Below, in pieces: positions 1 through 64,000 of a stretch of DNA of 64,000 nt. The position numbers and the translations under genes are program-made. Below the pieces are notes generated by a model, which saw only the letters and a list, made by a program, of their open reading frames with translations, had not been told where the DNA came from and searched no databases. This DNA comes from Candidatus Harrisonbacteria bacterium. GTDB lineage: Bacteria; Patescibacteriota; Minisyncoccia; UBA6257; UBA11618. Location: positions 4,912-68,911 of the forward strand of contig JAHFLN010000001.1 in the NCBI GenBank assembly GCA_023244835.1, in the 5' to 3' direction. Each line of letters starts with the position of its first letter. Positions within the stretch are counted from its first letter, which is position 1.

Positions 1-336
1 CCGGCCGAGGACATCGCCCTTCGGCCGCCGTTCCTATCACCCTGCCTACGCACCCTACCGATTGGATCGAGGTAGAAGACGAGACGATCGCGAAATCCGC
101 CTGACTTTCAGGACTGAATAAGGGTTTCGGATACTCCTTTCCTTCTTCCGTTTCCGCGAATTTCCGGTAGAGTTGCCATTCGAGGCCGGTATCCGCGGCG
201 AAGAGCGCTTGGAGCGATTGGCCGAAATTCGTCGCTTGGCGAATTTGGTAGCGCATGAGGAGGCCGGCGACGGTCGTCGCGCCCAAAACGGTACCTGATA
301 CGATGAGGACGGTGAGAAGCATGACCTGGCCGCGCA
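1..336 (-). CDS. Partial ORF running off window start: hypothetical protein with N-terminal hydrophobic segment
   Basis: ATG at 336 (rc), open frame to position 1; translation MRGQVMLLTVLIVSGTVLGATTVAGLL...; TTGAAA/TATTAA promoter-like upstream; not in ORF track (edge-truncated). Confidence 0.3.
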
Positions 337-402
337 TATCCTCTTAAGAATACGGCAAGCTATTAATATTGGATACCCTCGTCATTTCAATATGACGATG
401 AA

Positions 403-440
403 TAAAAAATCCGCCAGGGAGAGATGAGTCTCCCCGGCGG
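403..440 (-). terminator. Rho-independent terminator downstream of 528..1289 gene
   Basis: Hairpin CCGCCAGGGAGA...TCTCCCCGGCGG followed by T-run on minus strand (A-run 403-409 on plus). Confidence 0.5.
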
Positions 441-527
441 TATTCGGTTTCATGGCGTAATGAGCACCATGGCTCCATAGCGCCCGCATCGGGCTTTTAC
501 GGCGGCTATGAGCGCCGTCAGGGTACG

Positions 528-1289
528 TCACGGAATCCAATCGAATCCCGTTCCGAACCGAAGGTGTCCCAATCGGACGTTTCCTCCGAGAAGCGGTTTC
601 GGCGCACACCAGTTCCGCCAGCCGTTCTGGCGATAGGTGACGCCGGCTCCGACGCCGAGTCCCAAGGCATTCACGCCTCCGCTTGCCAGCGTTTTTCCGC
701 GCGGTTGCTGGTTGTTGCAGCAGCCGGGCTGTCCGTACGGAACGCTCGTTGTCCATCCTTGTGACGGGATTGACGGGCTTTGAAAGCCCTGCGACGGCAG
801 TCCGTTGAATTGCGCGTCCGGGATCGGTTCGGGGGGCGGGTTTTGCGCCCGCACCTCGAGCTGGGTTTGCCGTACGCGCGATTCGCGCGCCCGCACTTCG
901 CGCAGGCGCTCGGCATCTCCCGAGCTGATTTGCGGCGCGCCCTCGAATGCGCATTGGCAGAAACTCCATCCGCATTTCGAGCAGAACTCAAGATTTTTGG
1001 GAATCTTCACTTTGCAGTTTCGATCCGCACAATGATGAAAGTGCCACTCATCGGGCTTCATTCGGCAGCCTTCGCATCGGTGCGAGTGCTTCACCCGTCC
1101 CGTTCCTTCATCGAAGCCGAAGTTGATCTCCGGCTTCCCCTCTTTGATCGGCCGTGCCGTTTCGGGTTGTCCGATGAGGCGCGGCTCGTCCGGAACGCTT
1201 TCCGGATCACCCAGTCGGATGAACGGTTCGTCGGCGAGCGCTGCGCCCACCATCAAAAGAAACGTAAAGGAACACACGAGATGTCGCAT
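528..1289 (-). CDS. Secreted cysteine-rich hypothetical protein (signal peptide, CxxC/CxC clusters, Gln/Pro-rich C-terminus)
   Basis: N-terminal MRHLVCSFTFLLMVGAALA signal-like; AGGAGGAG Shine-Dalgarno 6 nt upstream; terminator downstream; the other ORFs overlapping 382..1349 are judged frame artefacts. Confidence 0.55.
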   Translation of the reverse strand: MRHLVCSFTFLLMVGAALADEPFIRLGDPESVPDEPRLIGQPETARPIKEGKPEINFGFDEGTGRVKHSHRCEGCRMKPDEWHFHHCADRNCKVKIPKNLEFCSKCGWSFCQCAFEGAPQISSGDAERLREVRARESRVRQTQLEVRAQNPPPEPIPDAQFNGLPSQGFQSPSIPSQGWTTSVPYGQPGCCNNQQPRGKTLASGGVNALGLGVGAGVTYRQNGWRNWCAPKPLLGGNVRLGHLRFGTGFDWIP

Positions 1290-1411
1290 CTGGACTCCTC
1301 CTATTCGGTTGACAACGCGTTGGATACGGTCGTATTACGGCCCCTATAGCCCTTTTCCGTCAGGTCGCGTTCTGCGCATAGTATACGCTATACGCTCTAT
1401 TTTGTCAACCT

Positions 1412-1464
1412 CGTTAGAAGCCCGCTTTTTAGCGGCAGTCGCCTAAGGCGTCTTGCTTCTAACG
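1412..1464. repeat. Family-2 palindromic element, short copy: CGTTAGAAGC ... GCTTCTAACG, 33 bp spacer
   Basis: 10 bp perfect inverted repeat 13 nt downstream of map stop; same termini and internal CTAAGGCG as the copy at 24970-25086. Confidence 0.6.
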
Positions 1465-1476
1465 CGGCAAATATTC

Positions 1477-2235
1477 TTATTTCGTAAGTATTATAGGGCC
1501 GTTTTCGGTTATTGCCACCGTATGCTCAAAATGGGCCGCGAATCCCCCTTCTTTCGTCGCGAAGCTCTCGTCGGCCAGCTCTTTCACCGCACCGCTTCCC
1601 AAGGTCACCATCGGTTCTATCGCCAGTACCATGCCCGACTCGAGGCGCGCTCCCAATCCCGGCTTTCCTTCGTTGTAGACAACCGGATCCTCGTGCAGGC
1701 GCCGGCCTATGCCGTGGCCCGTGAGTCCTTTTGCCACATGCATGCCGTGCTTGCGCACGTAGGCATTCACTGCGAATCCAATATCCCCCACCGCATTGCC
1801 CGCTTGGCATTCGTCGATCGCGAGCGTGAGCGCGTCTTCCGTGACCGCCATGAGCCGTTTTGCCTCGTCCGATATTTTTCCGATGCCGACCGTTATCGCC
1901 GTATCCGTATAGAAACCACGATATTTGAGGCCAAGGTCGAGCTTCACGATATCCCCCTCTTTAAGGCGATATGCACCCGGAACGCCGTGCACCACGACGT
2001 CGTTTACCGATGCGCAGATCGATGCCGTATAGGCTTTTTTAGCCCATGCGGGCTTGTATCCTAAAAATGCCGGAACGCCACCCGCCTCTTCCATTAACTT
2101 TTTCGCGAGGAGATCGAGCTCTTTCAGGCGCGCGCCTTCCACCGCCTTTTCCGCGAGCATGTCCGTAACGCGGCGGAGGATCTTTCCGCCTTCTGCCATT
2201 ATCGCGATCTCCTCTTCCGTTTTCAGCTCGATCAT
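1477..2235 (-). CDS. map: Methionine aminopeptidase type I
   Basis: Translation matches the MAP family throughout (…HGIGRRLHEDP…, …GMVLAIEPM…); start taken at internal MIELK abutting the adk stop. Confidence 0.9.
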   Translation of the reverse strand: MIELKTEEEIAIMAEGGKILRRVTDMLAEKAVEGARLKELDLLAKKLMEEAGGVPAFLGYKPAWAKKAYTASICASVNDVVVHGVPGAYRLKEGDIVKLDLGLKYRGFYTDTAITVGIGKISDEAKRLMAVTEDALTLAIDECQAGNAVGDIGFAVNAYVRKHGMHVAKGLTGHGIGRRLHEDPVVYNEGKPGLGARLESGMVLAIEPMVTLGSGAVKELADESFATKEGGFAAHFEHTVAITENGPIILTK

Positions 2236-2810
2236 ACTGATGCCGCGAGCAATTCCTGTACCGAGGCGATTTCCCCCTCCCCTTTCACCTGGATGAGGCG
2301 ACCATCGTAATAGTCGATGACTGGCATGACTTCGGTCGTGAACCATGAGAGGCGGTTTTCGATCGCGTCCGGCGTATCATCCCCGCGCATGCGGGCCGTG
2401 AGCCTCCTGCGCGATTCGTCTTCCGAGATATCGATATGGATCGCCCGCGGAGCCGAGCGGCCGAGATTTGCCATAAGCTCGTCCAAGGATTTCGCCTCGA
2501 AAAGCCGGCGTGGCGCACCATCTAAAATAAGCACCTGCCCCGTGCTTTTCAGGCTTTCCGCGAGCTCGTCGACCAGGAGCGTGAACGCGAGCCAGCTCGG
2601 GAAAGCCGCGCCTTTCCCGAGCATATCTTTTACCCAGGCGCCGATGAGTGTTTTTCGCGCGCCGAGCGCGCGGCCCAAGTCTCCGACCGTAAGGCGTAGG
2701 ACGTCGTATCCCTCCGATTCGAGACGTTTTACGAAAAGTTCCGACTGAGTTCCCTTGCCGCTTCCGGGCCTGCCTATGAATACGAACGTTTTACCCGCGA
2801 GATCATTCAT
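2232..2810 (-). CDS. adk: Adenylate kinase (short form)
   Basis: P-loop GRPGSGKGTQ; position secY-adk-map. Confidence 0.9.
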   Translation of the reverse strand: MNDLAGKTFVFIGRPGSGKGTQSELFVKRLESEGYDVLRLTVGDLGRALGARKTLIGAWVKDMLGKGAAFPSWLAFTLLVDELAESLKSTGQVLILDGAPRRLFEAKSLDELMANLGRSAPRAIHIDISEDESRRRLTARMRGDDTPDAIENRLSWFTTEVMPVIDYYDGRLIQVKGEGEIASVQELLAASV

Positions 2811-2884
2811 GGTGTGAGGATACCATATCGAATTATGAAAAAGGAGTTTCGTACGAATACGAAACTCCTTTTTTCAAATGCGAG

Positions 2885-4159
2885 CTAGAAGCTCGCGTCG
2901 TATTCGCGCACGATGAGCTGGCTGTCGATCTGCTTCATGGTTTCCAAGGCTACGGAGACGACGATCAGGAGTCCGGTGCCGCCGATCGAGAGGCGCTGTA
3001 TGCCCGTGATCATCTGCGTGAGGTTCGGGAGCACTGCCACGAAGCCCAGGAATACCGCGCCGAAGAACGTGATGCGGTTCAGAAGTTTCGAGAGAAAGGC
3101 GGTTGTGGGCTCTCCAGGCCTGATGCCGGGGATGAAGCCGCCTGCCTGCTGGAGGTTCTTTGAGATCTCCTTTGGGTCGAAGGTGACCATGGTGTAGAAA
3201 TAGGTGAAAATAACGACAAGCACGAAGTAGAAGGCGCTGTAGATGCCTTGGTTGTTGAACACGTAGCTCACCCAGTCGTTCACTTTCGCGGACCAGTCGA
3301 GCGAGACGATCGCGATGATCTGCGCGAAGAATTGCGGGAAGAGCATCACGGAGATCGCGAAGATGATAGGCATCACGCCGGCCTGGTTCACGCGGAGCGG
3401 CAGGTAGGTGGCGACGCCGCCGTATATTTTGTTTCCGCGTACGCGCTTCGCGTAAGATACCGGCACTTTGCGCTCCCCCTCGGTAACGAATACCACGGCG
3501 CCGATGATTACGACGCTCAATACGGCGAACGCGAGATAGGTCATGAGCACGGTCGGGTCATAGGTCGCGATCGCCGTCTGCAGTTCCTGGGGTAGGCGGC
3601 TTACGATGCCGGCGAAAATGATCAGGGAGACGCCGTTGCCTATCTTTTGTTTTGTAATCAGGTTTCCGATCCACACGAGCACCATGGAGCCTGCGGTCGC
3701 GATGATTACGTTCGTGACGATCGTATATATACCGAAATCCGTGAAGATTCCCTGGCGGTTCAGGAGGTTTAAGAGGCCATAGGATTGGAGCGCCGCGAGC
3801 GGGATCGTGAGATAGAGCGAGAGGCGGTTGAATTTTGCCCGACCCATGGCGCCCTCTTCGTAATAGAGCACTTTAAGGCTCGGGAAAACCATGGTCAGGA
3901 GCTGCATCACGATCGTTGCCGTGATGTAGGGGCCGACCCCGAGCATCACTATGGAGAGGTTGTTCAACGCGCCGCCCGAGAATACGTTTAGGAAGCCAAG
4001 CAGCTGGTTCGATGAGAACAGCTCGACGAGCCGCGCATGGTCGATGCCCGGGAGCGGGATATTTGCCATCAGGCGGAATATAAGAAGGAGGCCGGCGATG
4101 ACCCCGATCTTTCTCCGGATTTCCGGGATTTTGAATGCCGAAAGGAATCGGTCGAGCAT
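2885..4159 (-). CDS. secY: Preprotein translocase subunit SecY
   Basis: 424 aa polytopic membrane protein, SecY-like sequence, position after rplO. Confidence 0.93.
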   Translation of the reverse strand: MLDRFLSAFKIPEIRRKIGVIAGLLLIFRLMANIPLPGIDHARLVELFSSNQLLGFLNVFSGGALNNLSIVMLGVGPYITATIVMQLLTMVFPSLKVLYYEEGAMGRAKFNRLSLYLTIPLAALQSYGLLNLLNRQGIFTDFGIYTIVTNVIIATAGSMVLVWIGNLITKQKIGNGVSLIIFAGIVSRLPQELQTAIATYDPTVLMTYLAFAVLSVVIIGAVVFVTEGERKVPVSYAKRVRGNKIYGGVATYLPLRVNQAGVMPIIFAISVMLFPQFFAQIIAIVSLDWSAKVNDWVSYVFNNQGIYSAFYFVLVVIFTYFYTMVTFDPKEISKNLQQAGGFIPGIRPGEPTTAFLSKLLNRITFFGAVFLGFVAVLPNLTQMITGIQRLSIGGTGLLIVVSVALETMKQIDSQLIVREYDASF

Positions 4160-4160
4160 G

Positions 4161-4532
4161 CTATTTGACGGTTCCGCCCGCCTTTTCGATCTTCTCGCGG
4201 GCAGTCTTCGAAACCGGGCCGTAGACGGTTACCGCTTTCCTCACTTTTCCCTTGCCGAGGATCTTCACGCCGCGGGGAATTTCCTTCATCGCGTCAAGGT
4301 CACCCACGTTGATGATGGGGAGCTTTTCCCAAATAGGCTTGTTCTGATGGGTGCCGCGGCCGCGCATTTTCGGAAGACGCTGGACCAAGTCGCGAACTGC
4401 GGGGTGGATACGGCGGCCGGCGTGCGCTTTCTGCCCCTTCGTGCCGCGGCCCGAGGTTGTTCCGCGCTTTCCGCCGCGACCGATTCGTGCGCGGGCATTT
4501 TTATTGGATGAGGGTATTTCGTGGAGAAGCAT
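4161..4532 (-). CDS. rplO: 50S ribosomal protein L15
   Basis: Gly/Arg-rich N-terminus GRGGKRGTTSGRGTKGQKAHAG typical of L15; synteny. Confidence 0.9.
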   Translation of the reverse strand: MLLHEIPSSNKNARARIGRGGKRGTTSGRGTKGQKAHAGRRIHPAVRDLVQRLPKMRGRGTHQNKPIWEKLPIINVGDLDAMKEIPRGVKILGKGKVRKAVTVYGPVSKTAREKIEKAGGTVK

Positions 4533-4536
4533 GGTT

Positions 4537-5040
4537 TTATTTCTTCGCTTTCTTAGGTTTCAGCTGGCTCAAGGCCTCGATCGTTGCCAAAGCGTTCGTG
4601 AGCTTGTTGGGCGTGCGGCCGAGCGTTTTTGCCGTGATGTCCTTGATGCCGCATAGCGAGAGGACGACGCGCGCCGCGCCGCCCGCGCGCATGCCGTGGC
4701 CGACCGAAGCAGGTTTCAGGCGGATATGGGCCGCGGAGAACTTCGCCTCGACTTCATGCACTATCGAGCGCTTGTCGAGTTCCACCGTGATGAGGTTCTT
4801 CTTGGCCGCCGCACGGCCCTTTGCGATCGCGGCCGGCACGTCGATGCTTTTCCCTACGCCTACGCCCACGCGGCCCAGGCTGTCGCCAATCACGACCGTC
4901 GCGCGGAAGCGGAACCGCTTGCCGCCCGCCACGACGCGGGTGACGCGGCGCAAGTCGAGGACCTTGTCCTTGAACTCGTCCTGGGGCTGTCGTGCGAAGC
5001 CGCCCTTATTCCCCCCTCCGTATGTGCGCTGTTCTGCCAT
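4537..5040 (-). CDS. rpsE: 30S ribosomal protein S5
   Basis: S5 dsRBD region RVTRVVAGGKRFRFRATVVIGD; directly adjacent to rplO with no L30 gene between. Confidence 0.9.
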   Translation of the reverse strand: MAEQRTYGGGNKGGFARQPQDEFKDKVLDLRRVTRVVAGGKRFRFRATVVIGDSLGRVGVGVGKSIDVPAAIAKGRAAAKKNLITVELDKRSIVHEVEAKFSAAHIRLKPASVGHGMRAGGAARVVLSLCGIKDITAKTLGRTPNKLTNALATIEALSQLKPKKAKK

Positions 5041-5050
5041 ATGTATAGTT

Positions 5051-5386
5051 TTAGAATTCAAGCCCGGCTGCCCGCGCGCCGTCGGCGACCGCCTTCACAT
5101 TGCCGTGGTAGCGGTACGCGCCCCGGTCGAATACGGCCTTCGTGATGCCGGCCTTCTTCGCGGATTCGCCGATTTTCTTTCCGAGTACTTCCGCGCGCGC
5201 GACGCTCTTCTTATCGTGCGCGGAAAACACCGTCTTGCCTGCCGTGTCATCGATCAGCTGAACCGATACGTGCTTGTTGCTGCGGAATACCGTGAGACGC
5301 GGCTTTTCAGCCGTTCCGGTTATGCGGCCCCGCGTGCGGTTCCTGCGCCTCATCCTCTGGTTGTTGATCGCGTTAACTCGTTTCAT
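5051..5386 (-). CDS. rplR: 50S ribosomal protein L18
   Basis: PRLTVFRSNKHVSVQLIDD motif; start chosen at MKRVN. Confidence 0.88.
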   Translation of the reverse strand: MKRVNAINNQRMRRRNRTRGRITGTAEKPRLTVFRSNKHVSVQLIDDTAGKTVFSAHDKKSVARAEVLGKKIGESAKKAGITKAVFDRGAYRYHGNVKAVADGARAAGLEF

Positions 5387-5393
5387 GGTTTCG

Positions 5394-5957
5394 TTATGCC
5401 TTGGCTCCTGCCGCCGCGGCCTTCTTGCCCGCCTTCCTGCGCACGAATTCGCCGACATAGCGGATCCCCTTGCCCTGGTAGGGCTCCGGCTTCTTCAGTT
5501 TTCTGATTTCCGCGGCGACTTTTCCGACCAGTTCCTTGTCGATGCCCGATATGCTCATGATATTTTTCGTCATGACGGCCGCGATTCCTTTCGGAACAGG
5601 AAAATTCACCGGGTGGCTGAATCCGAGCGCGAGGACGATCTTGTCTCCCTCTACCGTCGCGCGGTATCCAATTCCTTCGAATTGAAGCTTTTTCTCGAAT
5701 CCCTGCGTTACGCCCAGGAAGGCGTTTTTGAGAAGTGATGCCATGGTTCCCCAGTTCGCCTGTGCCTGGCGGCCAGGATCGCTTATCGTGACCTGCGCCT
5801 CCTTCTTTCCTTCTGCCTCCTTACTCTCAACCGAGCAATACGGAAGAATGGGGAGAGAGAGCTCTCCTTTCGTTCCCTTCACGTGGGCTATGCCGCCCTT
5901 GATCTCGAGCGTCACGCCGTCGGGTATCCTTACCGGCCGTTTTCCTATCCTGGACAT
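5394..5957 (-). CDS. rplF: 50S ribosomal protein L6
   Basis: MSRIGKRPVRIP N-terminus and two-domain L6 pattern. Confidence 0.9.
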   Translation of the reverse strand: MSRIGKRPVRIPDGVTLEIKGGIAHVKGTKGELSLPILPYCSVESKEAEGKKEAQVTISDPGRQAQANWGTMASLLKNAFLGVTQGFEKKLQFEGIGYRATVEGDKIVLALGFSHPVNFPVPKGIAAVMTKNIMSISGIDKELVGKVAAEIRKLKKPEPYQGKGIRYVGEFVRRKAGKKAAAAGAKA

Positions 5958-6059
5958 AGATATATGCGGTTTGCGAAGTTTTCTCATCATAGCACGGCTT
6001 TTTCCCGCGCGCAATGGGAAAAAAGAACCGGCTTGGCAGACCTGCCTGAGCCGGAACCG

Positions 6060-6545
6060 TTATCGTCCGAAAAATGCCGTGCGTACGAGCTCTAAAGGCT
6101 TCCAACCCGCGAATGCGGGCATCGCTTCCATGTCGGCTAGCAGCTCTTTCACCTCTTCGTCGTCGTGGATCAAGACGGCGTTTCCGAGGCGGTAGAGCGC
6201 GCGCCAATCGTCCATTTCCATGGTTTCGGGAAGCTCGTGGATGGTTCTGCACACATCGCGCCGGAGGTCGTCATACGAAGGTATTTCCACGCGCAGTCCG
6301 ACCTGGCGGCGGATTAGCCATTCGTAGGCGATCGGCAGGATGACCGATGCGTAGGCGAGCGTCCGCGCATCGCGCCTGCAGATCTCCCCCATGGCGAATC
6401 CTACCGAGGCGTATGTCAGTCCGACAAACATGGTTAGCGAGGCCATGATACCCGCCCGTTCGACGCGACACATTGCTCGCGCGCGAATCATCGCATGGCA
6501 CGTTCGGAAGACTGTCATGAAAAAGCCGTACTTTCGGTTGAACAT
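6060..6545 (-). CDS. Hypothetical small protein with one hydrophobic segment, inserted between rpsH and rplF
   Basis: 161 aa ORF; AAGGGGG Shine-Dalgarno 5 nt upstream; own terminator and promoter-like context. Confidence 0.5.
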   Translation of the reverse strand: MFNRKYGFFMTVFRTCHAMIRARAMCRVERAGIMASLTMFVGLTYASVGFAMGEICRRDARTLAYASVILPIAYEWLIRRQVGLRVEIPSYDDLRRDVCRTIHELPETMEMDDWRALYRLGNAVLIHDDEEVKELLADMEAMPAFAGWKPLELVRTAFFGR

Positions 6546-6612
6546 GGCATCCCCCTTTCTCTCTGAAAAGCTTTTTTTATGATGCCATGAAATCTACTCT
6601 ATAGCTATAATG

Positions 6613-6640
6613 AAAAATCCGGCATTGCGCCGGATTTTTC
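6613..6640 (-). terminator. Rho-independent terminator after rpsH
   Basis: AAAAATCCGGCATTGCGCCGGATTTTT hairpin flanked by A/T runs. Confidence 0.6.
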
Positions 6641-6662
6641 TCTTGCAGCGAATTAAGTTGGG

Positions 6663-7046
6663 CTACCAAATTTCGAACAGGAGTTCGCCGCCCATATTCG
6701 CTTTTTTCGCTTCGTGATACGCCATGATTCCTTTCGGGGTCGAGACGACGCCGAGGCCATAGCCTTGCTTTACCGGGCGCAGTTCCTTCGCTCCCGCGTA
6801 GATGCGGCGCGAGGGGACGCTTAAATGGCTTACGCCCTTGATGGCGCCCGATTTCTTTTCGTCGTATTTCAGAATGACCTCGATCACGCGTTTCGGCATT
6901 CTTCCTTTTTTGTTCACGCCCGCCACGTATCCATACTTTGCGAGGAGGTCGAGCACGACCAAGTCCATGTTCGAAAAAGGCACCTTGAGGCTTTCCTTCT
7001 TCGCCGCCTGCGCGTTGCGTATTCTCGTTAAGACGTCTGTGTACAT
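6663..7046 (-). CDS. rpsH: 30S ribosomal protein S8
   Basis: MYTDVLTRIRNAQAA N-terminus, GGELLFEIW C-terminus. Confidence 0.93.
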   Translation of the reverse strand: MYTDVLTRIRNAQAAKKESLKVPFSNMDLVVLDLLAKYGYVAGVNKKGRMPKRVIEVILKYDEKKSGAIKGVSHLSVPSRRIYAGAKELRPVKQGYGLGVVSTPKGIMAYHEAKKANMGGELLFEIW

Positions 7047-7056
7047 ATGATAGGTA

Positions 7057-7242
7057 TTACCACGATGATTTCGTTACGCCCGGAATCTCGCCTTTTCCGG
7101 CCATTTCTCGGAAGCAGATCCTGCACAGTCCGAACTTGCGGATATATCCGCGCTTGCGCCCGCACTTGAAACAGCGGAGCACGGCGCGCGTCGAATATTT
7201 CGGCGTCTTCTTCGATCGGGCTATGACGGATGCTTTTGCCAT
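7057..7242 (-). CDS. rpsZ: 30S ribosomal protein S14 type Z (zinc-binding)
   Basis: 61 aa, CFKCGR...CRIC zinc ribbon. Confidence 0.9.
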
Positions 7243-7245
7243 GGT

Positions 7246-7812
7246 TTATTTAGCGGTTCGTTTCGATTTCGTCCTCGTTTTGGGAGCGGCTGACCTCGCT
7301 GCTGCCATATCCTTCTCTTTCTTGAGCGGCACGCCGAGCGCTTCGTAGAGGGCGATCGAGCGCTCGCGGCCGCGGACCAAGGGCACCATCGTGACTTCGA
7401 GTCCAAAGTCGATCTTCGAGTTTTCAGGCACTATTTCCGGAAATGCGGTGTGTTCCTTGATGCCGATCGTCAAATTGCCGTTGCCGTCGATATTCTTCGG
7501 GTCTATGCCGCGAAAGTCGCGGACGCGGGGAAGGACGATCGCGTTCAGGCGTTCGAGGAAATCCCTCATGCGCTTGCCGCGGAGCGTGGCGTTCATGCCA
7601 ACGATCATTCCCTGCCTCAGTTTGAATCCTGCGATTGAGGCGCGGGCTTTTCTCAGCGCGGGCTGCTGGCCCGTGATCGCTTTGAACTCGGCGATGATTT
7701 CGGGGAGTATCTTCTCCTCGAAGTGCGCGTTCGACGTGGAGAGGCGGCCGATGCCGGTGTTCACCACGATCTTCTGCAATCCGCTTTGAGTTGTCGCTTT
7801 CGTGATCGCCAT
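7246..7812 (-). CDS. rplE: 50S ribosomal protein L5
   Basis: L5 family sequence; synteny between rplX and S14. Confidence 0.92.
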   Translation of the reverse strand: MAITKATTQSGLQKIVVNTGIGRLSTSNAHFEEKILPEIIAEFKAITGQQPALRKARASIAGFKLRQGMIVGMNATLRGKRMRDFLERLNAIVLPRVRDFRGIDPKNIDGNGNLTIGIKEHTAFPEIVPENSKIDFGLEVTMVPLVRGRERSIALYEALGVPLKKEKDMAAARSAAPKTRTKSKRTAK

Positions 7813-7813
7813 A

Positions 7814-8125
7814 TTATTTTATTTCCGCGGAGCATTTTTTGCAGACGCGCGACTTCCCGCCGTCTTTCAGTGTTTTGTAACCGATGCGCGATGTTTTGCC
7901 GCACTTCGGGCAGATGAGCATAACGTTCGCGACGGAGACGAAACGGGGCGCGGTCACGATCTCGCCCTTTTCGCCCTGCTTCCGGGGTTTGCGGTTATGC
8001 TTCAGCATATTCAGTCCTTCCACGAGAACCATGCGGACGGCTTCCTTGGCGCGCAAAACCTTGCCGCTCTTTCCGGCGTCCTTGCCGACCGTCATTTGAA
8101 CCGTATCCCCTTTCTTTATCTTCAT
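7814..8125 (-). CDS. rplX: 50S ribosomal protein L24 with C-terminal CxxC...CxxC zinc-ribbon extension
   Basis: KIKKGDTVQMTVGKDAGKSGKV KOW region; C-terminal CPKCGK...CKKC. Confidence 0.88.
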   Translation of the reverse strand: MKIKKGDTVQMTVGKDAGKSGKVLRAKEAVRMVLVEGLNMLKHNRKPRKQGEKGEIVTAPRFVSVANVMLICPKCGKTSRIGYKTLKDGGKSRVCKKCSAEIK

Positions 8126-8251
8126 GGGAACTTAATGGGAATAGTATATCAGAAGCGGATGCGATTATCAAGGATATTGTCATTTCCTTCTATAATCGGC
8201 ATACTAGCATTCGCACCTTTCCATTACTCCTAATCCAGAAAGGGTTTTGCC

Positions 8252-8596
8252 GTGCATCCGAAACGATCGGTTCCCGCGTGGTACGATATTGCGTTTCGCT
8301 GGTTTTTATCTCTCGTTCTCGTCGCTGACGCTCTCGTCGTGTGCCATGCGTTTTCTCTGGCATTCGCATGCATGGGCATGGCTCCGCACGTGCCTGTTCC
8401 GCACGAGATCCGGAACGCCTTCGATATTTCGTGCATGGGCGCTCTTGGCATACTTATCGCTATCCGGATCGATTGGGGGTCCATGCCCGGACATCCGCCG
8501 ATTTCTGAGGATGCCGATTGGGTTCTCTTAAGGATCTTCTTAATGCTCATTTTCGTCGCCTGGGTCATGATGCGGATTATGGGGCATCCGTCATGA
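8252..8596 (+). CDS. Hypothetical membrane protein (GTG start)
   Basis: AGAAAGGG Shine-Dalgarno; several hydrophobic helices; TATAAT at 8193-8198 upstream. Confidence 0.45.
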   Translation: MHPKRSVPAWYDIAFRWFLSLVLVADALVVCHAFSLAFACMGMAPHVPVPHEIRNAFDISCMGALGILIAIRIDWGSMPGHPPISEDADWVLLRIFLMLIFVAWVMMRIMGHPS

Positions 8597-8626
8597 CTCT
8601 CCGTTGCGATCGATGCTTGTGCTAAA

Positions 8627-8671
8627 TAAAAAAAAGCCTGCTCTATCGAAAGGAATGAGCAGGCTTTTTTC
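8627..8671. terminator. Bidirectional rho-independent terminator
   Basis: A9-GCCTGCTC...GAGCAGGC-T7. Confidence 0.65.
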
Positions 8672-8768
8672 TGGCATCAGACGCATTGCCAATTATTCGA
8701 TGTGACAGTATGATTCCGCGTGAGCACATTCCAATTCCCCCCACCCTCTTTTCCAGAAGGAATTTCCC

Positions 8769-9119
8769 ATGGACCAGGATCCTATGCCTCCCGTGCATAT
8801 TCGCCTCGTCGGCATCGCGGTCGTTCTTGTTTTTGTACCAAGTCTTTGTATGTGGATAACCGGTCTCATCGCCACATGCGCATCGGCCCTGCTTTCGCCG
8901 ATTACTCCGATTTCGCTTGAAGGACGGCGGATATTCGGGATTTCCTCGATCTCCCTTCTTGCGAGTCTGGCACTTCTTCGCCTTATCATCGACCGATATC
9001 CGGGACATGAGATCACGCCGGACAAAGACGCAGGATTTCGCCGTATCTTCGTCCTCGTTTCCGTCATAAGCGCCTTGGCGCTTGTCGTGATGGCCCGGTC
9101 GTGGCGGATATTCAGCTAA
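8769..9119 (+). CDS. Hypothetical membrane protein
   Basis: 116 aa, three to four hydrophobic helices; followed by terminator. Confidence 0.45.
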   Translation: MDQDPMPPVHIRLVGIAVVLVFVPSLCMWITGLIATCASALLSPITPISLEGRRIFGISSISLLASLALLRLIIDRYPGHEITPDKDAGFRRIFVLVSVISALALVVMARSWRIFS

Positions 9120-9151
9120 GTCGATCATGCGGAGAGGTCGTGCGCATCATC

Positions 9152-9183
9152 AAAAAACCCGCGCCAGATTGCGCGGGTTTTTC
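9152..9183. terminator. Rho-independent terminator (A6-CCCGCGC-loop-GCGCGGG-T5)
   Basis: Perfect 7 bp GC stem flanked by A and T runs. Confidence 0.65.
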
Positions 9184-9194
9184 TCTCCTATTTT

Positions 9195-9563
9195 TTATAC
9201 GATCTCTTCCGCGAGGGAGAAGATGCCGTCGAAGCCCATTTCCTTGATTTCGCGCGGGATTGGCCCGAAGATGCGTGTCGCGCGCGGCTGCTTCTTGTCG
9301 TCGATCAAGACGACCGCGTTCTCATCGAAGCGCAGGCGCGTGCCATCGGGGCGGTTTATCGCGTGCGCCGTGCGCACGATGATGCATTTCACGATATCCT
9401 TCTTCTTTACCGCCTTCCGAGGCTCTGCGGTCTGGACGGACGCGATGACCGTCTCTCCGAGGTGTGCGTAGCGCTTGCGGCTCCCGCCGAGCAGCCTGAA
9501 GACACGGACGAATTTCGCGCCCGAGTTATCCGCAACTTTCAGTATCGAACGTTCCTGTACCAT
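9195..9563 (-). CDS. rplN: 50S ribosomal protein L14
   Basis: MVQERSILKVADNSGAK L14 N-terminus. Confidence 0.93.
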   Translation of the reverse strand: MVQERSILKVADNSGAKFVRVFRLLGGSRKRYAHLGETVIASVQTAEPRKAVKKKDIVKCIIVRTAHAINRPDGTRLRFDENAVVLIDDKKQPRATRIFGPIPREIKEMGFDGIFSLAEEIV

Positions 9564-9706
9564 ACCCTGTGTTACAAATTAAGCTTATTACTTATAAATC
9601 TATTGAAACTTGATTATACTCCCGATTTCTTTATTTGCCTAGTGTGTTTGCGATTCTTTAATCCCGCATTTTGCGGGATGGCTGAATTTGTAACACGGGG
9701 CATATG
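9561..9706. repeat. Family-1 palindromic intergenic element (terminal inverted repeats CCCTGTGTTACAAATT / AATTTGTAACACGGGG) between rpsQ and rplN
   Basis: ~18 bp inverted arms 105 bp apart; left arm overlaps the rplN start codon; inner hairpin CCCGCATTTTGCGGG. Confidence 0.7.
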
Positions 9707-9707
9707 C

Positions 9708-9959
9708 TTATTCGGCCTTGCCGACGATTATCCAGCGCTTCTCTTTTGACATCGGGCGCGTGGCGTGGATTACGACCGCGTCTCCCGTCTTATATTCGTT
9801 CTTCTCGTCATGCGCCTTGAATCTGGAGTGGACGGTGTATTGCTTCAGATACTTGGGGTGGCGTTTCGTTTCCGAAACCTCGACGACGCGGGTCTTCATC
9901 ATCTTGTCGGAGACGACGATGCCCTGCCGCTTGCGTACGTTTATCGCTTTCTTTTCCAT
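9708..9959 (-). CDS. rpsQ: 30S ribosomal protein S17
   Basis: 83 aa, S17-like GIVVSDKMMKTRVVEV. Confidence 0.9.
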   Translation of the reverse strand: MEKKAINVRKRQGIVVSDKMMKTRVVEVSETKRHPKYLKQYTVHSRFKAHDEKNEYKTGDAVVIHATRPMSKEKRWIIVGKAE

Positions 9960-9964
9960 GATAT

Positions 9965-10171
9965 TTATTTCTTTGCCGGGGCGAGCGCTTTTCGGGCGGT
10001 GAGTATCCGGGCGATATCTTTCTTCATCGTCCGTATTCCCTTTATATTCTTGACTTTTCCCGACATCAAATCGATCTTAGATTGCCATAATTTTTCGCGA
10101 AATTCAAGGGCGAGCTTTGCGAGCTCCGCATCTGTCTTCCCTTTGAAATTTTCCTTAGCTTGCTTTGCCAT
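9965..10171 (-). CDS. rpmC: 50S ribosomal protein L29
   Basis: 68 aa helical; synteny. Confidence 0.85.
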   Translation of the reverse strand: MAKQAKENFKGKTDAELAKLALEFREKLWQSKIDLMSGKVKNIKGIRTMKKDIARILTARKALAPAKK

Positions 10172-10175
10172 ATGG

Positions 10176-10592
10176 TTATTCGAATTTGGATATCATCTTG
10201 GTCTTTACCGGCAGCTTGTGCCCAGCGAGACGCAAGGCTTCTTTCGCGACTGTGGCCGATACGCCATCCATCTCGAACAGAACTCTGCCTTTCCTGACCG
10301 GGAAGACGTAAAATTCCGGATTTCCCTTACCGCCACCCATCGTAATGTCCGTCGGGCGCGAGGTAACCGGCTTGTCGGGGAATATGCGGATCCAGATCTT
10401 TCCCTCGCGCTTCACGAAGTTCGTGAGCGCCCTCCGTGCCGCTTCGATATGGCGCGATGAAATCCACGCAACGCCTTCGGAGCGCAGTCCATATGAGCCA
10501 TAGGAAAGCGTGAGTCCGCGCGTCTCAACCGTGCGCTTCCTCGACCGTCCTTTTTGCCACTTCCTGTGTTTTACTTTCTTAGGCAGTAACAT
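10176..10592 (-). CDS. rplP: 50S ribosomal protein L16
   Basis: [17 protein letters not shown]16 N-terminus. Confidence 0.93.
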
Positions 10593-10602
10593 GTCGTTTT
10601 TT

Positions 10603-11301
10603 TTAGGCGTTTTCCTTATTAGCCGCGATATCCGTTTCGAATACGTCTCCTTTATAGATCATGACCTTGATGCCGACCGTTCCGTAGGTCGTGAAGGCGG
10701 TATTTTCGCTGTAATCGATGTTCGCCCGCAGGGTCTGGAGCGGCAAGCGTCCCTTCGCGAGCCACTGGCGGCGGGCGATTTCCGCTCCGTCGATGCGGCC
10801 CGAGAATTGGATGCGCGCGCCAAGCACCCCCTTATTCATCATGATCGCCTCCAGCTGCTTTTTCATGGTGCGGCGCGAGGGCATGCGCTTTTCGAGATCG
10901 GCCGCGATATTCTGGCCGACGATTGCCGCTGAAATGTCGAAGCGGCGGAGTTCGTCTATCGTAAGGCTGACTGAGAATGACGGCTTTACCGCTTTTCGCG
11001 CGCGGAAGAGCTTTGTGAGCGCGTCTTCGAGGGCCTTATGGAGCAATTCGATACCTTTGCCTCCCCGGCCGATGATGAAGCCCGGCCGCGCCGCCTTAAT
11101 GACGATGCGGTAGTTGTTGTTCATCGTGCGTTCGATGTCGATGCGGATGATTCCTGCCGCGGCGATTTTATCCTCGATAATCGTGCGCAATAATAAATCC
11201 TCTTCAAGCTGGTTCCTGAAGCTCTTCTTGGCGAACCATCTCGACTTCCACGTTTCGATGATTCCCAAACGCAATGAATCCGGTCTGATCTTGTGTCCCA
11301 T
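10603..11301 (-). CDS. rpsC: 30S ribosomal protein S3
   Basis: [15 protein letters not shown]-terminus with KH domain. Confidence 0.93.
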
Positions 11302-11308
11302 ATATGTA

Positions 11309-11821
11309 TTATCCTGATTTACGCCTAAAAACGCGGCGCATGAATCCGGGGTCTTCCGAGGATTTCTTATCCGGCTTTTCCGCGGGCTTCGCCTTGCCCT
11401 TCGGGGCGCCCGGAACTCTTGCTTTCTTTTCTTTCGATTCCTTTTTCTCGCGCGGGATCATTACGAAGCGAGCGGGCTTCATATCTTTTTCCGATTCCGC
11501 GAGGATGATCGAGATGTGGCTCGTCATTTTGTGGATCGGCGAGGCGCTTCCTTTCGCGCGCGGGAGCGAGCGCTTCATCGTCGGTCCCTGGTCGACGCGG
11601 ATTGCCGCAACGCGGAGCTTTCCCATAACCATCTTCAATTCATTCGCGTTTGCCATCGCTGAGCGGAGCAATTTCAAGATTGCCGGCGCGGCGCGCTTCT
11701 TCATCATCATAAGTTGGGCTTCGGCTTCGGTTGTGGCCAAGCCGCGCACGACGTCGATAACGAGGCGCACCTTACGAGGCGCCATATGGAGATGATTCAA
11801 TTGTGCCTGCGCGTTTTTCAT
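11309..11821 (-). CDS. rplV: 50S ribosomal protein L22 with Lys-rich C-terminal extension
   Basis: PRKVRLVIDVVRG motif; synteny. Confidence 0.88.
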   Translation of the reverse strand: MKNAQAQLNHLHMAPRKVRLVIDVVRGLATTEAEAQLMMMKKRAAPAILKLLRSAMANANELKMVMGKLRVAAIRVDQGPTMKRSLPRAKGSASPIHKMTSHISIILAESEKDMKPARFVMIPREKKESKEKKARVPGAPKGKAKPAEKPDKKSSEDPGFMRRVFRRKSG

Positions 11822-11823
11822 GG

Positions 11824-12138
11824 TTATTTCTTGGCTGCCGGGGCGGCTGCGGGAGCGCCTTTCTCTATATCGCGCTGCATCTTGCCGCCGTGTTTCGTGA
11901 ATTTCCGGGTCGGCGAGAATTCGCCCAGGCGATGGCCGACCATTTCCTCCTTCACGGAAACCGCGGTGAACTGCTTTCCGTTATGAACGCCTATCGTAAT
12001 GCCGACCATTTCCGGCGAGATCTCGGAATCGCGCGACCAGGTCTTAATTCCTTCGGTTGCTCCACTCGCCTTCAATGCGGCCACCTTCTTCAGGAGCTTC
12101 GGGTCGATCCACGGGCCTTTTTTAGAACTTCTGGACAT
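11824..12138 (-). CDS. rpsS: 30S ribosomal protein S19
   Basis: [19 protein letters not shown]; GHRLGEF motif. Confidence 0.93.
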
Positions 12139-12147
12139 ATATATGTA

Positions 12148-12984
12148 TTACCGGACTTTCGGACGGCGGCGGAGAATCAGCGGGTTCGACCACTTCTTCG
12201 GACTGCGTGTCTTTTTGCCGCCGGTTATGTTTCCCCACTTATCCTTCGGGCGGCGCGTGCCGCGCGGCTGGCGCCCTTCACCGCCTCCGTAGGGGTGATC
12301 GCAGGGGTTCATCGCGCTTCCGCGCACCGTGGGCCTTATACCCATCCAGCGGGACCTGCCTGCCTTCCCGAAATTCGTGAGGCTCCAGTCGGGATTCGAA
12401 ACCTGTCCTATCGTCGCGAGTGACGTCCAGAGGATGCGACGCACTTCTTTCGAGGGCATCTTAAGCGTGGTGTAACCGGCATCGTGACCTAATACTTCCG
12501 CCGCGGATCCCGCCGAGCGGATGAGCTTTCCTCCCGCACCGCGCTGCATCTCGATATTATGCACCTGCGAGCCAACCAGTATGTTCTTTAGGGGCATACG
12601 GTTGCCGGGCGCGAGCGCCACGGTTTCAGAGGTGAGTATTACGTCGCCTTTCTTCATGCCTTCCGGCGCCAAGATATAGCGGCGTTCGCCGTCTTTGTAA
12701 ACAACGAGGGCGATGAATGCGGTGCGGTAAGGGTCGTATTCGAGCGTTTCGACGCGACCGGGAATATCGAACTTGTCTTGCTTGAAATCGACCATGCGGT
12801 AGGTTTTTCTATTACCTCCTCCCTGGTGGCGCATGGTTATGATGCCGCGGTGGTTGCGCGCCGCCTTGTTCTTCAAGTGCTTCGTGAGCGGCTTATGCGG
12901 AACGTTTGTCGTGATGCACGAATAATCTATCGTCTTCATCTGACGACGGCTCGCGCTTGTGGGTTTGTAGGTCTTGATCGGCAT
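12148..12984 (-). CDS. rplB: 50S ribosomal protein L2
   Basis: 278 aa, GGGNRKTYR...DHPYGGGEG motifs. Confidence 0.95.
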   Translation of the reverse strand: MPIKTYKPTSASRRQMKTIDYSCITTNVPHKPLTKHLKNKAARNHRGIITMRHQGGGNRKTYRMVDFKQDKFDIPGRVETLEYDPYRTAFIALVVYKDGERRYILAPEGMKKGDVILTSETVALAPGNRMPLKNILVGSQVHNIEMQRGAGGKLIRSAGSAAEVLGHDAGYTTLKMPSKEVRRILWTSLATIGQVSNPDWSLTNFGKAGRSRWMGIRPTVRGSAMNPCDHPYGGGEGRQPRGTRRPKDKWGNITGGKKTRSPKKWSNPLILRRRPKVR

Positions 12985-12995
12985 GGGCGTGTCTC

Positions 12996-13277
12996 TTATT
13001 GCGGCATTATATCGAGTTTTTCGCCTTTCTTCAAGGTAACGATCGCCTTCTTGAAGCCGTGTTTTACGCCCATGATCTTGCCCCTGCGCCTTTCTTTCGG
13101 ACGCACGTTCATGACATGCACGGCGGTTACCGTGACCTTATATTCCTTTTCCACGATCTTTTTTACCTCTGACTTGTTCGCATCGCTTCCCACAAGGAAG
13201 GTGTATTTGCCGTTTGCGGTCGCCAAGCCAGCCTTTTCGGTGATATACGGGCGTTTTACGAGGAATTTATCAGTCAT
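12996..13277 (-). CDS. rplW: 50S ribosomal protein L23
   Basis: 93 aa; synteny between L4 and L2. Confidence 0.85.
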   Translation of the reverse strand: MTDKFLVKRPYITEKAGLATANGKYTFLVGSDANKSEVKKIVEKEYKVTVTAVHVMNVRPKERRRGKIMGVKHGFKKAIVTLKKGEKLDIMPQ

Positions 13278-13286
13278 GGCAGTATT

Positions 13287-13880
13287 TTATGAAATCGCCT
13301 GGACGGCTTTCTGATCGATCAGAACGCTTTTGAATTTAAGCACATCCTCGACGTTTAAGGAGCGGACGTCGAGCGCCTTTATCTTTTGCATGTTTGCCGA
13401 TGCGCGGAAGATATCCTTGTTTCCCATCGCCGGGACAAGGAGAGTGCTCTGTTTTACCCAGCGCAATTCGCGGGTCTTGGGTTCTTTAAGATCCATAGTA
13501 TCGATTACGCGGAGCTCGCCGTCCGCGAGTTTACGGGACAAGGCGACATAGAGCGCCGCTTTAACCATCTTCTTATTAACTTTCTGCGAAAAATCGCGAT
13601 CTTTGCGAGGGCCGAATGTCGCGCCGCCGCCTTTCCAGAGCGGAGAGCGAGTCGAGCCATGTCGTGCGCGGCCGGTTCCTTTTTGCCGCCATGGCTTCTT
13701 GCCGCCGCCCGATACTTCGTCGCGCTGCTTCGTGTGCGCTAGGGGCTGCCTGCGGTTCGCGGCGATTGCGACAACAACCTGGTGGATCAAGTCGGAGTTC
13801 CATGGGCGGCTGAAAATCGCGTCGGATGCCTCGACTTCGCCAACCGTCTCGTTCTTCTTGTTATATACCGCGAGTTTCAT
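13287..13880 (-). CDS. rplD: 50S ribosomal protein L4
   Basis: GGGKKPWRQKGTGRARHGS motif; start chosen at MKLAVYNK to avoid overlap with rplC. Confidence 0.9.
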   Translation of the reverse strand: MKLAVYNKKNETVGEVEASDAIFSRPWNSDLIHQVVVAIAANRRQPLAHTKQRDEVSGGGKKPWRQKGTGRARHGSTRSPLWKGGGATFGPRKDRDFSQKVNKKMVKAALYVALSRKLADGELRVIDTMDLKEPKTRELRWVKQSTLLVPAMGNKDIFRASANMQKIKALDVRSLNVEDVLKFKSVLIDQKAVQAIS

Positions 13881-13884
13881 GATG

Positions 13885-14307
13885 TTATGAGGAAATTTCG
13901 ACAGATCCTTTCCGAGGGCCGGGCACGGCGCCGCGGATGGAAACTTCGCGCGTTTCGGCATTTACCGCGACCACTTTCAAGCCTTTCACGGTTTTCCGGA
14001 TAACGCCCATGTGGCCTGCCATGCGCAAGCCGGGAATGACGCGCTGCGCGGCCGTGTTTCCGATCGAGCCCGGGGCGCGGAAACGGTTCTTTTGACCGTG
14101 GGTTTTCGGGCCGCCGCCGAAATTATGGCGCTTCACCACGCCGGCGAAACCATGGCCCTTCGTGGTGCCGGTTACGGCAACGAGCGAATCTTCGGCGATC
14201 GTTGAAATATCGCCCGCTTCGTCGAGTTTCACGAGGGTTACAGGAATGACAACGTCGCCTTTCCAGACCTGCGTCATTTTCAGTTTCTTTCCGGTTAATC
14301 TAGCCAT
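13885..14307 (-). CDS. rplC: 50S ribosomal protein L3, unusually short (140 aa)
   Basis: KMTQVW...GHGFAGVVKRHNF...GAVPG motifs; lacks ~65 aa internal region relative to E. coli L3. Confidence 0.85.
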   Translation of the reverse strand: MARLTGKKLKMTQVWKGDVVIPVTLVKLDEAGDISTIAEDSLVAVTGTTKGHGFAGVVKRHNFGGGPKTHGQKNRFRAPGSIGNTAAQRVIPGLRMAGHMGVIRKTVKGLKVVAVNAETREVSIRGAVPGPRKGSVEISS

Positions 14308-14455
14308 ATGCGACTATCGTGAAAACAGTTTTTTAATAATAGAGTATCCGACTGCTTTTTGCAAGGAGTATTGCCATATCAAGCGTCCCGTGGCATACTG
14401 GCTCCGCGTCAGGTCTTCGAAAATCTACCATCTCCTAATCAGAAAGGAGGCTCGC

Positions 14456-15157
14456 ATGCCTTCTCAATCGAATCCGTCGCAACGGATTCTCATGGTTCAT
14501 GCCTATGGATTCCGCGATGCCGCGCATCTTGGCGCGCTTACGCTCGCCGTGTGCAGGAAAGTCTTGAAGCATGCCGACGATTATGACCGGATCATCCTTT
14601 TGGGCGGCTGGGACACGAAAGGAAAGCCTGCCCGCCCGACTTCAGCCGAACTCATGGCTATATGGCTTATCGAGCATGGCGTCTCTCCGAACAAGCTCGT
14701 CGGCCAAATCACTGCGGGAGAGCGTTCCCGAAACCGACGGCCTGCGCGCGACACCATCGAAGAAGCAGATTTGGCGGGGATCATTCTCCGGGATCTCTAC
14801 CCTGGCGCGCATTTGCAGGAAATCCGCTTCGATGCCGTAGGCGCTTGGTTCCATGCGCCGCGCATCAAGATAATTTGGTGGAAACGAACCCCGCGTCTCG
14901 GGCGATTCCTGCATGCGTTCTCGTGGCGCATGCTCCTGCCCGACATGTGGTGGCGGATGTTCGAGGAGATTCCCGGCATCTGGCTTACTCGGCGCGATCC
15001 GCTCGGTACGGGAGATTTCTTCCGATGGTTGCGTCGTGGACGAACGCATGAGCATGTCATGAGTGAATATTCCGCGAATACCATCGATGCGTGGTATCCC
15101 GAACGATCCGTTTTCGATCGGCCTGCGGCATGCACGAGCCTGCCCGCATCGGAATGA
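14456..15157 (+). CDS. DUF218 (YdcF/SanA-like) domain protein
   Basis: AAAGGAGG Shine-Dalgarno at 14443-14450; RIILLGG...SAELMAIWLIEHGV...RDTIEEA pattern; the upstream part of track ORF 14162..15157 is antisense to rplC and discarded. Confidence 0.55.
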   Translation: MPSQSNPSQRILMVHAYGFRDAAHLGALTLAVCRKVLKHADDYDRIILLGGWDTKGKPARPTSAELMAIWLIEHGVSPNKLVGQITAGERSRNRRPARDTIEEADLAGIILRDLYPGAHLQEIRFDAVGAWFHAPRIKIIWWKRTPRLGRFLHAFSWRMLLPDMWWRMFEEIPGIWLTRRDPLGTGDFFRWLRRGRTHEHVMSEYSANTIDAWYPERSVFDRPAACTSLPASE

Positions 15158-15323
15158 CCGGCTCAATGCCCTCATTCCAGCTCTTTCGCGTTTTCTCCCT
15201 TTTTTGCCGTCTTGTCCTCATTAGGATCGGACGGCATTTGATTTTATATTCGATATGTGGCATACTAGGCGCAGCTCGAGTAGGCATATCGCCCGCTCAC
15301 CAACTTGAACAAGGAGACCGCCC

Positions 15324-15698
15324 GTGCTTAAGCGATTCGTGATCTTCATGCTTTTGAATGCCGAGGGACTTCCCCGCGGCGGCGGAGGCTGCAAAGACTT
15401 CATGATGACTGATGATGGCAAAAACATTGCTTCGTGGGATAGTCAGGATGAGGCCATTGAGGCCCTTCGAACGCGATTCCCTCTTCGATGCAATGTCGCG
15501 CAAGTGTGCGACACGAATGATAATTCTTTCGTTGAGCTTCTGCTGAAACGTGTTTGGGAGCTTCCCGAGACGCCGAAGTCGCAGCAGCAGCAACGAGGAG
15601 GAGGCGACCAGTCACGCAGCGATCGAGAACGGCCGCAACAGCAGCACTCTTCGAACCCTCCGCCTCCGAAAGGCGATGGCGGCGGCCCTTCGAAGTAA
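15324..15698 (+). CDS. Hypothetical secreted or membrane protein with low-complexity Gln/Gly/Pro C-terminus (GTG start)
   Basis: AAGGAG Shine-Dalgarno; TTGATT-17-CATACT promoter at ~15230-15265. Confidence 0.4.
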   Translation: MLKRFVIFMLLNAEGLPRGGGGCKDFMMTDDGKNIASWDSQDEAIEALRTRFPLRCNVAQVCDTNDNSFVELLLKRVWELPETPKSQQQQRGGGDQSRSDRERPQQQHSSNPPPPKGDGGGPSK

Positions 15699-15730
15699 TT
15701 TTCTTGCGATAGACGCATCCTTCACCCTCC

Positions 15731-15756
15731 CTCGCCCTTTCCGGGCGAGTTTTTTT
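15731..15756 (+). terminator. Rho-independent terminator (CTCGCCC-TTTCC-GGGCGAG-T7)
   Basis: Perfect 7 bp stem plus T7. Confidence 0.65.
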
Positions 15757-15761
15757 GTATG

Positions 15762-15787
15762 AAAAAACCGCCTTTCGGCGGTTCTTT
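15762..15787 (-). terminator. Rho-independent terminator after rpsJ (CCGCC-GAAA-GGCGG plus T-run on minus)
   Basis: Hairpin plus A6 on plus strand. Confidence 0.55.
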
Positions 15788-15789
15788 CA

Positions 15790-16116
15790 TTACATCATCT
15801 TTATCTCAATATCGACGCCCGCGGGCAGGTTGAGCTTGGAAAGCGCTTCAACGATGCCCGGCGTGATATTGAATATATCTATCAGCCGCTTGTGCACGCG
15901 GAGCTCGAATTGCTCGCGCGAGTTCTTATGGACGAAGGTCGAACGGTTCACCGTATACTTGTGAATCTCCGTCGGGAGCGGGATCGGCCCCATCACCTCG
16001 ACGTCATATCGTCTCGCGGTTTCAACGATCTGGCGCGCCGAGCTGTCGATCAGCTTGTGATCGTACGCCTTGATGCGGAGGCGGAGCTTCTCTACTTTCG
16101 GCTTTTCCTTGACCAT
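15790..16116 (-). CDS. rpsJ: 30S ribosomal protein S10
   Basis: [14 protein letters not shown]...GPIPLPT S10 motifs. Confidence 0.93.
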
Positions 16117-16143
16117 AATGACTGAAAGAGCTTGGTTAGCGGA

Positions 16144-17343
16144 CTATTTATTTATCTTCGTCACGACGCCCGCTCCTACGGTCTTGCCGCCTTCGCGGAT
16201 CGCGAAGCGCTGCTTTTCCTCGAGCGCGACCGCCATAATAAGCTTGACGTTGATCTTGATCGTGTCGCCCGGCATGACCATTTCTGTTCCTTCCGGCAGG
16301 ATCACCTCGCCTGTTACGTCCGTCGTTCTCATGTAGAACTGGGGTTTATATCCCTTGAAGAACGGGGTGTGACGGCCGCCTTCCTCCTTGCTCAATACGT
16401 AGACCTCGCACTCGAAGTCGGTGTGCGGCGAGACGGAGCCGGGCTTCGCGAGCACCTGGCCGCGCTCCACGTCCTCCTTCTTCAAGCCGCGGACCAAGAT
16501 GCCGACGTTGTCGCCCGCGCGACCCTCGTCCAAGAGCTTGTTGAACATTTCGATGCCGGTTACGACGGTCTTCTGGCTCGGGCGAAGACCGATGATTTCG
16601 ACTTCCTCGTTGACTTTCACGATACCGCGCTCGATACGGCCGGTTACGACCGTGCCGCGGCCTTCAATTGAGAAAATATCTTCGACGGGCATAAGGAAGG
16701 TCTTGTCGGTCTCGCGGACAGGCTCGGGGATGTACTCGTCGAGCGCTTTCACGAGATCAAGGATCGGCTGGACTGACGGGTCTTCGAGGCTCGAAGATTC
16801 AAGCGCCTTCAAGCCGGATCCGCGAATAACGGGGATCTGGTCTCCCGGGTATTCGTATTTCTTCAGCAATTCGCGGACTTCTGACTCAACGAGGTCGATG
16901 AGCTCCTTGTCGTCGACCATGTCGCACTTGTTCAAAAAGACGATGATCGAGGGAACGCCGATCTGGCGCGCAAGCAGAATGTGCTCGCGGGTCTGAGGCA
17001 TCGGGCCGTCGGTCGCTGAAACCACGAGGACCGCGCCGTCCATCTGGGCGGCTCCCGTGATCATGTTCTTGATGTAGTCTGCGTGACCCGGCGCGTCGAT
17101 GTGCGCGTAGTGCCGTTTCTCGGACTCGTATTCCGAGTGGTGGATAGAAATGGTGATTCCGCGGGCCTTTTCCTCCGGGCTCTTATCGAGCTCGTCGACG
17201 GTCAGCTCTTTGCCGGCCAAGCCCTTCATGTGGAGGACGTGGGTAATAGCGGCCGTGAGCGTGCTCTTGCCGTGGTCGACGTGACCGATCGTTCCGACGT
17301 TTACGTGCGGCTTAGACCGCTCGAATTTTGCCTTTTCTGCCAT
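16144..17343 (-). CDS. tuf: Elongation factor Tu
   Basis: [17 protein letters not shown] and NKCD GTPase motifs; 399 aa. Confidence 0.97.
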
Positions 17344-17438
17344 GTGTGCTGTTTTTTTACCTCTTATTTATATATGTTCTTTTTTCGACGAAAGTAACGA
17401 TAAGCATACCAATCGCCATGGGGACTGTCAATACGATA

Positions 17439-18443
17439 TTAGTACGCTTCCGGAACCCCGTTTTTAATGCGTTTCAGCACTAGATCTCGGACGCTCGTTC
17501 CGTTCCCGTCGAACATACCCGAGCCGTCGATTCCCTCCTTCGTGCAGGCATAGTCGCCCTTACACGCGCCTGCCTTGGCGATGAGGAGTTCCGCCGACTG
17601 TTTCGAAAGCTCGTATATCGCCCCCTTGCCGATTTTGGCCATATCTCCTGGAAATGAATACGCGACTCCTTCTACCAAAGGACGGAGCGCCGGCAATTCG
17701 ACGGCGTAGGAAGAGAATACGGGCTGCGTTATGCCTAAATCCTTCAGTTTTTTCAATCCTTGCGCGAAGAAGAAGGAAATATCGGTCGAGAAAATCGCAT
17801 CGTATTCCGCTCCTTTGAGCTTTAGGAGGCCCGAGGAAATATCTTTTTCCGTGCCCGTGAATATGACTTCTTTCGCGATATGGTCCTCTCCGTACGCTTC
17901 TTTAAAACTATCCGCGAGGGTCTTTGAGAATGCGTTTTGGTAGGAAATAACGGCAACTTTCTCATATTTCAAAGTATCGTGCATCTGTCTCGCTAAGAAC
18001 GCCGCTTCGCTTTCCAGGGCATATTGCATGTCATACATATTCTCCCCGCTTTCCGCATAGAGCTTTTGCGAAGCGGCCGAAGGGACGACGGCGAGGATTT
18101 CAGCTCCCTTCATGAGTGGCGCGACTGCTTCCTGCGGCGAACCGCATGCGGGACCTATAATAAGGTTCACTTTGTCGAAATCGACTAGCTTCTTATACAC
18201 CGTTACGGCTTCTTTCGGATCGCATTTGTCATCTTCGTATATGAATTCGGCATCAGTGCCGCCGAATGACGCTTCTACCCCCTCTTTCATTTCCGCGCCG
18301 TAATCGGCGGCGATGCCCGAGAGCGGCGCGATCACGCCGATTCTGACTTTAATCCCATCCGCTTTTTTCGATGTGCGAAGTAACGCCATGTAACCGCCTA
18401 TCGCAACGACGATGATCGCGAGCCATAACCAGATGCTTTTCAT
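17439..18443 (-). CDS. ABC transporter substrate-binding protein, LivJ/Peripla_BP_6-like, N-terminal TM anchor
   Basis: MKSIWLWLAIIVVAIGGYMAL anchor; paralogous to 18448, 20031, 21170, 30416 and 34224. Confidence 0.8.
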   Translation of the reverse strand: MKSIWLWLAIIVVAIGGYMALLRTSKKADGIKVRIGVIAPLSGIAADYGAEMKEGVEASFGGTDAEFIYEDDKCDPKEAVTVYKKLVDFDKVNLIIGPACGSPQEAVAPLMKGAEILAVVPSAASQKLYAESGENMYDMQYALESEAAFLARQMHDTLKYEKVAVISYQNAFSKTLADSFKEAYGEDHIAKEVIFTGTEKDISSGLLKLKGAEYDAIFSTDISFFFAQGLKKLKDLGITQPVFSSYAVELPALRPLVEGVAYSFPGDMAKIGKGAIYELSKQSAELLIAKAGACKGDYACTKEGIDGSGMFDGNGTSVRDLVLKRIKNGVPEAY

Positions 18444-18447
18444 GGCC

Positions 18448-19521
18448 TTATTTGATTTCTTTTACGACGAACACGCCGTCCCCCCAGGCGGCATAGCCGC
18501 TTCCGTCGAAATTAATCGTGCCCGTCAGCCCTGCATAGTCCTTGACGGCGCGGATGCTGTTCGCGATTTCGTCAGATGTCTTCGCGCCTGCTTTGATCGC
18601 CGCGCCTACTAAAGACATCGCGTCATATGCCGTCTGCGTGCTTGGCGCGACCTCATCAGTCGAGCCGTACGCCTCTTTGAATTTTGCGCTCATCGCATCC
18701 GACATTGTGAAATCAACCATATAGGTTCCTGTGAGGATCGGAATGGTCGTTTCGTTGATCGTTTGTCCGCCCGGGTAGACTATGAGTGCCTTAATGCCTT
18801 GTTCCTTGGCTTTTTTTATGAATGGGATCGCCTGCGGCTGGACGAGATTTACTACGATGCTATCTGGCTTTTGCGCTTTGATTTTTGCGATCACCGTCCT
18901 AAAATCCTTCTCGTCCGGATTCGCTATATGCACGTCGTCCACGATTACTACGCCGTAGCCGGATGCAAGCTTTTTGACGTTTTCCGTAACCTTGTCCATG
19001 AAGGCGTTTGCCGTGGTTATGACAATCGCCTTCTTCATATTCCGATCTTTCGCGAATTTCAATTCCTGCTTCGCCCATCCTTCGTATGAGACGCCGAGCG
19101 AGAATACGTAGGGCTGATAGGACATATCGCTCAGGCCCGAGGGCGAGATCATCGCCACTTTCGCCTCTTTAGCTATCGGCGCGACTGCCTCGAACCATTC
19201 TGTCCATTGCGGTCCTATGATCGCAACTACCTTATCTATGCTTATGAGCTTTTGCGCGGCTGACACGCATTTCGGGATGTCCGACGCGCAGTCTTCCGAG
19301 ATAAGCCTGATATTCAGTCCGTCCGCCCGTAGTTCCTTCACGCGCAATGCGACGGCTTTCTCTTCCCCTACGCCCCACGAGCTTCCGAAGCCCGTCACGT
19401 TTGTTAACTGACCGATAACGATTTCCCTTTCTTCGGATGGGGTAATTTTTTTATCCGATAACGTAAGCCATCCACCCACTATCACCACCAGGACCGCGAG
19501 CCACAGCAAGGGATTTTTCAT
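18448..19521 (-). CDS. ABC transporter substrate-binding protein, LivJ-like paralog
   Basis: MKNPLLWLAVLVVIVGGWLTL anchor; Peripla_BP_6 pattern. Confidence 0.8.
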   Translation of the reverse strand: MKNPLLWLAVLVVIVGGWLTLSDKKITPSEEREIVIGQLTNVTGFGSSWGVGEEKAVALRVKELRADGLNIRLISEDCASDIPKCVSAAQKLISIDKVVAIIGPQWTEWFEAVAPIAKEAKVAMISPSGLSDMSYQPYVFSLGVSYEGWAKQELKFAKDRNMKKAIVITTANAFMDKVTENVKKLASGYGVVIVDDVHIANPDEKDFRTVIAKIKAQKPDSIVVNLVQPQAIPFIKKAKEQGIKALIVYPGGQTINETTIPILTGTYMVDFTMSDAMSAKFKEAYGSTDEVAPSTQTAYDAMSLVGAAIKAGAKTSDEIANSIRAVKDYAGLTGTINFDGSGYAAWGDGVFVVKEIK

Positions 19522-19546
19522 ATCCCCATGCTAGCTTCGGCATGCA

Positions 19547-19578
19547 TAAAAAACAAGCGGGGCGAAGGGCCCCGCTTG
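19547..19578 (-). terminator. Rho-independent terminator after ORF 19613..19948
   Basis: CAAGCGGGGC-GAAG-GGCCCCGCTTG plus T-run on minus. Confidence 0.6.
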
Positions 19579-19612
19579 GTACGGAAATCCATGATTACCG
19601 ATCCTTGCATGG

Positions 19613-19948
19613 TCAGAGATGCAGGGCGAGCGCGACCAGATTATGCTCGCGGCACAGATGCGTATCGCCAATCGCCGGAGCGTTCTTGCATGTCCAGCAC
19701 ATCTCATCATCGGGGGCATCGGGAGCTGATGCGATCAGGCTTTCCGCCTCTCTCACGTCATCAGGGCTAAGGAAGGGAATCGAATAGGTATTCAAGAGCA
19801 TCAACTGCAGGAGCCGCGAAGCCGCCGCATATTGCGCCTCGAGCTGGTCCGCCCGATTGTCATCCCCGAGCCAGAACACTTCTCGATCGCCCGCTCTCCC
19901 GACAACCGTAGGAAAGCCGCTTGCGTTAGGACCTCGTTCACGACTCAT
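19613..19948 (-). CDS. Hypothetical 111 aa protein
   Basis: ORF followed by its own terminator; GC-consistent codon usage. Confidence 0.4.
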   Translation of the reverse strand: MSRERGPNASGFPTVVGRAGDREVFWLGDDNRADQLEAQYAAASRLLQLMLLNTYSIPFLSPDDVREAESLIASAPDAPDDEMCWTCKNAPAIGDTHLCREHNLVALALHL

Positions 19949-20030
19949 ATGTCACCTCGTTTCGGTTTCGATTGGAATACAAGGGATTTCTCCCACTGCC
20001 GGACACGATACCACGAAACCAATGCGTCGC

Positions 20031-21152
20031 CTAGATATCCGTGAGCGCTCCCGCCTTGATGCGACGGACCGAGAATTCCCTCGCCGTATCGCCGTTCACA
20101 TCGATCGTAATCATGCCCGTGATGCCTTGGTATCCTTTCGTCGCATACAATGCATCGCGTACGCACGCCGATTCCGTGCCGCCGCATTTTCCGATCGCGT
20201 CGGCTAATACGTTATAGCCGTCAAACGGCAGGGCCGCATAGATTTCCTGGCTTGGCTTCTTTCCGTATGCCTTCTCGTATGCCGCCATATATTCCACGAA
20301 TGCCGGGGCTGAGGCATCGTACGCGTATTGCGTGATGTAGAACCCCTCCGCATCCGGGTTTACTACAACCTCCTTGAAGCCGAAGTATTCGTTGCCGAGC
20401 ACGGGGATCTTCAAGCCGAAGTCCTTGCCCTGCTTGATGAACGCATTCGCCGTCACGGTTGAATTCATCACTGCGACTATGATTTGCGGCTTCAAGGCCG
20501 CGAGTTTCGCGAGCTCTGTCCGCACGTCGTACTCCTTCGAATTCACGCCTTCCGCGCCCAGGATGGCATTCCCCGCTCTCGCTCCGAAGTCCGCGACGAA
20601 CGCGTCTTTCATGCCCACGGTATAGTCCGCATTCTCGAAAAGGATAGCGACGCTCTTATAACCTGCCTTCGCGAGGAATGCCGACATCGCTTTCGCGGTC
20701 GCGACGGACGATGCGGACGTGCGGAACACGTAGTCGCCCGCATCGGTAATCTTCGGCGAGGTAGAAACCGGCGTGAAGAGAACGGCCTTCGCGGTTTCGG
20801 TGATCGGCGCCATGGAAAGCATCGAACCGCTGCAGACGCCGTTCACCACTATCGAAACCTTATCGACGGCGAGGAGCTTCTGCGCCGCAGAGGCCGCCTG
20901 CTTGGGATCGCATGCGTCGTCTTCATATACCATTTCTACCTTCTTGCCGGCGATTTCCGGCCGCTCTAAGGCGGCGAGCTTCCAGCCGCTCGCAACATCC
21001 TCGCCGGACGATCCCGCAACCGGGCCGGTGAAGGGGCCGACATAGCCGATCTTAATCGTATCTGCTCCTGCGCCGTCCTTATTTCTTTTAAACGCCATAT
21101 AACCCCCGACTGCGACGATGATTATTACGACTATTATCCAGATTTGTTTCAT
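20031..21152 (-). CDS. ABC transporter substrate-binding protein, LivJ-like paralog
   Basis: MKQIWIIVVIIIVAVGGYMAF anchor. Confidence 0.8.
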   Translation of the reverse strand: MKQIWIIVVIIIVAVGGYMAFKRNKDGAGADTIKIGYVGPFTGPVAGSSGEDVASGWKLAALERPEIAGKKVEMVYEDDACDPKQAASAAQKLLAVDKVSIVVNGVCSGSMLSMAPITETAKAVLFTPVSTSPKITDAGDYVFRTSASSVATAKAMSAFLAKAGYKSVAILFENADYTVGMKDAFVADFGARAGNAILGAEGVNSKEYDVRTELAKLAALKPQIIVAVMNSTVTANAFIKQGKDFGLKIPVLGNEYFGFKEVVVNPDAEGFYITQYAYDASAPAFVEYMAAYEKAYGKKPSQEIYAALPFDGYNVLADAIGKCGGTESACVRDALYATKGYQGITGMITIDVNGDTAREFSVRRIKAGALTDI

Positions 21153-21169
21153 ATGATTCTTTCTTCGGC

Positions 21170-22309
21170 TTAATCAACCGGCACCGGCGCGTCGTTCCTG
21201 ATTTGCTTCATCACGAAGCCTAAGTCCGAGTTCCCATTCGCGTCGAGGGAGAACGTGCCCATCAAGCCCGTCCACTTCTTTATGTTTTCGAGGAGCCAAT
21301 CCTTCACTTTCGCGCTGTCGTCACCCTCCGCTCGCAAACCCACGACCATCATCATGATCGCGTCATGCGTTGCCGCGGCATGGAAGGCGATGAGCGGATC
21401 CCTCTCGTATTTCGCCTTATATGCCGCGAGAAAATCCTTCCACGCGGCGCTTTCGCCGTCATATGCGGGATCGGCGAAGTATAAGCCCTCGAACGAGCCG
21501 ACGATTTTCTTCGCGTCGCCGTTCAAGGCAAGCGTGAAGTCTGAAAAAAGCGGCGCATCCAGCTTTTGTTCCTTGACTTGCTTCATGAAATTGCCCGCGG
21601 AGAGCCCCGTCTGCGAGGCGATCAATATCGCATCGGCACCCCGCGCTTTCAGTTTCGCTATGATAGTGCGGAAATCGTTCGTCCCGGGCTGGAACTGCTC
21701 GTCTATCGCTATTGCGCCGCCGCCCGCCATGATCGTTTCCTTGAAGCTCTTCGCAATATCTAACGTATATTCAGTCACTTCGGAAACCGAGGCTACTTTC
21801 TTATAGCCCATCTTTAGCATCGCATTCGCGATGTCCCGGCCCGCCAGTATGTCAGAATTCGCTGTGCGGAAAATGTATTCGCCTGCGGCATCCACATTGC
21901 TTCCACCTGTTACCGGCGTCATCACGATCGCCTTGTTCTCGTTCGCGACAGGAGCCGCGGCGATCGTGCCGTTGCTACACATACCACCCACGATGTAGCG
22001 GATGCCGTCTACCGAGACGAGCTTCGTTATGGCCGCAAGACCGGTCTTACTGTCGCATTTCGAGTCTTCGACCGTGAGCTCGAGCGGGTGGCCGTTCACG
22101 CCTCCTTTGGTATTTATCTCGTCGATCGTGAGGCGGGCCGCATTCACCATATTCTCGCCCGCGACGGCCAGGTCTCCGCTCAATATCGTCGCGATGCCGA
22201 TTTTTATCGGCGCCGCATTCGCATCGAGAGGCGTCGCCTTGTCTTTATTAACTATCAGATATCCTCCCGCCACTATAACGACCGCGGCCCATATCCAGAG
22301 ATTTTTCAT
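21170..22309 (-). CDS. ABC transporter substrate-binding protein, LivJ-like paralog
   Basis: MKNLWIWAAVVIVAGGYLIV anchor. Confidence 0.8.
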   Translation of the reverse strand: MKNLWIWAAVVIVAGGYLIVNKDKATPLDANAAPIKIGIATILSGDLAVAGENMVNAARLTIDEINTKGGVNGHPLELTVEDSKCDSKTGLAAITKLVSVDGIRYIVGGMCSNGTIAAAPVANENKAIVMTPVTGGSNVDAAGEYIFRTANSDILAGRDIANAMLKMGYKKVASVSEVTEYTLDIAKSFKETIMAGGGAIAIDEQFQPGTNDFRTIIAKLKARGADAILIASQTGLSAGNFMKQVKEQKLDAPLFSDFTLALNGDAKKIVGSFEGLYFADPAYDGESAAWKDFLAAYKAKYERDPLIAFHAAATHDAIMMMVVGLRAEGDDSAKVKDWLLENIKKWTGLMGTFSLDANGNSDLGFVMKQIRNDAPVPVD

Positions 22310-22384
22310 ATCGAAATACTACCTGTTAGAGCCTCATAAAATCAATCGATAAAAAATACTCCGTCATTCGACGAGGTATCTTCC

Positions 22385-24490
<2,106 letters not shown>

Positions 24491-24501
24491 TGCGTCGTAT
24501 A

Positions 24502-24969
24502 TTACCAGCCGAAATGAGCGAACGCGCGGTTCGCTTCGGCCATGCGGTGCATGTCGAGCTTCTTCTTAACCGCCGTACCCTCGTTTTTCGACGCCGCGAT
24601 GAATTCCTCGGCCAGCTTTTCAGCCATTGACTTTCCCTTCTTCGCTCCCGCGGTCGCGATCAGCCAGCGGACGGCAAGCATGTACTGGCGTTCGGGGCGC
24701 ACCGGGCGCGGCACCTGGTAGTTCGCGCCTCCCACGCGACGGCTCGACACCTCGACTGCTGGGGAGATGTTCTCCAGCGCCTTCTCGAATACCTCGATCG
24801 GAGCCTGCTTGTGCTTCTTCTCGATCAGGTCAAACGCATCGTAGACGATCTTCTCGGCCACGGCCTTCTTGCCATCCTCCATTATATAGTTGATAAAGCG
24901 ACCGACGGCGATATTACCGTGCTTCAGGTCTCCTGCGTGATCGCGCTTATAATTACGTTTCTTTCTCAT
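24502..24969 (-). CDS. rpsG: 30S ribosomal protein S7
   Basis: 155 aa S7-like sequence; synteny rpsL-rpsG-fusA. Confidence 0.92.
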
Positions 24970-25086
24970 CCCGTTAGAAGCAGGTTATCGCAGATAACCG
25001 CATAGTAGCATTAGATATAGTATTGATTGACTCGATGATGATACTCATTTTTTTCTAATAAGGCAACTTAAGGCGCTTCTAACGGG
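24970..25086. repeat. Family-2 palindromic element, long copy: CCCGTTAGAAGC ... GCTTCTAACGGG, fills rpsL-rpsG spacer
   Basis: 12 bp perfect inverted arms 94 bp apart; inner hairpin GGTTATC-GCAG-GATAACC; embedded TTGCCT-17-TATCAT promoter-like for rpsG. Confidence 0.65.
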
Positions 25087-25087
25087 A

Positions 25088-25513
25088 TTATGCGGCCTCG
25101 GCCTTCTTAGGGGTTTTCGCGCCATATTTAGAGCGCTGCTGCTTCCTATCTTTCACGCCGCTCGTGTCGAGGACTCCGCGGAGGATATGGTAGCGCACGC
25201 CCGGAAGATCCTTAACCTTGCCGCCGCGGATTACGACTACCGAGTGCTCTTGGAGGTTGTGGCCTTCGCCCGGGATGTATGCCGTGACTTCGCTGCCGTT
25301 CGTAAGCCGTATACGGGCAACTTTCCGAAGCGCCGAGTTCGGCTTCTTGGGGGTCGTCGTGAAGACCTTCACGCATACGCCGCGCTTGAAGGGTGACGCC
25401 GAGTTCACCGGCTTGTTCAGGATATTATTGAAATACTTCAAAAGGGCCGGAGACTTTGATTTCGTCTTGAGCGGCTTCCTTCCTTTACGCACCAATTGTC
25501 GCATTGTCGGCAT
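25088..25513 (-). CDS. rpsL: 30S ribosomal protein S12 (with C-terminal Lys-rich extension)
   Basis: [13 protein letters not shown]...[11 protein letters not shown] motifs. Confidence 0.93.
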
Positions 25514-25693
25514 GTGTCGGTCTTATAATCGAATTATCATGATATCAGATGCGCTGGGACATTGTAAAGATGACGGGCCTGATCCTTTCACGGACCCTGC
25601 GATCCATTGACATATTCCAATAAATAATGCATATTAGTGACAGATGGGGCATAGCAATCCCCTCTTTCCTATCTCTTATCAGGAGCTGAAATC

Positions 25694-26305
25694 ATGGCGA
25701 CATTCGCCGAACAGCGAGAAGCGGAGCATCAAAAATTCCTCGAGACATTGCTCCAGGCAGCCCGGACGTATGCCGAAACGGCAGCGCCCGACGAGTATTT
25801 CGATTGGCAGAAGCTCGTAGCCTCTACGATGATTCTCACACCAGAAGTACTTCGCGAGATGATCGGCGAACGCACGATGATCCTGCGAAGCCAGGCCCTT
25901 TCGAAGGCCCTCCAGAACCATTCCGTCGCGGTCATGTGCGTGAAGACGCTCCTCGACTGGCATACTCTCGATCCCGACTGGAGTCCCGAGCGCATGGACA
26001 TGGGTATCGCCCAGGAATTCCTTGCCCGTGTCATCGTCAGCGTCCATCTCTTCAGCAATACGCCGCAAGAGGCGGCGTATCTCGTATGGCGGCTCATTGC
26101 CGCCATGATCATGTCCTATGGCGCGGAAATGACGAATGGCTATCTCGAGCAGATGGTCAGCGGTCAGACGCTCCTCTACGGAAGCTCTGCGATGGATGAC
26201 GTTCCCAGATCGGAATGCCTCCGTCGTGACGAGATGATCGCTACCATGCCCGAGCGCTATGCGATTCCCAAAATCAACGCGCCGCTCACGTGGGCCGCGC
26301 CGTGA
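25694..26305 (+). CDS. Hypothetical protein
   Basis: AGGAG Shine-Dalgarno; TTGACA-17-CATATT promoter at ~25600-25632; terminator after. Confidence 0.5.
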   Translation: MATFAEQREAEHQKFLETLLQAARTYAETAAPDEYFDWQKLVASTMILTPEVLREMIGERTMILRSQALSKALQNHSVAVMCVKTLLDWHTLDPDWSPERMDMGIAQEFLARVIVSVHLFSNTPQEAAYLVWRLIAAMIMSYGAEMTNGYLEQMVSGQTLLYGSSAMDDVPRSECLRRDEMIATMPERYAIPKINAPLTWAAP

Positions 26306-26340
26306 CGGGAGATCGGACGAAGAGAATGTTTGCGATAGTG

Positions 26341-26376
26341 CGCCGCCCCAGGCACCTGCCTAGGGCGGCGTTTTTT
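26341..26376 (+). terminator. Rho-independent terminator
   Basis: CGCCGCCCCAGG...CTAGGGCGGCG plus T6. Confidence 0.6.
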
Positions 26377-27003
26377 ATGCGACGCCCGTAAACGCCATAA
26401 GCGCGCCGTACAGCGCCTCTACAACTTCCCCCACTAATGAGAATCCGAGAAATATGAACGCGAGGATCAGGACCATGCTATTTCGTTCGAGAAAGTCGAT
26501 TATGGGCGAACGATCGGGTAGGAGCGCCGTAAGAATCTTCGAGCCGTCCAAAGGCGGGATCGGAACCATATTAAATACAGCAAGCATAAGATTAATGAGA
26601 ATAACGTAGGTAAACGCTACGCTTATCGCCAACCCTTGTCCCGTAAACGATACGAGGAGAGCGAATACGAACGCGATTATGATATTGCTTACGGGCCCCG
26701 CGAGCGCGATAATGCCCGCGCCCGTTTTCGGATTCTTTAGATTGTACGGATTATACGGCACGGGTTTTGCCCAACCTATGATTATGGGCTGGGCACCGAA
26801 CAGGACCGGGATTGAGAGGAGTAGCGGCAGAATCACCGATCCGAAGGGGTCGATATGCCGCACGGGGTTCAGCGTCAAGCGGCCCATGCGATATGCCGTC
26901 TCGTCGCCCAGCCAATACGCAACCGCGCCGTGCGATATTTCATGCACGATGACCGAGAAGATGAGCACGGCGAGCTCGAAGAGGATGATGATCGGTTCCA
27001 TCC
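26375..27003 (-). CDS. Peptidase M50 / site-2 protease family membrane metalloprotease
   Basis: HEISHG (HExxH) and NMVPIPPLDG motifs; start at internal MEPIIILF. Confidence 0.7.
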
Positions 27004-27134
27004 ATGCACTATATCGACTCCTTGGACACGAGGCAAACCCCTTGCCAGGGCCCACAGCCTCCCGTATCATTATATTTTAGTACGTCTCTGTACGTAATAC
27101 TGTCCGCTTCACCCCTTCAGAAGGAGGCACGACG

Positions 27135-27623
27135 ATGCCCGTATTACACTGGCATACCGCCGCGTGGGATCTGCAAGCTGGCTGGAAGAGTCTCGCGAGA
27201 ACCCTTTCATCCCAGTACCTCGGAATCGAAGTCCGCGGTCAGGAGATGTTCGAGAGCCATGTCAGGTGGGCCGCATCGTTCGCCCCCCACATCCTCTCGG
27301 ATTTCGAATGGCCTGAAGTCGAAGATTCGCACGTCCTCATGCTCGTCAGCATGACGAATGTCGATTCTTTGGAACCCGCCGAGTCCGTCCTCGTGATCGA
27401 GCAGGCCCATTTCATACGGCAGGTGCGATGGGAGCGGGTTCCCGGAACCGCGCTCATCATCCCCAATCGCCCGCTCGAGGACATGAAGGCAATCATTGCG
27501 GGGCAGTCGTTCGGCCGCGTTCAAAAACTGGGAACGCCCGGAACGATGTTCATGGTTTCCGATGATACGGCCGATGCCATGATTAGCGCGGCGCTCGGAC
27601 GCCGAGCTCTCATGCCTGCCTGA
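27135..27623 (+). CDS. Hypothetical protein
   Basis: GAAGGAGG Shine-Dalgarno; terminator downstream. Confidence 0.5.
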   Translation: MPVLHWHTAAWDLQAGWKSLARTLSSQYLGIEVRGQEMFESHVRWAASFAPHILSDFEWPEVEDSHVLMLVSMTNVDSLEPAESVLVIEQAHFIRQVRWERVPGTALIIPNRPLEDMKAIIAGQSFGRVQKLGTPGTMFMVSDDTADAMISAALGRRALMPA

Positions 27624-27662
27624 ACGCGAAAAATCATGCGCGACTATGCGGAACGTCGCATG

Positions 27663-27691
27663 CGCCGGGCTCTCACAGCCCGGCGTTTTTC
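27663..27691 (+). terminator. Rho-independent terminator
   Basis: CGCCGGGCT-CTCAC-AGCCCGGCG plus T5. Confidence 0.65.
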
Positions 27692-27783
27692 ATCCTTGTA
27701 TAATTGACATTTATCAGAAAATAAAGTTTGATAATCGTGTTGTTACCCACCCCCGCATCTTTCACAACTCAAGGAGTCCCGTT

Positions 27784-28869
27784 ATGGGAAGGCTCGAAGT
27801 AATCAAGACCATTCCTGCACAGAAAGCCGTGCGCGCCCCGCGCATCGTGGAGCCTGCTCCGACCGCAGGCTTCGCGAAATTCACTGAATTTCAAGATGCT
27901 ACGGGAGCCGATCTCTCCCTCGACGATGCCCTTGTTCGCGCGGGCTATCTCGAGCATGCCGATGAAACGGCGTTCTTTACCCGCTATCGCGGCACCGTCG
28001 CCAGCCGTTTCTCGAAAATCGGGCTTGGAAAAGCGTTTCCGCCTTCCATCCGGCATCGGCTTAATGCGGCAACTCATCTCCAAGCGATCTTTGTCGATCA
28101 GCCTGAATTCCACGAAGCGCTCATTCTCGCGTGGGGATCCTATGCCGACGCCACTCTCAAGGCGGCCCGGAAAAGCCAGAGAGCGGACATTCTCGAGTCA
28201 TTCGGTTTTCCTTCCGGCTTTTTCGAGATCCATGAGCCGTCGGGCATGCCTATGACCACGATCGCCGTCTGGGGTATGGTGCCGGATAACAAAGGTCTCG
28301 CCTATGCGAAGGCGATGGACTGGCTTGCCGCCTTGGGGACTTTGAATCCTTATAAACGGAGGGATGCCCGCTCATTCGAGATCCGGCCGGGAATCAACAC
28401 CGTGTCGCTTTTTCAGCGGTCGCCGACCATTGCGCATACGGGACGCTGTCTCGCATCGTTCGGCATTCCACTTACGCATAATGAGGCTGACCGCCTCATC
28501 CGGAAAGCAGGATACGTTCCCGGAGGGTTCAAGGATCTCATCCAACATCTCACGCCGGAGATCATTCTCGGAATTCCAAACCCGAACTATCCCGACCTTA
28601 CGGGAAGGAACCAAACACCGGAACGGATCAATGGCATCGTTTCGGGCGCGCCGATCGTCGCGCTCGCATCTGCCGACGAGCACCATGTCCCCTGTTTCTC
28701 GCTTACTTCGACATACGGAGTTACGCTCGATGCGGCTTCCCTGGGAGGAGGCGGATTCCCGCCACACACCCGGTTCATAGCGCTTTCGGGTGCCCGTGAA
28801 ATAAAGACGCGATCTCCGTATGAGACACGAGACGTTCCCGGAACGACTCGCGAAGGCGTCCTGCTCTGA
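27784..28869 (+). CDS. Hypothetical protein (361 aa)
   Basis: TTGACA-17-GATAAT promoter at ~27707-27740; AAGGAG Shine-Dalgarno; track ORF 27646 start rejected because it begins inside the upstream terminator. Confidence 0.5.
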   Translation: MGRLEVIKTIPAQKAVRAPRIVEPAPTAGFAKFTEFQDATGADLSLDDALVRAGYLEHADETAFFTRYRGTVASRFSKIGLGKAFPPSIRHRLNAATHLQAIFVDQPEFHEALILAWGSYADATLKAARKSQRADILESFGFPSGFFEIHEPSGMPMTTIAVWGMVPDNKGLAYAKAMDWLAALGTLNPYKRRDARSFEIRPGINTVSLFQRSPTIAHTGRCLASFGIPLTHNEADRLIRKAGYVPGGFKDLIQHLTPEIILGIPNPNYPDLTGRNQTPERINGIVSGAPIVALASADEHHVPCFSLTSTYGVTLDAASLGGGGFPPHTRFIALSGAREIKTRSPYETRDVPGTTREGVLL

Positions 28870-28896
28870 AACGGACCCGCTGTTTCGAATTCCATG

Positions 28897-28932
28897 CCAC
28901 TGCCAGGCCATCAAGCCAGGCAGTGGTTTTTT
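28897..28932 (+). terminator. Rho-independent terminator
   Basis: CCACTGCC...GGCAGTGG plus T6. Confidence 0.55.
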
Positions 28933-29671
28933 ATTTCTCCCCCAGGAAGATTTTCTCGAGCACGCCGGACGACAGAAGCTCCTCCGGCTTCCCTTGTGCC
29001 GCCACTTTTCCCTTCGCAAGCACATATGCCCGATCGACGATACCTAAGATTGATTTGATATTATGCTCAACAACCACGATTGCCGTCCCGTGACGCTCGT
29101 TGATCTCTTTAATATTTTCGAATACCTCCTTCACAATCTTAGGCGCTAAGCCAAGCGACGGCTCGTCGAGCAAAAGCACTTTGGGGTCAACCATCAACCC
29201 GCGGGCGATCGCGAGCATCTGCTGCTGGCCGCCCGACAGAGTTCCCGATTTCGTTCTCCGTTTTGCCTTCAGCGCCGGAAACGTTTCCATGACTTCGGCC
29301 ATGCGCCGCGCGAGCTCTTTTTTGTCGCCGACTATGAAGCCGCCGATCTCCAAGTTCTCCTCGACAGTCAGATATTTGAACACGCGACGCCCCTGCGGAA
29401 CGAAGGCGATCCCCCGCGCAACAACCTCGTGCGGCACCGGCTTAAACCGCTTCTCGTGCCATAAGACCTCGCCCGAATGGACGGGCGCGATGCCGAAAAT
29501 CGCCTTCAACACCGTAGATTTTCCCGCGCCATTCGGACCCATAAGAGCCACGATCTCGCCTTCATCAATCGCGACCGAGGCGCCGTCCAAGGCATGCACG
29601 CCCCCGTAGTGGACATGCACATCGTCGAGTTTCAGGAGAATTTCCTTTTCATTTCTGATTTCGGATTTCAT
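28931..29671 (-). CDS. livF: Branched-chain amino acid ABC transporter ATP-binding protein
   Basis: Walker A GPNGAGKST; LSGGQQQ signature. Confidence 0.88.
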   Translation of the reverse strand: MKSEIRNEKEILLKLDDVHVHYGGVHALDGASVAIDEGEIVALMGPNGAGKSTVLKAIFGIAPVHSGEVLWHEKRFKPVPHEVVARGIAFVPQGRRVFKYLTVEENLEIGGFIVGDKKELARRMAEVMETFPALKAKRRTKSGTLSGGQQQMLAIARGLMVDPKVLLLDEPSLGLAPKIVKEVFENIKEINERHGTAIVVVEHNIKSILGIVDRAYVLAKGKVAAQGKPEELLSSGVLEKIFLGEK

Positions 29672-29680
29672 AGTTCGAAT

Positions 29681-30412
29681 TTATTCCCCGAGGTACGCCT
29701 CGATTACGTCCCGGCGGGCAAGCACTTCGTCGGGCTTTCCCTTGGCTAAAAGACCGCCCGCATCCATCACGATTACGTGGTCGGAGAGCTCCCTGATCAA
29801 CTCCATATTATGCTCAATTAAAAGCACGGTCTTCCCCGCGGCCTTCAGCTCGCCGATAATCCCGACGATCACCCGCACCATCTCCTTGAAAAGCCCCGCG
29901 AACGGCTCGTCTAAAAGCACGATGTCCACATCCATAGCGAGCACGCGGCCGATCTCCACAAGCTTCCGCTGGCCGTATGACAGATTGTACGCGAGCTCGC
30001 GCCGCTTCTCCCACAGGCCGATCTTCTCGAGAACGGCCTTGACTCTTTCCTCGCGGTCCGCGCTTCCACGCTCGAGGAGCGCGGCAAGGGGGCCGCGCGC
30101 GGTCAATGCGACCATTATATTATCAGCAACCGTCATCTGCTCGAACAGGCGCACGTCCTGGAAGGTGCGCGTGATGCCGAGCCGCGGCAGGCTCTCGGGC
30201 CGTATCGCATGAAACGATTTTCCACCGACAACGACCGCGCCTCCCGTAATCGCGTGCATACCCGTCAAGACATTCACGAGCGTCGTCTTGCCCGAGCCAT
30301 TCGGACCAATGACGCTCGTGAGCTTCCCCTTCGCGAATGATATCGAGAGATCGCTTATGGCGTGGACTCCGCCAAAGCTTTTTTTAAGATTCTTTGTCTC
30401 CAGTATATTCAT
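29681..30412 (-). CDS. livG: Branched-chain amino acid ABC transporter ATP-binding protein
   Basis: Walker A GPNGSGKTT; LSYGQRK signature. Confidence 0.88.
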   Translation of the reverse strand: MNILETKNLKKSFGGVHAISDLSISFAKGKLTSVIGPNGSGKTTLVNVLTGMHAITGGAVVVGGKSFHAIRPESLPRLGITRTFQDVRLFEQMTVADNIMVALTARGPLAALLERGSADREERVKAVLEKIGLWEKRRELAYNLSYGQRKLVEIGRVLAMDVDIVLLDEPFAGLFKEMVRVIVGIIGELKAAGKTVLLIEHNMELIRELSDHVIVMDAGGLLAKGKPDEVLARRDVIEAYLGE

Positions 30413-30415
30413 ATG

Positions 30416-31564
30416 CTATTTAAACGGAATAAATGCGCCATTTCTGACCGTTTTCAATTCGAACTCCCCACCCAAGACCTGATGCTTTTCGTCGAACCCC
30501 AAGTCGCCTATAAACGCTCCTTTAATGCGGACTTTCTCAAGCGCGTTCCGAATCTCCTGCCCGTTCTTCGCTCCTGATCCGATCGCGGCGACAATAATAC
30601 GAACCGCATCATACGCATTCACGGCCGCAGGCCCTTGCGGATCTTCATTGTATTTCGCCCGATACGTTTCCTTGAATGCTTTCTGCTCCTCGTTTGCCAC
30701 CGGGTAGGTATAAATCACACCGTCCATCGCCGACCCGAAACTCTCAAGCACACTTTCGTCCTGGATGTCCGCGGCAGAGAGTATTATCGCCCTGAATCCC
30801 AGCTCCTTCGCCTGTTTCAGGAAACTTGCCTTTGTGTGCGGAGCGAGAAAGGAAATGAATACAGCCTCGATATTCGCCGTCTTCATCTTCGCAATGACAG
30901 TTCTAAAGTCCTGGATACCCGTCGGCATTTCATGTTTCTCCCCTATCTGAATGCCGTGGAAAGGAGAGGCTTCCTCGAAAAGCCGCGTCATCATCGTGCT
31001 GTACGAGTCCTGATCCCACACCATCGCGACCTTCTTCAACTCCACTCGCTCGGCATAGGCCTCGAGCGCCGCTATTTCCTTCCGTTGGGGCGCGTACGTC
31101 GAGAAAATATAGTCGATTGACTGCTTCTGGAACTCTAGCGCTTCCATAGCAGTATCAGGCGACACAGCCGGGGTCATAGAGCCGTTTATGACCGGGCTCG
31201 CTCCCTGGTAGGCATCGCCCCATGTGGGACCGACGATCGCTATGACATGGTCGGCGTTCACAAGCTTCTGCACGGCATTCACCGTCGTCTTATTCTCGCA
31301 CTGCGTGTCCTCGATCATGAAATCGATCTTCTTGCCATTCACGCCGCCCGCAGCATTCGCCTCGTCGACCGCCATCTGCGCCGCCTTCTTCTCGCCCTCG
31401 CCCCACTCGGCGCATACGCCTGATAGGCCGAATGCCCCGCCGAGTCGTACCGTCGACAGGTCGTCCAACTCCGCGACTTTCGCTTCGCGGCGAGACATTA
31501 CTAAGCCAATTCCCACGACAAGCAGCATAACAATGAGCGCGATATAGAGAGAATTCCTTTTCAT
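30416..31564 (-). CDS. ABC transporter substrate-binding protein, LivJ-like, TM-anchored
   Basis: Peripla_BP_6 pattern; inside livFG-SBP-livMH operon. Confidence 0.82.
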   Translation of the reverse strand: MKRNSLYIALIVMLLVVGIGLVMSRREAKVAELDDLSTVRLGGAFGLSGVCAEWGEGEKKAAQMAVDEANAAGGVNGKKIDFMIEDTQCENKTTVNAVQKLVNADHVIAIVGPTWGDAYQGASPVINGSMTPAVSPDTAMEALEFQKQSIDYIFSTYAPQRKEIAALEAYAERVELKKVAMVWDQDSYSTMMTRLFEEASPFHGIQIGEKHEMPTGIQDFRTVIAKMKTANIEAVFISFLAPHTKASFLKQAKELGFRAIILSAADIQDESVLESFGSAMDGVIYTYPVANEEQKAFKETYRAKYNEDPQGPAAVNAYDAVRIIVAAIGSGAKNGQEIRNALEKVRIKGAFIGDLGFDEKHQVLGGEFELKTVRNGAFIPFK

Positions 31565-32427
31565 AGTTTATATTCTCCGAACATGCCCTGCGGCCGATAC
31601 AGCATGAGGAGGACGAGAATCGCCCCGTACGCGACCTGGCGCATCTGCGCGGCGATGTCGGGCGGGAAACCTACGAACCGCAGGATCTCGGGCAAGAGGA
31701 TGAATACGATCGCCCCGAATACCGACCCGTTCACGTTCGCGAGCCCGCCCAAGATCACGAGCGACAATATGAAGATTGACTCATTAAGCGAGAAGGTTGA
31801 GGGATCGATATAGGAGATATATGAGGCGAAAAGCGACCCTGCGACCGCCGCGAGCATCGCGGCGATCATAAAAATAATGCGCTTGTACCGCGCCGTGTCA
31901 TAACCGAAGACCCGCAAGGCATCTTCATCTTCCCGAATTCCTTTAAGCGCCCTGCCAAACGAAGATTTCACGATCCATTGCGAAATAGCGTAGGTCAAAA
32001 GCGCGAAGACTATGGAAAGGATGAGGAATTGCGCGTTCGTGCGTATCGCCGTTCCAAACAACTCCGGCTTCGGAATACCCGGAATCCCCAAAGGGCCGCG
32101 CGTGACGCTCTGAACGTTCAGGAATATGCTGAACACGATTATATTGAAACCGAAAGAGACCAAAGCGTAATAGTCTCCCTTAAACTTCCCTGACACGATG
32201 CCGATGAACCATGCGGCTGCGGCCGCGCATACCATGCCGATCGCGGTTGCTTCGAAAAAGCCGTATCCACGAGACACCGTGAGGATGCCCACCGCATATG
32301 CTCCCACGCCATAGAACGCCGCGTGCGTCACCGATAGGAGCCCTGCGTAACCCACGACCAAATTCAAGCTCATGCCTAATATGGCATAGATCGAAGACAT
32401 GACGGCTAAATGGATAAGGTATTCCAT
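31561..32427 (-). CDS. livM: Branched-chain amino acid ABC transporter permease
   Basis: 288 aa polytopic permease. Confidence 0.85.
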   Translation of the reverse strand: MEYLIHLAVMSSIYAILGMSLNLVVGYAGLLSVTHAAFYGVGAYAVGILTVSRGYGFFEATAIGMVCAAAAAWFIGIVSGKFKGDYYALVSFGFNIIVFSIFLNVQSVTRGPLGIPGIPKPELFGTAIRTNAQFLILSIVFALLTYAISQWIVKSSFGRALKGIREDEDALRVFGYDTARYKRIIFMIAAMLAAVAGSLFASYISYIDPSTFSLNESIFILSLVILGGLANVNGSVFGAIVFILLPEILRFVGFPPDIAAQMRQVAYGAILVLLMLYRPQGMFGEYKL

Positions 32428-32428
32428 A

Positions 32429-33343
32429 TTATTTCTTCACGATCCCTTCCGGCCTTATGAGCAGGAATATGATCAATACGACGAACGCGATCGCGTCTTT
32501 CCATTCGCCGCTTATCTTCCAGATGCCGAAGTTCTCCGCGAACCCGAGCACGAACGCGCCTAAGAAGCCGCCGTAGAGACTCCCCACGCCGCCGATAATC
32601 GAAGCGATAGTTCCTTTTAAGAGCAGGTTCATGCCCATGGTCGGTTCGATGCCCGTATCGAAGCCGATCAGGATTCCCGCGACGCCCGCGATCGCCGAGC
32701 CGATGAAGAACACGCGGCCGATGATCTTGTTCGTGTCGATACCCACCATACGCGCGACTTCCTCATCGTCCTTTATCGCCGATACGGCCTTGCCGAAGAG
32801 GGTATATTTCGCGACGAGTCCCAAGACCGCCATGATCGCGAGGCCGCAAGCGATGATCACGACCTGCGTGTGCGTGATTATCGCGCCATAGACTTCGACT
32901 GAGCCCGACACGCCGCCGGACGATTCAAGCGCTTGGAATTGACTCGTGAAAAGAATCGCGATAACCGCCTGAATCGCCGTGAAAGCGCCGAGCGACGCGA
33001 CCATGAGCACCATATTCGACGCCTTACGCTTGCGAAGCGGCAGATAAACGAACTTGTCCAGCCCATAGCCGATGGAGCCCGCGACCACAGCGCCTATCAC
33101 GCACGTGACGACGACATTTACTGGCAAGGCGAATATCTTAAGGATGGCGAATACCGTATAGGCGCCGCATGCCGCAACCGCCCCGTGAGCGAGGTTAAAA
33201 AACTTGGTCGTGCCGTAAATGAGGTTGAATCCGAGCGCGATCAGGGCGTATATAGCGCCGGCGATCACGCTGTTCGCGATAAGTTGAGGCACGATGTCCA
33301 CATAAGGAAATATATAGGACTCACTCGTTTTCATCAATCGCAT
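32429..33343 (-). CDS. livH: Branched-chain amino acid ABC transporter permease
   Basis: Polytopic permease; start uncertain (MRLMKT at 33343 or MKT at 33334). Confidence 0.8.
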   Translation of the reverse strand: MRLMKTSESYIFPYVDIVPQLIANSVIAGAIYALIALGFNLIYGTTKFFNLAHGAVAACGAYTVFAILKIFALPVNVVVTCVIGAVVAGSIGYGLDKFVYLPLRKRKASNMVLMVASLGAFTAIQAVIAILFTSQFQALESSGGVSGSVEVYGAIITHTQVVIIACGLAIMAVLGLVAKYTLFGKAVSAIKDDEEVARMVGIDTNKIIGRVFFIGSAIAGVAGILIGFDTGIEPTMGMNLLLKGTIASIIGGVGSLYGGFLGAFVLGFAENFGIWKISGEWKDAIAFVVLIIFLLIRPEGIVKK

Positions 33344-33446
33344 AATCTTGACTTTAATCAATATTTTATGCACTATATATTCGGCTATCCGACAACCGAA
33401 TACTGCTTGTAAGTCCCTATTTTTTCGAACGAAAGGAACGGTTCCG

Positions 33447-34136
33447 ATGTCTATCTTACACTCAAATCCCACGAAAAAGAGAGGCAGACGAAAGAAAAAG
33501 GCCCTTGCCCTGAAGGATACGGCGCGACGGAAAAGCGACCTGCCCGCGCGTCGCTATATGGGAGCGTATGTCTCTCGCGCGAAACGCGCAGGGCTTTCCC
33601 ATTCACAAGGGAAACCCCCCAAGATCATCCAGCTAAAACCCTCTGTCGCGAAACGGACGGAAATGACGCCGAGTGTCGCTCCCCCGTTCATTCTCTTCCT
33701 CGCAACGGCGGAGGCTCTGCAGCGATCCGGCATCACCATGACGGGAAAAACATCGAAGCAAAAAAGGAGACTTCTTCTTTTGGCTGAATCCGTTTCTGAT
33801 GGCCGGCACCATGCGAAGATCCTTATGCGCGCCGAGCTTGACGAGTTTCTCTGCGTCATCGCCTTCGACGAGGAAAGCTGGACTCCCGAAAAAGACGACG
33901 TTCTGTTCGACTTCGAACTCAAACTCCGCAGATCGTGTGGCCACTGTGTTCATTTCTACGCCAAAGAGGCTGCTATGAATACCGGCGAGGTCATCGCCCG
34001 GATTATTGCCGAACGCTTCAAGAAATACGTTCTCGGCCGTGCCCGGCTTGCGCTCCGTACCGCGGAAATCAGGAATGAGATCAATAGCCTCGTGGCCGAA
34101 GCTATGCAGTTCACTCTTCCGCTCAGCGATAGCTGA
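33447..34136 (+). CDS. Hypothetical basic protein
   Basis: AAAGGAACGG Shine-Dalgarno; TTGACT promoter-like upstream; terminator downstream. Confidence 0.45.
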   Translation: MSILHSNPTKKRGRRKKKALALKDTARRKSDLPARRYMGAYVSRAKRAGLSHSQGKPPKIIQLKPSVAKRTEMTPSVAPPFILFLATAEALQRSGITMTGKTSKQKRRLLLLAESVSDGRHHAKILMRAELDEFLCVIAFDEESWTPEKDDVLFDFELKLRRSCGHCVHFYAKEAAMNTGEVIARIIAERFKKYVLGRARLALRTAEIRNEINSLVAEAMQFTLPLSDS

Positions 34137-34170
34137 TACGATCGGCATTTCAAAACGCGGGAAAACACAA

Positions 34171-34203
34171 ACGCCCCCGGCAGCTTGCCGGAGGCGTTTT
34201 TTC
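34171..34203. terminator. Rho-independent terminator
   Basis: ACGCCCCCGGCAGCTTGCCGGAGGCGT plus T7. Confidence 0.6.
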
Positions 34204-34223
34204 TTTACCTTTTTATATCCTCC

Positions 34224-35429
34224 TTATTGCGGGGTGCTTGTCGCGGTAGTCGCGGCCATCATTTCCACCTTACCGCCCTTCACCACCTCGCCGCTGTAGC
34301 CGCTCTCGCGGTCGCCGTCCGGCTTGATCGTGATCGAGCCCGATGCGCCCTGCCAATCCTTCACGGTGCGGAACCAGTCCGCGAGCTTCGCGCCGTCGTC
34401 TCCCACGGCCATCAGGCCCTCTTTCGCCATATAAACGCCGTCGTACACGGTCTGGCCGTAGGACTTGAACGGCATATCAACACCGAACTTTGCTTTGTAG
34501 GCCTGATCCAATGCCGCGAACTTCGTATTCGCCGGGTCAACCGCGAATTCGGCCGCGAGCGCACCTTCCAAAATATCCTTGTATTTCTCGACCGTCGCGC
34601 GGTCGCCTACGAACGCCTCGTTCACGAGCATCTTCGGCTTCCACTTCAAGTCGACTAATTGCTTAATGACCCGCTCGCCGGATGCCGGCGTCTGCGCGTT
34701 CAGGAAGAGCGCGTCGGGCTTCGCCGCCTTTAACTTTGTAAGCATCGAGCGGAAATCGGTCGCGCTCGTCGGGAACTCCTCCTTCACCACCGTACCGCCT
34801 AATGCTTCGAACGAAGCGCTGAATGCCTTGAAGATGCCCAAGGGGTAGTCAAGCTGCTCCTGAATCATCGCGACCTTCTTCCAGCCTTTCGCGGCCGCGG
34901 CCTTCGCCAACACCTCGCCCTGCGTCGCGTCACTCGGATAGTCACGCACGAAGAAACGGCTCTTGCCCGTCAAGTCGGGACTGCTCGAGCCGGTCGAGAG
35001 CATGAGTACCTGGCCCGCCTCCGCGACCGGGATCGCCGCGAGCGATTCGCCACTGCAGAACCCGCCGAGAATGAAATGAACCTTGTCGACGTTTACCAGC
35101 TTCTGCGCCGCGCTCGTCGCGTCCTTACCGCTGCACTTACCATCTTCATAAATAACTTCGAGCGGCCGGCCATTTACGCCACCCGCGGCGTTGATTTCTT
35201 CAACCGCGAGCATGACGACGTTCCGCTTCATTTCCCCATATGACGCGCCATCGCCCGACAAGGGAGCGATGAAACCGATCTTAAGCGGCTCGACAGCCAC
35301 CGGAACCGTGCTCGTCGCGACGGTCTCCTCAACCGGCGCTTCAGCAGGCGCGCCGAGCATGGCGTACCCCGCCCATGCGACCACGCCCAACACGACGACC
35401 CATATAATAGCTTTCGCTGTAGTGTTCAT
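34224..35429 (-). CDS. ABC transporter substrate-binding protein, LivJ-like, TM-anchored
   Basis: Peripla_BP_6 pattern. Confidence 0.82.
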   Translation of the reverse strand: MNTTAKAIIWVVVLGVVAWAGYAMLGAPAEAPVEETVATSTVPVAVEPLKIGFIAPLSGDGASYGEMKRNVVMLAVEEINAAGGVNGRPLEVIYEDGKCSGKDATSAAQKLVNVDKVHFILGGFCSGESLAAIPVAEAGQVLMLSTGSSSPDLTGKSRFFVRDYPSDATQGEVLAKAAAAKGWKKVAMIQEQLDYPLGIFKAFSASFEALGGTVVKEEFPTSATDFRSMLTKLKAAKPDALFLNAQTPASGERVIKQLVDLKWKPKMLVNEAFVGDRATVEKYKDILEGALAAEFAVDPANTKFAALDQAYKAKFGVDMPFKSYGQTVYDGVYMAKEGLMAVGDDGAKLADWFRTVKDWQGASGSITIKPDGDRESGYSGEVVKGGKVEMMAATTATSTPQ

Positions 35430-35547
35430 AGTGCCTTCATACTACCCAAGCCATGATGTCCGTCAATATGGACAAAACGCACTATAATCATCGTAATTAC
35501 GCCTGATTGAACGAATCGGCAGGGCACGATATACTGAACCCGCCGAA

Positions 35548-35635
35548 GGAGGGGTCGCATAGCGGCCTAGTGCACCATCTTGGAAAGGTGGCATACCGAA
35601 AGGTATCGAGGGTTCGAATCCCTCCCCCTCCGCCA
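35548..35635 (+). tRNA. tRNA-Ser (anticodon GGA), class II with long variable arm, CCA encoded
   Basis: Acceptor GGAGGGG/CCCCTCC; anticodon stem CCATC/GGTGG; loop TTGGAAA; T-loop GGTTCGAATCC; TTGAAC-17-TATACT promoter upstream. Confidence 0.85.
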
Positions 35636-35656
35636 GATTGGCAACTTTGAACCAAT

Positions 35657-36430
35657 ATGAATACATGGACTAAAAAGAGTATAGAACTGGCGCGTAAACC
35701 GGGATATTTAGATGCCTTGGGCGCTATTTATGTTATGAATATAAATCCTAGTAGACCACTAACGGAAGAAGTTGAGAAAAAAATACGAGAGGCTTTCCAT
35801 AATAGAAAAAATAAAGAGTTAGTTCATCTGTTAATTCAAAACGAAGTCTTTCCGGTCAAGGATTCTTATGTCGGATTTTTAAGACTTAACCCTGCGGCTA
35901 TTGATCAAAATCCGATAACTATCAATAGAATATCAGAAAGGCTTTACTCATTGGGGATTGAAGCACTTCTTAAGGAGGCAACTCGTCCTAAAGAGACAAA
36001 TCGTCAACTCGGACACTCATTCAAAAAATGGTTGCCTCAATTAGGTTATCCCGTACTTAATGTAGAAGAGTTTGCCAATACTCGAGGTGTGGCCATCCTT
36101 GCCGGTGGGGACGCACAACTTGCAAAATACGCTAGAGAGAAGTTGGGCTGTGAATTATCCAAAGGTATTGATTTTGTTTTAAAGAAAGGAAAGAATCATA
36201 TTATTGGTGAAGCTAAATTTCTTACAACTCCTGGAGGAGAGCAAGATCGAGGTTTTGATGACGCATCAAATTTTATTAAAGGAAAATTGCGCCCAAATGT
36301 GAAAAGAATAGCTGTTTTGGATGGCTATATCTGGGTAGAACGAACTGGTGGGCTCCACAATAAGATCGTGATGAACAACCTTGATATTTTTAGTGCTCTA
36401 CTCCTTCCCGAATATATTAAAAAGTTTTAG
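35657..36430 (+). CDS. Putative type II restriction endonuclease, PD-(D/E)xK-like
   Basis: AT-rich gene beginning 22 bp after the tRNA; candidate GIDFV...IIGEAKF catalytic motif; convergent with and overlapping the methyltransferase stop. Confidence 0.5.
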   Translation: MNTWTKKSIELARKPGYLDALGAIYVMNINPSRPLTEEVEKKIREAFHNRKNKELVHLLIQNEVFPVKDSYVGFLRLNPAAIDQNPITINRISERLYSLGIEALLKEATRPKETNRQLGHSFKKWLPQLGYPVLNVEEFANTRGVAILAGGDAQLAKYAREKLGCELSKGIDFVLKKGKNHIIGEAKFLTTPGGEQDRGFDDASNFIKGKLRPNVKRIAVLDGYIWVERTGGLHNKIVMNNLDIFSALLLPEYIKKF

Positions 36431-38187
36431 GTTGCAGAATAAACCTCAAAAGAAGCTTTTAATTTAGCTCCTTCTTTTTCTATAAGACTAATAGCATTTT
36501 TATTGAGGTCTATTCCTATCCAATTTCTTTTTAGTTCTTCAGCGGCTAGTAGAGTAGTACCCGACCCCGCAAAACAATCCAAAACCAAGTCGTCTTGCGT
36601 TGTAGAGCTCTGAATAATTTGTTTCAATAAGTCTCGATTTTTCTGTGTTGGGTAAAGAGAGCTCTCGAAACCAGGATCTTTAAAGTCCCACACGTCCTGA
36701 AGTTTCTTGCCTCGGTTTTCGTCTGCGTAGATTTTTTTTCGAGGATTCCCTGAACTAGACCACTCAATCAATCCTTCTTTATCTAGGCGTGTTAATTCTT
36801 CAGGGTTATATCTCCAATGCCTTCCTTTCGGTGGGAGCATGCCTTTCCATTCTCTGCCCGTAGGACCATTTCGTGTCTCTCCTTTAGCGTGAAGAGGTGT
36901 GGTGGCATACCTACGCCCTTTTTTGTCAATCTTGGGAAATTGTTTTATGATCTCCTCCTCAGTTAAGGCTATACGATGGTCCGTCCAAGACATTGGGTCA
37001 TGTCCATTTGGTTTTGATTTGGAATAAAAATATATTACATCTTTTATGTTCCCGAAAGCTTTCCTATCGAAATTTTTTGGATTACATTTTATTCTGGTAA
37101 TGTCATTTCTAAAATTTTCCTCTCCGAATACTTCGTCCATTAATACTTTTACATAATGTCCTATTTTCTGATCAATATGGAGGTATATGCTACCTGTTTC
37201 GGAAAGTAATTCTCTAAGAAGGATCAGTCTTTTTCTTAAAAACTCAAGGAAATCTGTGTTTGTAAGTTTGTCGCTATAAAAGTTTTCTTCGTTATAACCA
37301 ACAAAATCTTGCCCTGTACCAAAAGGTGGATCGATATAAATTAATTCGATATTGCCCTTTATATTTTTATTTTCATACAAATTCTTAAGAACACTGAGAT
37401 TGTCGCCTGCAATTAATTTATTTACAGACTTTGATCCATATTTCTTAGTAAGTTTAAGTTGAGCCGCTTTGATTTCAAGAACTTCTTCTTCCTTTATTTT
37501 TCCTCGATAAATCAACTCAGCTCCTCCTTTAGGACGACGTGCATGAGGAATCGTATGAAGAATATTTTCTGCTCTCTCCCTCTCGGAATATCTTTCGTTG
37601 GATTTAATAATATCTATAACTACACCTTGGATAGTTAACCGTTCAGGTTCAATAAAAAGAGGTAGCATTGTTTGGTTCGCAGGCTGTAGCCGTATCCTAT
37701 TTTTCTCCCTAAAAAACTTTTTAAGTGTGGCGGACTCCTGATCAATCAAAGCAACAACTTTTTGACCATTGTGTGCTACCGATTGACTCTGAATCAACAC
37801 AATGTCTCCATCGTTGATATTCTCATCAATCATACTATCGCCATACACACGTAGAGCGTAAACATCACTACTTTTAGGCATTTTCGATTTCGGGATAGCG
37901 ATTGTCTCCTTTTCTTGAATTGCTTCAATTGGCTCGCCTGCAGCAATAGTACCCAGGAGAGGAATGCTTACCAGGGGTTCGCCAGAGGAAATACTTATAG
38001 AACGTGCTTTATTTTCAGATTTATCCAAATATCCACTATCTCGTAGTTTGTTTATATGAAAATGTGCAGTAGAAACAGAGGCAAGTTTAAAATGCCTCTG
38101 TATTTCCTCTAAGGAGGGGGCATACCCTTTCTTTTTGGAAGACTCTTTTACGAAATCGAAGACCTCTTTTTGCTTTTTGGTGAGCAT
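36427..38187 (-). CDS. LexA-like repressor (HTH plus S24 peptidase) fused to beta-class amino-DNA methyltransferase (DPPF ... FAGSGTT)
   Basis: N-terminal ~205 aa align to LexA (IAAGEPI cleavage site, LRVYGDSM Ser, DGDIVLI, NGQKVVALID, TLKKF Lys); C-terminal motif IV IDPPF then motif I DCFAGSGTT. Confidence 0.8.
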   Translation of the reverse strand: MLTKKQKEVFDFVKESSKKKGYAPSLEEIQRHFKLASVSTAHFHINKLRDSGYLDKSENKARSISISSGEPLVSIPLLGTIAAGEPIEAIQEKETIAIPKSKMPKSSDVYALRVYGDSMIDENINDGDIVLIQSQSVAHNGQKVVALIDQESATLKKFFREKNRIRLQPANQTMLPLFIEPERLTIQGVVIDIIKSNERYSERERAENILHTIPHARRPKGGAELIYRGKIKEEEVLEIKAAQLKLTKKYGSKSVNKLIAGDNLSVLKNLYENKNIKGNIELIYIDPPFGTGQDFVGYNEENFYSDKLTNTDFLEFLRKRLILLRELLSETGSIYLHIDQKIGHYVKVLMDEVFGEENFRNDITRIKCNPKNFDRKAFGNIKDVIYFYSKSKPNGHDPMSWTDHRIALTEEEIIKQFPKIDKKGRRYATTPLHAKGETRNGPTGREWKGMLPPKGRHWRYNPEELTRLDKEGLIEWSSSGNPRKKIYADENRGKKLQDVWDFKDPGFESSLYPTQKNRDLLKQIIQSSTTQDDLVLDCFAGSGTTLLAAEELKRNWIGIDLNKNAISLIEKEGAKLKASFEVYSAT

Positions 38188-38242
38188 ATTGATATTATAG
38201 AAAATAAATAGAAAGTATACAAATCAAGTTATCCACAAGGTC

Positions 38243-39238
38243 ATGGCAAAGCATCACATCGTTCAAGACAAATATCTCACTCAATGGAGAAAAAGCGGAA
38301 CAGAAAATCAGCTCAATATTTATGTTATTCATGAAAATCAAATTATAGAAAGAGGACCGGGATGGAAGGGTTTTTGGAGAGATGATTTTAATGTGCTTGA
38401 AGATGACGGTGAAAAGTCCTACCTCCCAGAGGAAGTTACGGTAATTATTGATACAAAGGGTATTGAAGCTGTCAGGAAAATAAATACTACAAGCGAAGAA
38501 TTATTATCAGGTATGGATAGGAGTTGCGTAGCTTTTTATACGGCATTGCAGTACACAAGAACTCCGCGACACAGAGAGGAAACAAACAAATTGATCGAAG
38601 CTACTACCCGACATTTTATGAGAAAAGACCTTCCATCACCAGATAAGGTGCATATGTCCAAAGATAAGATACTCGAGTATAACCCACAGAATAAAATGGA
38701 GGAGGATGCTCTGGATGTGATAAGTAAGATGACGCAAGAGGAAATCAACTCACAGATTTTTAAGGCAATACACGATGATACAGTCAGGATCGGCCTTACA
38801 AAGACAGGCCACTCAAAAGGCATTCTGAAAGTAGATCGTCATGCCGAGAAGATATTTGAAATGCAGTGGCTATTCCTAGTAACTCCTGAGGGTACGTCCT
38901 TCATTACCTCGGATAGCCCTTGTTTTACAATATCCACATCGAAACTGAATGGGCTAATATCGCCTCACTCAACGGTATATTTCCCATTAAGACCAGATAT
39001 ATGTCTTTACATAAAACCGAGCATGAAATCAAAAGCAGAATACTATATGAAGTTAGATAAGGGACAGGTTAGGGATATAAATTCACTGATACTCTCAAAC
39101 AGTACCCAATGTGCAGTTGCCAAGGACAAAATACATTTAGAGAAACTGACCAAGAACTTCGATTACAAAAACCACAGAAAGTCACGCGTTATATCTATTA
39201 GCGAATCGGGGCCATACACAATGTTTACCGCAGAATAG
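38243..39238 (+). CDS. DUF4238-like protein
   Basis: N-terminal KHHIVQDKYLTQW matching the DUF4238 HhxPQxYL motif; AT-rich; adjacent to R-M pair. Confidence 0.5.
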   Translation: MAKHHIVQDKYLTQWRKSGTENQLNIYVIHENQIIERGPGWKGFWRDDFNVLEDDGEKSYLPEEVTVIIDTKGIEAVRKINTTSEELLSGMDRSCVAFYTALQYTRTPRHREETNKLIEATTRHFMRKDLPSPDKVHMSKDKILEYNPQNKMEEDALDVISKMTQEEINSQIFKAIHDDTVRIGLTKTGHSKGILKVDRHAEKIFEMQWLFLVTPEGTSFITSDSPCFTISTSKLNGLISPHSTVYFPLRPDICLYIKPSMKSKAEYYMKLDKGQVRDINSLILSNSTQCAVAKDKIHLEKLTKNFDYKNHRKSRVISISESGPYTMFTAE

Positions 39239-39479
39239 TAAATTAACCTGAGTAGCCTGTATATTTTAGGCTAGACAGAATAATCAACTGCATTTTGCCC
39301 TATATCTGACTTTGGCTTCGGTACTTCAAACCATTCAGGGTGGACTTTGTAGATAACCCTTAGTTTCTGTATACTTTTATCAAGATCCTCGAATTTGAGC
39401 CGTACTTTTGGTTCAAAGTTACGGGCATCGTCCCCGCCTAATGCAAAAGAGATGGCCTTGCGCCATCCCCTTTTGCATT

Positions 39480-39600
39480 AGATGTGATGGCTTGGAGAGG
39501 ATTCGAACCGAAGGTCCCCTATTTTCAAGGAGGCTTACAGCCGACTATGAAAATAGCGGCCTCGACCGAAGGAAGAGGCGAATCCCCCCCGCCCTTGCAT
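39480..39600. other. Degenerate tRNA-like remnant(s) at far edge of island
   Basis: Plus strand ATAGCGGCCT..ACCGAAGGAAGAGGCGAATCCCCCCCGCCC resembles tRNA-Ser D-loop, variable arm and 3' end; minus strand carries a GGTTCGAATCC T-loop-like motif. Confidence 0.4.
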
Positions 39601-39614
39601 TACTCCTCTTTAAC

Positions 39615-40079
39615 TTAATCCTTCCCAGACTTCGCGCTTATTCCATCGCGTACGATACCCTCAAGCACTGCCGCCGTACTGGCAGCAATGATAGAGCCGA
39701 AGGCAACGAGAAGTCCTATAGCAACCCCGCCTGCCCGGTCATCGCTCGTGTTCAGCATAATGAATACTTCCCCTACCGCGACGAAGCCAATGATAACAAA
39801 GGCGCACCGCCTAATAGTCCGCATGGCATTTACGACTTGTTGCGAAAACGCCTTACCCTCTCGGATATATCGGAGCGCCGTGAATGCCTGATAGAGCGCC
39901 GTGAAAAACGCGATTGATCCTATATAAGCGAATAGTATGAAAGGATCGGAATACATTTCGAAATTCGTGGCGTTCGCGTTCACGCCCTCGACGCGAGGTT
40001 CCCATACGAGAAACGCAAGCGCGCCAATGCCGATAAGCATGATGACTGCTTGAAGAAATATCGTCGGGCCTTTTTTCAT
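39615..40079 (-). CDS. Hypothetical polytopic membrane protein
   Basis: Four predicted TM helices; start chosen at MKKGPTIF. Confidence 0.5.
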   Translation of the reverse strand: MKKGPTIFLQAVIMLIGIGALAFLVWEPRVEGVNANATNFEMYSDPFILFAYIGSIAFFTALYQAFTALRYIREGKAFSQQVVNAMRTIRRCAFVIIGFVAVGEVFIMLNTSDDRAGGVAIGLLVAFGSIIAASTAAVLEGIVRDGISAKSGKD

Positions 40080-40116
40080 ATATAGTTCTTTATGCATACT
40101 ACATTCATCGTAAGAC

Positions 40117-40563
40117 ATGAAGACTACTTTCACCATCGGGGCGTTCGGGATGATATTCGATGCCGAATGGCGCGTGCTTCTCTGCCATAGGACGGACTAC
40201 GACCTATGGAACCTGCCCGGCGGCACTGTCGAGCACGGCGAATCTCCCTGGGATGCCGTGGTGCGCGAAATCAAAGAAGAAACGGGACTGGATGCCATCG
40301 TCTCGCGACTCGCGGGTATCTACAGTAAACCCGACCAGAATGACGTCGTTTTTTCTTTCGTCTGTACGATAACGGGCGGCGTGATAACGCCGAATAACGA
40401 AGCTGATCGTATAGAATGGTTCGCGCCTGCTTCCTTGCCTCCGAATACCTCACCGAAACAAGTCGAGCGTATTATGGATGCCGTTCGGGATCCGAATGCC
40501 ATGCATATGAAAATCCAAACCGGGAAATCCTCGATCGAACTCATCAGGGACGGCCGGCTTTAG
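40117..40563 (+). CDS. NUDIX hydrolase
   Basis: Nudix box GGTVEHGESPWDAVVREIKEETG. Confidence 0.85.
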   Translation: MKTTFTIGAFGMIFDAEWRVLLCHRTDYDLWNLPGGTVEHGESPWDAVVREIKEETGLDAIVSRLAGIYSKPDQNDVVFSFVCTITGGVITPNNEADRIEWFAPASLPPNTSPKQVERIMDAVRDPNAMHMKIQTGKSSIELIRDGRL

Positions 40564-40642
40564 GACGAACTTGAGCGACAGTCCCCGATTACGCTAGACT
40601 GATACTCGTTTTCCGCATTTCACCATTTCAAAGGAGGCATCC

Positions 40643-40729
40643 GTGAGACGCAGCAGACTTCCCGATCCCACCACTATCTTCGCGATCATCATCGGCATAA
40701 TCCTCGTGATTTTCGCCTGGAACCGGTAA
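40643..40729 (+). CDS. Putative 28 aa single-TM micro-protein (GTG start)
   Basis: AAAGGAGG Shine-Dalgarno 5 nt upstream; translation MRRSRLPDPTTIFAIIIGIILVIFAWNR. Confidence 0.35.
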   Translation: MRRSRLPDPTTIFAIIIGIILVIFAWNR

Positions 40730-40784
40730 TGATCGGGAGCAAGCACGCACCCTGATAACCCAAACCACAGAAAGGACAGATGTA

Positions 40785-41402
40785 ATGCCCAACGCATCAG
40801 GCAACCTCTCCGTCCGCGAAGTTCTCGAACAGGCGTTCGCCTTGCTTCTTGAACATTTCAGCGTAACGGCCGTCGACCTGCCTTGCCGCGCGCAGGCGGA
40901 AATAGCCGACGACTCCTTCGTTCCCCATGAGCCCGCATTCGGCTTTATCGGTTACGATCGCGCGGCGCTCGTATGTCTTGTAGACGGCACCCGATGGGCG
41001 CTTAGCAATGGCCGTAAGTGCGGCCAGTATCCGGGCGATGAATACGATTCGGATATTGCCGCGGTCATCCTTACCGGATTTTCCGAAGATGACACGATAG
41101 AGCCCGCGCACCTCGGCTACGCGCTCGCTTCAAACGATCACTTCTTCCACTCCGCGATCGTCGCGTGTCGCGACGGGGGGTTCGGCGTCGCGAACGATTC
41201 GGTATTCCACCAAGCGACGAGCGCGCTCGTCCTGCCCCGCACTCCCGGCTTCGTCGCGACGCCTGCCATTACCGATACGCGGCGAGTCATTGACCCGGGC
41301 ACGATGCGCGTGCGCGTCGCACAGCCGGCGACCTATCGGCCGGACATCGTCCCATTTCTCGCGGATATGATCACCTTGATTATCAAAGGAGAAATCTCCT
41401 GA
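40785..41402 (+). CDS. Hypothetical protein
   Basis: AAAGGACAG Shine-Dalgarno; hairpin plus T-run downstream. Confidence 0.5.
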   Translation: MPNASGNLSVREVLEQAFALLLEHFSVTAVDLPCRAQAEIADDSFVPHEPAFGFIGYDRAALVCLVDGTRWALSNGRKCGQYPGDEYDSDIAAVILTGFSEDDTIEPAHLGYALASNDHFFHSAIVACRDGGFGVANDSVFHQATSALVLPRTPGFVATPAITDTRRVIDPGTMRVRVAQPATYRPDIVPFLADMITLIIKGEIS

Positions 41403-41453
41403 TATCGCGCGAATCAACACCCCCGCTCCGGCCGACCTTCGGCTGGGGCTTTT

Positions 41454-42677
41454 TTACGCTTTTCCCGCAGGCACGCGGCGCAGGAGCGCCGCTCCGAATA
41501 TGATAAACGCGCTGATCGCGACGATCGCCACGCGATACCGGTCGCTGCCGAGTCCCGAAAGCCCAGACACCATAAGCCCCCACACGACCGGCCCCACGAA
41601 TGACGACGCGCGCTCGGCAAGGCCGAAGTACGCGAACGCGAGGTTGTGCTTATCTTTCGGCGCTATATCTCCCATGGCCGAACGCGATACCGTCCATGTC
41701 GCGCCGAACCAGAATCCCATCATCACCGTCGCGAATACGAACCAGGGAAACGACACGAGAAGTCCCACGAGAGGCAAGAGGAAAACCCATCCGCATAAGA
41801 CGACGAAAAGCGTGCGCCTATGCCCGTACCGGTCGGCGATCATACCTGATACCATGCCGCCTATGCCGCACGTCACGAGAATCGCCAAAAGGAGAACGGT
41901 CTTCACCGTATCCGACACGTGCCATACCTGCTCCAGGAATATAGGGAAGTTGTTGGAAACCGTGAGCACCGCATCATTGAAGAGGAAGTACGCTCCCAGA
42001 AATGCCGCGATTCCCGGGCGGAGGAATATATTCTTAGTTTCCGCGACCACTGTCCGTATTGCCTTGCCGAACGGGACCCGCTCCGTTCCCCGCCCAGGCT
42101 CTTCAAACCATATGAGCGTCGGAAGCGACAGGAGAAAGAAAACGACAGTCGCCGGCAGAAGCGTTTCCGCGCGCGGCGACGCATGGAAGACCGTCCACAC
42201 GCCCTTTGAGAACGGGAGCGCGAGGAGGAGCCCGGCGAACTGGCCCGCATAATTCGCCGCGATCCCGAAACCCGATATGCGGCCGCGCCGCTCGGGCGAG
42301 GCGATGTCATTCATAAGCGGCGTATAGAACGTGAACGAGAGGAGATATATATAGAGCGCGAACGCGAAGCATATGAGCGCTCCCCACGCATTTCCCGCGA
42401 CGGCGAAGAGAGCGCACGCGCCATAGAGCGCTGCCGCTGTAGCCGTCGACCAGCGCAATCCCGTAATGCGCCTGAGCGAGCTGTCGAGGAATACGCCGGT
42501 TATAGGCGCCGTGAGAAGCAGAAGAAACGCGGAAAGCGTGAAGGCGAGATTGAAATGAAAATCGGCGATTCCCTTGTCCACGACCGCCCACTGCGCGAAA
42601 TACAGAAAGAACGTTATCGAAACGATCGAATTAGCGAAGTCGTACGCGACCCATAGCGCGACGTTCCTCCGCGTATG
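41454..42677 (-). CDS. MFS-type transporter
   Basis: ~12 TM polytopic; start at MHTRRN chosen to avoid overlap with htpX. Confidence 0.7.
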   Translation of the reverse strand, partial: HTRRNVALWVAYDFANSIVSITFFLYFAQWAVVDKGIADFHFNLAFTLSAFLLLLTAPITGVFLDSSLRRITGLRWSTATAAALYGACALFAVAGNAWGALICFAFALYIYLLSFTFYTPLMNDIASPERRGRISGFGIAANYAGQFAGLLLALPFSKGVWTVFHASPRAETLLPATVVFFLLSLPTLIWFEEPGRGTERVPFGKAIRTVVAETKNIFLRPGIAAFLGAYFLFNDAVLTVSNNFPIFLEQVWHVSDTVKTVLLLAILVTCGIGGMVSGMIADRYGHRRTLFVVLCGWVFLLPLVGLLVSFPWFVFATVMMGFWFGATWTVSRSAMGDIAPKDKHNLAFAYFGLAERASSFVGPVVWGLMVSGLSGLGSDRYRVAIVAISAFIIFGAALLRRVPAGKA

Positions 42678-42694
42678 CATCGGGAGCGCGGCCA

Positions 42695-43615
42695 TCATCG
42701 CGTGCCGCGCAACGCGGCGATACGTTCCGCGACCGGCGGATGCGTGAGGAAGAGCTTCGCGAACCACGGAATCCCCTTCGCCGACCCATGGCGCGCATCC
42801 GCCTTGAACGGGCTCTCGAACCACAGGTGCGCCGTGCTCGCGCTCGCGGACTGTACCGCATGCGGGTCCGCCGAGATTTTCTCGAGCGCGCTCGCAAGAC
42901 CTTCCGGATAACGCGTAAGGAGCGCCCCCGAAGCATCAGCCAAGAACTCGCGCTTGCGCGAGATGGCGAGCTGGATCAGGGTCGCCGCAAGGGGCAGGAG
43001 AATCACGCCCGCGATCGCGAATATACCCGCTAAGGCATTGCGCTCGCCGCCGCGATCGTCCCGGCTCCTCATACCACCCCATATGAACGAGCGCGTCATC
43101 ATATCCGCGGCGATCGATATACAACCCACAAGTACCACAACAACGGTCGACACAAGCATGTCCCAATTCCCGATATGCGACAGCTCATGCGCGATCACGC
43201 CTTCGAGCTCGGGCTTGCCGAGCCGCGCAAGCAAGCCCGTGGTCACCGCGACCACCGCATGCTCGGGATTCCTACCCGTCGCGAACGCGTTCGGGGCCGG
43301 ATCATCAACGACATATATCTTCGGCACGGGCAATCCGGCCGCGATCGAAAGATTTTCGACGATGGCGTAGAGGCCCGGCGCATCACGACGCCCGATAGGC
43401 CTCGCATTCGCCATCCTCAAAACCAGCTTGTCCGAATACCAATAGCTCCCGACACTCATCAGAACGCTTAGTATGACCGCGATAACGAGGATCGCGGGAT
43501 TTTCAAAGTAGACTCCTAATGCATAGCCGAATCCGATAATGACGGCGAAAAAGACCGTGAGCAGAAACCATGTCTTGCGGATATTCGCATCCCTATGCCG
43601 ATATATGTCCATCAA
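42695..43615 (-). CDS. htpX: Zinc metalloprotease HtpX (M48)
   Basis: HELSHIGNWD HExxH motif; TM N-terminus; lemA partner upstream. Confidence 0.88.
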   Translation of the reverse strand: MMDIYRHRDANIRKTWFLLTVFFAVIIGFGYALGVYFENPAILVIAVILSVLMSVGSYWYSDKLVLRMANARPIGRRDAPGLYAIVENLSIAAGLPVPKIYVVDDPAPNAFATGRNPEHAVVAVTTGLLARLGKPELEGVIAHELSHIGNWDMLVSTVVVVLVGCISIAADMMTRSFIWGGMRSRDDRGGERNALAGIFAIAGVILLPLAATLIQLAISRKREFLADASGALLTRYPEGLASALEKISADPHAVQSASASTAHLWFESPFKADARHGSAKGIPWFAKLFLTHPPVAERIAALRGTR

Positions 43616-43618
43616 AAG

Positions 43619-44239
43619 CTAGAACTTCACCGAAACCGGCGCGCGTTCCGCATCAGAAAGCCCTTCGAAGAATTTCTCCGCACCGAAGCCGAACATTCCC
43701 GCAATGATATTCGTGGGGAAGGAATGCACCGCCGCGTTCAACTCCATCACCATCGCGTTGTAGAAGCGGCGCGCGGCCTGGATCTTGTTCTCGGTATCCG
43801 ACAGCTCGCCCTGGAGGCCCATGAACGTCGTATTCGCCTTCAGGTCAGGATAATTTTCCGCGACCGCGAAAAGCGACTTAAGCGTTCCCGAGAGAGCGTT
43901 CTCGGCGGATGCCCGGTCGATAGGGCTCCCGCCTCCCGCGACGCGCGAGCGCGCCTCGGTTATCTTTTCGAACACGCCGCTCTCGTGCGAGGCATATCCT
44001 TTCACCGTCTCCACGATATTCGGAATCAGGTCAAACCGGCGCTTCAGCTGGACATCGATGTCCGAGAGCGCTTCGTGCACGCGGTTACGCACCCGAACGA
44101 GCCCGTTATACGCGGCGACCACCCATAAGACAGCGACGAGCGCGATAAGCGGGATATTGAGAGACCAGCTGATCGCATCGAATAATCCGCTTATAACGAG
44201 CAGGATTATGACTACCCCTCCTATGAAGTTCCAGATCAT
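43619..44239 (-). CDS. lemA: LemA family protein
   Basis: N-terminal TM plus LemA-like sequence; classic lemA-htpX pair. Confidence 0.8.
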   Translation of the reverse strand: MIWNFIGGVVIILLVISGLFDAISWSLNIPLIALVAVLWVVAAYNGLVRVRNRVHEALSDIDVQLKRRFDLIPNIVETVKGYASHESGVFEKITEARSRVAGGGSPIDRASAENALSGTLKSLFAVAENYPDLKANTTFMGLQGELSDTENKIQAARRFYNAMVMELNAAVHSFPTNIIAGMFGFGAEKFFEGLSDAERAPVSVKF

Positions 44240-44271
44240 ATGATTTCAGTGTAGCACTTCCCCCTTCCGCG

Positions 44272-45954
<1,683 letters not shown>

Positions 45955-45966
45955 TCAGGGCGGATA

Positions 45967-46263
45967 TTACGACTCAAGGATCGCGAGGATATCCGCCTCG
46001 TCGGCAACCAAATACTTCTTGCCGTCAAGCTCGACCTCGTCCGGCCCGTATTTCTTGAAAAGCACGAGGTCTCCCACCTTCACGGACATCGGATTCAGCT
46101 CCCCTCGGTCATTCCGCTTGCCCGCGCCGACCGCGAGCACGCGCCCCTTTACCGGCCGTTCTTTTTCCGCTGTATCCGGCAGGACGATGCCTGATTTCGT
46201 CATGCGGTCTTCTTCCATGGCATCGAGAAACACGCGATCAGCAATGGGTTTTATGGTCATCAT
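45967..46263 (-). CDS. groS: Co-chaperonin GroES (as the C-terminal 98 aa of a 328 aa ORF)
   Basis: MMTIKPIADRVFLD...GKRNDRGELNPMSVKVGDLVLF typical GroES; no stop separates it from the upstream nucleotidyltransferase-fold region. Confidence 0.85.
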   Translation of the reverse strand: MMTIKPIADRVFLDAMEEDRMTKSGIVLPDTAEKERPVKGRVLAVGAGKRNDRGELNPMSVKVGDLVLFKKYGPDEVELDGKKYLVADEADILAILES

Positions 46264-46953
46264 AGTACCTAGGAGTATATCCTGTTTTTTCCCATGGTCA
46301 AGAGCGCGAACGCTTTCTCCCGGCGCTTTTTTCGGACGGAAGCACAGCTCGACGCGGCTTTCCGAAACGCTGATGCGCGATTCGCTTGACGCGCCGAATC
46401 GAATGCTCTGCGCCGCGATCCGGCGCTCCTGAATACGCCTCATGAGCGCTTCGCCCCAGGCGCCGAATGCGAAATCGAAGAGCGTCTCCGCGCACGCGAC
46501 AAGCGGGATCTTCTCCTTCCTATAGCGATATCTCACATTCGCGAATATCCCCTCGCGCATCGCCCCTGATGCCGTAAGGAATTCCCCAATCGCCTCCCGC
46601 GTTCCCACGACGGGCACGAGCGACGCGGCGAGGGCCCGTGCATACGCGTCCTCCGGCGCGTCGAGGCGGGCATCCGTCGCTATAAAATGATTCAGGCAAA
46701 AGCCTCTGCCGCGCGCGGCGATATGCGTACGGAGTCCGAGCAAACGGAAAATCCCCAAACAGAAAAAACGCGCCGTATACATACGGCCCGGCCGCGTTCC
46801 GACGATCACATCCCAGTCGGAATTCCTATGGGCATCGCCTGTCGCGAGCGATCCCGACACGAGCACTAAGTCGACGAAGGGGATCCACTCGAAGATCCAG
46901 ACCTTCCCGAGCAGGCCGTGCCATGCGTGGTCGAAAATTCCTTTTTGGTCCAT
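46264..46953 (-). CDS. Nucleotidyltransferase-fold domain ORF continuous in-frame with groES
   Basis: Pol-beta-type motif LVSGSLATGDAHRNSDWDVIV (G[GS]-x9-13-DxD); ATG at 46953 three nt after the rmuC stop. Confidence 0.5.
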
Positions 46954-46959
46954 CAGGGG

Positions 46960-48036
46960 TTATGACTCCCCATCCTGCTCCTCCGCTCGCGGCTTTTCAA
47001 GCAGCGTTGCCTTTATTCCGCTCGATTCCCCCGTCACCTTCAACACATCCTTATCGATCTTTCCGAGCTCTTTGTATGCGGTATTGTACGCGTTCACCGC
47101 AGTGCCAAGATGCGTTCCGATTTTTTCAAAGTAACCCTGATATGCCCCCAGATGCCTGTCGAGATCCTGCACGCGCCGAATGATTATCTCGATCTCCTTG
47201 TGAAGATGCTCGCGGCGTATACCCTGGATAACCGTCTGCAAGTATGCGAGAAACGAGGTTGGTGAGACGATCACCACCTTCTTGTCCTTCATCGCGTACT
47301 CTATGAGATCCTGAGCGCTCGCCGTACCCACGCGGTTTACCAAGAGGTCATAATAGATCGCCTCGGCCGGAATAAACATGAACGCGAAATCCATCGTATC
47401 CTCCTCCGGCCGGACATATTTCGCCGTCTCGTCGATGCGATTCTTCAGGTCGGTCCTGAACGCTTTCTCGAGCCGCGCGCGTTCCTCGCCGTCCTTTGCC
47501 TCGACCAGGCGGTTGTAATTCTCCAAGCTGAATTTCGAGTCGATAGGGATCACCTTCTCCTGATAGAAGACTGCCGCATCAACGATATCCCCGTTCTTGA
47601 ACGCGTATTGCATCTGATATTGGCCGGGCGGAAAGACATTTTTTAGGAGGGTTTCCAAGAGGTATTCGCCGAGTATCCCCCGCTGCTTCGGATTTTTTAA
47701 AATATCCTCGAGTCCCCTGATCTGCTCCATACCGAGCGCGACCTGCTTGTTCGTCGCATCGAGCTTCACGAGCTTTTCGGCAACTTCCTTCATCATGTTC
47801 GCGCTCGAAGCAAACTGGCCGTGCGAAAGGCGATTCGATTCCATAAGCTTTTCGTCGAGCGACTTCCGCAAGCTTTCATTCGCCCGCGCCAATTCGGCCA
47901 TCTGGGCCTGAAGCATCAAGAAGCCCTGCTCGGATGCCCGATCTTCCGGAACATCGAGCTTCTTCCTTATGAGTATGAATAACCCCGTGAAGCCTACAAT
48001 GACAATGACGGCGAGGACCCATGTGCCGGATATCAT
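46960..48036 (-). CDS. rmuC: DNA recombination protein RmuC
   Basis: N-terminal TM, coiled-coil, RmuC-like C-terminal domain. Confidence 0.8.
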   Translation of the reverse strand: MISGTWVLAVIVIVGFTGLFILIRKKLDVPEDRASEQGFLMLQAQMAELARANESLRKSLDEKLMESNRLSHGQFASSANMMKEVAEKLVKLDATNKQVALGMEQIRGLEDILKNPKQRGILGEYLLETLLKNVFPPGQYQMQYAFKNGDIVDAAVFYQEKVIPIDSKFSLENYNRLVEAKDGEERARLEKAFRTDLKNRIDETAKYVRPEEDTMDFAFMFIPAEAIYYDLLVNRVGTASAQDLIEYAMKDKKVVIVSPTSFLAYLQTVIQGIRREHLHKEIEIIIRRVQDLDRHLGAYQGYFEKIGTHLGTAVNAYNTAYKELGKIDKDVLKVTGESSGIKATLLEKPRAEEQDGES

Positions 48037-48107
48037 CCGTTCAGGATATGCCAGCCGGGCAAAAAAAAATAGACGGAGCCGTTCCGTCAGTAACCTATAA
48101 AAAAATA

Positions 48108-48282
48108 AACGGTTGTCGACCCATCATACCCCTCCCATGCGCTCGTGATCTTGGGCGGGCTCACGAAGGAAATAGCCGTAGCCTGCAAACAGATCGCATG
48201 TCCAGGACTTCAACGCATCGCCAAGACGATACTCTTTCATGGACGACGTGTGACCGTGCAGTGATGGGCCGACAAACCGTTT
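48108..48282 (-). ncRNA. Candidate structured RNA 1: 20 bp terminal helix enclosing ~130 nt, intrinsic terminator at 48061-48088
   Basis: AAACGGTTGTCGACCCATCA (48108-48127) pairs with TGATGGGCCGACAAACCGTTT (48262-48282); TTGACG-17-TAAATT promoter-like at ~48285-48315 on minus. Confidence 0.35.
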
Positions 48283-48345
48283 AACCTTATTAATTTACAT
48301 TAATGACTCCATCGCGTCAATATCCGTCCGCACTGGGCAAAAAAA

Positions 48346-48511
48346 ATAGATAGCCGGTTCCTCGTATTTCCATCATGCGGCCTTTCGGAACATCGCTCCT
48401 GGAAATAGCCGAGAGGGCCTATGATCCGTATCCATGGCGTCTATGCCTCGCTGGCAACGTTAGCGAGACTCTTCCACGAGGGATCATAGCGAGGAACCGG
48501 TCGCTATCTAG
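48346..48511 (-). ncRNA. Candidate structured RNA 2 or complex terminator: 19 bp terminal helix plus T8
   Basis: ATAGATAGCCGGTTCCTCG pairs with CGAGGAACCGGTCGCTATCTAG; internal nested helices; A8 on plus strand = T8 on minus. Confidence 0.35.
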
Positions 48512-48543
48512 TACTTACACGGTAGTCTGAAAACTGCTTTGTG

Positions 48544-49272
48544 TCAATGACAGCTCGGATCGGCGGGGTTGATTTCGCAGAGTTGTGACTTCACGACCGT
48601 GACGGTCTTCGGAATCTCCACTGACTGGCCCCCCGCATTACCGCACTTCAGAGTATAGGTCGTCGTGCGCGGCGGCGTTACCGTTACTCCGCCGGAAGAA
48701 GGATCGGCGAGCTTGCCGACCGTCGGCAGTATGCGACACTCGTCGGCATCCTCGCATTGCCAGGTGAGGCGCGATGTCTTCTGAGGCGATATGAGAACTT
48801 TCGGCCCCGCATTAAAGGAACAAGCGATGTCGAAAAGATGCGGCGGTTCGACAGGCACGATGCACTTCGCGAGAGAAACCTTATATGTCGGCCCGTTGAA
48901 ATGAAGCCACCCTACCACGTCAGATCCCCATGCATATCCCGAAAGACTGCATCCCAAAGCTTCCGTTCCCACGACTTTAGGTCCGTATGTCGCCCCCTTC
49001 AGCTTCACGATTCCGTCCCAGTCCCCGGAATTCGCGGAAATGACATTCGAGCAATCACCGCCCTCGGTTGCCGAGCAGACCCGGGCAGTATCCCCCGCAA
49101 GCTTGATCCACCCCACATTCTCCGACCATGCATATCCTCCGAACGCTCCCGTTTCCTCGTCTATCGTTGCCTGGTACCCGGGACCCGCAAAGCCGACCCA
49201 GCCGATATTTTCCGACCACGCATGGCCGGAGAGCGAGACGAGCGCGAAGAGCGGAACGAACAGAAATCCCAT
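48544..49272 (-). CDS. Secreted protein with three internal YAWSENIGW-type repeats and Cys-rich C-terminal region
   Basis: Signal peptide MGFLFVPLFALVSLSGHA; repeats GHAWSENIGWVGFAGP, GGYAWSENVGWIKLAG, SGYAWGSDVVGWLHFNG. Confidence 0.6.
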   Translation of the reverse strand: MGFLFVPLFALVSLSGHAWSENIGWVGFAGPGYQATIDEETGAFGGYAWSENVGWIKLAGDTARVCSATEGGDCSNVISANSGDWDGIVKLKGATYGPKVVGTEALGCSLSGYAWGSDVVGWLHFNGPTYKVSLAKCIVPVEPPHLFDIACSFNAGPKVLISPQKTSRLTWQCEDADECRILPTVGKLADPSSGGVTVTPPRTTTYTLKCGNAGGQSVEIPKTVTVVKSQLCEINPADPSCH

Positions 49273-49278
49273 AGGGAA

Positions 49279-49800
49279 TTAGCAGAATAATCCTCCAAAG
49301 CAGACTATGGTTTTCAACACATTTCCGGCAGTTCCCAAAAAGGTATCGCCCCCATCTCCTGCCGCATTCTGCTTGGTATAGAGCGCCTGCGAACACGGGG
49401 CGGGCGCAGTCGCGCCGCATGATTTCGGCTTCGAACTGATTTGGAGCGAGACAACTTTTATGCCTGTAAGTTGGCCGCCTGAACATTGAAGACCCACGGT
49501 CATCGCGAGGCCGGCCGCGCTCGAGCCGTCGCTCTTACAATCGCACTTCCAGCCAGTCCATGTGCATGACGATCCGGCTTCGAGCCATGACGCGCGCGTT
49601 TCCCCGCCAAGGGTTATGCTCGTAGCCTTCAGGTTATTTACCGTCAAATCGCCCGCCTTCACCTGCCTTCCCGATCCTACCGTGATCGGTGAGGGCGCAT
49701 TGTTCAAGGGCGGAAGCGCCGTCGGTTCGGTGAATGCTAACGCAACGGATGCGATGGCTGACATAGCTGCGATCCCCCCGATAAACAAAGATTTCTTCAT
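49279..49800 (-). CDS. Secreted Cys-rich hypothetical protein, paralog A
   Basis: Signal peptide ...ALA|FTEP; shared block with the next gene (SCxWxGWKCDCKSD, KSCGAxAPAPC, C-terminal CFGGLFC). Confidence 0.6.
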   Translation of the reverse strand: MKKSLFIGGIAAMSAIASVALAFTEPTALPPLNNAPSPITVGSGRQVKAGDLTVNNLKATSITLGGETRASWLEAGSSCTWTGWKCDCKSDGSSAAGLAMTVGLQCSGGQLTGIKVVSLQISSKPKSCGATAPAPCSQALYTKQNAAGDGGDTFLGTAGNVLKTIVCFGGLFC

Positions 49801-49849
49801 AGTAGTATCATACCCCGGAACCGAACCTCCGCTCTTGTGGATAAGTCCC

Positions 49850-50740
49850 TCAGCACCAGAAGCAGAGCGCCTTTACCACTTTCGTGGCCGCTTTTACCAC
49901 GGTCGTCGCAGCCGATGTCACGGCAGTCACCGCCGCTTTTACTACCGTCGTACCGACCGCAACCGCGGCCTTAACCGCCGCAACGCCCGTTCCTACCACA
50001 AGCTCGATCGGATTAGTCTTCGGATCAAGGGCGAGTTTCGACACGTCCGAGGCAAGTCCCTTTACGGCATCCACTACCCCGCCCCCGATCGATTTCACCG
50101 TCTCGAATGTCGTTTTCACGCCTTGAACGACGATATCCGTCGCAGCGCTTACTACCGCAACCGTCGTCTTCACCGCAAACGCGCCAACGGCAACCGCGGC
50201 TTTAACAGGAGCGAGTGCTATATCCGCCGCAACCTTTGCCCCACCCGAAAGCCCGGCTGTCGCAGACTCGAGGAATGTCCCGCTATCCTGATTGTTCCGC
50301 GTGTATATCCCTTGCGTGCACGGAGCGGGAGCTTTCGCGCCGCACGATTTCGTCTTTGAGCTCACAGCCAGTCCGAACAGGCCCGCATCCTCCACGCGGC
50401 CGCCCGCGCATTTCACGCCGAAGGTGATCGCAAGGCTCACAAAACTCGAGCTGTCGCTCTTGCAGTCGCATCTCCACCCCTCCCATGAGCACGACTGGCC
50501 CGCGGGAAGCCATGAGGCGCGCGTTTCTCCTCCTAAACCGATGCCGTTTAACGCTTTTATATTTTCTAATGTGAGGTCGCCCGCTTTCGTTTGCGGAACA
50601 GAACTCACATTCAGAAGCTTAGGCGAAGAAAAGCCAGCAGGAGAAGCGATGGGTTCCGTGAATGCGAGCGCCGTTCCGGCCGACGCGCATAGGGCGAGAA
50701 CCGCGCCGCATACGATATGCGCCCGATTGATACTTTTCAT
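49850..50740 (-). CDS. Secreted Cys-rich hypothetical protein, paralog B, with C-terminal Ala/Val/Lys/Thr-rich 11-mer repeat region
   Basis: Same N-terminal block as paralog A, then ~120 aa of VKAAVAVGTTV-like repeats, ends CFWC; DNA-level repeats 49860-50240. Confidence 0.6.
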   Translation of the reverse strand: MKSINRAHIVCGAVLALCASAGTALAFTEPIASPAGFSSPKLLNVSSVPQTKAGDLTLENIKALNGIGLGGETRASWLPAGQSCSWEGWRCDCKSDSSSFVSLAITFGVKCAGGRVEDAGLFGLAVSSKTKSCGAKAPAPCTQGIYTRNNQDSGTFLESATAGLSGGAKVAADIALAPVKAAVAVGAFAVKTTVAVVSAATDIVVQGVKTTFETVKSIGGGVVDAVKGLASDVSKLALDPKTNPIELVVGTGVAAVKAAVAVGTTVVKAAVTAVTSAATTVVKAATKVVKALCFWC

Positions 50741-50741
50741 C

Positions 50742-51689
50742 TCAACGAGGAGGCGGCTGGCCGCCCTGCGGAGGAGGCATTGATGGCGGCGTACATCCTC
50801 CTGGAGGCATCGTGGGCATCGGGCCGCCTGGCTGCATTATAGGACATGGAGGTAACGAAGGGGCCGATGCTTGCACGGTAACCGATGTGGCGCCCAGTGC
50901 CTGACCCTTCGTCCGCAAGGCGGGCACCCTGAGCATTTCCGACCATGAAATGACATCCAGGATATCCCCATCCCTCGTCGTATAACCGTATTTCCCGTTA
51001 ATCCCGATACATACCTCGACTTCGCGACCGGTTGTGTCGGTGCCGACATAGCGATATGCCGCAGTCAGGCGATCCTTAATGGACTGTTTCGAACAGATTC
51101 CGTCGGTATCGCCTCCGAGTGATATCTTATATCTCGTCTCATTGCACTGCGCGGCCGTAAGCGCTGTCCCGTATGCGTCATATGCCCCCCACTTACAAAA
51201 CGGCTCAAGCGGCCCCTTGCCGCACTCTTCCTGGGTTTTTATGCCCGCGCAATTAACGCTTTGCGCTATCTGCGCGAGACTTGGAGGCCTCGGCGCCTCG
51301 ACGACCGGCTGAGGAGTCGGTTCCGGAACAGGCTCAGGAACTATGACGGCGGCCTGAGCCGATGATCTTCTACTCCTCCATCGCGATGTTCTCACTGCTG
51401 GAGTTCCTAATATGGCATCGACAGCTTGGGCGGCATATATTCCGTCCCCATTACCCTCGTCACCATAGAGCGCAAGCTCGACCTCCGTGCATAATTCGGC
51501 ATCCAAGACCTCGCCCTTCGCGCACGCGACATCGAGCACCCTCGTCATCATGCTATATCCCGAAACATATCCCGCCCGATAGCTTTGGGCGTCAATGAAT
51601 CCATATATCAGTATCGCCGCGGCGATCACGATCACCGCGATACTTGCTATCCGCACATTCTTTCCCATATTTTTCATCATACCCCACAA
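50742..51689 (-). CDS. Membrane-anchored hypothetical protein with Pro-rich linker and Pro/Gly-rich C-terminus
   Basis: N-terminal TM; PEPVPEPTPQPVVEAPRPP linker; Cys-containing extracellular domain. Confidence 0.5.
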   Translation of the reverse strand: MWGMMKNMGKNVRIASIAVIVIAAAILIYGFIDAQSYRAGYVSGYSMMTRVLDVACAKGEVLDAELCTEVELALYGDEGNGDGIYAAQAVDAILGTPAVRTSRWRSRRSSAQAAVIVPEPVPEPTPQPVVEAPRPPSLAQIAQSVNCAGIKTQEECGKGPLEPFCKWGAYDAYGTALTAAQCNETRYKISLGGDTDGICSKQSIKDRLTAAYRYVGTDTTGREVEVCIGINGKYGYTTRDGDILDVISWSEMLRVPALRTKGQALGATSVTVQASAPSLPPCPIMQPGGPMPTMPPGGCTPPSMPPPQGGQPPPR

Positions 51690-51714
51690 CAGGACTTCGT
51701 CCCTTGTGGAAAAC

Positions 51715-52347
51715 TTATTTCTGGATCGTCACCGGGAACGTATATGATTTCTTCCCCGTCGCCGTTCCCGTTATCTCCACCAATATTGAATAATCGCCGA
51801 GCTCTTTCCAGAAATGCTCGATTGACTTGCTCTCCCCCTTCTTCACCGAACCAGAAATCGCTTGCTTGTCCCCCCAATTCACCGAATATAAGAGATCCTC
51901 GACGTCCGCTCCTATAAGAAGCGAGAGATTTTGCTGGACGGGACGGACGATAGATACGCTCGATTGCTCGCCTAGAGTCCCAATCGGCACCCCTAAAACC
52001 TGTCCAAGCTCCTTCCTCGCGACCTCGATGCCCGCTTTCGTCATCTCGTTAGCGAAACCCGTTACGGCCTCCTTCGGCTTCTCAATAAGGAGTTCCATAC
52101 CTGATTTCACGAGCGATGCGCCCGCATCTTTCGCCGTCTGCGCATGACCCGGCGTCTGATCGAATAACTTCCCGATGCCTATGGAAAGCGATTCGCCGCT
52201 TATCGCGCGCGTCGCCTTCCCGATATCGAAGCCGGAATTCCAGAAATACCATATGCCGCCCGCGACGGCGACAAGAAGCACGAGATAGAGAATTCCGCCT
52301 CCTCCTTTCTTACCTCTCGACCGGCGCGGATATTCGTCGTCGTTCAT
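51715..52347 (-). CDS. Membrane-anchored hypothetical protein
   Basis: N-terminal basic region plus TM helix; first gene of the cluster. Confidence 0.5.
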   Translation of the reverse strand: MNDDEYPRRSRGKKGGGGILYLVLLVAVAGGIWYFWNSGFDIGKATRAISGESLSIGIGKLFDQTPGHAQTAKDAGASLVKSGMELLIEKPKEAVTGFANEMTKAGIEVARKELGQVLGVPIGTLGEQSSVSIVRPVQQNLSLLIGADVEDLLYSVNWGDKQAISGSVKKGESKSIEHFWKELGDYSILVEITGTATGKKSYTFPVTIQK

Positions 52348-52367
52348 GTCTAGAGTATACTACCTTC

Positions 52368-53480
52368 TTATTTGAAAATCTCCGGCCGATACCTATTGCT
52401 CGGGTTCCAATTGAGCCACCCCGCGGATAGGCCCGCGTCATGGATTGCCCGTATCTGCGCGCGTACCATCTCAGGCGTATAGTCCGCGCCCATATTGAAA
52501 TCCTGAATCCACGGCCTAATATTCGTGAATGGCTGATTTGCGGCCATAAATATCTCCTTCCCCTTCGCGAGCGTACCCGCCATCACCTCATAAGGATGCG
52601 CCGCCGGATTATCGAAGCCGAAATTGCCCGCGTCGAAATGCGACGGGTAAATCATCGGACAAATCGCATCAAATACTGCCGCGAGAGCCGGCGCCGACTG
52701 ACCGATACCGAGATCCGCCTTTCGCATAAAGGTGTAGCCGAAAATATCGGCGGTTAAGCGGATATCCGGATAGTCCCTCTTGATCTCATTTTTCAGATAA
52801 TTCGCGGCCTCTACGATAACATCGCTTTTTTCCCTACCAGCCCCTTCCCGCCAGAATGGATAAACCGCGGTCGTCACTCCTTCGGAGGGAAACCTAAAAT
52901 AATCGAAATTAATTTCACCGAAACCCGCGTCAACCGCTTCCTTCGCGATGCCCGCAACATGCGCCCACGCCTCCTTATTACTCGGATCGAGCCAATGCCG
53001 CCCTCCATTATCGCGCCATAAGCCGCCGCCAGCGCCGTGTACGGCCCAACTCGGCTTCTCTGCCGCTATATTATTATTCTGAAACACCACAAGCCGCGCG
53101 ATGGGGAAGATGCGCAGGAACCGCAAGCGGCGGATCGCCGCACGCAGACGATCATCGATTAAAACGCGCCCGGAATCGTCTTGGATATCCACAACGACCG
53201 CATTCGGCGCCATGTCACCCGAAGCGTCTTTTATAAGACTCACGATGCCGTCCATCTTTCCGCTCCGCAGGATCGAGGCGGTAATATACAGCGCTCGAAC
53301 TTCTGCCGGATATTCGAGAGGAGTAAGCGGCGGGAGAACGATCTGATCCGGAGCTACTACCGCTACCGCTTGAGCCTCCTGCCCCATAGACGCCGGAACG
53401 GGACGGGTGGTTATGAACGCCGCGCCCGATGCTGAAACAATCATAAGCGCCGATGCGAGCACTTTCGCCTTACCGGGCAT
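52368..53480 (-). CDS. Putative glycoside-hydrolase-like TIM-barrel protein (DUF4015-like), signal-anchored
   Basis: ...INFDYFRFPSEG... pattern; start chosen at MPGKAKVLASALMIV. Confidence 0.45.
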   Translation of the reverse strand: MPGKAKVLASALMIVSASGAAFITTRPVPASMGQEAQAVAVVAPDQIVLPPLTPLEYPAEVRALYITASILRSGKMDGIVSLIKDASGDMAPNAVVVDIQDDSGRVLIDDRLRAAIRRLRFLRIFPIARLVVFQNNNIAAEKPSWAVHGAGGGLWRDNGGRHWLDPSNKEAWAHVAGIAKEAVDAGFGEINFDYFRFPSEGVTTAVYPFWREGAGREKSDVIVEAANYLKNEIKRDYPDIRLTADIFGYTFMRKADLGIGQSAPALAAVFDAICPMIYPSHFDAGNFGFDNPAAHPYEVMAGTLAKGKEIFMAANQPFTNIRPWIQDFNMGADYTPEMVRAQIRAIHDAGLSAGWLNWNPSNRYRPEIFK

Positions 53481-54327
53481 ACGGGAAAATAACGATGAAC
53501 CACGCGGCGGCCGACAGGAGCACCGCGAGGACCTTCTCGGGAAGATTCGCAACGAGGCTTTTCCGAAGCTCTATCTTCTTCGGATCGTATTTATCCCGCA
53601 TGAATTCTCCGATCGCCTGCTTAAGCTCCTCAGCCGATGCCATAACCGCAAGACGCCCGTCACGGGCGACCGAAATCGTTCCCTTTTCCTCCGATACGAT
53701 GACGGCGAGCACGTCGGACACTTCGGCGATACCCAAGCCCGCGCTATGGCGCGTGCCGTACGATTCGATCTGCCCGAAATCCTGCGACAACGGAAGGTGC
53801 ACGCCGAATTTAGCAATAAGCCCGCCCGCGATTACAAGAGCTCCATCATGCCCCGGCGAGCTCGCGTCGAATATACTTTCAAGGAGAGGCTCTGAGATCT
53901 TCCCCTCGAGTGAAAATCCGCCGCTTAAGTGGCGGCCGATCGCTTCACGGCCCGTGAATACCACGATCATGCCGATTTTCTCCTTACTGAAACGCTCCGC
54001 AACCCGCACTACGCACTCAACAATACCCGTTCCCGGCCGTTTCTTCATCGAGGCTCCTCCCGCGCCTATCCATATGGCGATCATCTCGAAATATCTCCGC
54101 AGTTCCGCCTGGAATATAATCACAAGGCCGAGCAGAAATACGCTGAAAAAAAGATTCAACGCCGCGGCGGACAGACGTAAGCCAAATGTGTTTGCGGCGG
54201 CATAGACTACGGATACGACGATAATCCCGTACACGACGAAGAGCGACCGCGTCTGCTTCAGGAGCATGATAAGCCCGTACGTGAGGAACGAAGAAAGCCC
54301 GATATCGAGAATATCTATCAATCTCAT
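53470..54327 (-). CDS. cdaA: Diadenylate cyclase CdaA (c-di-AMP synthase)
   Basis: N-terminal TM helices; DAC domain motifs DGALVI, GTRHSAGLGIAE, AVIVSEE. Confidence 0.85.
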   Translation of the reverse strand: MRLIDILDIGLSSFLTYGLIMLLKQTRSLFVVYGIIVVSVVYAAANTFGLRLSAAALNLFFSVFLLGLVIIFQAELRRYFEMIAIWIGAGGASMKKRPGTGIVECVVRVAERFSKEKIGMIVVFTGREAIGRHLSGGFSLEGKISEPLLESIFDASSPGHDGALVIAGGLIAKFGVHLPLSQDFGQIESYGTRHSAGLGIAEVSDVLAVIVSEEKGTISVARDGRLAVMASAEELKQAIGEFMRDKYDPKKIELRKSLVANLPEKVLAVLLSAAAWFIVIFPYAR

Positions 54328-54335
54328 ATGAGCAG

Positions 54336-54430
54336 TATACCCCGTGTTACAAATCCGACCATATATGACCCGTCATATTAGCTCGTCCATAGCGTTTCTA
54401 CACCACGTCGGATTTGTAACACGGGGTATA
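54336..54430. repeat. Family-1 palindromic element: perfect 24 bp inverted repeat TATACCCCGTGTTACAAATCCGAC / GTCGGATTTGTAACACGGGGTATA
   Basis: Arms 54336-54359 and 54407-54430; 47 bp spacer; begins 9 nt from cdaA start codon. Confidence 0.8.
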
Positions 54431-54440
54431 CCTCGTCGTG

Positions 54441-54489
54441 AAAAAAATACAGCCGCTCTACCCGATACCGGGAGCGGCTGTATTTTTTA
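54441..54489. terminator. Bidirectional rho-independent terminator
   Basis: A7-ATACAGCCGCTC...GAGCGGCTGTAT-T6. Confidence 0.7.
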
Positions 54490-54505
54490 AAACCGACAGT
54501 TCGCG

Positions 54506-55168
54506 CTACAGCGCGATCAGAATATCCTTCTTTCCTCCCGCAACCACATCGATCGGCATCATTTTTATAGATTCATTCGGAATGCCGGTGTCGTTCGAAA
54601 GCGTACGCACCTTTACCTCGTCGTACGCGATAGCCGCGAGCGATACGGTGAAGATATTCGTCACGGAACCTGCCTGAACGGGCTTATAACCGTCATAGAC
54701 CTGTATCCATCCGCCGTTCGCGTCGGCTACGCGATACGGATTATGCACGAAGATTTCGCGCACCGTTACCGCCGTAGGCGACGATACCGAGAACGACACC
54801 TCGCCCTTCCCTACCGCGGCCGGAACGGCTGTTCCCTGCGCAGGAGCTTCGGGCATCGAAGGAGAGACCGCTTCTTCCGCCGGACCCGCGCCCGCAGGCG
54901 GCATGGTGTCTAGAACATCGGCCCCGGTCGATGTCGCTTCCTCCGCCGCCTCGGTCGATGTCGAGACTGCTTCTTCCGCCGCCGGCATGCCAGCAGTCGA
55001 TGACGACATGAGAAGCTTAACCCCTACGACTACGATTACGAGCACCAGTATGACTATGGCGAGATTAGTGCCTGCCTGACCCTTATCCTCTTCAGGAGCC
55101 TTATGCTCCCCATAGTATGACGCGCCATTACCCACCCGATTTCCCTGCTCCGATCCTATTGGTTCCAT
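54506..55168 (-). CDS. Membrane-anchored hypothetical protein with Ala/Glu/Pro-rich linker
   Basis: TM helix then low-complexity linker and C-terminal beta-rich domain. Confidence 0.5.
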   Translation of the reverse strand: MEPIGSEQGNRVGNGASYYGEHKAPEEDKGQAGTNLAIVILVLVIVVVGVKLLMSSSTAGMPAAEEAVSTSTEAAEEATSTGADVLDTMPPAGAGPAEEAVSPSMPEAPAQGTAVPAAVGKGEVSFSVSSPTAVTVREIFVHNPYRVADANGGWIQVYDGYKPVQAGSVTNIFTVSLAAIAYDEVKVRTLSNDTGIPNESIKMMPIDVVAGGKKDILIAL

Positions 55169-55209
55169 ATGCGCCTCATGGTAGGGCGAAGCATACCGAA
55201 CGTCAACAC

Positions 55210-56325
55210 CTATAATCCGGAAAGCGTGATGCCTGATCCCTCCAGCATCTTTTTCAGCGGATAGGTGGAAATTATCGTCGCGCGAACCGACCCGTCTTCC
55301 TTCGCGCTCACGACGCCGATCACCCTACCCTTCCAGAATATGGGCGATCCCGACCTTCCGCCGATCGTTTCCATATCCGCCAAAATACCGATGGGCTCAT
55401 CCTTGAAAAGCGCGTCACCCCCGACATACTTCCGCACCGCGCCGACACTTCCTTGCAAATAAAACGAATTTCCATATGCCGGTGTTCCGCTCGGGAAGCC
55501 GAACGTGAGCAGTTCCCCGCCCGGCGCGGGAAAGGCTACCTCCTCGATCCTGCTCGCCGGAAACGAGCTAGGCATCGAGCGGCCGAAGAACTCCCTCGCA
55601 TCGTCCGTTACATCGATGATCTTCAATATCGCCATATCGAGAAAGTCTCCTTCGCCCGCGCTCATACCCGGCTTTCCGGCCGAATTCGGCACGAACGCTA
55701 CCGTCGCGCGGTACGGCAAGGCGTTTACGAGCGTGAATGGATTCAAGGCCCTGATTTCCTGCGGCGTCGGCGCATGCGCATCCAGATCGGGCCCGCCCAC
55801 GATACATGACTTAAGCGAATAACCCGAAGCCCCCTGCCTGCCCCCGGTACGTCGATACGCGTACTCCATATCGACCACGTGCCGCGCGGTCAGCACGTAT
55901 CCGCGCGAGTCCACGATCGCGCCGGAACCGAATGCCGTGATCGTCCCGCCTGTCGCCGCATTCTCGAACGAACACTTCACGACGACGATAGACGACATCA
56001 CGATCGGCGTTTCGGGAAGTGTCTTCTCCGATGACTCCTTCGGCAGGGAAACGGGGGGTTGCTTCGGCGCGGGGAGAGGGAGCACGGGCATAGGAGCAAC
56101 GGACTTCGAAGGCTCGCGCGCCGCCTTCTTCGCCGACTCCGACTGCGTAGCCGGCGCAGGAAGCGCGGCGGGTTCCATCCTATCGGACGCGAGCGGCTTC
56201 GTAGGCGCTTCTGCTTTTCCATTATCCCCATCGGGAAGCATGACGACCGTTTTCGCCCTCATACCATACGTGCCGAAACCAATGACTACCGCGACGATCA
56301 GCGCGAATATGATACGGAACGTCAT
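55210..56325 (-). CDS. Membrane-anchored trypsin-like (S1) serine protease
   Basis: TARHVV (His) and GRSGSPIF (Ser) motifs; N-terminal TM. Confidence 0.7.
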   Translation of the reverse strand: MTFRIIFALIVAVVIGFGTYGMRAKTVVMLPDGDNGKAEAPTKPLASDRMEPAALPAPATQSESAKKAAREPSKSVAPMPVLPLPAPKQPPVSLPKESSEKTLPETPIVMSSIVVVKCSFENAATGGTITAFGSGAIVDSRGYVLTARHVVDMEYAYRRTGGRQGASGYSLKSCIVGGPDLDAHAPTPQEIRALNPFTLVNALPYRATVAFVPNSAGKPGMSAGEGDFLDMAILKIIDVTDDAREFFGRSMPSSFPASRIEEVAFPAPGGELLTFGFPSGTPAYGNSFYLQGSVGAVRKYVGGDALFKDEPIGILADMETIGGRSGSPIFWKGRVIGVVSAKEDGSVRATIISTYPLKKMLEGSGITLSGL

Positions 56326-57914
56326 TTCCTCCTGATATGCGCCTCCGCGTATGCGGCGCTGCCGCCGACCTTCTTTCCCGGATTAAATATGCCGTGCGGA
56401 TCGAAGATGCGCTTCACTTCTCCGAAAAGCGCGCACACTTTTTCTCCGTACATCCGCTCCAAATACGGCGTTCGCATGAGCCCGTCATTATGCTCGGCCG
56501 TAATCGATCCCCCGTATTTCACGACCAAGGCGTACACCTTTTCCCCCAGCTCCTTGATAACCTCCCGCGATCGGGCACTTCCGAGATCCATGAGCGGAAT
56601 GATATGAAAATTGCCGTTGCCCATATGCCCTGCGACGGTATAGGTCATATCGGCCTCGTACGGCTTCATAAGCGCCTCGAGTTCGGGCAGGAATTGCGGA
56701 AGCTTCTTAGGCGATACAATCACGTCGTCTATGAAGGGCGCCGTCTGTCTGCCGTGAATCTTCGTGCGGAGCAAGCTAAAACTTTCACGACGCACCGCCC
56801 AATACTTCTCCGCATCGCGGGCCGTCCTCGTGACCCGCATCGCGCCCACGAGCCCCGCAAGCGACTTCCGTGCCGCCTCGGCCTTCGTGAGCGTCTCACG
56901 CTCCGAATCTCCCGTGAACTCCGCGAGGAGCACGAGCTTCGGCAGGCCGCCGTTCCGAACGATCATCATGACCTCCGGGATGAATTGCCAGGCGAAGCGG
57001 AAGAACATATAGCGCATGCCGAGCATGAGCGTATGGTCGTCATATGACTCGAAGCTTTCAGGCCGATGCTCAAGCACCTTGGGAATAAGCGTGGCAAGCG
57101 TCGAGGCGTCATTCAAAAATATCACGAGCAGGCGCGAATGCTTTTTAGGACGAATAGTTCGAAACCGTATCTCTGTCACCAACCCGAGCGTCCCCTGCGA
57201 ACCCGTTATGAGCCGCGTCATGTCGAATGTCGTGCCGTCATACACGTCCCAGAGCGCGTATCCCGCCGAATTCTTGCTGACCGCGGGCTTCGCCGCGCGC
57301 AGGACATCGGCATTCTTCGTGACAAGATCGTAGACGGAACGATAGAGGTCGCCCTCGAACGTCCCAAGACGCATCTTTTCCCGCAGGCCGCGTTGATCGA
57401 GCTTGCCGAACGAGTACTGATTGCCGTCTGCGCATACAACGTCGAGCTTCGACACGTAATCCGCCGTTTTCCCGTATGATAAGGTCTTTTCCCCGCCAGA
57501 ATTGTTCGCGACCATGCCGCCGATTGCGCACAACCCCTTCGACGCCGGATAGCTCGGCATGAGAAAGTCTTTCGCCGCAAGCTCCCGCTCGAGATCGCGG
57601 TAATACGTTCCCGGTTCCGCGACTGCAAACCCGTATCCGACCTCGCGGATATGGTTCATATAGCGCGTGAAATCAACCACGACCGATTCGGACAATGGGC
57701 CACCCGTCATGTCCGTGCCCGCCGCACGGGCTGTTAAGGACACGCCGAGGCTCCGATTCTCAGAAACGAACGCGACGAGCGCCTTCACATCATCCTCATC
57801 GCGCGGAAAGACGACGGCCTGCGGCACCACCTTAAAGAGGCTCGCGTCGCGACTCGCCGTCTCCCGCGAGGCATGATCTTCCGCGATATCTCCCTTGAAT
57901 CCCGGGATCACCAT
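56322..57914 (-). CDS. FAD-linked oxidase (GlcD / D-lactate dehydrogenase family)
   Basis: FAD_binding_4-like N-terminus; 530 aa. Confidence 0.75.
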   Translation of the reverse strand: MVIPGFKGDIAEDHASRETASRDASLFKVVPQAVVFPRDEDDVKALVAFVSENRSLGVSLTARAAGTDMTGGPLSESVVVDFTRYMNHIREVGYGFAVAEPGTYYRDLERELAAKDFLMPSYPASKGLCAIGGMVANNSGGEKTLSYGKTADYVSKLDVVCADGNQYSFGKLDQRGLREKMRLGTFEGDLYRSVYDLVTKNADVLRAAKPAVSKNSAGYALWDVYDGTTFDMTRLITGSQGTLGLVTEIRFRTIRPKKHSRLLVIFLNDASTLATLIPKVLEHRPESFESYDDHTLMLGMRYMFFRFAWQFIPEVMMIVRNGGLPKLVLLAEFTGDSERETLTKAEAARKSLAGLVGAMRVTRTARDAEKYWAVRRESFSLLRTKIHGRQTAPFIDDVIVSPKKLPQFLPELEALMKPYEADMTYTVAGHMGNGNFHIIPLMDLGSARSREVIKELGEKVYALVVKYGGSITAEHNDGLMRTPYLERMYGEKVCALFGEVKRIFDPHGIFNPGKKVGGSAAYAEAHIRRK

Positions 57915-57918
57915 GCCT

Positions 57919-58725
57919 CTATGGTATCACGAATTTCCCCCGCCTTTCCCGTACCAGTCCCTCCTTCAGAAGATTCGCCATAGTGCGCCGTATCCGCCCT
58001 TCGGCCATGCCCGTTTCCCCCATAACTTCCGCGATCGCGCGCGGCCCGGAAGCAACAAGCAGTTTCACGATCGCGCCGCGGGCCTGCCTATCCGACCCCT
58101 CGAATTTCGCCTGCGTGACGTGGTGGGCGCTCCTGCGAGAAGGATTCGCCTCTGCCCCCTTCAAATACGCGCCGTAATCCATGAGCGCCCAGTACCACTC
58201 GCGCGGACGAACGCGGTCAAGCGCGCGCTCCACAAACGGCATAATCTGCCCGTCCCTCACCCCGCTCCGACCCGGAAAAAAATGATGCAGGAATACGCTC
58301 CGCACGTTCGTCTCGATGAATGCGACCGGCGCATTGAATGCGAACGCGGCGATCGAGCGCGCGGTCGCCTGGCCTATACCCGGCAACCGTTCGAGAAATT
58401 CCGGATCCTCCGGAAGCTTCCCGCGATGCTTCCGCGCAACCTCCTCCGCGATCCGCTTCAGATACAACGCACGCCGGTTATATCCCATACCCTGCCAAGC
58501 GGCGAGCACGTCCTTCAAGGAAGCGGACGCGAGCGAGGCGAAGTCCGGAAATGCCGCGATGAATTCGGGATATTTCTTCTCCACGCGGCTAACCTGCGTC
58601 TGTTGAAGCATGATCTCCGAAACGACGATACGATACGGATCGTGCATGACGCGCCACGCCATTCCGTGCCGTCCGCGTTTCCGATAATGGTCCCATATTT
58701 TTTTCCTGAATTGCCCGATGGTCAC
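57919..58725 (-). CDS. mutY: HhH-GPD DNA glycosylase, MutY-like (truncated form with C-terminal winged-helix-like tail)
   Basis: WRVMHDPYRIVVSEIMLQQTQVSRV and LPGIGQATARSI HhH-GPD motifs. Confidence 0.65.
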   Translation of the reverse strand: MTIGQFRKKIWDHYRKRGRHGMAWRVMHDPYRIVVSEIMLQQTQVSRVEKKYPEFIAAFPDFASLASASLKDVLAAWQGMGYNRRALYLKRIAEEVARKHRGKLPEDPEFLERLPGIGQATARSIAAFAFNAPVAFIETNVRSVFLHHFFPGRSGVRDGQIMPFVERALDRVRPREWYWALMDYGAYLKGAEANPSRRSAHHVTQAKFEGSDRQARGAIVKLLVASGPRAIAEVMGETGMAEGRIRRTMANLLKEGLVRERRGKFVIP

Positions 58726-58793
58726 TCTTCAGGCATATCAGGTAAATCCCCCGGCGTGAAGGCTTCCGCGCGCCATTTCGACCGACATAGAAA

Positions 58794-58836
58794 CAAAAAA
58801 AACGGCTCCGTCCAGCATCCTGCCGAACGAAGCCGT
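58794..58836 (-). terminator. Rho-independent terminator after 58853..59398
   Basis: ACGGCTCCG...CGAAGCCGT hairpin plus T8 on minus. Confidence 0.6.
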
Positions 58837-58852
58837 ATCGTGCCGCCCTCCC

Positions 58853-59398
58853 TCACGCAGCATCGTATATTTTCAAACGATGATACGTATGCTTCTTGCC
58901 CGGAACCCCCTTCTTCAAGGCGATCCGGGATTCCCCATTAAACCCCGCATTCATCCGATACAGCTCGACAACAAGCGCTGCATCGATTTTTTTCAGGCAT
59001 GGCACGAACCATTCGCTACCGCCATCCGCCATAAGCGGGATCGCCGGAAAATCGATACGCATCCACTCGGGAATGCGCCCGACATCCACTTTGCCCGGAT
59101 TGTCTGCCATCCATAGCGCATGTTTCAGGCTCAAGTAGCCTCCCGCTATCGGCGCAAGGCGATACCGGTACGCCCGTCCGCCGATAGAGCTTTCTTCGGG
59201 ATACAGCATACTTCCCCAGATAGCATCCACCTCGCACAGAAGCGCGTCCCTGAATGCGCCGACCGACCGCATGCCAGGAAACCTCTCTTTAATCTCAGCT
59301 TCGGACATCTCGCGGAGCGCGGGAATATGCGCGCTGAAATAGTCTCCGCTCGCCCTCGCCTCCAAACGCGATCTTCGTATAGGCTCATGAACCATCAT
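58853..59398 (-). CDS. Hypothetical protein
   Basis: 181 aa ORF with terminator downstream. Confidence 0.45.
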   Translation of the reverse strand: MMVHEPIRRSRLEARASGDYFSAHIPALREMSEAEIKERFPGMRSVGAFRDALLCEVDAIWGSMLYPEESSIGGRAYRYRLAPIAGGYLSLKHALWMADNPGKVDVGRIPEWMRIDFPAIPLMADGGSEWFVPCLKKIDAALVVELYRMNAGFNGESRIALKKGVPGKKHTYHRLKIYDAA

Positions 59399-59682
59399 GG
59401 CCTTTTCTCCTTATGCAAGCCGATCGCTTCTCTACACATAACGAAATGCGCAGAGACGCGATAAAAATCAAGACACTGGAATTATAATGGATTTATTTGA
59501 CAAAAAAGTCAAATTCCATTCCAATCATCCAAGAACCACGCCACGATATCGTTTAATATCCCGAAATGCGAATCATCTTTTTTTCGAAGATATATCGCGA
59601 TGCCATAGAAAAGATACCCCAGCCAGATCGGCAGAGTCGCCCAAAAAAAGATTGCCCGGGGCGAAATCAGCTTTCCCATTCC

Positions 59683-59901
59683 TTACGACGTGGCGCAGGA
59701 GCACTTGCTCTTCGCCTCGCTACATCCGCAGCAGCGTTCCTCGCGCGGCATACCGCAGCATTCTTCCGCCGAAGCCTCTGCCTCGCTTCCACAGCCCGCG
59801 CATTTATATCCGTGCGCCTCGCCGCATTTCTCGCACATTTTCATGTCTTCTTGTTCCATATATCCAGTATCGCAACCAAGCCCCCCGCTGTCAATTATCA
59901 A
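59683..59901 (-). CDS. Small cysteine-rich protein (metallothionein-like; ~16 Cys in <60 aa)
   Basis: MKMCEKCGEAHGYKCAGCGSEAEASAEECCGMPREERCCGCSEAKSKCSCATS; start among MII/MEQ/MKM uncertain; overlaps truB stop. Confidence 0.4.
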   Translation of the reverse strand: MIIDSGGLGCDTGYMEQEDMKMCEKCGEAHGYKCAGCGSEAEASAEECCGMPREERCCGCSEAKSKCSCATS

Positions 59902-60548
59902 CCGATGCGAATCGCGTCCTCCGCCCGGTACTGTCCGACGCGCGTGCGTTCAAGACCGGCGAGATAGCCTCCCACGCCCAAAACGACACCTATATCCCGC
60001 GCGAGCGCACGAATATAGGCCCCCGGGCCGGTCACGACCCGCACACAGACCTCAGGCCATGCATATGAAACGACTTCGATTTCCTTTATGAGAATCGGAC
60101 GCGCCTTCATTTTAAGCTCCTCTCCCGCGCGCGCTCGCGTATATGCCGCCTTTCCGCCAATTTTCAAAGCGCTGTATATCGGCGGTACCTGCATAATCTC
60201 GCCCACGAACTCCTTGCATGCGCGCTCGACATCCTCTCGCGTCGGAACCCTTGGAACCTCGCGCGTCGACTTTTCCCCCTCTTCATCATCCGTCGCGCTT
60301 GTCATACCGAGCCGCACCACGGCGACATACTCCTTCTCATGCGCTACGACCTCGGCCAATGTACGCGTCGCCGCTCGGCCGATGCCCACGACGAGCACGC
60401 CTCTCGCGAGCGGGTCGAGCGTGCCCGCATGACCCACCCTGCGCTCGCCCGTCGCACGACGAATCAGGCCCACGACATCGTGCGATGTCATGCCGATGGG
60501 CTTGTATACAGCGACTATTCCCTCTTTAGGATAGGTTCTACTATTCAC
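59898..60548 (-). CDS. truB: tRNA pseudouridine(55) synthase
   Basis: GIVAVYKPIGMTSHDVV...GHAGTLDPLARGVLVV motifs. Confidence 0.9.
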   Translation of the reverse strand: MNSRTYPKEGIVAVYKPIGMTSHDVVGLIRRATGERRVGHAGTLDPLARGVLVVGIGRAATRTLAEVVAHEKEYVAVVRLGMTSATDDEEGEKSTREVPRVPTREDVERACKEFVGEIMQVPPIYSALKIGGKAAYTRARAGEELKMKARPILIKEIEVVSYAWPEVCVRVVTGPGAYIRALARDIGVVLGVGGYLAGLERTRVGQYRAEDAIRIG

Positions 60549-60897
60549 GGAGCATTTTCTTCAGCTCCGCGCCACCGCGCTTCTTCGCATCCACGCTTTT
60601 TTCCTTATGCCGTTCAAGCTCGGTGCGCATATCCTCCTGCGCCTTATCCATCGCCTCAAGCAGGGTTTTTCCTACGGCTTCAGCCCGCAACTCCTTTCCC
60701 GGAACATGAATCATGATCTCCACGCGGAATACGTCGCCTGTGCGGTGGTGGCGCGTGGTGCGCGCGGCCTCTACATGCGCCGAGAGCGCCTCGCCGAAAT
60801 GGCCGGCAACCTTGTCGAGCGCTGCCATCTTCTTCCCGACATACTCTTCGACGGATGCCGTTAACTCGACGTCCGTAGCCTTCATAACGTATTTCAT
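60541..60897 (-). CDS. hpf: Ribosome hibernation promoting factor (HPF/RaiA)
   Basis: 118 aa; YfiA fold sequence. Confidence 0.8.
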   Translation of the reverse strand: MKYVMKATDVELTASVEEYVGKKMAALDKVAGHFGEALSAHVEAARTTRHHRTGDVFRVEIMIHVPGKELRAEAVGKTLLEAMDKAQEDMRTELERHKEKSVDAKKRGGAELKKMLRE

Positions 60898-60901
60898 ACC
60901 T

Positions 60902-61537
60902 TCATGATATGCCTGCGAGGATGGGAGTCAAAGGACACTTCCCGTGGGCGTGCGGCCGGGCCACGCACCACCTCCTCCCATACTCTATCAACCGATACGT
61001 AAACGAGAACCACTCCCCCTTCGGAATGAGACGCATAAGATCGCGCTCGATACGTACGGGATCAGAATGCTCCGTAAGGCCGAGCACCTTCGCGAGCCGC
61101 TTCACGTGCGTATCGACCGCGATGCCTTCCACTACGCCGTATGCGTTCCCGAGCACGACGTTCGCGGTCTTTCTCGCCACGCCGGGAATCGAAAGCATCT
61201 CCTCCATCGTTTTCGGCAACTCGCCGTGGAACCTGTCCTTCACCATCTTCGCCGCCGCGAGAATGTTCTTCGTCTTATTCCTAAAAAATCCCGTTGAATG
61301 AATATCCCGCTCGAACTCCGCGGGATCGGCCGCGCAATAGTCCTCGAGCCGCGGGTATTTCCGGAAGAGCGCGGGCGTGACCTCGTTGACCTTCTTATCG
61401 GTGCATTGGGCGGATAACTGGACGGCGACCATGAGCTCCCAGTTATCGGAATACGAAAGCGCGATATGCGCATTAGGAAAAAGATTTTTCAGAGTACCGA
61501 GTATCGCCTTCACGCGCACGTCCATGTCCGTATCCAT
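60902..61537 (-). CDS. nth: Endonuclease III family HhH-GPD glycosylase
   Basis: LSAQCTDKKVN...IPGVARKTANVVLGNAYG motifs. Confidence 0.8.
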   Translation of the reverse strand: MDTDMDVRVKAILGTLKNLFPNAHIALSYSDNWELMVAVQLSAQCTDKKVNEVTPALFRKYPRLEDYCAADPAEFERDIHSTGFFRNKTKNILAAAKMVKDRFHGELPKTMEEMLSIPGVARKTANVVLGNAYGVVEGIAVDTHVKRLAKVLGLTEHSDPVRIERDLMRLIPKGEWFSFTYRLIEYGRRWCVARPHAHGKCPLTPILAGIS

Positions 61538-61560
61538 ACGCTGAGCGTATCATACTGCGA

Positions 61561-61594
61561 CAAAACCCCCGCGCCTCGCATGAGGCGCGGGGGC
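61561..61594 (-). terminator. Strong GC hairpin after doxX (12 bp stem), weak T-run
   Basis: CCCCCGCGCCTC-GCATG-GAGGCGCGGGGG. Confidence 0.45.
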
Positions 61595-61620
61595 ATGTCC
61601 CGCATCAGCGCGCGAATCTC

Positions 61621-62022
61621 TTACTTATTCCCCGCAAGCTTATGAACCGTGAATCCTCCCGGACCCGCGAACGCCACGCCGAGCGACACAAGAAGCAGGG
61701 TTAGGGTGTACTCATAACCCCCACCCCCCATGAACCCCTTCGCTCCCGTCACGTACCAGATCGCTCCGGCCATAACGATCGCGAGCAGGATGCCTGCCCA
61801 TTTCGTCCATACCCCAAGAATCATAGCGATGCCTCCGAGGAGCTCGACCCATGACACGAGATACGCGACGAACGTCGCGAGGCCGAGTGACGCGAAAAAG
61901 CTCACCGTGCCGTCCATCATTTGGATCTTGCTCCAGCCATGGGAAACGAACACGAGTCCCAATGCCACGCGGATTAGGAACATGCCCGTGTCCGCGCACA
62001 TCACCTTGTCTTTTGACATCAT
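61621..62022 (-). CDS. DoxX family membrane protein
   Basis: DoxX-like four-helix hydrophobic pattern. Confidence 0.75.
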   Translation of the reverse strand: MMSKDKVMCADTGMFLIRVALGLVFVSHGWSKIQMMDGTVSFFASLGLATFVAYLVSWVELLGGIAMILGVWTKWAGILLAIVMAGAIWYVTGAKGFMGGGGYEYTLTLLLVSLGVAFAGPGGFTVHKLAGNK

Positions 62023-62141
62023 TGTTTTCCGTACGCCTTATCCGACGACCTTTATATATATCCATAGTATCACGACGATATCTCCTTTTCGCAACGCCCC
62101 CGATGCTTGACGCGCGACCGATAATCTCCGTATGCTCCGAT

Positions 62142-62278
62142 CATGCCCCGTGTTATAAATCCGATCTTTCCCGCGGGGAAAATAAAAAACCACGAAATCC
62201 ATATATGATAATCAGAACGATGCATATCAATGACCCCTATCAACCCGATAATCAATCGGATTTGTAACACGGGGCATG
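62142..62278. repeat. Family-1 palindromic element: CATGCCCCGTGTTATAAATCCGAT / ATCGGATTTGTAACACGGGGCATG (23/24 match)
   Basis: Arms 62142-62165 and 62255-62278, 89 bp spacer; right-arm terminal ATG is the dcd start codon. Confidence 0.8.
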
Positions 62279-62944
62279 TTACTCTCAGCACCCGCGATAC
62301 TGCGCCATATAAAGAAAGGAACGATCACGGTCGACCCGTACGACGCGAAGAATCTCGGCAACGCGAGCTTCGACGTGACACTCGGCGAACATTACTACCG
62401 CGAACATGCTCCGCAGAACGGAAACGCCGTCTTCAACCTCTATAATGAGGCGGATACCTACCGCGTATGGGGAAAGAAGCATGAGACCGCCCAGCCGTTC
62501 GGTAGAAATGACACGCCCGGCATCGGAGCGAAAGACCTGGTAATTTGGCTCGCTCCCGGCGAAACGATCCTCGCCCACACTCGGGAATTCATCGGCGGCA
62601 CGGAAACGGTGGACGCGATGCTTAAAGCGCGCTCCTCGACTGCGCGTAATTTTATAAGCGTATGCAAGTGCGCCGGCTGGGGCGACGTCGGCTATGTGAA
62701 CCGCTGGACGATGCAGATAACGAACCACAGCAGGCACTATCATATCCCGCTCGTCGTGGGCCGTCGCATCGCCCAGATCGTCTTCTTTGAAGTCGAACCG
62801 CTCGTTGAGAAGGATAACGCGGGCGCCTACGGCAAGAAGAAAGACGGTAAATATCAAGCTTCTGCCAACCTGAAGACCATTAAAAAGAACTGGAAACCGG
62901 CAGACATGCTGCCGAAGATGTGGAAGGATCGGGACGTGAAGTAA
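62276..62944 (+). CDS. dcd: dCTP deaminase family protein
   Basis: N-terminus ILSAPAILRHIKKGTITVDPYD...SFDVTLG and GRRIAQIVF dUTPase-fold motifs. Confidence 0.8.
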   Translation: MLLSAPAILRHIKKGTITVDPYDAKNLGNASFDVTLGEHYYREHAPQNGNAVFNLYNEADTYRVWGKKHETAQPFGRNDTPGIGAKDLVIWLAPGETILAHTREFIGGTETVDAMLKARSSTARNFISVCKCAGWGDVGYVNRWTMQITNHSRHYHIPLVVGRRIAQIVFFEVEPLVEKDNAGAYGKKKDGKYQASANLKTIKKNWKPADMLPKMWKDRDVK

Positions 62945-63303
62945 ATCCGAAATTCGAATATCGAAATTCGAAAACGGATCACTTCTCCGCCTTACGAACT
63001 ATCGAGCCAAAAATCATCATAAGCTCGGCGCATTCCCCAATCAGCTCGGCGCAGCGTCCCTCATCCCCTTCTAATAATCGCAACCAATATATGCTCTCTT
63101 TCGCCTCTTTGCGGCAAATCCTTATCCGCATCAAAAAATCTTTTTCGCCCAAGGCCTCGTTCGCCTCGATATAATTCGCGCCGACCGAAGCCGACGATCG
63201 TATAAGCTGTTTCGAATATTCCTTACAGCGAATGCCAATGTCCTGTCCTCTAAATCGTATACGGCCATCCGTCTATCTTTTTTTTCGGATTTCGGATTTC
63301 GAG
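62943..63303. repeat. Non-coding segment bounded by inverted terminal repeats built from tandem CGAAATYCGAA units
   Basis: Left AAATCCGAAATTCGAATATCGAAATTCGAAAACGG; right (rc) CTCGAAATCCGAAATCCGAAAAAAAA; lies between convergent genes. Confidence 0.5.
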
Positions 63304-63749
63304 CTTCTCGCTAAGGGGAGCGGGTGCAAGTGCGCGGCGAGCGATAAGGCGAGCGCGATGATAACAAGGTTTTTGATTATATACTGCCCCTCAAACGTTG
63401 GTACGAGTACGCTCTGCCACGTAAGCTCGGGCAGGACGACAAGCGGCAGAAACGCCGCGACCATGTGCAGCGCGAGCAGTGCCACCGCAAGCCTCTCCAT
63501 GCCCGATACGAGGAATGCCGCCCCGATCACCATCTCGTAGATGCCGAAAAATATCCGGAACGGGGCAAATGGGACGAACGGCAGCGCCTTCGCGAGGAGC
63601 GCCGCGACGAGCGGATCGGCAGGGCTCAGATCCATCACCTTCAAGAGGCCAAACCAGAAAAAAACTATGAATAACGCCACGCGCGCAACGGGAACGGCGA
63701 TCTCGCGCACTCCGTGAATCATCACACGGTCGAATCGGGGGAAGTCCAT
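63273..63749 (-). CDS. Hypothetical polytopic membrane protein
   Basis: 158 aa, four hydrophobic helices. Confidence 0.5.
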   Translation of the reverse strand: MDFPRFDRVMIHGVREIAVPVARVALFIVFFWFGLLKVMDLSPADPLVAALLAKALPFVPFAPFRIFFGIYEMVIGAAFLVSGMERLAVALLALHMVAAFLPLVVLPELTWQSVLVPTFEGQYIIKNLVIIALALSLAAHLHPLPLARSSKSEIRKKR

Positions 63750-63874
63750 ATATCAATACTATCATATTGACAAAACCACTTCGATGCCCCATGCTGTAGT
63801 CACGTAGATACCACCGTTGCAATGCAAATTGCCCTGGGTCTCGGAACGTCGTTTACAAATCAAACAAGACCACA

Positions 63875-64000
63875 TGGCATTTGAACGCAGCAATGGCGGC
63901 ATGGGAGGCGGAAGCTTCCAGCGCCAGATGTTCAACGGAGACTGGAAGTGCTCGAAGTGCAACGGTCCGATCACGGAACTCCCGTTCCAGCCGGATCCTG
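63875..64000 (+). CDS. Partial ORF at window end (MAFERSNGGMGGGSFQRQMFNGDWKCSKCNGP...)
   Basis: ATG at 63875 continuing past window end; CxxC motif; no clear Shine-Dalgarno. Confidence 0.25.

What the first reader, a model, noticed from the sequence alone, without database searches (positions are those of the whole stretch)
9561..9706. Family-1 palindromic element (core CCCCGTGTTACAAATCCGA) inserted between rpsQ and rplN inside the ribosomal operon
This is one of three copies in the window; the others are at 54336-54430 and 62142-62278. All share 18-24 bp terminal inverted repeats and a spacer of 47-105 bp. The spacers are largely unrelated, apart from a shared CCATATATGA in copies B and C. 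In each copy the gene-proximal arm ends within 0-10 nt of a start codon (rplN, cdaA, dcd), so ...GTAACACGGGG(Y)AT sits where a Shine-Dalgarno would be. In the transcript the two arms would form a long hairpin that includes the ribosome-binding region. This could be a MITE-like or REP-like repeat family that has been co-opted as a 5'UTR, or a dedicated translational control hairpin. The rpsQ-rplN junction is normally only a few nt.
Basis: seen in the sequence. Interest (0 to 1): 0.75.

Follow-up and report, generated by a model that had tools for sequence, protein, structure and literature searches.

The report
Hairpin-forming mobile element in a Parcubacteria genome
The 144-base insert between rpsQ and rplN is one copy of a small mobile inverted-repeat element (MITE-like) in an uncultured Parcubacteria genome; it duplicates four bases on insertion and so rebuilds the start codon it lands on. 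This is an ordinary kind of element, but in a phylum where I found none described.

Summary
Three elements (9561-9704, 54336-54430, 62142-62278) share 19-25 nt inverted arms, (YATR)CCCCGTGTTACAAATCCGA, around unrelated AT-rich spacers.

They are insertions, not a built-in control hairpin. The closest relatives have a 7-11 nt rpsQ-rplN gap and an uninterrupted dcd start site. The filled sites carry exact 4-bp duplications: TATG, CATG and TATA.

The downstream duplicate rebuilds the rplN and dcd start codons, and the first four bases of the cdaA -10 box. That explains why an arm abuts each start. The GGGG is not a Shine-Dalgarno sequence. This genome shows no such signal, and many genes have a -10 box exactly 6 nt before ATG, which suggests leaderless mRNAs.

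The family was not found in GTDB representative genomes, viral contigs, plasmids or Rfam. An old copy sits upstream of a surface-protein gene in related Parcubacteria. There the 29-bp stem has six compensatory pairs, and every non-Watson-Crick transition cell is G·U on the sense strand. Its 3' arm is translated as part of the signal peptide.

Verdict: a MITE-like element that behaves like Neisseria Correia elements. It is a new member of a known kind. No transposase partner was found.

The parts
9561..9564 (-). Copy A, downstream target-site duplicate (TATG on the - strand). It supplies the rplN start codon (9563-9561).
   Evidence: Sequence. The empty sites in L035, L038 and L039 have a single ...ATGGTACAGG.
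9565..9587 (-). Copy A, 3' arm in the sense of rplN (...AAGCTTAATTTGTAACACAGGG).
9588..9677 (-). Copy A spacer (33% GC). It holds a small stem-loop ATCCCGCAAAATGCGGGAT (9661-9679) and a promoter-like TAGGCA-17-TATAAT (9641-9613).
   Evidence: The promoter match is a consensus hit only: 1 found against 0.7 expected.
9678..9700 (-). Copy A, 5' arm in the sense of rplN (CCCCGTGTTACAAATTCAGCCAT).
9701..9704 (-). Copy A, upstream target-site duplicate (TATG), 4 nt after the rpsQ stop (9708-9710). Its ATG opens a 29-codon ORF at 9703-9614 (MPRVTNSAIPQNAGLKNRKHTRQIKKSGV*).
54336..54430 (-). Copy B: TATA duplicate (54336-54339), 87-nt core (54340-54426), TATA duplicate (54427-54430). The gene-proximal duplicate forms the first 4 nt of a -10 hexamer TATACT (reverse complement of 54334-54339), which lies exactly 6 nt before the cdaA ATG (54327-54325).
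   Evidence: The terminator of the preceding gene is at 54442-54488 (repeat I8).
62107..62136 (+). Native dcd promoter-like site TTGACG-18-TATGCT. It ends 6 nt before the upstream ATG duplicate (62143) and is conserved in the relative's empty site.
62142..62278 (+). Copy C: CATG duplicate (62142-62145), 129-nt core (62146-62274), CATG duplicate (62275-62278), which supplies the dcd start at 62276. The upstream ATG opens a 21-codon ORF at 62143-62208 (MPRVINPIFPAGKIKNHEIHI*).
   Evidence: The L040 empty site reads ...CTCCGATCATGTTACTCTC.

Best explanation
**What it is.** A non-autonomous, MITE-like mobile element of a Parcubacteria (Patescibacteria) lineage. It consists of two 19-25 nt terminal inverted repeats, CCCCGTGTTACAAATCCGA...TCGGATTTGTAACACGGGG, around an AT-rich spacer of variable sequence.

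**How it inserts.**
- Inferred: a transposase supplied in trans recognises the repeats and makes a 4-nt staggered cut at a YATR site.
- Shown: each insertion is flanked by a 4-bp duplication (TATG, CATG, TATA).
- This genome has many genes with a -10 box exactly 6 nt before ATG and no Shine-Dalgarno signal. Its few tolerated YATR sites are therefore largely start codons (YATG) and -10 boxes (TATA..).
- The downstream duplicate rebuilds that signal, so the gene stays intact with an arm flush against its start.

**Consequences (inferred).**
- Copy A breaks the 4-nt stop-to-start coupling of rpsQ and rplN. It places a 23-bp stem in the polycistronic RNA.
- In A and C the upstream ATG duplicate keeps the native initiation context. 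It would start a short element-encoded ORF (MPRV...). Translating that ORF would open the stem and free the real AUG.
- Copy B replaces the -35 region of the cdaA promoter and is probably not transcribed with cdaA.

**The old copy (shown).** At a He_PIG surface-protein locus in relatives, the stem has been kept by selection at the RNA level on the sense strand. The 3' arm has become coding sequence.
For: **Real and non-random.**

**Insertion status.**
- The rpsQ-rplN gap is 11 nt in L035 (S3 97% identical) and 7 nt in L038 and L039, against 144 nt in the window.
- The dcd empty site in L040 is ...GATCATGTTAC..., against ...GAT[CATG]core[CATG]TTAC... in the window.
- blastn alignments to the relatives break at the edges of copies A and B.

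**Same arms elsewhere.** They occur at an unrelated locus in independent metagenomes and MAGs: L016, L018, L044-L048.

**No coding capacity for a transposase.** The cores are 87-136 nt.

**RNA hairpin.**
- Fold z-scores are -5.3 to -8.9.
- The old copy has a 29-pair stem with 98.8% of cells paired and 6 pairs changed on both sides (0 of 500 shuffles reach this). Slid controls give 36-48% paired.
- All 18 non-Watson-Crick transition cells, in 8 columns, are G·U on the sense strand; none is A·C.

**Gene-start architecture.**
- Shine-Dalgarno motifs occur in 13 of 76 ORFs, against 12% background.
- TAnnnT lies exactly 6 nt before ATG in 12 of 58 genes.
- The dcd and cdaA promoters fit this spacing.

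**Precedent.** Correia elements are co-transcribed and cut by RNase III at their repeats, and MITEs can fuse in frame with ORFs (PMC10969869). rnc and rnj are retained in at least 90% of CPR genomes (PMC12641178).
Against: - No autonomous element or transposase with matching repeats was found. The source genome beyond the window could not be read.
- The spacers are unrelated, which is unusual for a bacterial MITE family.
- Only three copies are known in the source genome. No copy was seen in about 75 kb from three close relatives of the window genome (L035, L040, L038, L039; L036, L037, L041 and L042 duplicate the first two), nor elsewhere in about 70 kb from other related genomes.
- The exact 20-mer arm is absent from GTDB representative genomes.
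- At the old locus the flanks are an inverted repeat (AATA/TATT), not a direct one, so no duplication can be read there.
- The YATR target rests on three sites.
- All statements about transcription starts, the short ORFs and processing are inferred from sequence alone.
Confidence: 0.8

Rival explanations
1. The window copies are themselves selected regulatory hairpins: 5'-leader or intercistronic structures that control translation or mRNA processing of rplN, dcd and cdaA. On this view they are domesticated rather than merely tolerated.
For: Strong stems include the start codon in A and C. At the He_PIG locus the same element is clearly kept under selection for RNA pairing. RNase III and RNase J are near-universal in CPR.
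Against: All three copies are absent from the closest relatives. Copy A already has a C·A and a C·U mismatch in the sense stem. Copy B lies upstream of the retained -10 box and after a terminator, so it is probably outside the cdaA mRNA. The three target genes are functionally unrelated. Closeness to starts is explained by target duplication.
Confidence: 0.15
2. The arms are paired binding sites for a DNA-binding protein, giving operator-like sites that loop 50-100 bp of promoter DNA. The parallel changes in both arms would then reflect co-evolution with that protein rather than RNA pairing.
For: At the He_PIG locus the 5' arm lies just upstream of a conserved TTGCTA (-35-like) and the 3' arm just downstream of the start. 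Copy B replaces the -35 region of cdaA. The arm spacing of 47-96 nt resembles known looping distances (my own knowledge).
Against: All 18 non-Watson-Crick transition cells, in 8 alignment columns, are G·U on the sense strand. DNA recognition does not predict that bias; RNA pairing does. One pair shows the path C-G, U·G, U-A. A and C carry target duplications like a transposon. No candidate regulator is known.
Confidence: 0.05
3. It is a REP/REPIN-type element moved by a RAYT (IS200/IS605-like, HUH) transposase through single-stranded DNA hairpins.
For: Two conserved units lie in inverted orientation around a poorly conserved spacer, outside genes. That layout resembles REPINs (my own knowledge).
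Against: Exact 4-bp target duplications are present at A and C, and HUH transposition makes none. Read by eye, a single arm is not a palindrome on its own (not tested by folding). No RAYT gene was seen in the window, though I did not search for one systematically.
Confidence: 0.03

Closest known systems
Correia repeat enclosed elements (CREE/NEMIS) of Neisseria
   Same: Size of about 100-150 bp with repeats of about 25 nt. They insert next to genes and are co-transcribed. They form long RNA stems, which RNase III cuts in Neisseria. The junction of the element end and the target duplicate can create or rebuild promoter signals (PMC2649163; PMC10969869).
   Different: The repeat sequence is unrelated. 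The duplication here is 4 bp (YATR) rather than TA. Correia elements have a conserved core with an IHF site, whereas these spacers are unrelated to each other. The host phylum is different. RNase III cleavage was not tested here.
Rickettsia palindromic elements and other MITEs that fuse with ORFs
   Same: At the He_PIG locus the 3' arm and part of the spacer are translated (..VGF[V/A]TRGI..) as the N-terminal part of a signal peptide. This holds in 12 of 15 orthologues that are 65-82% identical.
   Different: Here the element extends the N-terminus from outside the gene rather than inserting in frame inside it. The noncoding partner arm is kept complementary.
REP/REPIN elements
   Same: Inverted pair of conserved units around a variable spacer, located outside genes and forming a hairpin.
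   Different: A target duplication is present. By eye the single units are not palindromic. No RAYT gene is known here.

Membership tests
MITE (non-autonomous element with terminal inverted repeats) | Small size with no transposase ORF | tested here: met
   Cores are 87, 129 and 136 nt. Only 21- and 29-codon incidental ORFs are present.
MITE (non-autonomous element with terminal inverted repeats) | Terminal inverted repeats shared by all copies | tested here: met
   Arms of 19-25 nt with at most 1 mismatch in the 15-nt core across six arms. The same arms occur in L016, L018 and L044-L048.
MITE (non-autonomous element with terminal inverted repeats) | Target-site duplication, checked against an empty site | tested here: met
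   CATG for copy C against L040, and TATG for copy A against L035, L038 and L039. TATA flanks copy B.
MITE (non-autonomous element with terminal inverted repeats) | Several copies per genome and presence/absence differences between relatives | tested here: met
   Three copies in 64 kb. All three sites are empty in the closest relatives. A genome-wide count was not possible.
MITE (non-autonomous element with terminal inverted repeats) | A cognate autonomous insertion sequence with the same repeats | not testable with these tools
There were no hits in GTDB representatives, viral contigs or plasmids.
Correia element (CREE) | Correia repeat sequence, TA duplication and a conserved core | tested here: not met
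   The arm sequence read in the window is CCCCGTGTTACAAAT... The duplication is 4 bp. The spacers are unrelated. That Correia repeats differ from this sequence rests on my own knowledge; no alignment to a Correia element was run.
REP/REPIN | No target duplication; each unit an imperfect palindrome; an associated RAYT gene | tested here: not met
   A 4-bp duplication is present. By eye a single arm has no internal stem (not folded on its own). The RAYT gene could not be checked genome-wide.
Any Rfam RNA family | Covariance-model match | tested here: not met
   At gathering threshold the whole window gives only tRNA-Ser. At E up to 1 there is nothing in 9480-9800.

The most novel reading that the evidence does not exclude
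In Parcubacteria whose genes appear to be mostly leaderless, this element would be more than a parasite. On insertion at a start codon it turns a leaderless gene into one with a long 5' stem and a short element-encoded ORF. Over time it can become a selected RNA module. At the He_PIG locus the 29-bp stem has been kept through six compensatory changes, while the element donated the start codon and signal-peptide residues, and possibly the promoter. The stem might be an RNase III or RNase J processing or stability signal, or a switch between read-through and locally started transcripts. That would make it a MITE-derived post-transcriptional control element specific to CPR bacteria.
Probability: 0.3. 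Interest if true: 0.7.

Novelty: new member of a known kind. Interest (0 to 1): 0.45.

Why it matters
- Mobile repeats are rarely reported in the very small genomes of Patescibacteria. Full-text searches here found no description of MITEs in this phylum.
- This family shows that such genomes still take up small transposable elements, even inside the conserved ribosomal-protein cluster.
- It offers a simple rule for why they survive there: the target duplication rebuilds the start codon or the -10 box.
- The exapted copy is a clean natural case of a transposon arm becoming both coding sequence and half of a conserved RNA stem.
- For annotation, these elements create false N-terminal extensions and short spurious ORFs.

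Tried and rejected
**Collection scans**
- GTDB representative genomes: the 20-mer arm gave 0 hits. A two-arm 11-mer core gave 15 single hits in unrelated taxa. None has the CCCC extension, so they are at chance level.
- Viral contigs: the 15-mer gave 16 solo hits with no partner arm. A 19-mer consensus gave 0.
- Plasmids: blastn found nothing relevant.
- Rfam: no family matched.
- L017, a single 20-mer arm in a JGI contig, has no partner arm and was treated as chance.

**Ideas rejected**
- Spacer homology between copies.
- A Shine-Dalgarno role for the GGGG.
- A special preference for start codons beyond the YATR target: P about 0.10.

**Weak or unclear**
- The promoter-like site in spacer A is a consensus hit at chance frequency.
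- The 405-aa HTH protein between secY and adk in the relative was checked as a possible transposase. It has only HTH matches.

**Could not be done**
- The source contig (ERZ27296333, 289,656 bp) and the contigs carrying P0249 gave no DNA. A genome-wide copy count was therefore impossible.

Full report
**1. Observation**

The repeat finder reports arms of 23, 25 and 24 nt with 87%, 100% and 96% complementarity. The distances between arms are 96, 47 and 89 nt.

A two-arm pattern, GTGTTAYAAAT...ATTTRTAACAC, matches only these three places in 64 kb. Shuffles give 0.00 expected matches.

Pfam confirms the neighbouring genes:
- S17 at 9708-9959(-)
- L14 at 9195-9563(-)
- CdaA at 53470-54327(-)
- DCD at 62276-62944(+)

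The spacers show no significant similarity to each other. They are AT-rich, at 33-45% GC. The surrounding sequence is mostly 50-60% GC in the 6-12 kb stretch profiled.

**2. Organism**

Ribosomal protein S3 and an FAD oxidoreductase place the window in Patescibacteria/Parcubacteria. The best named hits are 'Candidatus Harrisonbacteria' at about 60-64% identity.

The source is a 289,656-bp contig of ENA assembly ERZ27296333. Its DNA could not be fetched.

The closest available relative is ERZ27280317 / GCA_943349395.1. It is 78-85% identical in nucleotide sequence.

**3. The copies are insertions with a 4-bp target duplication**

*rpsQ-rplN.* The S17-L14 gap is 11 nt in L035 and 7 nt in L038 and L039. 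The window reads ...GAATAAGCA[TATG]-core-[TATG]GTACAGG. The relatives read ...ATATGGTACAGG or ...CACCATGGTACAGG.

*dcd.* The relative L040 reads ...CTCCGATCATGTTACTCTC. The window reads ...CTCCGAT[CATG]CCCCG...CGGGG[CATG]TTACTCTC.

*cdaA.* Copy B is flanked by TATA on both sides.

The element proper is therefore CCCCGTG...CACGGGG, with a YATR duplication. The downstream duplicate provides the ATG of rplN and of dcd. In copy B it provides the first four bases of a TATACT hexamer that sits exactly 6 nt before the cdaA ATG.

The blastn alignments to the relatives stop at the edges of copies A and B.

**4. Why the arms abut start codons**

This genome shows no Shine-Dalgarno signal. Only 13 of 76 ORFs have GGAG, GAGG or AGGA upstream, against a 12% background.

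Instead there is a sharp peak of TAnnnT exactly 6 nt before ATG, in 12 of 58 genes. For gaps of 5-8 nt the rate is 0.24 per gene start, against 0.04 per internal ATG. That is the expected signature of leaderless mRNAs.

The dcd promoter fits this spacing: TTGACG-18-TATGCT-6 nt-ATG. So does the cdaA -10 box.

With a YATR target, tolerated sites are few: 179 in the window outside coding interiors. Of these, 35 (20%) contain a start codon. Two of three copies at a start codon has P of about 0.10. No extra preference for starts is needed.

The GGGG lies 1 nt before the ATG of rplN and dcd and 12 nt before that of cdaA. It does not behave as a ribosome-binding site.

**5. Consequences in the window (inferred)**

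*Copy A.* It separates the rpsQ stop from the rplN start by 144 nt. The predicted stem is strong: -50.1 kcal/mol, z = -5.3.

The upstream TATG copy sits 4 nt after the rpsQ stop. That is the old coupling position. It opens a 29-codon ORF running through the 5' arm. Translating this ORF would melt the stem.

The spacer also has a TAGGCA-17-TATAAT match, but such a match is expected by chance.

*Copy C.* The native promoter now points at the upstream ATG (62143). That ATG opens a 21-codon ORF. The real dcd AUG lies at the base of the stem.

*Copy B.* It lies between a terminator (54442-54488) and the retained -10 box. It has probably replaced the -35 region and is not part of the cdaA mRNA.

Three different contexts argue against a dedicated control device.

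**6. Distribution**

- The exact 20-mer arm is absent from GTDB representative genomes.
- Looser two-arm hits there, and single-arm hits in viral contigs, are chance matches.
- Nothing relevant was found in plasmids or in Rfam.
- The JGI metagenome scan found a complete element in L018 and its orthologue in L016.

**7. An old, exapted copy**

The L018 element lies upstream of a He_PIG/Big_9 surface-protein gene. Twelve of the 15 orthologues that are 65-82% identical begin with ...(K/R)...VGF(V/A)TRGI.... That stretch is the translated 3' arm (TTT GTA ACA CGG GGT AT).

DNA from six more loci, from independent assemblies, shows the whole element at the same place: L016, L044, L045, L046, L047 and L048. 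L044 comes from the same MAG as L043, whose FAD oxidoreductase is 71% identical to the window's.

Results on the six-sequence alignment A2:

| Measure | Result |
|---|---|
| Stem length | 29 pairs |
| Cells forming a standard pair | 98.8% |
| Pairs changed on both sides | 6 (0 of 500 shuffles reach this) |
| Slid-partner controls | 36-48% paired |
| One pair's states | C-G, U·G and U-A |
| Non-Watson-Crick transition cells | 18 cells in 8 columns, all G·U on the sense strand, none A·C |
| Mean pairwise identity, noncoding 5' arm | 84% |
| Mean pairwise identity, flanks | 42-46% |

This is good evidence for selection on an RNA stem in the sense transcript. It rests on only about five independent sequences, and the alignment is of orthologous copies.

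One orthologue, L049 (79% identical), lacks the element. At the same place it has CCCCGTTTGGGGTAT, which looks like a deletion remnant.

**8. Comparison and verdict**

The element meets the structural tests for a MITE: small size, terminal inverted repeats, a verified target duplication, several copies and presence/absence differences. A cognate transposase was not found and could not be searched for in the source genome.

It works like the Correia elements of Neisseria, which are co-transcribed, are cut by RNase III at their repeats and form promoters at their junctions (PMC2649163; PMC10969869). It is not a member of that family. REP/REPIN is rejected because a target duplication is present.

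rnc and rnj are retained in at least 90% of CPR genomes (PMC12641178). Processing or stabilisation of the stem is therefore plausible, but it is untested.

Full-text searches found no report of MITEs in Patescibacteria.

I rate this a new member of a known kind, of moderate interest. The unrelated spacers and the missing transposase remain unexplained.

Noticed in passing
window 8126-9194: The ribosomal-protein cluster is interrupted between rplN and rplX by about 1 kb. An intrinsic terminator follows rplN directly (about 9152-9180, - strand). Two small ORFs lie on the opposite strand (8252-8596 and 8769-9119), hydrophobic by eye and without Pfam matches. A bidirectional terminator-like hairpin lies at 8630-8670. 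rplX then has its own TTGATA-17-TATACT. The same two-gene insert is in relative L035 but not in L038 or L039.
   Followed up: partly
window about 14300-15800 (rpsJ-rplC gap) and 6060-6545 (rpsH-rplF gap): There are further lineage-specific ORFs without Pfam matches inside the S10/spc cluster: two opposite-strand ORFs between S10 and L3, and a 161-aa ORF between S8 and L6. L3 is called at only 140 aa in the window and in all relatives.
   Followed up: no
whole window: The genome-wide start-site pattern suggests mostly leaderless mRNAs. TAnnnT lies exactly 6 nt before ATG in 12 of 58 genes, and there is no enrichment of Shine-Dalgarno motifs.
   Followed up: partly
L049 600-660: The He_PIG orthologue that lacks the element has CCCCGTTTGGGGTAT at the orthologous spot and a different signal peptide. 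This is probably a deletion or excision remnant of the element.
   Followed up: partly
L018 5727-5775 and the same region in L016, L044, L045, L047: The 5' part of the spacer at the He_PIG locus (ATTATTTTGCTACGATGCATGAAACGA) is as conserved as the arms, at 87% pairwise identity. The palindrome ATGCAT occurs twice, once at the start codon. This could be an internal promoter or an inner helix that masks the AUG.
   Followed up: no
L035 18250-19467; window 2828-2883: The close relative has a 405-aa HTH protein gene (Sigma70_r4 and HTH_23 matches only) between secY and adk. The window has only a hairpin with 26-nt arms at that place.
   Followed up: partly
window 62943-62975 and 63284-63299: Short AAATCCGAAATTCGAA / TTCGGATTTCGGATTT repeats flank the region downstream of dcd. 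They share AAATCCGA with the inner end of the arm. This is probably coincidence or a different repeat.
   Followed up: no

Follow-up and report, generated by a model that had tools for sequence, protein, structure and literature searches.

Why four genes for LivJ-like binding proteins lie between fusA and tuf, and what their products might do there, is the question raised by this locus, which belongs to a tiny-genome groundwater member of the Patescibacteria (class Paceibacteria, CPR), a reduced-genome organism as the first-pass annotation had supposed. Within the window, that is, the whole 64-kb stretch that was analysed, the gene order on the minus strand is rpsL-rpsG-fusA, SBP_D, SBP_C, orf111, SBP_B, SBP_A, tuf-rpsJ (Table 1), and the four Peripla_BP_6 genes and 111-aa ORF originally annotated here are present at exactly those coordinates and on the same strand. 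We consider it likely that the 5-kb spacer holds, besides an orphan Cys/His gene, a native array of four HAAT receptors that diverged long ago and feed one importer.

Table 1. Features of the fusA-tuf region and of the liv gene set, in window positions; promoter and terminator entries are predictions
Feature	Position	Strand	Basis or remark
Promoter-like site upstream of rpsL	25568-25539	-	promoter scan
rpsL	25088-25513	-	Pfam Ribosom_S12_S23; upstream half of str cluster (22385..25513)
rpsG	24502-24969	-	Pfam Ribosomal_S7; upstream half of str cluster
fusA	22385-24490	-	Pfam EF-G domains; upstream half of str cluster
Hairpin + U-run just 3' of fusA stop	22351..22384	-	terminator scan; moderate intrinsic-terminator candidate
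Promoter-like site before SBP_D	22316..22345	-	TTGATT-18-TAGTAT, read from sequence
SBP_D	21170-22309	-	379 aa; PF13458, 189.6 bits
SBP_C	20031-21152	-	373 aa; PF13458, 169.8 bits
Extended -10-like box upstream of orf111	20005..20013	-	TGGTATCGT; conserved upstream of L088 homolog
orf111	19613-19948	-	111 aa; no family match
Strong intrinsic terminator after orf111	19554..19578	-	10-bp stem, 8 GC pairs, T-run
Promoter-like site before SBP_B	19528..19556	-	TTGTTT-17-TAGCAT, from sequence
SBP_B	18448-19521	-	357 aa; PF13458, 167.5 bits
SBP_A	17439-18443	-	334 aa; PF13458, 96.6 bits
tuf promoter candidate	17403..17431	-	TTGACA-17-TATGCT, upstream TG; 10/12 consensus matches
tuf	16144-17343	-	Pfam; downstream flank (15790..17343)
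rpsJ	15790-16116	-	Pfam; downstream flank
livF	28931-29671	-	Pfam ABC_tran, BCA_ABC_TP_C (for livF and livG together); set 28931..35429
livG	29681-30412	-	Pfam ABC_tran, BCA_ABC_TP_C
SBP_E	30416-31564	-	Pfam Peripla_BP_6
livM	31561-32427	-	Pfam BPD_transp_2
livH	32429-33343 (or 33472)	-	Pfam BPD_transp_2
SBP_F	34224-35429	-	Pfam Peripla_BP_6

The fusA-tuf junction and its relatives

The fusA-tuf spacer measures 5041 nt, with 75 nt between fusA and SBP_D, 17 nt from the SBP_D stop to the SBP_C start and 4 nt between SBP_B and SBP_A. An identical layout is found on five contigs, each from a different sample, and the sister-species version in two assemblies; because multiple independent assemblies carry the layout, it is not an assembly artefact. 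Gene order and strand of the canonical str operon, rpsL-rpsG-fusA-tufA (PMC6735719), are kept in the window, but fusA is separated from tuf by 5 kb that include terminators and separate promoters, both predicted. Moreover, the multigene insertions described in that work lie between neighbouring operons, whereas the interruption here is inside one.

Adjacency of fusA and tuf, which is found in most bacteria and which the first-pass annotation took as the norm, fails in this phylum, where the median spacer length is 884 nt (45 Patescibacteria) and 27 of the 45 spacers exceed 700 nt, compared with 13-497 nt in seven other bacteria. The interruption itself is common in Patescibacteria, with cargo that is unrelated from genome to genome, and since the spot often holds extra genes, the arrangement is real yet fairly ordinary. 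We suggest that the location of the array would reflect a phylum-wide looseness of the junction, with no functional tie to translation.

An SBP array at this site is a feature of one narrow lineage only, of about genus rank. In the sister species (contig L084), whose EF-G is 99% identical to that of the window, the order is fusA-D-TrmB-C-B-X1-X2-A-X3-tuf. The site there holds seven binding proteins and a TrmB regulator, so that the composition of the array changes fast, members being gained or lost between near-identical species. In the next relative, the SBP_D ortholog (80%) sits after pheT rather than at fusA-tuf. SBP_D is the widely conserved member (more than 100 Patescibacteria orthologs, 50-62% identity), and representatives of the SBP_C orthogroup are found at 38-55% identity. 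SBP_A orthologs (329 aa) share 68% identity in the sister species and 50% in L090, whereas SBP_B, with four close orthologs (61-100%) and the next at no more than 31%, is lineage-restricted.

TrmB-family regulators are encoded beside binding-protein genes of the archaeal trehalose/maltose ABC importer, and relatives of the window likewise have TrmB genes adjoining SBP genes. L086, L087 and L091 repeat the combination of SBP_D, TrmB and a further SBP, the TrmB-domain gene lying 3' of the SBP_D orthologs in opposite (convergent) orientation, and other SBP genes, too, have TrmB genes next to them. In the window, in contrast, no TrmB homolog was found, and its SBPs are of the LivJ rather than the sugar type. 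Here SBP_D may have lost the TrmB-family repressor found with it in relatives, so that SBP_D and SBP_C would probably be constitutively expressed.

Fold, anchor, pocket and age of the binding proteins

All four array genes match Peripla_BP_6 (LivJ-like, HAAT family) and have the type I periplasmic-binding-protein fold by Pfam; their nearest solved structures are LivJ/LivK-type binding proteins. Against the NCBIfam LivJ model, however, all six SBPs of the window score 34-134 bits, compared with a cut-off of 477 bits. The PF13458 match of SBP_A is limited to profile positions 1-224 of 343 and its C-terminal part is about 40 aa shorter, although the protein is intact; its AlphaFold model (pLDDT 85.9) superimposes on the LivJ/LivK structures 4gnr and 3td9 with Foldseek TM scores of 0.80-0.82.

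The N-terminus of every SBP consists of MK or MN followed by 17-21 uncharged hydrophobic residues, and no lipobox cysteine is present in any of them, as originally annotated. This uncleaved-looking anchor helix ends in GG(Y/W), is common to 116 Patescibacteria orthologs and, in the SBP_A model, forms a single helix from residue 3 to 24. Because the hydrophobic helix lacks a lipobox, the receptors probably stay attached to the membrane of a cell without a periplasm, in contrast to E. coli LivJ and LivK, which are free in the periplasm. Gram-positive bacteria and archaea, which have no periplasm, tether the binding proteins of ABC importers by a lipid or a helix. The array SBPs would follow the same plan, with the binding domain held at the membrane, but appear to do so with an uncleaved helix and no lipobox. 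A point against this is that a K/R-rich stretch follows the anchors, which N-in/C-out signal anchors do not usually show.

The pocket was compared at LivJ positions 18, 77-79, 100-102, 150, 202, 225-227 and 276. SBP_C and SBP_F keep the equivalents of Cys78-Ser79, Thr/Ser102, Tyr150 and Glu226 of E. coli LivJ, and within the array it is SBP_C whose pocket comes closest to that of LivJ (S79, T102 and E226 equivalents). SBP_B falls into a 'Trp18/Trp78' pocket class without the LivJ amino-acid-gripping residues; neither SBP_A nor SBP_B has the residues with which LivJ grips the alpha-amino and alpha-carboxylate groups. The LivJ-like cysteine pair is retained in the alignment by SBP_A, SBP_C and SBP_D. 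Pocket residues differ from paralog to paralog, yet are identical in the window and the sister species, and the SBP_D signature is retained in 59%-identical Wolfebacteria proteins. This pattern fits the broadened substrate range first proposed for the locus.

The recent duplication implied in the first-pass annotation is refuted: the array SBPs are four different old paralogs. The six paralogs of the window (A-F) share 22-34% pairwise identity and each forms its own orthogroup. In a neighbour-joining tree (100 bootstraps), A, B, C and E each pair with their sister-species ortholog at 100% and D at 84%; no two window paralogs are sisters, each having its own ortholog in other genomes, and A, C and D each cluster with proteins of other Patescibacteria. 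Sister-species orthologs of the array genes are 68-89% identical, and all four genes are under purifying selection, with dN/dS of about 0.09 (SBP_D 0.084, SBP_C 0.096, SBP_B 0.085, SBP_A 0.092). Branches this deep, together with a near relative that has its array at the same place, are the outcome that the first-pass annotation had itself named as speaking against its proposal.

Two other origins have to be weighed against a native array. Tandem duplication of one livJ gene in situ, recently and with rapid divergence afterwards, would fit genes that are in tandem, on the same strand and of the same family, and whose 5' ends resemble one another (54-nt repeat family D1, with 50-82% of nucleotides identical in the first 60 nt). 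The mature domains are, however, just 22-34% identical, no two of the window paralogs are each other's nearest relatives, with A, C and D grouping with other Patescibacteria, and an array in L090 already brings together the orthologs of A, X1 and D, all of which makes this origin highly improbable. Less remote, but still quite improbable, is horizontal acquisition of the cassette, as a genomic island or mobile element inserted into the str operon: only two or three species, all closely related, have the layout, GC3 is lower in SBP_A and SBP_B (0.60-0.64) than in fusA and tuf (0.76-0.78), and the fusA-tuf spacer of one other Patescibacterium holds an IS200 transposase. Against this, integrase and transposase genes, tRNAs and flanking repeats, direct or inverted, are all absent from the borders, GC is in the native range and comparable to livHM and SBP_E, and the promoters show the leaderless geometry seen elsewhere in this genome. 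For every member, metagenome assemblies supply the closest homologs, the named ones all being Patescibacteria except one labelled Methylophilaceae.

Predicted transcription units and orf111

Promoter candidates were called as consensus matches backed by conservation and by the positional bias of -10 boxes. TAnnnT occurs exactly 6 nt 5' of the ATG in 13 of the 75 window ORFs, where 0.65 are expected, and the -10 boxes of SBP_D and SBP_B both end 6 nt before the ATG, a leaderless geometry that is repeated upstream of SBP_D in the sister species (TTGCAA-18-TATGAT-6-ATG). In the spacer between SBP_C and SBP_B, only the last ~50 nt before SBP_B are conserved in the sister species and L088. Between the candidate tuf promoter and tuf lies a leader of ~60 nt that contains the ribosome-binding site AAGAGGT, and over the 70 nt upstream of tuf the window and the sister species differ at a single position.

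The hairpin after fusA has a predicted RNA folding energy of -12.6 kcal/mol (z -2.6), compared with a much stronger hairpin of -24.2 kcal/mol at the same place in the sister species. The terminator after orf111 reaches -21.5 kcal/mol (z -4.5) and is kept in L088 with a compensatory stem change. Given the hairpin after fusA, the promoter boxes of D, B and tuf and the terminator after orf111, the array probably does not belong to a single str transcript, and co-transcription of tuf with fusA, queried in the first-pass annotation, appears from these predictions to be lost. Read-through from the str promoter may occur, since the fusA hairpin is only moderate in the window. Transcription would thus be modular: the fusA unit would end in the hairpin, D-C(-orf111) and B-A would form two units driven from leaderless-type promoters and split by the strong terminator, and tuf-rpsJ would restart from its own promoter.

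The orphan gene orf111 has a conserved CxxC...CxxH motif, a GAGGTG ribosome-binding site and no match in Pfam, NCBIfam or PHROG; its AlphaFold pLDDT is only 62.7. Among 5.8 billion proteins it has one homolog, of the same length and 59% identical without indels, which is likewise encoded directly upstream of an SBP_B ortholog (dN/dS 0.18). The description of orf111 as terminator-bounded is correct for its 3' side only (19578-19554); no terminator was found between SBP_C and orf111. As a promoter box of orf111, TGGTATCGT is weak evidence, because the window as a whole shows no enrichment of the motif (4 matches, 2.9 expected).

A probable shared importer and what it may carry

The livHMGF set with SBP_E and SBP_F lies 6.6 kb from the array, and its permease and ATPase genes give LivH/LivM/UrtB/UrtC-like NCBIfam matches below cut-off. 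No second permease or ATPase set was found within the 64-kb window, so the earlier count of six binding proteins for one LivHMGF set is borne out within these bounds. From family membership and proximity within the window, we infer that the four array receptors dock to this set. E. coli LivJ/LivK with LivHMGF (HAAT, TC 3.A.1.4) belong to the same Pfam family and fold, and likewise have more than one binding protein per permease/ATPase set, as is presumed here. LivJ and LivK are, however, two receptors, about 80% identical to each other, compared with six here at 22-34%, and unlike in the liv system, four of the SBP genes lie between fusA and tuf, at a distance from the permease genes.

The SBP genes might instead lie inside the str operon for co-transcription with translation factors at ribosomal-protein levels. 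Every gene is on the fusA/tuf strand, the fusA-SBP_D spacer is short with a merely moderate hairpin, and GC3 of SBP_C and SBP_D is fairly high (0.70-0.72). The species-conserved promoter-like boxes directly before D, B and tuf, the strong terminator in mid-array, that right after fusA in the sister species, and the unrelated, in some cases opposite-strand, cargo of other Patescibacteria argue against such a role, which we regard as rather unlikely. Unlikely, too, is that some or all four proteins are sensors, as for the cytoplasmic LivJ-like AmiC, or host-contact or adhesion proteins rather than transport receptors, for which one could cite the residues missing from SBP_A and SBP_B, the 'orphan' position without adjoining permease genes, the atypical K/R distribution around the anchor and the pairing with TrmB regulators in relatives. 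The LivJ-like cysteine pair in A, C and D, however, suggests an extracytoplasmic domain, and the same orthogroups adjoin permease genes in L086 and L091. Nor does a divergent pocket imply a non-transport role, because solved HAAT binders already cover urea, aromatic acids, 2-oxo acids and pyroglutamate. The SBP_A model matches the R. palustris aromatic-acid binders 4evq and 4f8j, the urea binder 8tg1 and the SAR11 pyroglutamate binder 8wch with TM scores of 0.75-0.80; these orphan binders set a precedent for pocket changes that retarget the family to other small molecules, although at 14-19% identity in structural alignments they show no sequence-level orthology to SBP_A.

Most likely, therefore, several orphan receptors feed one ABC importer. 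The receptors would bind different ligands, C and perhaps D amino-acid-like compounds and A and B something else, and would hand them to the only LivHMGF translocator nearby. If so, the receptor array would widen what a single importer can scavenge.

Gene content and integrity of the array

The four LivJ-like binding-protein genes of the fusA-tuf spacer, SBP_A to SBP_D, and the 111-aa orphan frame orf111 are read from the same strand as the flanking str genes, and ORF listing, Pfam scans and tblastn bear out the coordinates and gene content given in the first-pass annotation. An identical fusA-SBP-tuf layout is present in five contigs from different samples, which excludes an assembly chimera; the array is real. 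All four proteins lie well above the PF13458 gathering cut-off of 31.7 bits and under the curated cut-off of 477 bits of the NCBIfam LivJ/LivK model PRK15404 (SBP_A 67.1, SBP_B 34.7, SBP_C 107.1 and SBP_D 133.7 bits), and the best NCBIfam match of SBP_B, to UrtA (TIGR03407), reaches only 55.4 bits against a cut-off of 492.75 bits. One set of LivH/LivM-type permeases and LivG/LivF-type ATPases, the presumed partner transporter, is located 6.6 kb from the array (28931-33472), with the paralogs SBP_E and SBP_F at the same genes, and tblastn finds no further permease, ATPase or binding-protein copies within the 64-kb window.

Window positions and strand of the features discussed, with the basis of each assignment
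Feature	Position	Strand	Basis
rpsL	25088-25513	-	ORF listing and Pfam scan
rpsG	24502-24969	-	ORF listing and Pfam scan
fusA	22385-24490	-	ORF listing and Pfam scan
SBP_D	21170-22309	-	PF13458, 189.6 bits
SBP_C	20031-21152	-	PF13458, 169.8 bits
orf111 (111 aa)	19613-19948	-	ORF listing
SBP_B	18448-19521	-	PF13458, 167.5 bits
SBP_A	17439-18443	-	PF13458, 96.6 bits, profile positions 1-224 only (first two thirds)
tuf	16144-17343	-	ORF listing and Pfam scan
rpsJ	15790-16116	-	ORF listing and Pfam scan
livF, livG, SBP_E, livM, livH, SBP_F	28931-35429	-	Pfam scan
ORF in rpsJ-rplC junction	14642-15175	-	no family match
ORF in rpsJ-rplC junction	14246-15157	+	no family match
ORF in rpsJ-rplC junction	15324-15698	+	no family match
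ORF between str cluster and liv genes	25694-26305	+	no Pfam match
ORF between str cluster and liv genes	27135-27623	+	no Pfam match
ORF between str cluster and liv genes	27646-28869	+	no Pfam match
ORF between livH and SBP_F	33447-34136	+	no Pfam match
Low-GC island	35548-39238
tRNA-Ser	35548-35635
Tsp45I-type restriction enzyme	35657-36430	+
LexA DNA-binding domain, S24 peptidase and N6/N4 DNA methylase fusion (586 aa)	36427-38187	-
DUF4238 protein	38243-39238	+

The type I periplasmic-binding-protein fold was checked on SBP_A alone, the most doubtful array member, whose C-terminal part falls about 40 residues short. AlphaFold gives a confident model of SBP_A (pLDDT 85.9, pTM 0.79), which retrieves 4gnr, 3td9 and 4n0q by Foldseek (E about 1e-19 to 1e-22, TM 0.80-0.82) and superposes on closed LivJ/LivK structures, so that a two-lobed type I fold is predicted. 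Since the model is confident and superposes in this way, and orthologs are equally short (329 aa in the sister species), a pseudogene is ruled out. For orf111, no Pfam, NCBIfam or PHROG match was obtained and the AlphaFold model is weak (pLDDT 62.7). An Rfam scan of 13000-37000 returned nothing beyond tRNA-Ser.

The best EF-G matches, at no more than 76% identity, come from Patescibacteria bins labelled Candidatus Paceibacter, Paceibacterota, Parcubacteria and Liptonbacteria, with other matches carrying generic 'Saccharibacteria' labels that all stem from one bulk submission; Hainich groundwater filtered at 0.1 µm yields a homologous fragment. The window is accordingly assigned to a CPR bacterium of the Paceibacteria class. 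Its GC content is unusually high (about 55%). Elsewhere in the window, a low-GC island (0.38-0.42 versus about 0.55) adjoins the tRNA-Ser and holds a Tsp45I-type restriction enzyme, a DUF4238 protein and an unusual LexA-methylase fusion. Four sizeable ORFs on the plus strand have no Pfam match; three of them were searched against PHROG and gave no match, and gene calls on the 289-kb source contig likewise include the three that lie between the str cluster and the liv genes.

Age, pockets and anchors of the paralogs

The six paralogs share 22-34% identity pairwise (BLASTP). Neighbour joining with 100 bootstrap replicates pairs every window protein with its ortholog from the sister species (84% support for SBP_D, 100% for SBP_A, SBP_B, SBP_C and SBP_E), and the nearest neighbour is never another window paralog. 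SBP_A, SBP_C and SBP_D each cluster with proteins of other Patescibacteria, and SBP_B and SBP_E form a loose clade with X2 and X3, two of the extra binding proteins X1-X3 of the sister species. The recent duplication implied by the first-pass annotation is therefore wrong, given this low identity, the lack of sister paralogs in the tree and the separate sets of orthologs; the phylogeny gives the very outcome that the annotation had named as speaking against it. More than 100 orthologs of SBP_D (50-62% identity) occur in Wolfebacteria, Nomurabacteria and other Paceibacterota, a handful of relatives of SBP_C lie at 38-55%, and SBP_B has four close relatives only, the next ones being at 31% identity or lower. 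Some representative SBP_C homologs (P0137, P0139, P0142, P0214, P0233 and others) contain two binding-protein domains in about 660-810 aa or three in 1149-1188 aa, owing either to fusion of tandem receptors or to merging of gene calls.

The sister contig (L084) encodes an EF-G that is 99% identical, with a dS of about 0.5 in ribosomal genes, and the orthologs retain 89% (SBP_D), 84% (SBP_C), 86% (SBP_B), 68% (SBP_A) and 77% (SBP_E) identity. Between the two species dN/dS is 0.084 for SBP_D, 0.096 for SBP_C, 0.085 for SBP_B and 0.092 for SBP_A, the dS of the latter being saturated; all four array genes are functional.

For the pocket comparison that the first-pass annotation had proposed, residues 3-323 of E. 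coli LivJ were taken from a PDB alignment and aligned with the paralogs. At LivJ positions 18, 77-79, 100-102, 150, 202, 225-227 and 276 each paralog has a distinct residue set, and these sets are identical between the window and the sister species; that of SBP_D is retained even in Wolfebacteria proteins of 59% identity. One class keeps the Cys78-Ser79 pair of LivJ (SBP_C, SBP_D, SBP_F and X1, with Cys-Gly in SBP_A), and another has Trp at positions 18 and 78 (SBP_B, SBP_E, X2 and X3). Ser79, Thr102, Tyr202 and Glu226 of LivJ, which hold the alpha-amino and alpha-carboxylate groups of the amino-acid backbone, correspond to S/T/N/E in SBP_C, S/G/Q/(D225) in SBP_D, G/A/I/Y in SBP_A and T/L/V/G in SBP_B, such that the backbone-holding set is largely kept in SBP_C and SBP_F, partly in SBP_D and not in SBP_A, SBP_B or SBP_E. 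As judged from these residues, the array members would not qualify as LivJ/LivK-type branched-chain amino-acid binders, and only SBP_C comes close. In the HAAT family, the LivJ-type ABC importers, the ligands of solved members range from amino acids and GABA to urea, aromatic acids, 2-oxo acids and pyroglutamate, and given this variety the differing pockets of the array proteins plausibly reflect different ligands.

All of the binding proteins start with MK or MN followed by 17-21 uncharged hydrophobic residues, usually up to a GG(Y/W) motif, and no cysteine suited to a lipobox is found in these N-termini. The same design recurs in 116 SBP_D orthologs (P0001-P0120; mean hydrophobic length 17.9), which supports the earlier assignment of a transmembrane anchor, not a lipoprotein signal, as a predicted trait of the whole clade. 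The linker after GG(Y/W) is rich in K/R: SBP_A has five such residues after the hydrophobic segment versus one before it, and 68% of the SBP_D orthologs have more after than before, an excess opposite to what the positive-inside rule leads one to expect of an N-in/C-out anchor. A LivJ-like cysteine pair, present in the alignment in SBP_A, SBP_C, SBP_D and SBP_F, would argue for an outside location.

The fusA-tuf junction and predicted transcription units

A single search provided 52 loci with both genes on one contig, 45 from Patescibacteria and seven from non-CPR bacteria. The spacer has a median length of 884 nt in the Patescibacteria loci, exceeding 700 nt in 27 and 3 kb in 10 of the 45, and ranges from 13 to 497 nt in the seven non-CPR loci; three more Patescibacteria loci have no tuf within 10 kb. 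The cargo of one genome is unrelated to that of the next: Candidatus Paceibacter (L007) has a subtilase together with an Rce1-like protease, L005 has a tRNA-binding-domain protein, and there are pyrimidine/purine synthesis enzymes, asparaginase, an IS200 transposase and a RelB antitoxin among others elsewhere. Thus, a loose junction is ordinary across the phylum, and what sets this lineage apart is only that the cargo consists of binding proteins. In 80 representative relatives, no fusA-tuf spacer with a binding-protein gene was seen. The earlier description of genes inserted into the operon overstated the oddity of the interruption. No paper on arrays of binding proteins, split fusA-tuf pairs or leaderless CPR genes came up in a literature search, and multigene insertions in Proteobacteria are treated between these operons, not within them (PMC6735719).

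Two further observations concern these junctions. Seven spacers of about 350-580 nt (L015, L017, L028, L032, L037, L059 and L071) contain a same-strand ORF of 75-136 aa, absent from the window, whose N-terminus resembles the Phd/YefM antitoxin (PF02604, E 1e-6 to 2e-3, below the cut-off) and which in three cases has an acidic tail ending in (E/D)DLPF, as does the SSB C-terminal tip; no toxin gene is visible. About 1.5 kb of ORFs without family match also interrupts the rpsJ-rplC junction of the window (13885-16116), and in the relative L004 rplC starts 5 nt past rpsJ. A split rplC was ruled out, since the L3 protein of the window has 140 aa and those of close relatives have 140-148 aa, which is a clade trait.

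The region does not resemble a canonical co-transcribed str operon, as it is broken by a 5041-nt spacer, by predicted hairpins after fusA and orf111 and by predicted promoter-like sites before SBP_D, SBP_B and tuf. The hairpin and U-run after fusA (-12.6 kcal/mol) has a counterpart of -24.2 kcal/mol at the same spot in the sister species, and the terminator 3' of orf111, the strongest of the region (-21.5 kcal/mol), is kept with a compensatory change in a third species (L088). SBP_D is preceded by TTGATT-18-TAGTAT-6 nt-ATG and SBP_B by TTGTTT-17-TAGCAT-6 nt-ATG, and identical box geometry precedes SBP_D, SBP_C and SBP_B of the sister species, whose SBP_C-SBP_B spacer is unrelated to that of the window except for a conserved stretch before SBP_B. 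Gaps of 17 nt separate SBP_D from SBP_C and 4 nt SBP_B from SBP_A, and orf111 has a GAGGTG ribosome-binding site. Before tuf we find TTGACA-17-TATGCT, preceded by a TG and followed by a leader of 60 nt; the 70 nt directly before tuf differ from those of the sister species by one base. We read these signals as four predicted units, rpsL-rpsG-fusA, D-C(-orf111), B-A and tuf-rpsJ. Read-through past the moderate fusA hairpin is possible, the array looks transcriptionally self-contained, and on the question raised earlier of whether tuf is still co-transcribed with fusA, the predicted signals point to a separate restart of tuf.

Of the 75 long ORFs of the window, 13 have the element TAnnnT ending exactly 6 nt ahead of their ATG versus 0.65 expected (binomial P about 1e-13), and neighbouring distances show no such excess. 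As a genome-wide property this geometry points to widespread leaderless mRNAs in this Patescibacterium. Starts of this kind include 22309, 19521, 38187, 54327 and 63749. The motif TGGTATNNT was dropped as a promoter consensus because it is not enriched in the window.

Turnover of the array and its meaning

In the sister species, the spacer comprises seven receptors in 9.2 kb in the order SBP_D, TrmB (opposite strand), SBP_C, terminator, a reverse 92-aa ORF, SBP_B, X1, X2, SBP_A and X3; in the window, TrmB, X1, X2, X3 and the reverse ORF are missing and orf111 takes their place, and L088 has both small ORFs upstream of SBP_B. In L086, L087 and L091, SBP_D is followed by a reverse gene for TrmB, a regulator family found beside binding-protein genes in relatives, and then by another binding protein. 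This module is not seen in the window, where SBP_C comes 17 nt after SBP_D and tblastn finds no TrmB homolog, and the recurrence of the order elsewhere makes loss of TrmB the simplest reading. Within the fusA-SBP_D spacer of L084 (9888-9930), an AT-rich segment carries the perfect palindrome TATACAATTGTATA, which, being absent from the TrmB-less window, is a candidate TrmB operator. In a 21-kb locus of L086 (Wolfebacteria, JGI 3300025309), at least seven genes for LivJ-type binding proteins are combined with five TrmB-domain regulators, one AsnC-type regulator and one permease pair, a make-up of many receptors, many local regulators and one translocator that looks like a general Parcubacteria design.

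Orthologs of SBP_A, X1 and SBP_D share one array in L090, and an SBP_D ortholog of 80% identity is placed after pheT, not fusA; scanning metagenomes with SBP_B turned up no informative locus. Judging from such comparisons, the array is dynamic and its location young and narrow. A mobile genomic island is not indicated, as the region has no integrase, transposase, border or flanking repeats, tRNA border or composition break. Among DNA repeats of the region just one stands out, the 54-nt 5' end shared by SBP_A, SBP_B and SBP_D; identity over the first 60 nt reaches at most 82% between paralogs (sister SBP_B versus X1), compared with about 25% in the mature domains, and the B-to-A junction of the window matches the sister B-to-X1 junction. 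Gain and loss through recombination between shared 5' ends is plausible, and nucleotide identity does not show either way if the SBP_A 5' end in the window arose as a recombinant of X1 and SBP_A of the sister species. A broader proposal, which we consider rather doubtful, is that the fusA-tuf spacer acts as a phylum-wide 'cargo slot' in which accessory genes are swapped between fixed flanks and binding-protein arrays resize by recombining at the conserved 5' ends common to their members, which comprise start codon and anchor. If so, symbiont species with 99% identical EF-G would rapidly re-tool the solutes they scavenge.

We take the array to be a set of orphan, membrane-tethered HAAT binding proteins predicted to share one translocator, which is a known arrangement, and the best explanation remains the functional idea of the first-pass annotation, that several receptors would widen the reach of one importer. 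Some comparative interest lies in the fast array turnover in near-identical species, the loose fusA-tuf junction and the pervasive leaderless geometry, the last of which can usefully serve as a rule when this genome is annotated. That rpsL-rpsG-fusA-tuf is usually not contiguous in Patescibacteria corrects a common assumption and matters for operon-based annotation and for the use of these genes as a synteny anchor. An ultra-small, host-dependent bacterium may thus stretch one ABC importer over many substrates, with an old, specialised receptor set that keeps changing and differs even between sister species; SBP_A-D and X1-X3 are targets for ligand screens that could show which compounds these uncultured cells obtain from their environment or from hosts.

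Follow-up and report, generated by a model that had tools for sequence, protein, structure and literature searches.

Evidence for a mobile element lacking an open reading frame in the rpsL-rpsG spacer of a Patescibacteria genome, and a candidate GIY-YIG nuclease of its family

The window analysed here is the whole stretch of 64,000 nucleotides, and its str operon genes are read on the minus strand in the order rpsL, rpsG, fusA. The rpsL gene (25088–25513, minus strand) encodes ribosomal protein S12 (PF00164), and the rpsG gene (24502–24969, minus strand) encodes ribosomal protein S7 (PF00177). The spacer between them is 118 nt long (24970–25087), and a perfect 14-nt inverted repeat brackets the whole spacer. 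The arm next to rpsG is located at 24968–24981 (plus-strand sequence ATCCCGTTAGAAGC), and the arm next to rpsL is located at 25075–25088 (plus-strand sequence GCTTCTAACGGGAT); the sequence between the arms is 93 nt long. The base complementary to the A of the rpsG ATG is at position 24969, and the rpsL stop codon ends at position 25088. As mRNA, the spacer reads UA[AU CCCGUUAGAAGC ... GCUUCUAACGGG AU]G, and the outermost pairs connect the end of the rpsL stop codon, its last base, with the first two bases of the rpsG start. An earlier note, made from the letters of the window, had described a palindromic element of a repeat family that fills the whole rpsL-rpsG spacer, and this description holds. 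The 12-mers that it named are present at 24970–24981 (CCCGTTAGAAGC) and 25075–25086 (GCTTCTAACGGG), but the gap between them is 93 nt and not 94 nt, and the perfect repeat is 14 nt and not 12 nt long. One nucleotide (25087) indeed lies between the 12-mer and the rpsL stop codon (25088–25090). The corresponding one-nucleotide gap on the rpsG side does not exist, and the start codon (CAT on the plus strand, 24967–24969) directly adjoins the element.

According to a boundary model derived from 122 copies of the family (see below), with a terminal repeat of 13 nt, the element spans 24969–25087 on the minus strand (119 nt, no open reading frame). It is referred to as copy A of family 2. On the minus strand, copy A reads T CCCGTTAGAAGC ... 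GCTTCTAACGGG A. The terminal A and the following TG form the rpsG ATG, and the rpsL stop TAA lies at the base of the element stem. Copy A has minus-strand polarity and is co-oriented with rpsL and rpsG. On the 5′ side of its right arm it has the polarity marker CCT, which 53 of the 69 start-codon copies discussed below share. A local hairpin, GGTTATC-GCA-GATAACC (24983–24999, minus strand), is located directly 5′ of the 3′ arm in the element polarity; in the mRNA it is GGUUAUC-UGC-GAUAACC. This inner hairpin had been recognised before with the loop GCAG, in which one G was counted twice; the loop GCA has 3 nt. A local hairpin before the 3′ arm is a subfamily feature, which copy A shares with the copies at loci L016, L099, L110, L107, L120 and L027. 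Copy A folds better than shuffled sequences (z −3.1 as RNA, z −4.0 as DNA). The same spacer sequence is found in five other, independent assemblies of this strain, and thus copy A is not an assembly artefact.

The S7 homologues put the organism in the Parcubacteria/Patescibacteria. In relatives with 95% identical S7, the junction is GCA TAA CGAT ATG AGA AAG or TAA CGCA ATG, with a spacer of 4 nt. In relatives with 83% and 80% identical S7, the spacer is 4–11 nt long. Therefore, about 114 nt were gained in the lineage of the window. The earlier note had set conservation of the spacer as a test, and the spacer of 4 nt in close relatives answers it: copy A is a lineage-specific, recent insertion and not a conserved leader. 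Copy A has no recognisable target duplication (GCATAA|TCC...GGA|TGAGAAAG), and the left duplicate that would be expected is absent, together with 5 nt of the ancestral spacer. Thus, either the left junction was remodelled or trimmed, or the ancestral junction was TAATG.

The location raises the question of a functional cis-regulatory RNA of the str operon, namely an S7 autoregulatory site, an RNase III stem or an internal rpsG-fusA promoter. In E. coli, the S7-binding rpsL-rpsG intercistronic region is about 96 nt, and the S7 translational operator of E. coli resembles the window element in its genomic position and as a structured spacer of similar length. The stable stem of copy A includes the rpsG start codon, and a weak promoter-like match is present. 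This match, the TTGCCT-17-TATCAT of the earlier note, is indeed found on the minus strand at 25066–25038, but it fits at only 9 of 12 positions, and matches of this quality are not enriched in the real sequence over shuffles (3 versus 1.4 ± 1.2). Unlike a regulatory site of the operon, the element is absent from all relatives examined, close ones included, and it shares its termini and sequence with elements before unrelated genes in many phyla. No Rfam match was found for the whole window at the gathering threshold or for the spacer at E up to 10, where only noise appeared (SNORD108, mir-2232, MEG8). A cis-regulatory RNA as the origin of the element is refuted by these results, and this explanation as a whole is very improbable; there is still room for a secondary co-option of the inserted element. 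Three further candidates, attC, tRNA-anticodon mimicry and anti-Shine-Dalgarno pairing, were rejected, as the arrangement does not fit them.

A shorter copy with the same termini had been reported after the map gene, and it was found there with exact 10-nt arms. This copy B spans 1409–1467 on the plus strand (59 nt, without an open reading frame) and is a short form with a three-way junction. The core, 1412–1464, is 53 nt long; the exact arms are located at 1412–1421 and 1455–1464, 33 nt apart, and two hairpins are located at 1422–1435 and 1440–1450. The outer triplets are decayed (CCT...CGG). Copy B has plus-strand polarity, antisense to map, and its 53-nt core lies 12 nt after the map stop codon. 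The three-way-junction fold has a z of −5.1 against shuffles, and the same architecture is found in the copies at L038, L097, L114 and L059. The CTAAGGCG block said to be shared by the two window copies is reduced to the 7-mer TAAGGCG, the only stretch of it common to both. As the positions of this 7-mer are non-equivalent once the element polarity is considered, the sharing is probably due to chance.

Copy B is absent from the relatives L169 and L171, the map genes of which are 89% and 77% identical. These two relatives lack a block of 80 nt, which corresponds to copy B plus an imperfect duplication of about 20 nt of the map end and −35 region. The flanking duplication of copy B is TTG only. 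Within 1395–1497, map ends to the left of copy B as CTT ACG AAA TAA GA, and TTGACAAAATAGAG is found to the right. The relatives have a single ATA TTG ACA AAA TAA GA at the map end, and the −35 box of the next promoter is inside the coding end of map. A promoter-like site, TTGACA-17-TATACT (1380–1408, minus strand, 11 of 12 positions), directly abuts copy B, and the TTGA of this site is presumably the target site of copy B. Both window copies match the pattern CGTTAGAAGC-N33..93-GCTTCTAACG, for which 0.00 matches are expected according to 100 shuffles of the window. With regard to the features by which MITEs are recognised, the window copies have inverted repeats, are 119 and 59 nt long without an open reading frame, occur as multiple copies, and have empty sites in relatives.

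The same pattern was scanned against other genomes, with one genome per species. Family-2 arms were found at at least 119 loci in these genomes, in addition to the two copies in the window, and the recurrence of the termini that the earlier note had set as a test was thereby observed. Most of the loci are in Patescibacteria of many classes (Saccharibacteria-labelled, Paceibacteria, Nomura-, Kaiser-, Jorgensen-, Moran-, Levy-, Doudna-, Lipton-, Terry- and Zambryskibacteria), and about 20 of the listed loci are in MAGs labelled Planctomycetota, Omnitrophota, Elusimicrobiota and others. Two hits of the scan, L022 and L076, are tandem repeats and were discarded as false positives. When arm positions 10–12 are relaxed, a superfamily with the core CCCGTTAGA...TCTAACGGG is obtained. 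Two or more elements, of varying terminal-repeat subtype, are present in 31 of the 119 loci of 8 kb. Copies without an open reading frame at different genes within one genome are 88–95% identical, against a between-genome median of 63%. At locus L082 (867–1005 and 1281–1348), a variant element (CCCCGTTAGAAAT...ATTTCTAACGGGG) is nested in a short-form family-2 copy with CCTG duplicated, and an intact paralogue of the copy nested into is located 300 nt away.

When every boundary and repeat length was tried, the 122 copies were best described by a 13-nt terminal repeat (Y-CC-CGTTAGAAGC) flanked by a 4-bp direct repeat. The direct repeat is exact in 68 of them, whereas about 0.5 would be expected by chance. 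The duplicated target is TNNA preceded by a purine. Of these 68 copies, 62 have T as the first duplicated base and 60 have A as the fourth; TGAA is the commonest (28 times), followed by TTGA, TCAA, TAAA and others. The duplication is sometimes 5 bp long.

The copies are associated with start codons. Of the 122 public copies that have full flanks, 68 are followed by an open reading frame of 60 codons or more that begins exactly 2 nt beyond the right arm (...CUAACGG-R-UG); with the two window copies included, the count is 69 of 124. The last base of the element (A or G) and the TG of the duplication form the host ATG or GTG. The polarity of an element can be read from CGC... after the 5′ arm and from a bulge of 3–4 nt, (A/U)CCU or UCU, before the 3′ arm. 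Among the start-codon copies of readable polarity, 52 of 53 are co-oriented with the downstream gene. Ten downstream genes were sampled, and they encode RuvC, AdoHcyase, a class II aminoacyl-tRNA synthetase, YqeY, trigger factor, an S24 peptidase (LexA-like), SSB, Pol III delta, a group 1 glycosyltransferase and AlaRS. The Pfam match begins at residues 2–5 for seven of these genes (RuvC, AdoHcyase, YqeY, trigger factor, SSB, AlaRS and the near-complete Glyco_transf_1), and thus their starts are true starts. The left copy of the duplication usually keeps a second ATG (ATGAA-TCC...), which opens only short uORFs. In-frame read-through of the copies without an open reading frame, of the RPE-like or bypass-like kind, was considered and rejected, as the uORFs are short and their ends varied. 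The exceptions are L092, the only copy in which the upstream frame crosses the element and continues in phase into the host gene, and L052, in which the uORF spans the element and ends on an ATGA overlap. Short forms are more often found at GTTGAC(A), a −35-like box.

Two length classes were observed. The short forms are 55–76 nt long and highly structured, and the long forms are about 90–113 nt long, the upper end being bounded by the search pattern. The start-codon copies cluster at 105–113 nt and have their own conserved subterminal stem. The short forms at L015, L048, L050, L051, L119, L120 (6943–7008), L038, L097, L114 and L059, together with window positions 1412–1464, have conserved multi-helix interiors across distant phyla. 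Two interior types are seen, CGCCC-hairpin-GCUACGG...GGGGCG-ACCU and CC-hairpin-GG-CAG-hairpin-CUU, with UACG or UUCG loops; the hairpins keep pairing while the sequence changes, and the folds have z values of −4 to −8. A search of Rfam with a short-form copy gave no match. The short-form interior may be a structured RNA or a single-stranded-DNA motif in its own right. Many long forms (L036-type) have a subterminal stem built on GCGATCGC, the cyanobacterial HIP1 palindrome octamer, and their recurrent interior motifs, seen by eye, are GGGA-TAAAAT-like (−10-like) and (A/T)GCAGAT. The subterminal stem P2 of the copies without an open reading frame covaries: pair 19–45 is AU in 20 and GC in 15 copies, and none of 500 shuffles reaches the observed measures. 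The stems are kept by compensatory changes.

Longer elements with identical arms, of about 275 nt, also exist, and they encode a GIY-YIG nuclease and not a known transposase. The 273-nt elements at L077 and L099, with the termini CCCGTTAGAGAC...GTCTCTAACGGG, have one open reading frame each, and both products belong to PF01541 (GIY-YIG, E about 1e-16). These two elements were found as variant-terminus pairs in a relaxed end-pair search, the results of which were mostly noise, and a stricter scan with the core termini confirmed them. The sole open reading frame of such full-length elements encodes about 86–95 amino acids of the UPF0213/YhbQ type. Its first and last codons are the terminal inverted repeats ("MNPVRD...FLSLTG"): ATG-AAT and the left repeat give the N-terminus (M-N-P-V-R-x), and the right repeat gives the C-terminus (...L-x-L-T-G-stop). 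A protein search gave 2296 homologues, and among the best 120 of these, 101 begin with M-x-P-V-(R/K/S) and end with x-L-(T/A/M/P)-G, mostly as MNPVR...LTG. The nuclease frame uses the duplicated host ATG, and its stop codon, TGA, overlaps the ATG of the gene that follows (GGATGA). At L166 and L173, the nuclease gene lies in an operon, and it overlaps both neighbours by ATGA or starts 4 nt after the upstream stop. In a scan of metagenomes, the exact arms of the window, CGTTAGAAGC...GCTTCTAACG, were found 235–265 nt apart at 32 loci. About 21 of these loci have the nuclease frame between the arms, again with TGAA or TATG duplications at gene starts, and at 14 of those 21 a co-oriented gene start follows.

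The nearest solved structure is that of the UPF0213 protein BH0048 (E 7e-10), and a faint match to SLX1 was also obtained. Residue 6 and residue −4 of the nuclease covary as base pairing between the repeats predicts (D/S 84, A/A 11, G/P 2 and 4 mismatches). This covariation of the terminal repeats could alternatively come from co-evolving protein-binding sites and not from a hairpin. The AlphaFold model has a pLDDT of 86.8 with a confident core, and values of 61 and 53 for the repeat-encoded tails. The low confidence predicted for the tails is consistent with repeat codons that are constrained at the nucleic-acid level. An HMM of 120 family proteins found no nuclease gene in the six-frame translation of the 64-kb window, and no remnant of the nuclease frame was found in the interiors of the copies without an open reading frame. 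Identical nuclease proteins were also checked for copies at several loci, and the proteins P0146 and P0141 each occur at a single locus, which was seen in many samples.

The form of the ends also fits an ordinary MITE moved by a conventional DDE transposase (IS1380/piggyBac-like), with the GIY-YIG gene as cargo or an independent passenger. The ends begin with CCC or TCC, and the target duplications are 4–5 bp long. IS1380 elements (ISfinder) and piggyBac have CC(C) ends and 4–5-bp duplications of the T..A type, and piggyBac has the terminal repeat CCCTAGAAAG and a TTAA duplication. GIY-YIG chemistry alone, moreover, does not account for integration. To find such a source, solo ends and end pairs 250–5000 nt apart were searched, and neither a long terminus pair nor a unit of the size of a transposase turned up in the window or in the roughly 1.1 Mb of fetched loci. 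In contrast to IS1380 and piggyBac, no DDE transposase was found for family 2, and the unit is about 275 nt instead of 1.5–2.5 kb. The identity of the first and last nuclease codons with the repeats, in 101 of the best 120 of the 2296 homologues, is not the pattern of a passenger gene, and the need of the nuclease frame for a host ATG accounts for the strict co-orientation of elements and host genes. A conventional DDE origin is thus unlikely.

Copy A might, on the other hand, be a relic of decay or deletion in situ, left by a full-length nuclease-bearing insertion at rpsL-rpsG and not by MITE transposition. It shares its orientation and the CCT marker 5′ of the right arm with the nuclease-bearing elements of the ...SLLLTG class, and its interior has no close relative among the other sampled copies (best 68%, which is background). 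Against this idea, near-identical copies without an open reading frame are found at different genes in one genome (L041a, L041b and L047), and therefore such forms do move. In addition, a GIY-YIG remnant is not detectable in the window, and the start-codon copies form their tight cluster of 105–113 nt with a subterminal stem of their own. We regard decay in situ as quite unlikely.

The reading that we prefer, with a probability of roughly 0.7, is that copy A is a MITE-like member, without an open reading frame, of a mobile superfamily with CCCGTTAGA...TCTAACGGG termini, the full-length forms of which have a GIY-YIG gene and which inserts at start codons. The family as such is defined by what was observed in many copies: terminal repeats, target duplications, association with start codons, a fixed orientation, and a nuclease frame embedded in the repeats. 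On the preferred reading of copy A as a mobile MITE-like element, the steps would be as follows. The element would insert with a 4-bp (sometimes 5-bp) TNNA duplication, very often at a start codon, A|TGAA. The left duplication would keep the host ribosome-binding site and ATG, from which the nuclease frame or a short relic uORF would be read. The terminal A or G of the element and the right duplication would rebuild the host ATG or GTG, typically overlapping the nuclease stop, and ribosomes would be handed back to the host gene through the ATGA overlap. A nuclease-less copy would have landed at the rpsL stop/rpsG start junction in the lineage of the window. The GIY-YIG protein may cut the element ends and RTNNAY targets and so drive mobility, and copies without an open reading frame may be moved in trans by the protein of a full-length copy elsewhere. 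GIY-YIG enzymes hydrolyse DNA, and we know of none that performs strand transfer. A circular or sticky-end intermediate with one TGAA would, speculatively, also explain the orientation bias.

At the mRNA level, the terminal stem of copy A, 14 bp long, is predicted to set UAA beside AUG. A ribosome terminating on rpsL may melt the 5′ arm and thereby free the rpsG AUG. The insertion of 118 nt may be tolerated because the stem preserves the translational coupling of S12 to S7.

For the broader proposal, we consider the odds to be about even. It states that these elements are an undescribed class of prokaryotic transposable element, the only protein of which is a GIY-YIG (UPF0213) nuclease of about 86–95 amino acids and not a DDE, HUH, serine or tyrosine transposase. 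The terminal codons of the nuclease would be the repeats of a unit of about 275 nt, which would target start codons, borrow the host ribosome-binding site and ATG, and hand translation back by ATGA, and hairpin derivatives without an open reading frame would pepper CPR operons, including ribosomal-protein operons. No description of such elements was found in a literature search that covered part of the journals, and a prior description is possible.

Among known systems, the Correia elements of Neisseria (CREE/NEMIS) are the closest to the window element in behaviour. They are about 100–150 nt long, have no open reading frame, terminal inverted repeats and short target duplications, and they are numerous, intergenic next to genes, and co-transcribed, and they form long hairpins in the mRNA. 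Their 26-bp ends and TA duplication are unrelated, however, and they are confined to Neisseria, whereas the elements described here have CCCGTTAGAAGC termini, TNNA duplications and mostly Patescibacteria as hosts. The partner of family 2 is a GIY-YIG mini-gene and not a recognised transposase, and, unlike Correia elements, family 2 inserts at start codons in one orientation with the start rebuilt from the last base of the element. The free-standing GIY-YIG genes of phage T4 (seg) and the GIY-YIG frames of fungal mitochondria are likewise small selfish nuclease genes between conserved operon genes, with the nuclease as the sole product. These homing genes have one cognate target, move by recombination-dependent gene conversion, and have no terminal repeats or duplications; family 2 has inverted repeats, 4-bp duplications, many unrelated target genes and derivatives without an open reading frame. 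The family-2 protein is of the UPF0213/YhbQ type, without the DNA-binding extension of I-TevI. REPIN/RAYT systems and the Rickettsia palindromic elements are similar as short hairpin repeats that proliferate in compact genomes and are tolerated in transcription units. REPINs have no target duplications, a GTAG motif and an HUH tyrosine transposase, whereas family 2 has duplications, no GTAG was seen, and its gene is of the GIY-YIG type. The Rickettsia palindromic elements differ in that they insert in frame inside open reading frames.

Several other features of the window were observed. A second inverted-repeat family, family 1, has the terminal repeat CCCCGTGTTACAAATCCGA and 4-bp duplications (TATA, CATG and CATA), and its copies are located at 9562–9703, 54335–54431 and 62142–62278. 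The first of these takes up the rpsQ-rplN spacer completely and adjoins the rplN ATG (9563), and the third adjoins the ATG (62276) of a dcd-like gene. Families 1 and 2 together account for five such elements in 64 kb. Searches of viral contigs and of the other fetched loci gave no match to the family-1 termini. The str operon itself is interrupted over 16144–24490, where fusA (22385–24490) and tuf (16144–17343) are separated by four genes for periplasmic-binding proteins (Peripla_BP_6/ANF_receptor) and one small open reading frame without a Pfam match. This interruption is common to the closer relatives; in the 83% and 80% relatives, tuf directly follows fusA. A low-GC island at 35548–39238 (38–42% against about 56%) adjoins a tRNA-Ser gene and encodes a Tsp45I-like restriction enzyme, a DUF4238 protein, and a 586-aa fusion of LexA DNA-binding, S24 peptidase and N6/N4 DNA methylase parts. 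In the close relative L169, a 405-aa gene with a faint match to sigma-70 region 4 (640–1857) is present between secY and adk in the ribosomal-protein cluster.

If the proposal is true, mobility would be the function of part of UPF0213/YhbQ GIY-YIG, a large and enigmatic family; we know of no insertion-sequence family that uses a nuclease of this type. A selfish element would then inhabit essential, coupled operons of streamlined genomes without breaking them, with the start codon duplicated and the element folded away. Thousands of genes annotated as "GIY-YIG nuclease family protein", together with many odd 60–120-nt spacers in CPR, would belong to one mobile family. Gene starts beside the elements would be predictable, and the presence or absence of copies would serve as strain-level markers. 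The nuclease would be a compact enzyme with defined DNA ends, and as such it is directly testable in vitro.

What the first reader, a model, noticed from the sequence alone, without database searches (positions are those of the whole stretch)
35636..39600. AT-rich defence island inserted directly 3' of tRNA-Ser(GGA): REase + LexA-MTase + DUF4238-like, with tRNA-like remnant at the far edge
Base composition drops sharply from ~60% GC to clearly AT-rich exactly at the 3' end of the tRNA (35635) and recovers near 39450-39600. The island carries a convergent restriction endonuclease/methyltransferase pair whose stops overlap by 4 bp (36427-36430), plus a DUF4238-like gene. No integrase is present, so the element appears immobilised. 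A degenerate copy of the tRNA-Ser D-loop/3' region (ATAGCGGCCT...CGAATCCCCCCCGCCC) lies at 39550-39597, as expected for an attR-type partial duplication.
Basis: partly seen in the sequence, partly recalled or inferred. Interest (0 to 1): 0.72.

Follow-up and report, generated by a model that had tools for sequence, protein, structure and literature searches.

The report
Mobile defence gene cassette at tRNA-Ser
A 3.8-kb AT-rich block carrying a restriction-modification pair and a second anti-phage gene lies directly after a serine tRNA gene of an uncultivated ultra-small (Patescibacteria) bacterium, and other metagenomes show it belongs to an apparently undescribed family of recombinase-less gene cassettes that repeatedly land at serine tRNA genes.

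Summary
The island is real. GC is 38% against 56% for the rest of the window, starting at the base after tRNA-Ser(GGA). It carries a Tsp45I-family endonuclease, a convergent LexA-S24-methyltransferase fusion (stops overlap by 4 bp) and a DUF4238 gene, a known single-gene anti-T7 defence. No integrase was found anywhere in the window.

The true right edge is 39438, not 39600. It is a conserved 55-codon small ORF ending in CCCCGCC, which mimics the tRNA end CTCCGCCA.

The same endonuclease/methylase pair (80-94% nt identity) occurs in hosts whose GroEL is only 55-60% identical. It always sits 21-22 nt after a tRNA-Ser, but at GGA, GCT and TGA genes, or at tRNA 3' fragments.

The small ORF has 100 homologue clusters. 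Every context examined has a co-oriented tRNA-Ser 2-4.5 kb away with variable, often defence, cargo between. The two cassette arms are inverted repeats that co-vary, and tandem arrays show exact end-core-end junctions.

Best reading: a non-autonomous cassette inserted at the tRNA-Ser 3' end by an unidentified enzyme supplied in trans. The methylase probably auto-represses through its LexA module. Its cleavage site and Ser/Lys dyad are invariant, which suggests SOS-responsive control.

The parts
35507..35535 (+). sigma-70-like promoter of tRNA-Ser (TTGAAC-17-TATACT). It is the only promoter-like site upstream of the endonuclease gene.
   Evidence: sequence
35548..35635 (+). tRNA-Ser(GGA). Its last 8 nt, CTCCGCCA (35628-35635), are the insertion point (attL core).
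35636..35656 (+). Left cassette arm (P'), GATTGGCAACTTTGAACCAAT. It contains inverted-repeat arm 35643-35655 and runs straight into the endonuclease ATG. It is 100% identical in L063/L071/L072 although the coding DNA is only 80% identical.
   Evidence: (I12)
35657..36430 (+). Type II restriction endonuclease, Tsp45I family (257 aa)
   Evidence: PF06300, 1e-68; PADLOC REase_II, 1e-50
36427..38187 (-). LexA winged-helix + S24 self-cleaving peptidase + beta-class N6/N4 DNA methyltransferase fusion (586 aa). Features: A83-G84 cleavage site, S118/K156 dyad, DPPF and FAGSG motifs.
38188..38242 (-). Methylase promoter/operator block. -10 TATAAT at 38194-38199, which leaves the mRNA essentially leaderless. 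Two TTTCTAT repeats 11 nt apart (38208-38214 and 38197-38203). TGTGGATAA at 38229-38237. The block is conserved in six other LexA-methylase loci, including a TaqI-type system.
38243..39238 (+). DUF4238 protein (331 aa). Single-gene anti-phage defence family. Variable cargo of this cassette.
   Evidence: 5e-27; literature; cargo variation
39271..39438 (-). Conserved small ORF of the cassette family (55 codons plus stop; GGDDARNFEPK...VDYSV*). It has no start codon in this window. Its 5' part is the right cassette arm (P), with inverted-repeat arm 39408-39420.
39432..39438 (+). Right-end core CCCCGCC, which mimics the tRNA-Ser 3' end. Homology with other cassettes stops here.
39439..39481 (.). 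Strong hairpin just outside the cassette (-24.7 kcal/mol, z -7.9)
39494..39594 (+). Structured inverted-repeat unit. The 5' arm GGAGAGGATTCGAACC is the reverse complement of the tRNA-Ser 3' end, and the 3' arm CGAATCCCCCCCGCCC is a degenerate direct copy. Host-like GC.

Best explanation
Bases 35636-39438 are a horizontally acquired, non-autonomous gene cassette inserted at the 3' end (…CCGCCA) of tRNA-Ser(GGA).

Family anatomy (shown). It belongs to a Patescibacteria-wide cassette family with a fixed layout:
- a short left arm, (G/A)ATTGGCAACTTTGAAC, directly after the tRNA end;
- cargo genes mostly co-oriented with the tRNA;
- a convergent, conserved 55-aa ORF whose first codons form the right arm, an inverted copy of the left arm;
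- a terminal CCCCGCC(A) core that resembles the tRNA end.

Insertion (inferred). A closed or tandem form carries the palindromic site GGTTCAAAGTT-N26-AACTTTGAACC, centred on the core. This site recombines with the tRNA-Ser end. The enzyme is not encoded by the cassette and is presumably a host or helper recombinase or transposase.

Cargo. The cargo here is defence:
- a Tsp45I-family endonuclease with no promoter of its own, probably read through from the tRNA promoter (inferred);
- a convergent methylase transcribed from its own near-leaderless promoter;
- DUF4238.

Regulation (inferred). The methylase's N-terminal LexA module probably binds the conserved promoter block and represses its own gene, as SsoII-type methylases do. 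The Ala-Gly cleavage site and Ser/Lys dyad are strictly conserved. RecA-stimulated self-cleavage after DNA damage, including damage from under-methylation, would therefore release repression and raise methylase levels.
For: Foreign origin:
- GC is 0.38 against 0.56 for the rest of the window.
- The R-M pair is 80-94% nt identical in L061-L072, whose flanks are unrelated. REase/MTase are 85-98% aa identical (pN 0.01-0.08), whereas GroEL of the L063/L064 R-M host and of the L083 and L086 small-ORF cassette hosts is 55-60% identical to the window's (pN 0.28-0.31).
- The cassette stays at GC 0.37-0.41 in hosts whose flanks are 0.44-0.56.

Targeting:
- The endonuclease ATG lies 21-22 nt after tRNA-Ser(GGA), Ser(GCT) and Ser(TGA) genes. 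In L061 and L067/68 it lies after bare tRNA 3' fragments, with the intact Ser(CGA) gene about 430 nt upstream in L067/68.
- The junction CCGCCA|GATTGGCAACTTTGAAC is conserved.

Right end:
- L069, L070, L083 and L086 share window 39277-39441, and homology ends at the core.

Small ORF:
- There are 100 homologue clusters. Conservation always starts at GGDD, and the N-termini are unrelated.
- Variable sites per codon position are 22/20/44 and median dN/dS is 0.17.

Contexts:
- Four contexts chosen without regard to the tRNA (L083, L085, L086, L090) and four others all have a co-oriented tRNA-Ser 2-4.5 kb away, with variable cargo between.

Arms:
- The window has a perfect 13-nt inverted repeat exactly at both edges.
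- The arms co-vary between cassettes: L085 and L070 carry GATGTCC..AAGTT.. in both arms.
- L081 and L082 show exact arm-core-arm junctions, and L081 is a two-cassette tandem array.

No recombinase.

LexA module:
- TIGR00498 scores 184 bits against a cutoff of 111. PDB LexA matches reach 7e-36.
- A83, G84, S118, K156, DPP and FxGxG are invariant in 22 fusions of 42-87% identity.
- The promoter block is conserved across Tsp45I-type and TaqI-type systems.
- Auto-repression by methylases with an N-terminal HTH is established (PMC3874152).

DUF4238: it protects E. coli against T7 (PMC9122126).

Promoters: the only promoter-like site upstream of the REase is the tRNA promoter.
Against: - No empty site was found in a close relative. 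The nearest genome (L004) ends 68 nt after its tRNA-Ser, and every contig found by exact protein look-up carries the island.
- No circular or excised form was seen, and no enzyme was identified.
- The identity between the tRNA end and the cassette core is only 6-8 nt.
- The small ORF has no start codon in the window, and its role is unknown. The AF2 model shows one helix at pLDDT 72.
- Cargo between the methylase and the small ORF varies without any recognisable internal junction, so other recombination processes also act.
- The operator, self-cleavage, co-transcription with the tRNA and enzyme specificity are all inferred. There is no GTSAC avoidance in the host DNA.
Confidence: 0.62

Rival explanations
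1. Recombination hot-spot rather than a site-specific element. The tRNA-Ser gene and the small ORF are conserved anchors. Cargo is swapped between genomes by homologous recombination of incoming (for example transformed) DNA across these two anchors. No dedicated recombinase is involved.
For: - No recombinase was found in any locus.
- Both anchors are highly conserved at the nucleotide level: the small ORF segment is 80-86% identical between distant hosts.
- Cargo between the methylase and the small ORF varies without internal junctions.
Against: - The same R-M pair sits at three different tRNA-Ser isoacceptor genes (GGA, GCT, TGA) and at bare tRNA 3' fragments, and homology begins only 15-40 nt inside the tRNA.
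- The small ORF is AT-rich in a GC-rich host and is more similar between hosts than GroEL, so it moves with the cargo.
- Exact arm-core-arm junctions and tandem arrays exist.
- The left and right arms co-vary.
Confidence: 0.2
2. This is a classical integrase-borne tRNA island that lost its integrase and is now a fixed remnant. The degenerate tRNA copy at 39550-39597 is its attR.
For: - A degenerate tRNA-Ser-like stretch exists at 39550-39594.
- Analogous units in L067 and L083 carry exact copies of the local tRNA 3' end.
- There is no integrase.
Against: - Homology with all related cassettes stops at 39438, and GC returns to host level there.
- In other loci the tRNA-like unit lies between the tRNA and the cassette, so it is a separate module.
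- None of ten related loci retains an integrase or a remnant of one, yet the cassette has clearly spread recently: REase is 98% aa identical with pS 0.14 against L068.
Confidence: 0.08
3. Targeted transposition. The cassettes are non-autonomous, TIR-bounded elements (MITE- or PATE-like) moved by a transposase encoded elsewhere. That transposase inserts 3' of the CCGCCA motif.
For: - Terminal inverted repeats of 13 nt (up to about 24 nt in L070) co-vary between cassettes.
- Insertion is always immediately 3' of CCGCCA, and the element's own right end repeats that motif. This pattern is known from IS200/IS605-type elements (own knowledge).
Against: - The flanking repeat is not a true target-site duplication, because the right copy is element-borne and differs from the local tRNA end.
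- The ends are mutual inverted repeats rather than subterminal hairpins.
- No transposase was seen in the window or the related loci.
Confidence: 0.1

Closest known systems
tRNA-gene-targeting genomic islands / integrative elements (Islander-type, tyrosine-integrase islands)
   Same: Atypical composition. Insertion exactly at the 3' end of a tRNA gene, which stays intact. A short repeat of the tRNA end at the far edge. Defence cargo. Tandem arrays at one tRNA.
   Different: No integrase in any member examined. The repeat is only 6-8 nt. The ends are co-varying inverted repeats. The distal end is a conserved 55-aa ORF. One cassette type uses several tRNA-Ser isoacceptor genes.
Integron gene cassettes and attC arrays (including integrase-less CALINs)
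   Same: Small, recombinase-less cassettes with variable cargo. Genes mostly co-oriented and apparently promoter-less behind a strong upstream promoter. Imperfect palindromic recombination site split between cassette ends. Arrays.
   Different: The platform is a tRNA-Ser gene, not attI/intI. The site sequence and polarity differ from attC (GTT...AAC here, against RYYYAAC...GTTRRRY). Each cassette carries a conserved ORF. No IntI was found.
SsoII/Ecl18kI/EcoRII/MspI-type R-M systems, whose methylase represses its own promoter through an N-terminal HTH (PMC3874152)
   Same: A DNA-binding domain fused to the N-terminus of the methylase. A conserved sequence block overlapping the methylase promoter. 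Sister methylases of the same family carry HTH_17 instead.
   Different: The DNA-binding module is a complete LexA (winged helix plus S24 peptidase with intact cleavage site and dyad). This adds a potential RecA/SOS-triggered off-switch that is not described for R-M systems in the literature searched.
LexA / lambda CI / UmuD family of self-cleaving S24 proteins
   Same: Passes the NCBIfam lexA equivalog cut-off (184 bits against 111). Aligns end to end with the LexA crystal structures. The Ala-Gly site, Ser nucleophile and Lys base are conserved.
   Different: A 390-aa DNA methyltransferase follows the S24 domain. The gene is cassette-borne, not the host SOS regulator. The candidate operator is a direct repeat (TTTCTAT x2), not a known SOS box.
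DUF4238 single-gene anti-phage system (P2 hot-spot, Rousset et al. 2022, PMC9122126)
   Same: Full-length Pfam DUF4238 match. Located in a defence hot-spot next to an R-M system.
   Different: No PADLOC model hit. Only distantly related to characterised members. Activity untested.

Membership tests
Type II restriction-modification system | Endonuclease of a known type II family | tested here: met
   PF06300 Tsp45I 1e-68 over the full length; PADLOC REase_II 1e-50
Type II restriction-modification system | Adjacent DNA methyltransferase with catalytic (DPPY/F) and SAM-binding (FxGxG) motifs | tested here: met
   PF01555 4e-51; PADLOC MTase_II 5e-148. DPPF (286-289) and FAGSG (539-543) are invariant in 22 homologues.
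Type II restriction-modification system | Matching sequence specificity of the two enzymes; cleavage blocked by methylation | not testable with these tools
   No GTSAC depletion in the host DNA. Needs a methylome or enzymology.
Methylase-autoregulated R-M (SsoII type) | N-terminal DNA-binding domain on the methylase | tested here: met
   PF01726 LexA_DNA_bind 4e-17 at residues 2-62
Methylase-autoregulated R-M (SsoII type) | Operator overlapping the methylase promoter, bound by the methylase | tested here: inconclusive
   A conserved promoter block with two TTTCTAT repeats over the -10 region occurs in 7 loci. Binding was not tested.
LexA family (S24 self-cleaving repressor) | Winged-helix DBD plus S24 domain with Ala-Gly site and Ser/Lys dyad | tested here: met
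   TIGR00498 184 bits, above the 110.95 cut-off. Alignment to 3k2z/1jhh. A83, G84, S118 and K156 are invariant.
LexA family (S24 self-cleaving repressor) | RecA*-stimulated self-cleavage and control of an SOS regulon | not testable with these tools
   Inference only. The gene is cassette-borne.
tRNA-targeting integrative genomic island | Intact tRNA gene at one end, atypical composition | tested here: met
tRNA-targeting integrative genomic island | Island-encoded integrase | tested here: not met
   None in the island, in the rest of the window ORFs tested, or in ten related loci
tRNA-targeting integrative genomic island | Direct repeat of the tRNA 3' part at the distal end | tested here: inconclusive
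   There is only a 7-8-nt core (CCCCGCC against CTCCGCCA) at 39432-39438. A longer degenerate tRNA-like stretch lies 140 nt further out, in a separate unit.
tRNA-targeting integrative genomic island | Presence/absence polymorphism (empty site) | tested here: inconclusive
   No empty site for this host was found. The same cassette occurs at other tRNA-Ser genes in other hosts. In L070 the cassette end is followed by AAAATTCGGAAT, the same words that follow the tRNA-Ser CCA in L004.
Integron cassette | attC site (RYYYAAC...GTTRRRY hairpin) and IntI/attI platform | tested here: not met
   The arm sequence and polarity differ. There is no integrase. The platform is a tRNA gene.
TIR transposon / MITE | Terminal inverted repeats | tested here: met
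   A 13-nt perfect inverted repeat lies at both edges. The arms co-vary.
TIR transposon / MITE | Target-site duplication identical on both sides | tested here: not met
   The right-hand copy is conserved within the element and differs from the local tRNA end.
DUF4238 defence system | DUF4238 domain over the full length | tested here: met
   PF14022 5e-27, residues 3-296 of 331
DUF4238 defence system | Anti-phage activity | not testable with these tools
   Shown only for an E. coli P2-hot-spot homologue (PMC9122126)

The most novel reading that the evidence does not exclude
Patescibacteria have an integron-like gene-capture system built on tRNA-Ser genes. Promoter-less cassettes are bounded by co-varying inverted arms and a conserved 55-aa ORF. 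An as yet unidentified trans-acting enzyme inserts them, singly or in arrays, at the CCGCCA end of any tRNA-Ser gene or at tRNA-end decoys. They are expressed by tRNA read-through and serve as the main vehicle for exchanging defence genes between these tiny genomes. The LexA-methylase is a new SOS-sensing controller of restriction-modification.
Probability: 0.4. Interest if true: 0.85.

Novelty: new variant of a known kind. Interest (0 to 1): 0.7.

Why it matters
Candidate-phyla-radiation bacteria have genomes of about 1 Mb, few recognised mobile elements and little CRISPR. How they acquire and exchange defence genes is poorly understood.

This locus gives a concrete, sequence-defined vehicle: arms, core, a conserved small ORF and the tRNA-Ser target. 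That vehicle can be searched for in any metagenome and tested in vitro. It would also point to a recombinase or transposase with a new specificity.

Separately, a complete self-cleaving LexA fused to a restriction-modification methylase is conserved across dozens of lineages and at least two endonuclease families. It suggests a direct link between DNA damage and methylation level. That would be a new solution to the autoimmunity and establishment problem of R-M systems.

Tried and rejected
1. ARAGORN and Rfam (E<=10) on 39480-39600 and on the analogous units in four loci found no family.
3. Empty-site search:
   - Exact-protein look-ups of the methylase, DUF2975, NUDIX and PBP returned only the same strain with the island.
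   - The closest genome, L004 (PBP 96% aa), ends 68 nt after its tRNA.
   - More distant relatives have no synteny.
4. Phage vector: neither the endonuclease nor the small ORF is found in IMG/VR, apart from one weak hit (43% identity) without a tRNA. There is no fused LexA-methylase in the phage or plasmid collections.
5. Pfam, PHROGs and PADLOC on the small ORF, and PADLOC and NCBIfam on DUF4238, gave nothing usable. The AF2 model of the small ORF is a single helix and too uninformative for fold search.
6. GTSAC avoidance in the host DNA showed no signal.
7. The small ORF as a non-coding att arm or RNA was rejected because of the codon-position pattern and dN/dS of 0.17.
8. Integron attC and IS200/605-type ends were considered, and defining features were not met. 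Known SOS boxes (GAAC-N4-GTTC, CTGT-N8-ACAG) are not present in the methylase promoter (reading).
9. Literature searches for LexA/S24-methylase fusions and for tRNA-Ser cassettes in CPR returned nothing relevant.

Full report
**Observation**

The window is a chromosomal stretch of a Parcubacteria/Paceibacterota (candidate phyla radiation) bacterium. It comes from a 290-kb metagenome contig. The rest of the window holds a ribosomal-protein operon, SecY, EF-Tu/EF-G, GroES/EL and several periplasmic binding proteins.

- ARAGORN and Rfam find one tRNA, Ser(GGA), at 35548-35635.
- GC drops from 0.56-0.62 to 0.31-0.45 at the next base.
- The block 35636-39436 has GC 0.381 and the rest of the window 0.560. 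No other 3.8-kb window falls below 0.526.
They are a Tsp45I-family endonuclease (35657-36430, +), a 586-aa LexA_DNA_bind + Peptidase_S24 + N6_N4_Mtase protein (36427-38187, -) whose stop overlaps that of the endonuclease by 4 bp, and a full-length DUF4238 protein (38243-39238, +).
- No integrase, recombinase or transposase domain occurs in these ORFs, in the genes within 10 kb, or in 30 further ORFs of the window.

**The far edge**

Its best local alignment to the tRNA scores no better than about 14 other places in the window.

A repeat search instead found a perfect 13-nt inverted repeat, AACTTTGAACCAA. One arm lies at 35643-35655, inside the 21-nt spacer between the tRNA and the endonuclease ATG. 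The other lies at 39408-39420. These are the only two copies in the window, even when two mismatches are allowed.

**The same R-M pair elsewhere**

Look-ups of close homologues of the methylase, plus a metagenome scan with the endonuclease, returned loci with 80-94% nucleotide identity to 35600-38190 and no similarity in the flanks.

- In every case the endonuclease ATG lies 21-22 nt after the CCA end of a serine tRNA, through the conserved junction CCGCCA|GATTGGCAACTTTGAAC.
- The tRNA is Ser(GGA) in L063-66/L071/L072, Ser(GCT) in L069 and Ser(TGA) in L070.
- In L061/62 and L067/68 the cassette abuts only a 3' tRNA fragment. In L067/68 the intact Ser(CGA) gene lies about 430 nt upstream.
- The endonuclease and methylase are 85-98% identical in protein (pN 0.01-0.08). 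GroEL of the L063/L064 R-M host, and of the L083 and L086 hosts that share the window's small-ORF segment, is only 55-60% identical to the window's (pN 0.28-0.31).
- The pair keeps GC 0.37-0.41 in hosts whose flanks range from 0.44 to 0.56.

This is recent horizontal transfer between deeply divergent hosts, each time to a tRNA-Ser 3' end.

**The right end and the small ORF**

L069, L070, L083 and L086 also match window 39277-39441 (80-86% nt). Homology stops at ...GGGCATCGTCCCCGCC (39438), which is where GC returns to host level. The cargo between the methylase promoter and this segment differs between loci:

- DUF4238 in the window;
- DUF1508 + DUF2130 in L061-66;
- an unknown 426-aa protein in L069;
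- nothing in L070.

On the minus strand the segment encodes 55 codons (GGDDARNFEPKVRLKFEDLDKSIQKLRVIYKVHPEWFEVPKPKSDIGQNAVDYSV*) with no start codon in the window.

- A protein search found 100 homologous clusters, all 36-97 aa and all from Patescibacteria-type sources. Conservation begins abruptly at GGDD, and the N-termini are unrelated.
- The sequence is genuinely coding. Variable sites per codon position are 22/20/44, and median dN/dS is 0.17.
- No Pfam or PHROG family matches.

**Contexts of the small ORF**

Four homologues were chosen without regard to any tRNA: L083, L085 and L086 for contig length, and L090 as the most divergent hit. Two more (L081, L082) were chosen for a peculiar N-terminus. 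All have a tRNA-Ser (GGA, GCT or CGA) 2-4.5 kb away in the expected orientation. The cargo genes between are mostly co-oriented with the tRNA. The cargo includes:

- a TaqI-family endonuclease with a shorter LexA-S24-methylase (L085);
- an HTH controller, EcoRI-type methylase, GmrSD/HNH and another DUF4238 (L090);
- a protease plus a methyltransferase, histidine phosphatases and a NUDIX hydrolase.

None of the loci encodes a recombinase.

**Arms, core and junctions**

Aligning all ends shows the two arms:

- Left arm, directly after CCGCCA: (G/A)ATTGGC-AACTTTGAACC.
- Right arm, reverse complement, directly after GGCGGG: GA(C)GATGCCCG(G/T)-AACTTTGAACC.

The arms are inverted repeats, and they change together. 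L085 has GATGTCC-AAGTTAGAACC in both arms. L070 has GATGTCC-AAGTTTGA(A/C)CC in both.

L081 and L082 contain the two arms joined through the core: GTTCAAAGTTGCCAATC-TGGCGGG-(A/G)A(C/T)GATG...AA(C/G)TTTGAAC. L081 is a tandem array of two cassettes, each with its own small ORF.

Joined in this way, the window's ends would form a 52-bp palindromic site centred on CC|CCGCCA. The identity between cassette core and tRNA end is 6-8 nt.

tRNA-Ser genes that directly abut a cassette read ...CCGCCA. Those separated from it (L067, L081, L082, L083, L090) do not encode CCA. This is consistent with the cassette supplying the last bases.

**The tRNA-like unit**

Between the intact tRNA and the gene cassette, L067 (twice), L081, L082 and L083 carry a hairpin followed by a 100-170-nt unit. 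The 5' arm of this unit is the reverse complement of the local tRNA 3' end, and its 3' arm is a copy of that end.

The window has the same pair of elements after the cassette: a hairpin at 39439-39481 (z -7.9) and a unit at 39494-39594 (z -3.8). These units look like gene-less mini-cassettes or decoy ends. I cannot explain them further.

**The methylase fusion**

- The N-terminal 200 residues pass the NCBIfam lexA equivalog cut-off (184 against 111 bits). They align end to end with the LexA crystal structures (3k2z 7e-36; E. coli 1jhh 9e-24).
- In 22 fusions of 42-87% identity, the cleavage site A83-G84, the nucleophile S118, the base K156 and the methylase motifs DPP(F) and FxGxG are all invariant.
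- At least 56 protein clusters have this architecture. NCBI names them 'transcriptional repressor LexA'.
- Sister methylases carry an HTH_17 domain instead.
- No fused form exists in the phage or plasmid collections. Marinitoga phage MPV1 has a CI-like repressor and a methylase as neighbouring separate genes.
- Upstream of the fusion gene, the block GTGGATAA(G/C)T...TTGAYTTTCTATTTTYTTTCTATTATAC is conserved in window, L061, L067, L069, L070 and the TaqI-type L085. L063 keeps the GTGGATAA box but carries the TTTCTAT segment inverted. Two TTTCTAT repeats 11 nt apart overlie the -10 element. In the window the -10 lies 6 nt before the ATG, so the mRNA is essentially leaderless.
- Auto-repression by methylases with N-terminal HTH domains is established for SsoII-type systems (PMC3874152). 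A LexA/S24 version was not found in the literature I could search.

**How it most likely works**

Shown:
- The cassette is foreign.
- It targets tRNA-Ser ends.
- It has co-varying inverted arms, a tRNA-like core and a conserved coding small ORF.
- It carries no recombinase.
- The methylase has an intact LexA module and a conserved promoter block.
- DUF4238 is a member of a family with demonstrated anti-T7 activity (PMC9122126).

Inferred:
- Insertion occurs by site-specific recombination, or by targeted transposition, of an arm-core-arm site with the CCGCCA end, catalysed in trans.
- The endonuclease is expressed by read-through from the tRNA promoter (35507-35535, the only promoter-like site upstream of it). 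It would therefore become active only after integration.
- The methylase is expressed early from its own promoter, then represses itself through the LexA module.
- RecA-stimulated self-cleavage during DNA damage relieves repression and raises methylation.

**Rivals**

- Hot-spot exchange by homologous recombination between the tRNA and the small ORF. This is hard to reconcile with the use of different isoacceptor genes, the exact junctions and the arm co-variation.
The comparative end-points contradict it.
- A MITE-like element moved by a distant transposase. This is possible, but there is no true target duplication.

**Limits**

- No empty site was found in a near relative. L004's contig ends 68 nt after its tRNA. 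Its trailer, AAAATTCGGAAT, is the same as the sequence that follows the cassette end in L070.
- No circular form was seen and no enzyme was identified.
- All regulatory steps are untested.

**Verdict**

An R-M island next to a tRNA is ordinary in itself. The anatomy uncovered by comparison is not described in the literature I could search. This applies both to the recombinase-less, arm-bounded cassette family homing to tRNA-Ser genes and to the self-cleaving LexA-methylase. I rate the finding as a new variant of known kinds (tRNA-targeting islands, integron-like cassettes, methylase-autoregulated R-M), interest 0.7.

Noticed in passing
window 39439-39594; L067 2105-2511; L081 4480-4700; L082 12915-13057; L083 12340-12488: A hairpin is followed by a 100-170-nt structured unit. 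Its 5' arm is the reverse complement of the local tRNA-Ser 3' end and its 3' arm is a copy of it. L067 has two units in tandem. In the related loci the unit lies between the tRNA and the gene cassette; in the window it lies after the cassette. There is no Rfam family. It may be a gene-less mini-cassette or a decoy insertion site.
   Followed up: partly
window 38192-38217 vs L063 2581-2606 (also L064-66): A 26-nt piece of the methylase promoter (ACTTTCTATTTATTTTCTATAATAT) is present at 96% identity but in the opposite orientation in the L063-66 cassettes. The cause (small inversion?) and the effect on expression are unknown.
   Followed up: no
window 38229-38237 (-) and the equivalent position in L061, L063, L067, L069, L070, L085: TGTGGATAA, the reverse complement of the DnaA-box consensus TTATCCACA, is conserved just upstream of every LexA-methylase promoter examined. 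It could be part of the operator or a real DnaA site.
   Followed up: no
L085 10001-13496 (Candidatus Yanofskybacteria, GCA_016185545.1): This is a second kind of R-M cassette of the same family. It runs tRNA-Ser(CGA), TaqI-family endonuclease, 507-aa LexA-S24-methylase, a 292-aa protein, then the small ORF. The LexA-methylase module therefore pairs with at least two unrelated endonuclease families.
   Followed up: partly
L090 10001-14579 (Candidatus Vogelbacteria, GCA_001824825.1): This cassette at tRNA-Ser(CGA) carries an HTH controller, a Ymh protein, an EcoRI-type methylase, GmrSD/HNH and a DUF4238. That DUF4238 is only 21% identical to the window's. It again sits next to the small ORF.
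   Followed up: partly
L004 1-960 (Parcubacteria Ike-150m-21, closest genome): An extra 248-aa ORF lies between the binding-protein gene and tRNA-Ser(GGA) and is absent from the window. The tRNA trailer AAAATTCGGAAT equals the sequence that follows the cassette end in L070. The contig ends 68 nt after the tRNA.
   Followed up: partly
L089 1-165; L003; Logan contigs of SRR14366769/72: Short-read assemblies of the same strain break inside the tRNA, with a G-to-A difference in the anticodon stem at the break. They also break at both ends of the endonuclease/methylase pair. This hints at alternative arrangements or extra copies of the cassette in those samples.
   Followed up: partly
L087 9990-10140 (IMG/VR UViG_3300025154_002045): This is the only viral-collection hit to the small ORF (43% identity over 40 residues). 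It is preceded by TGGCGGTGGCGATGTCCCGAAGTTAGAACC, and there is no tRNA within 10 kb.
   Followed up: no
window 39615-40079 (-) and L081 322-1056: A DUF2975 membrane-protein gene lies just outside the cassette in the window, in a region of GC 0.51 (somewhat below the host mean). In L081, a DUF2975 + HTH_3 pair is the cargo of the second cassette of a tandem array. The window's DUF2975 may therefore be the remains of an older cassette.
   Followed up: no
window 17439-22309, 30416-31564, 34224-35429: Six paralogous Peripla_BP_6 (branched-chain amino-acid type) binding-protein genes lie within 18 kb, next to one ABC transporter. This is an unusual expansion for a very small genome.
   Followed up: no
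phage record OZ018341.1 (Marinitoga phage MPV1) 39924-41465: A CI-like S24 repressor gene and a DNA methyltransferase gene lie side by side and together align to residues 72-583 of the fusion. This may be an unfused counterpart of the LexA-methylase.
   Followed up: no
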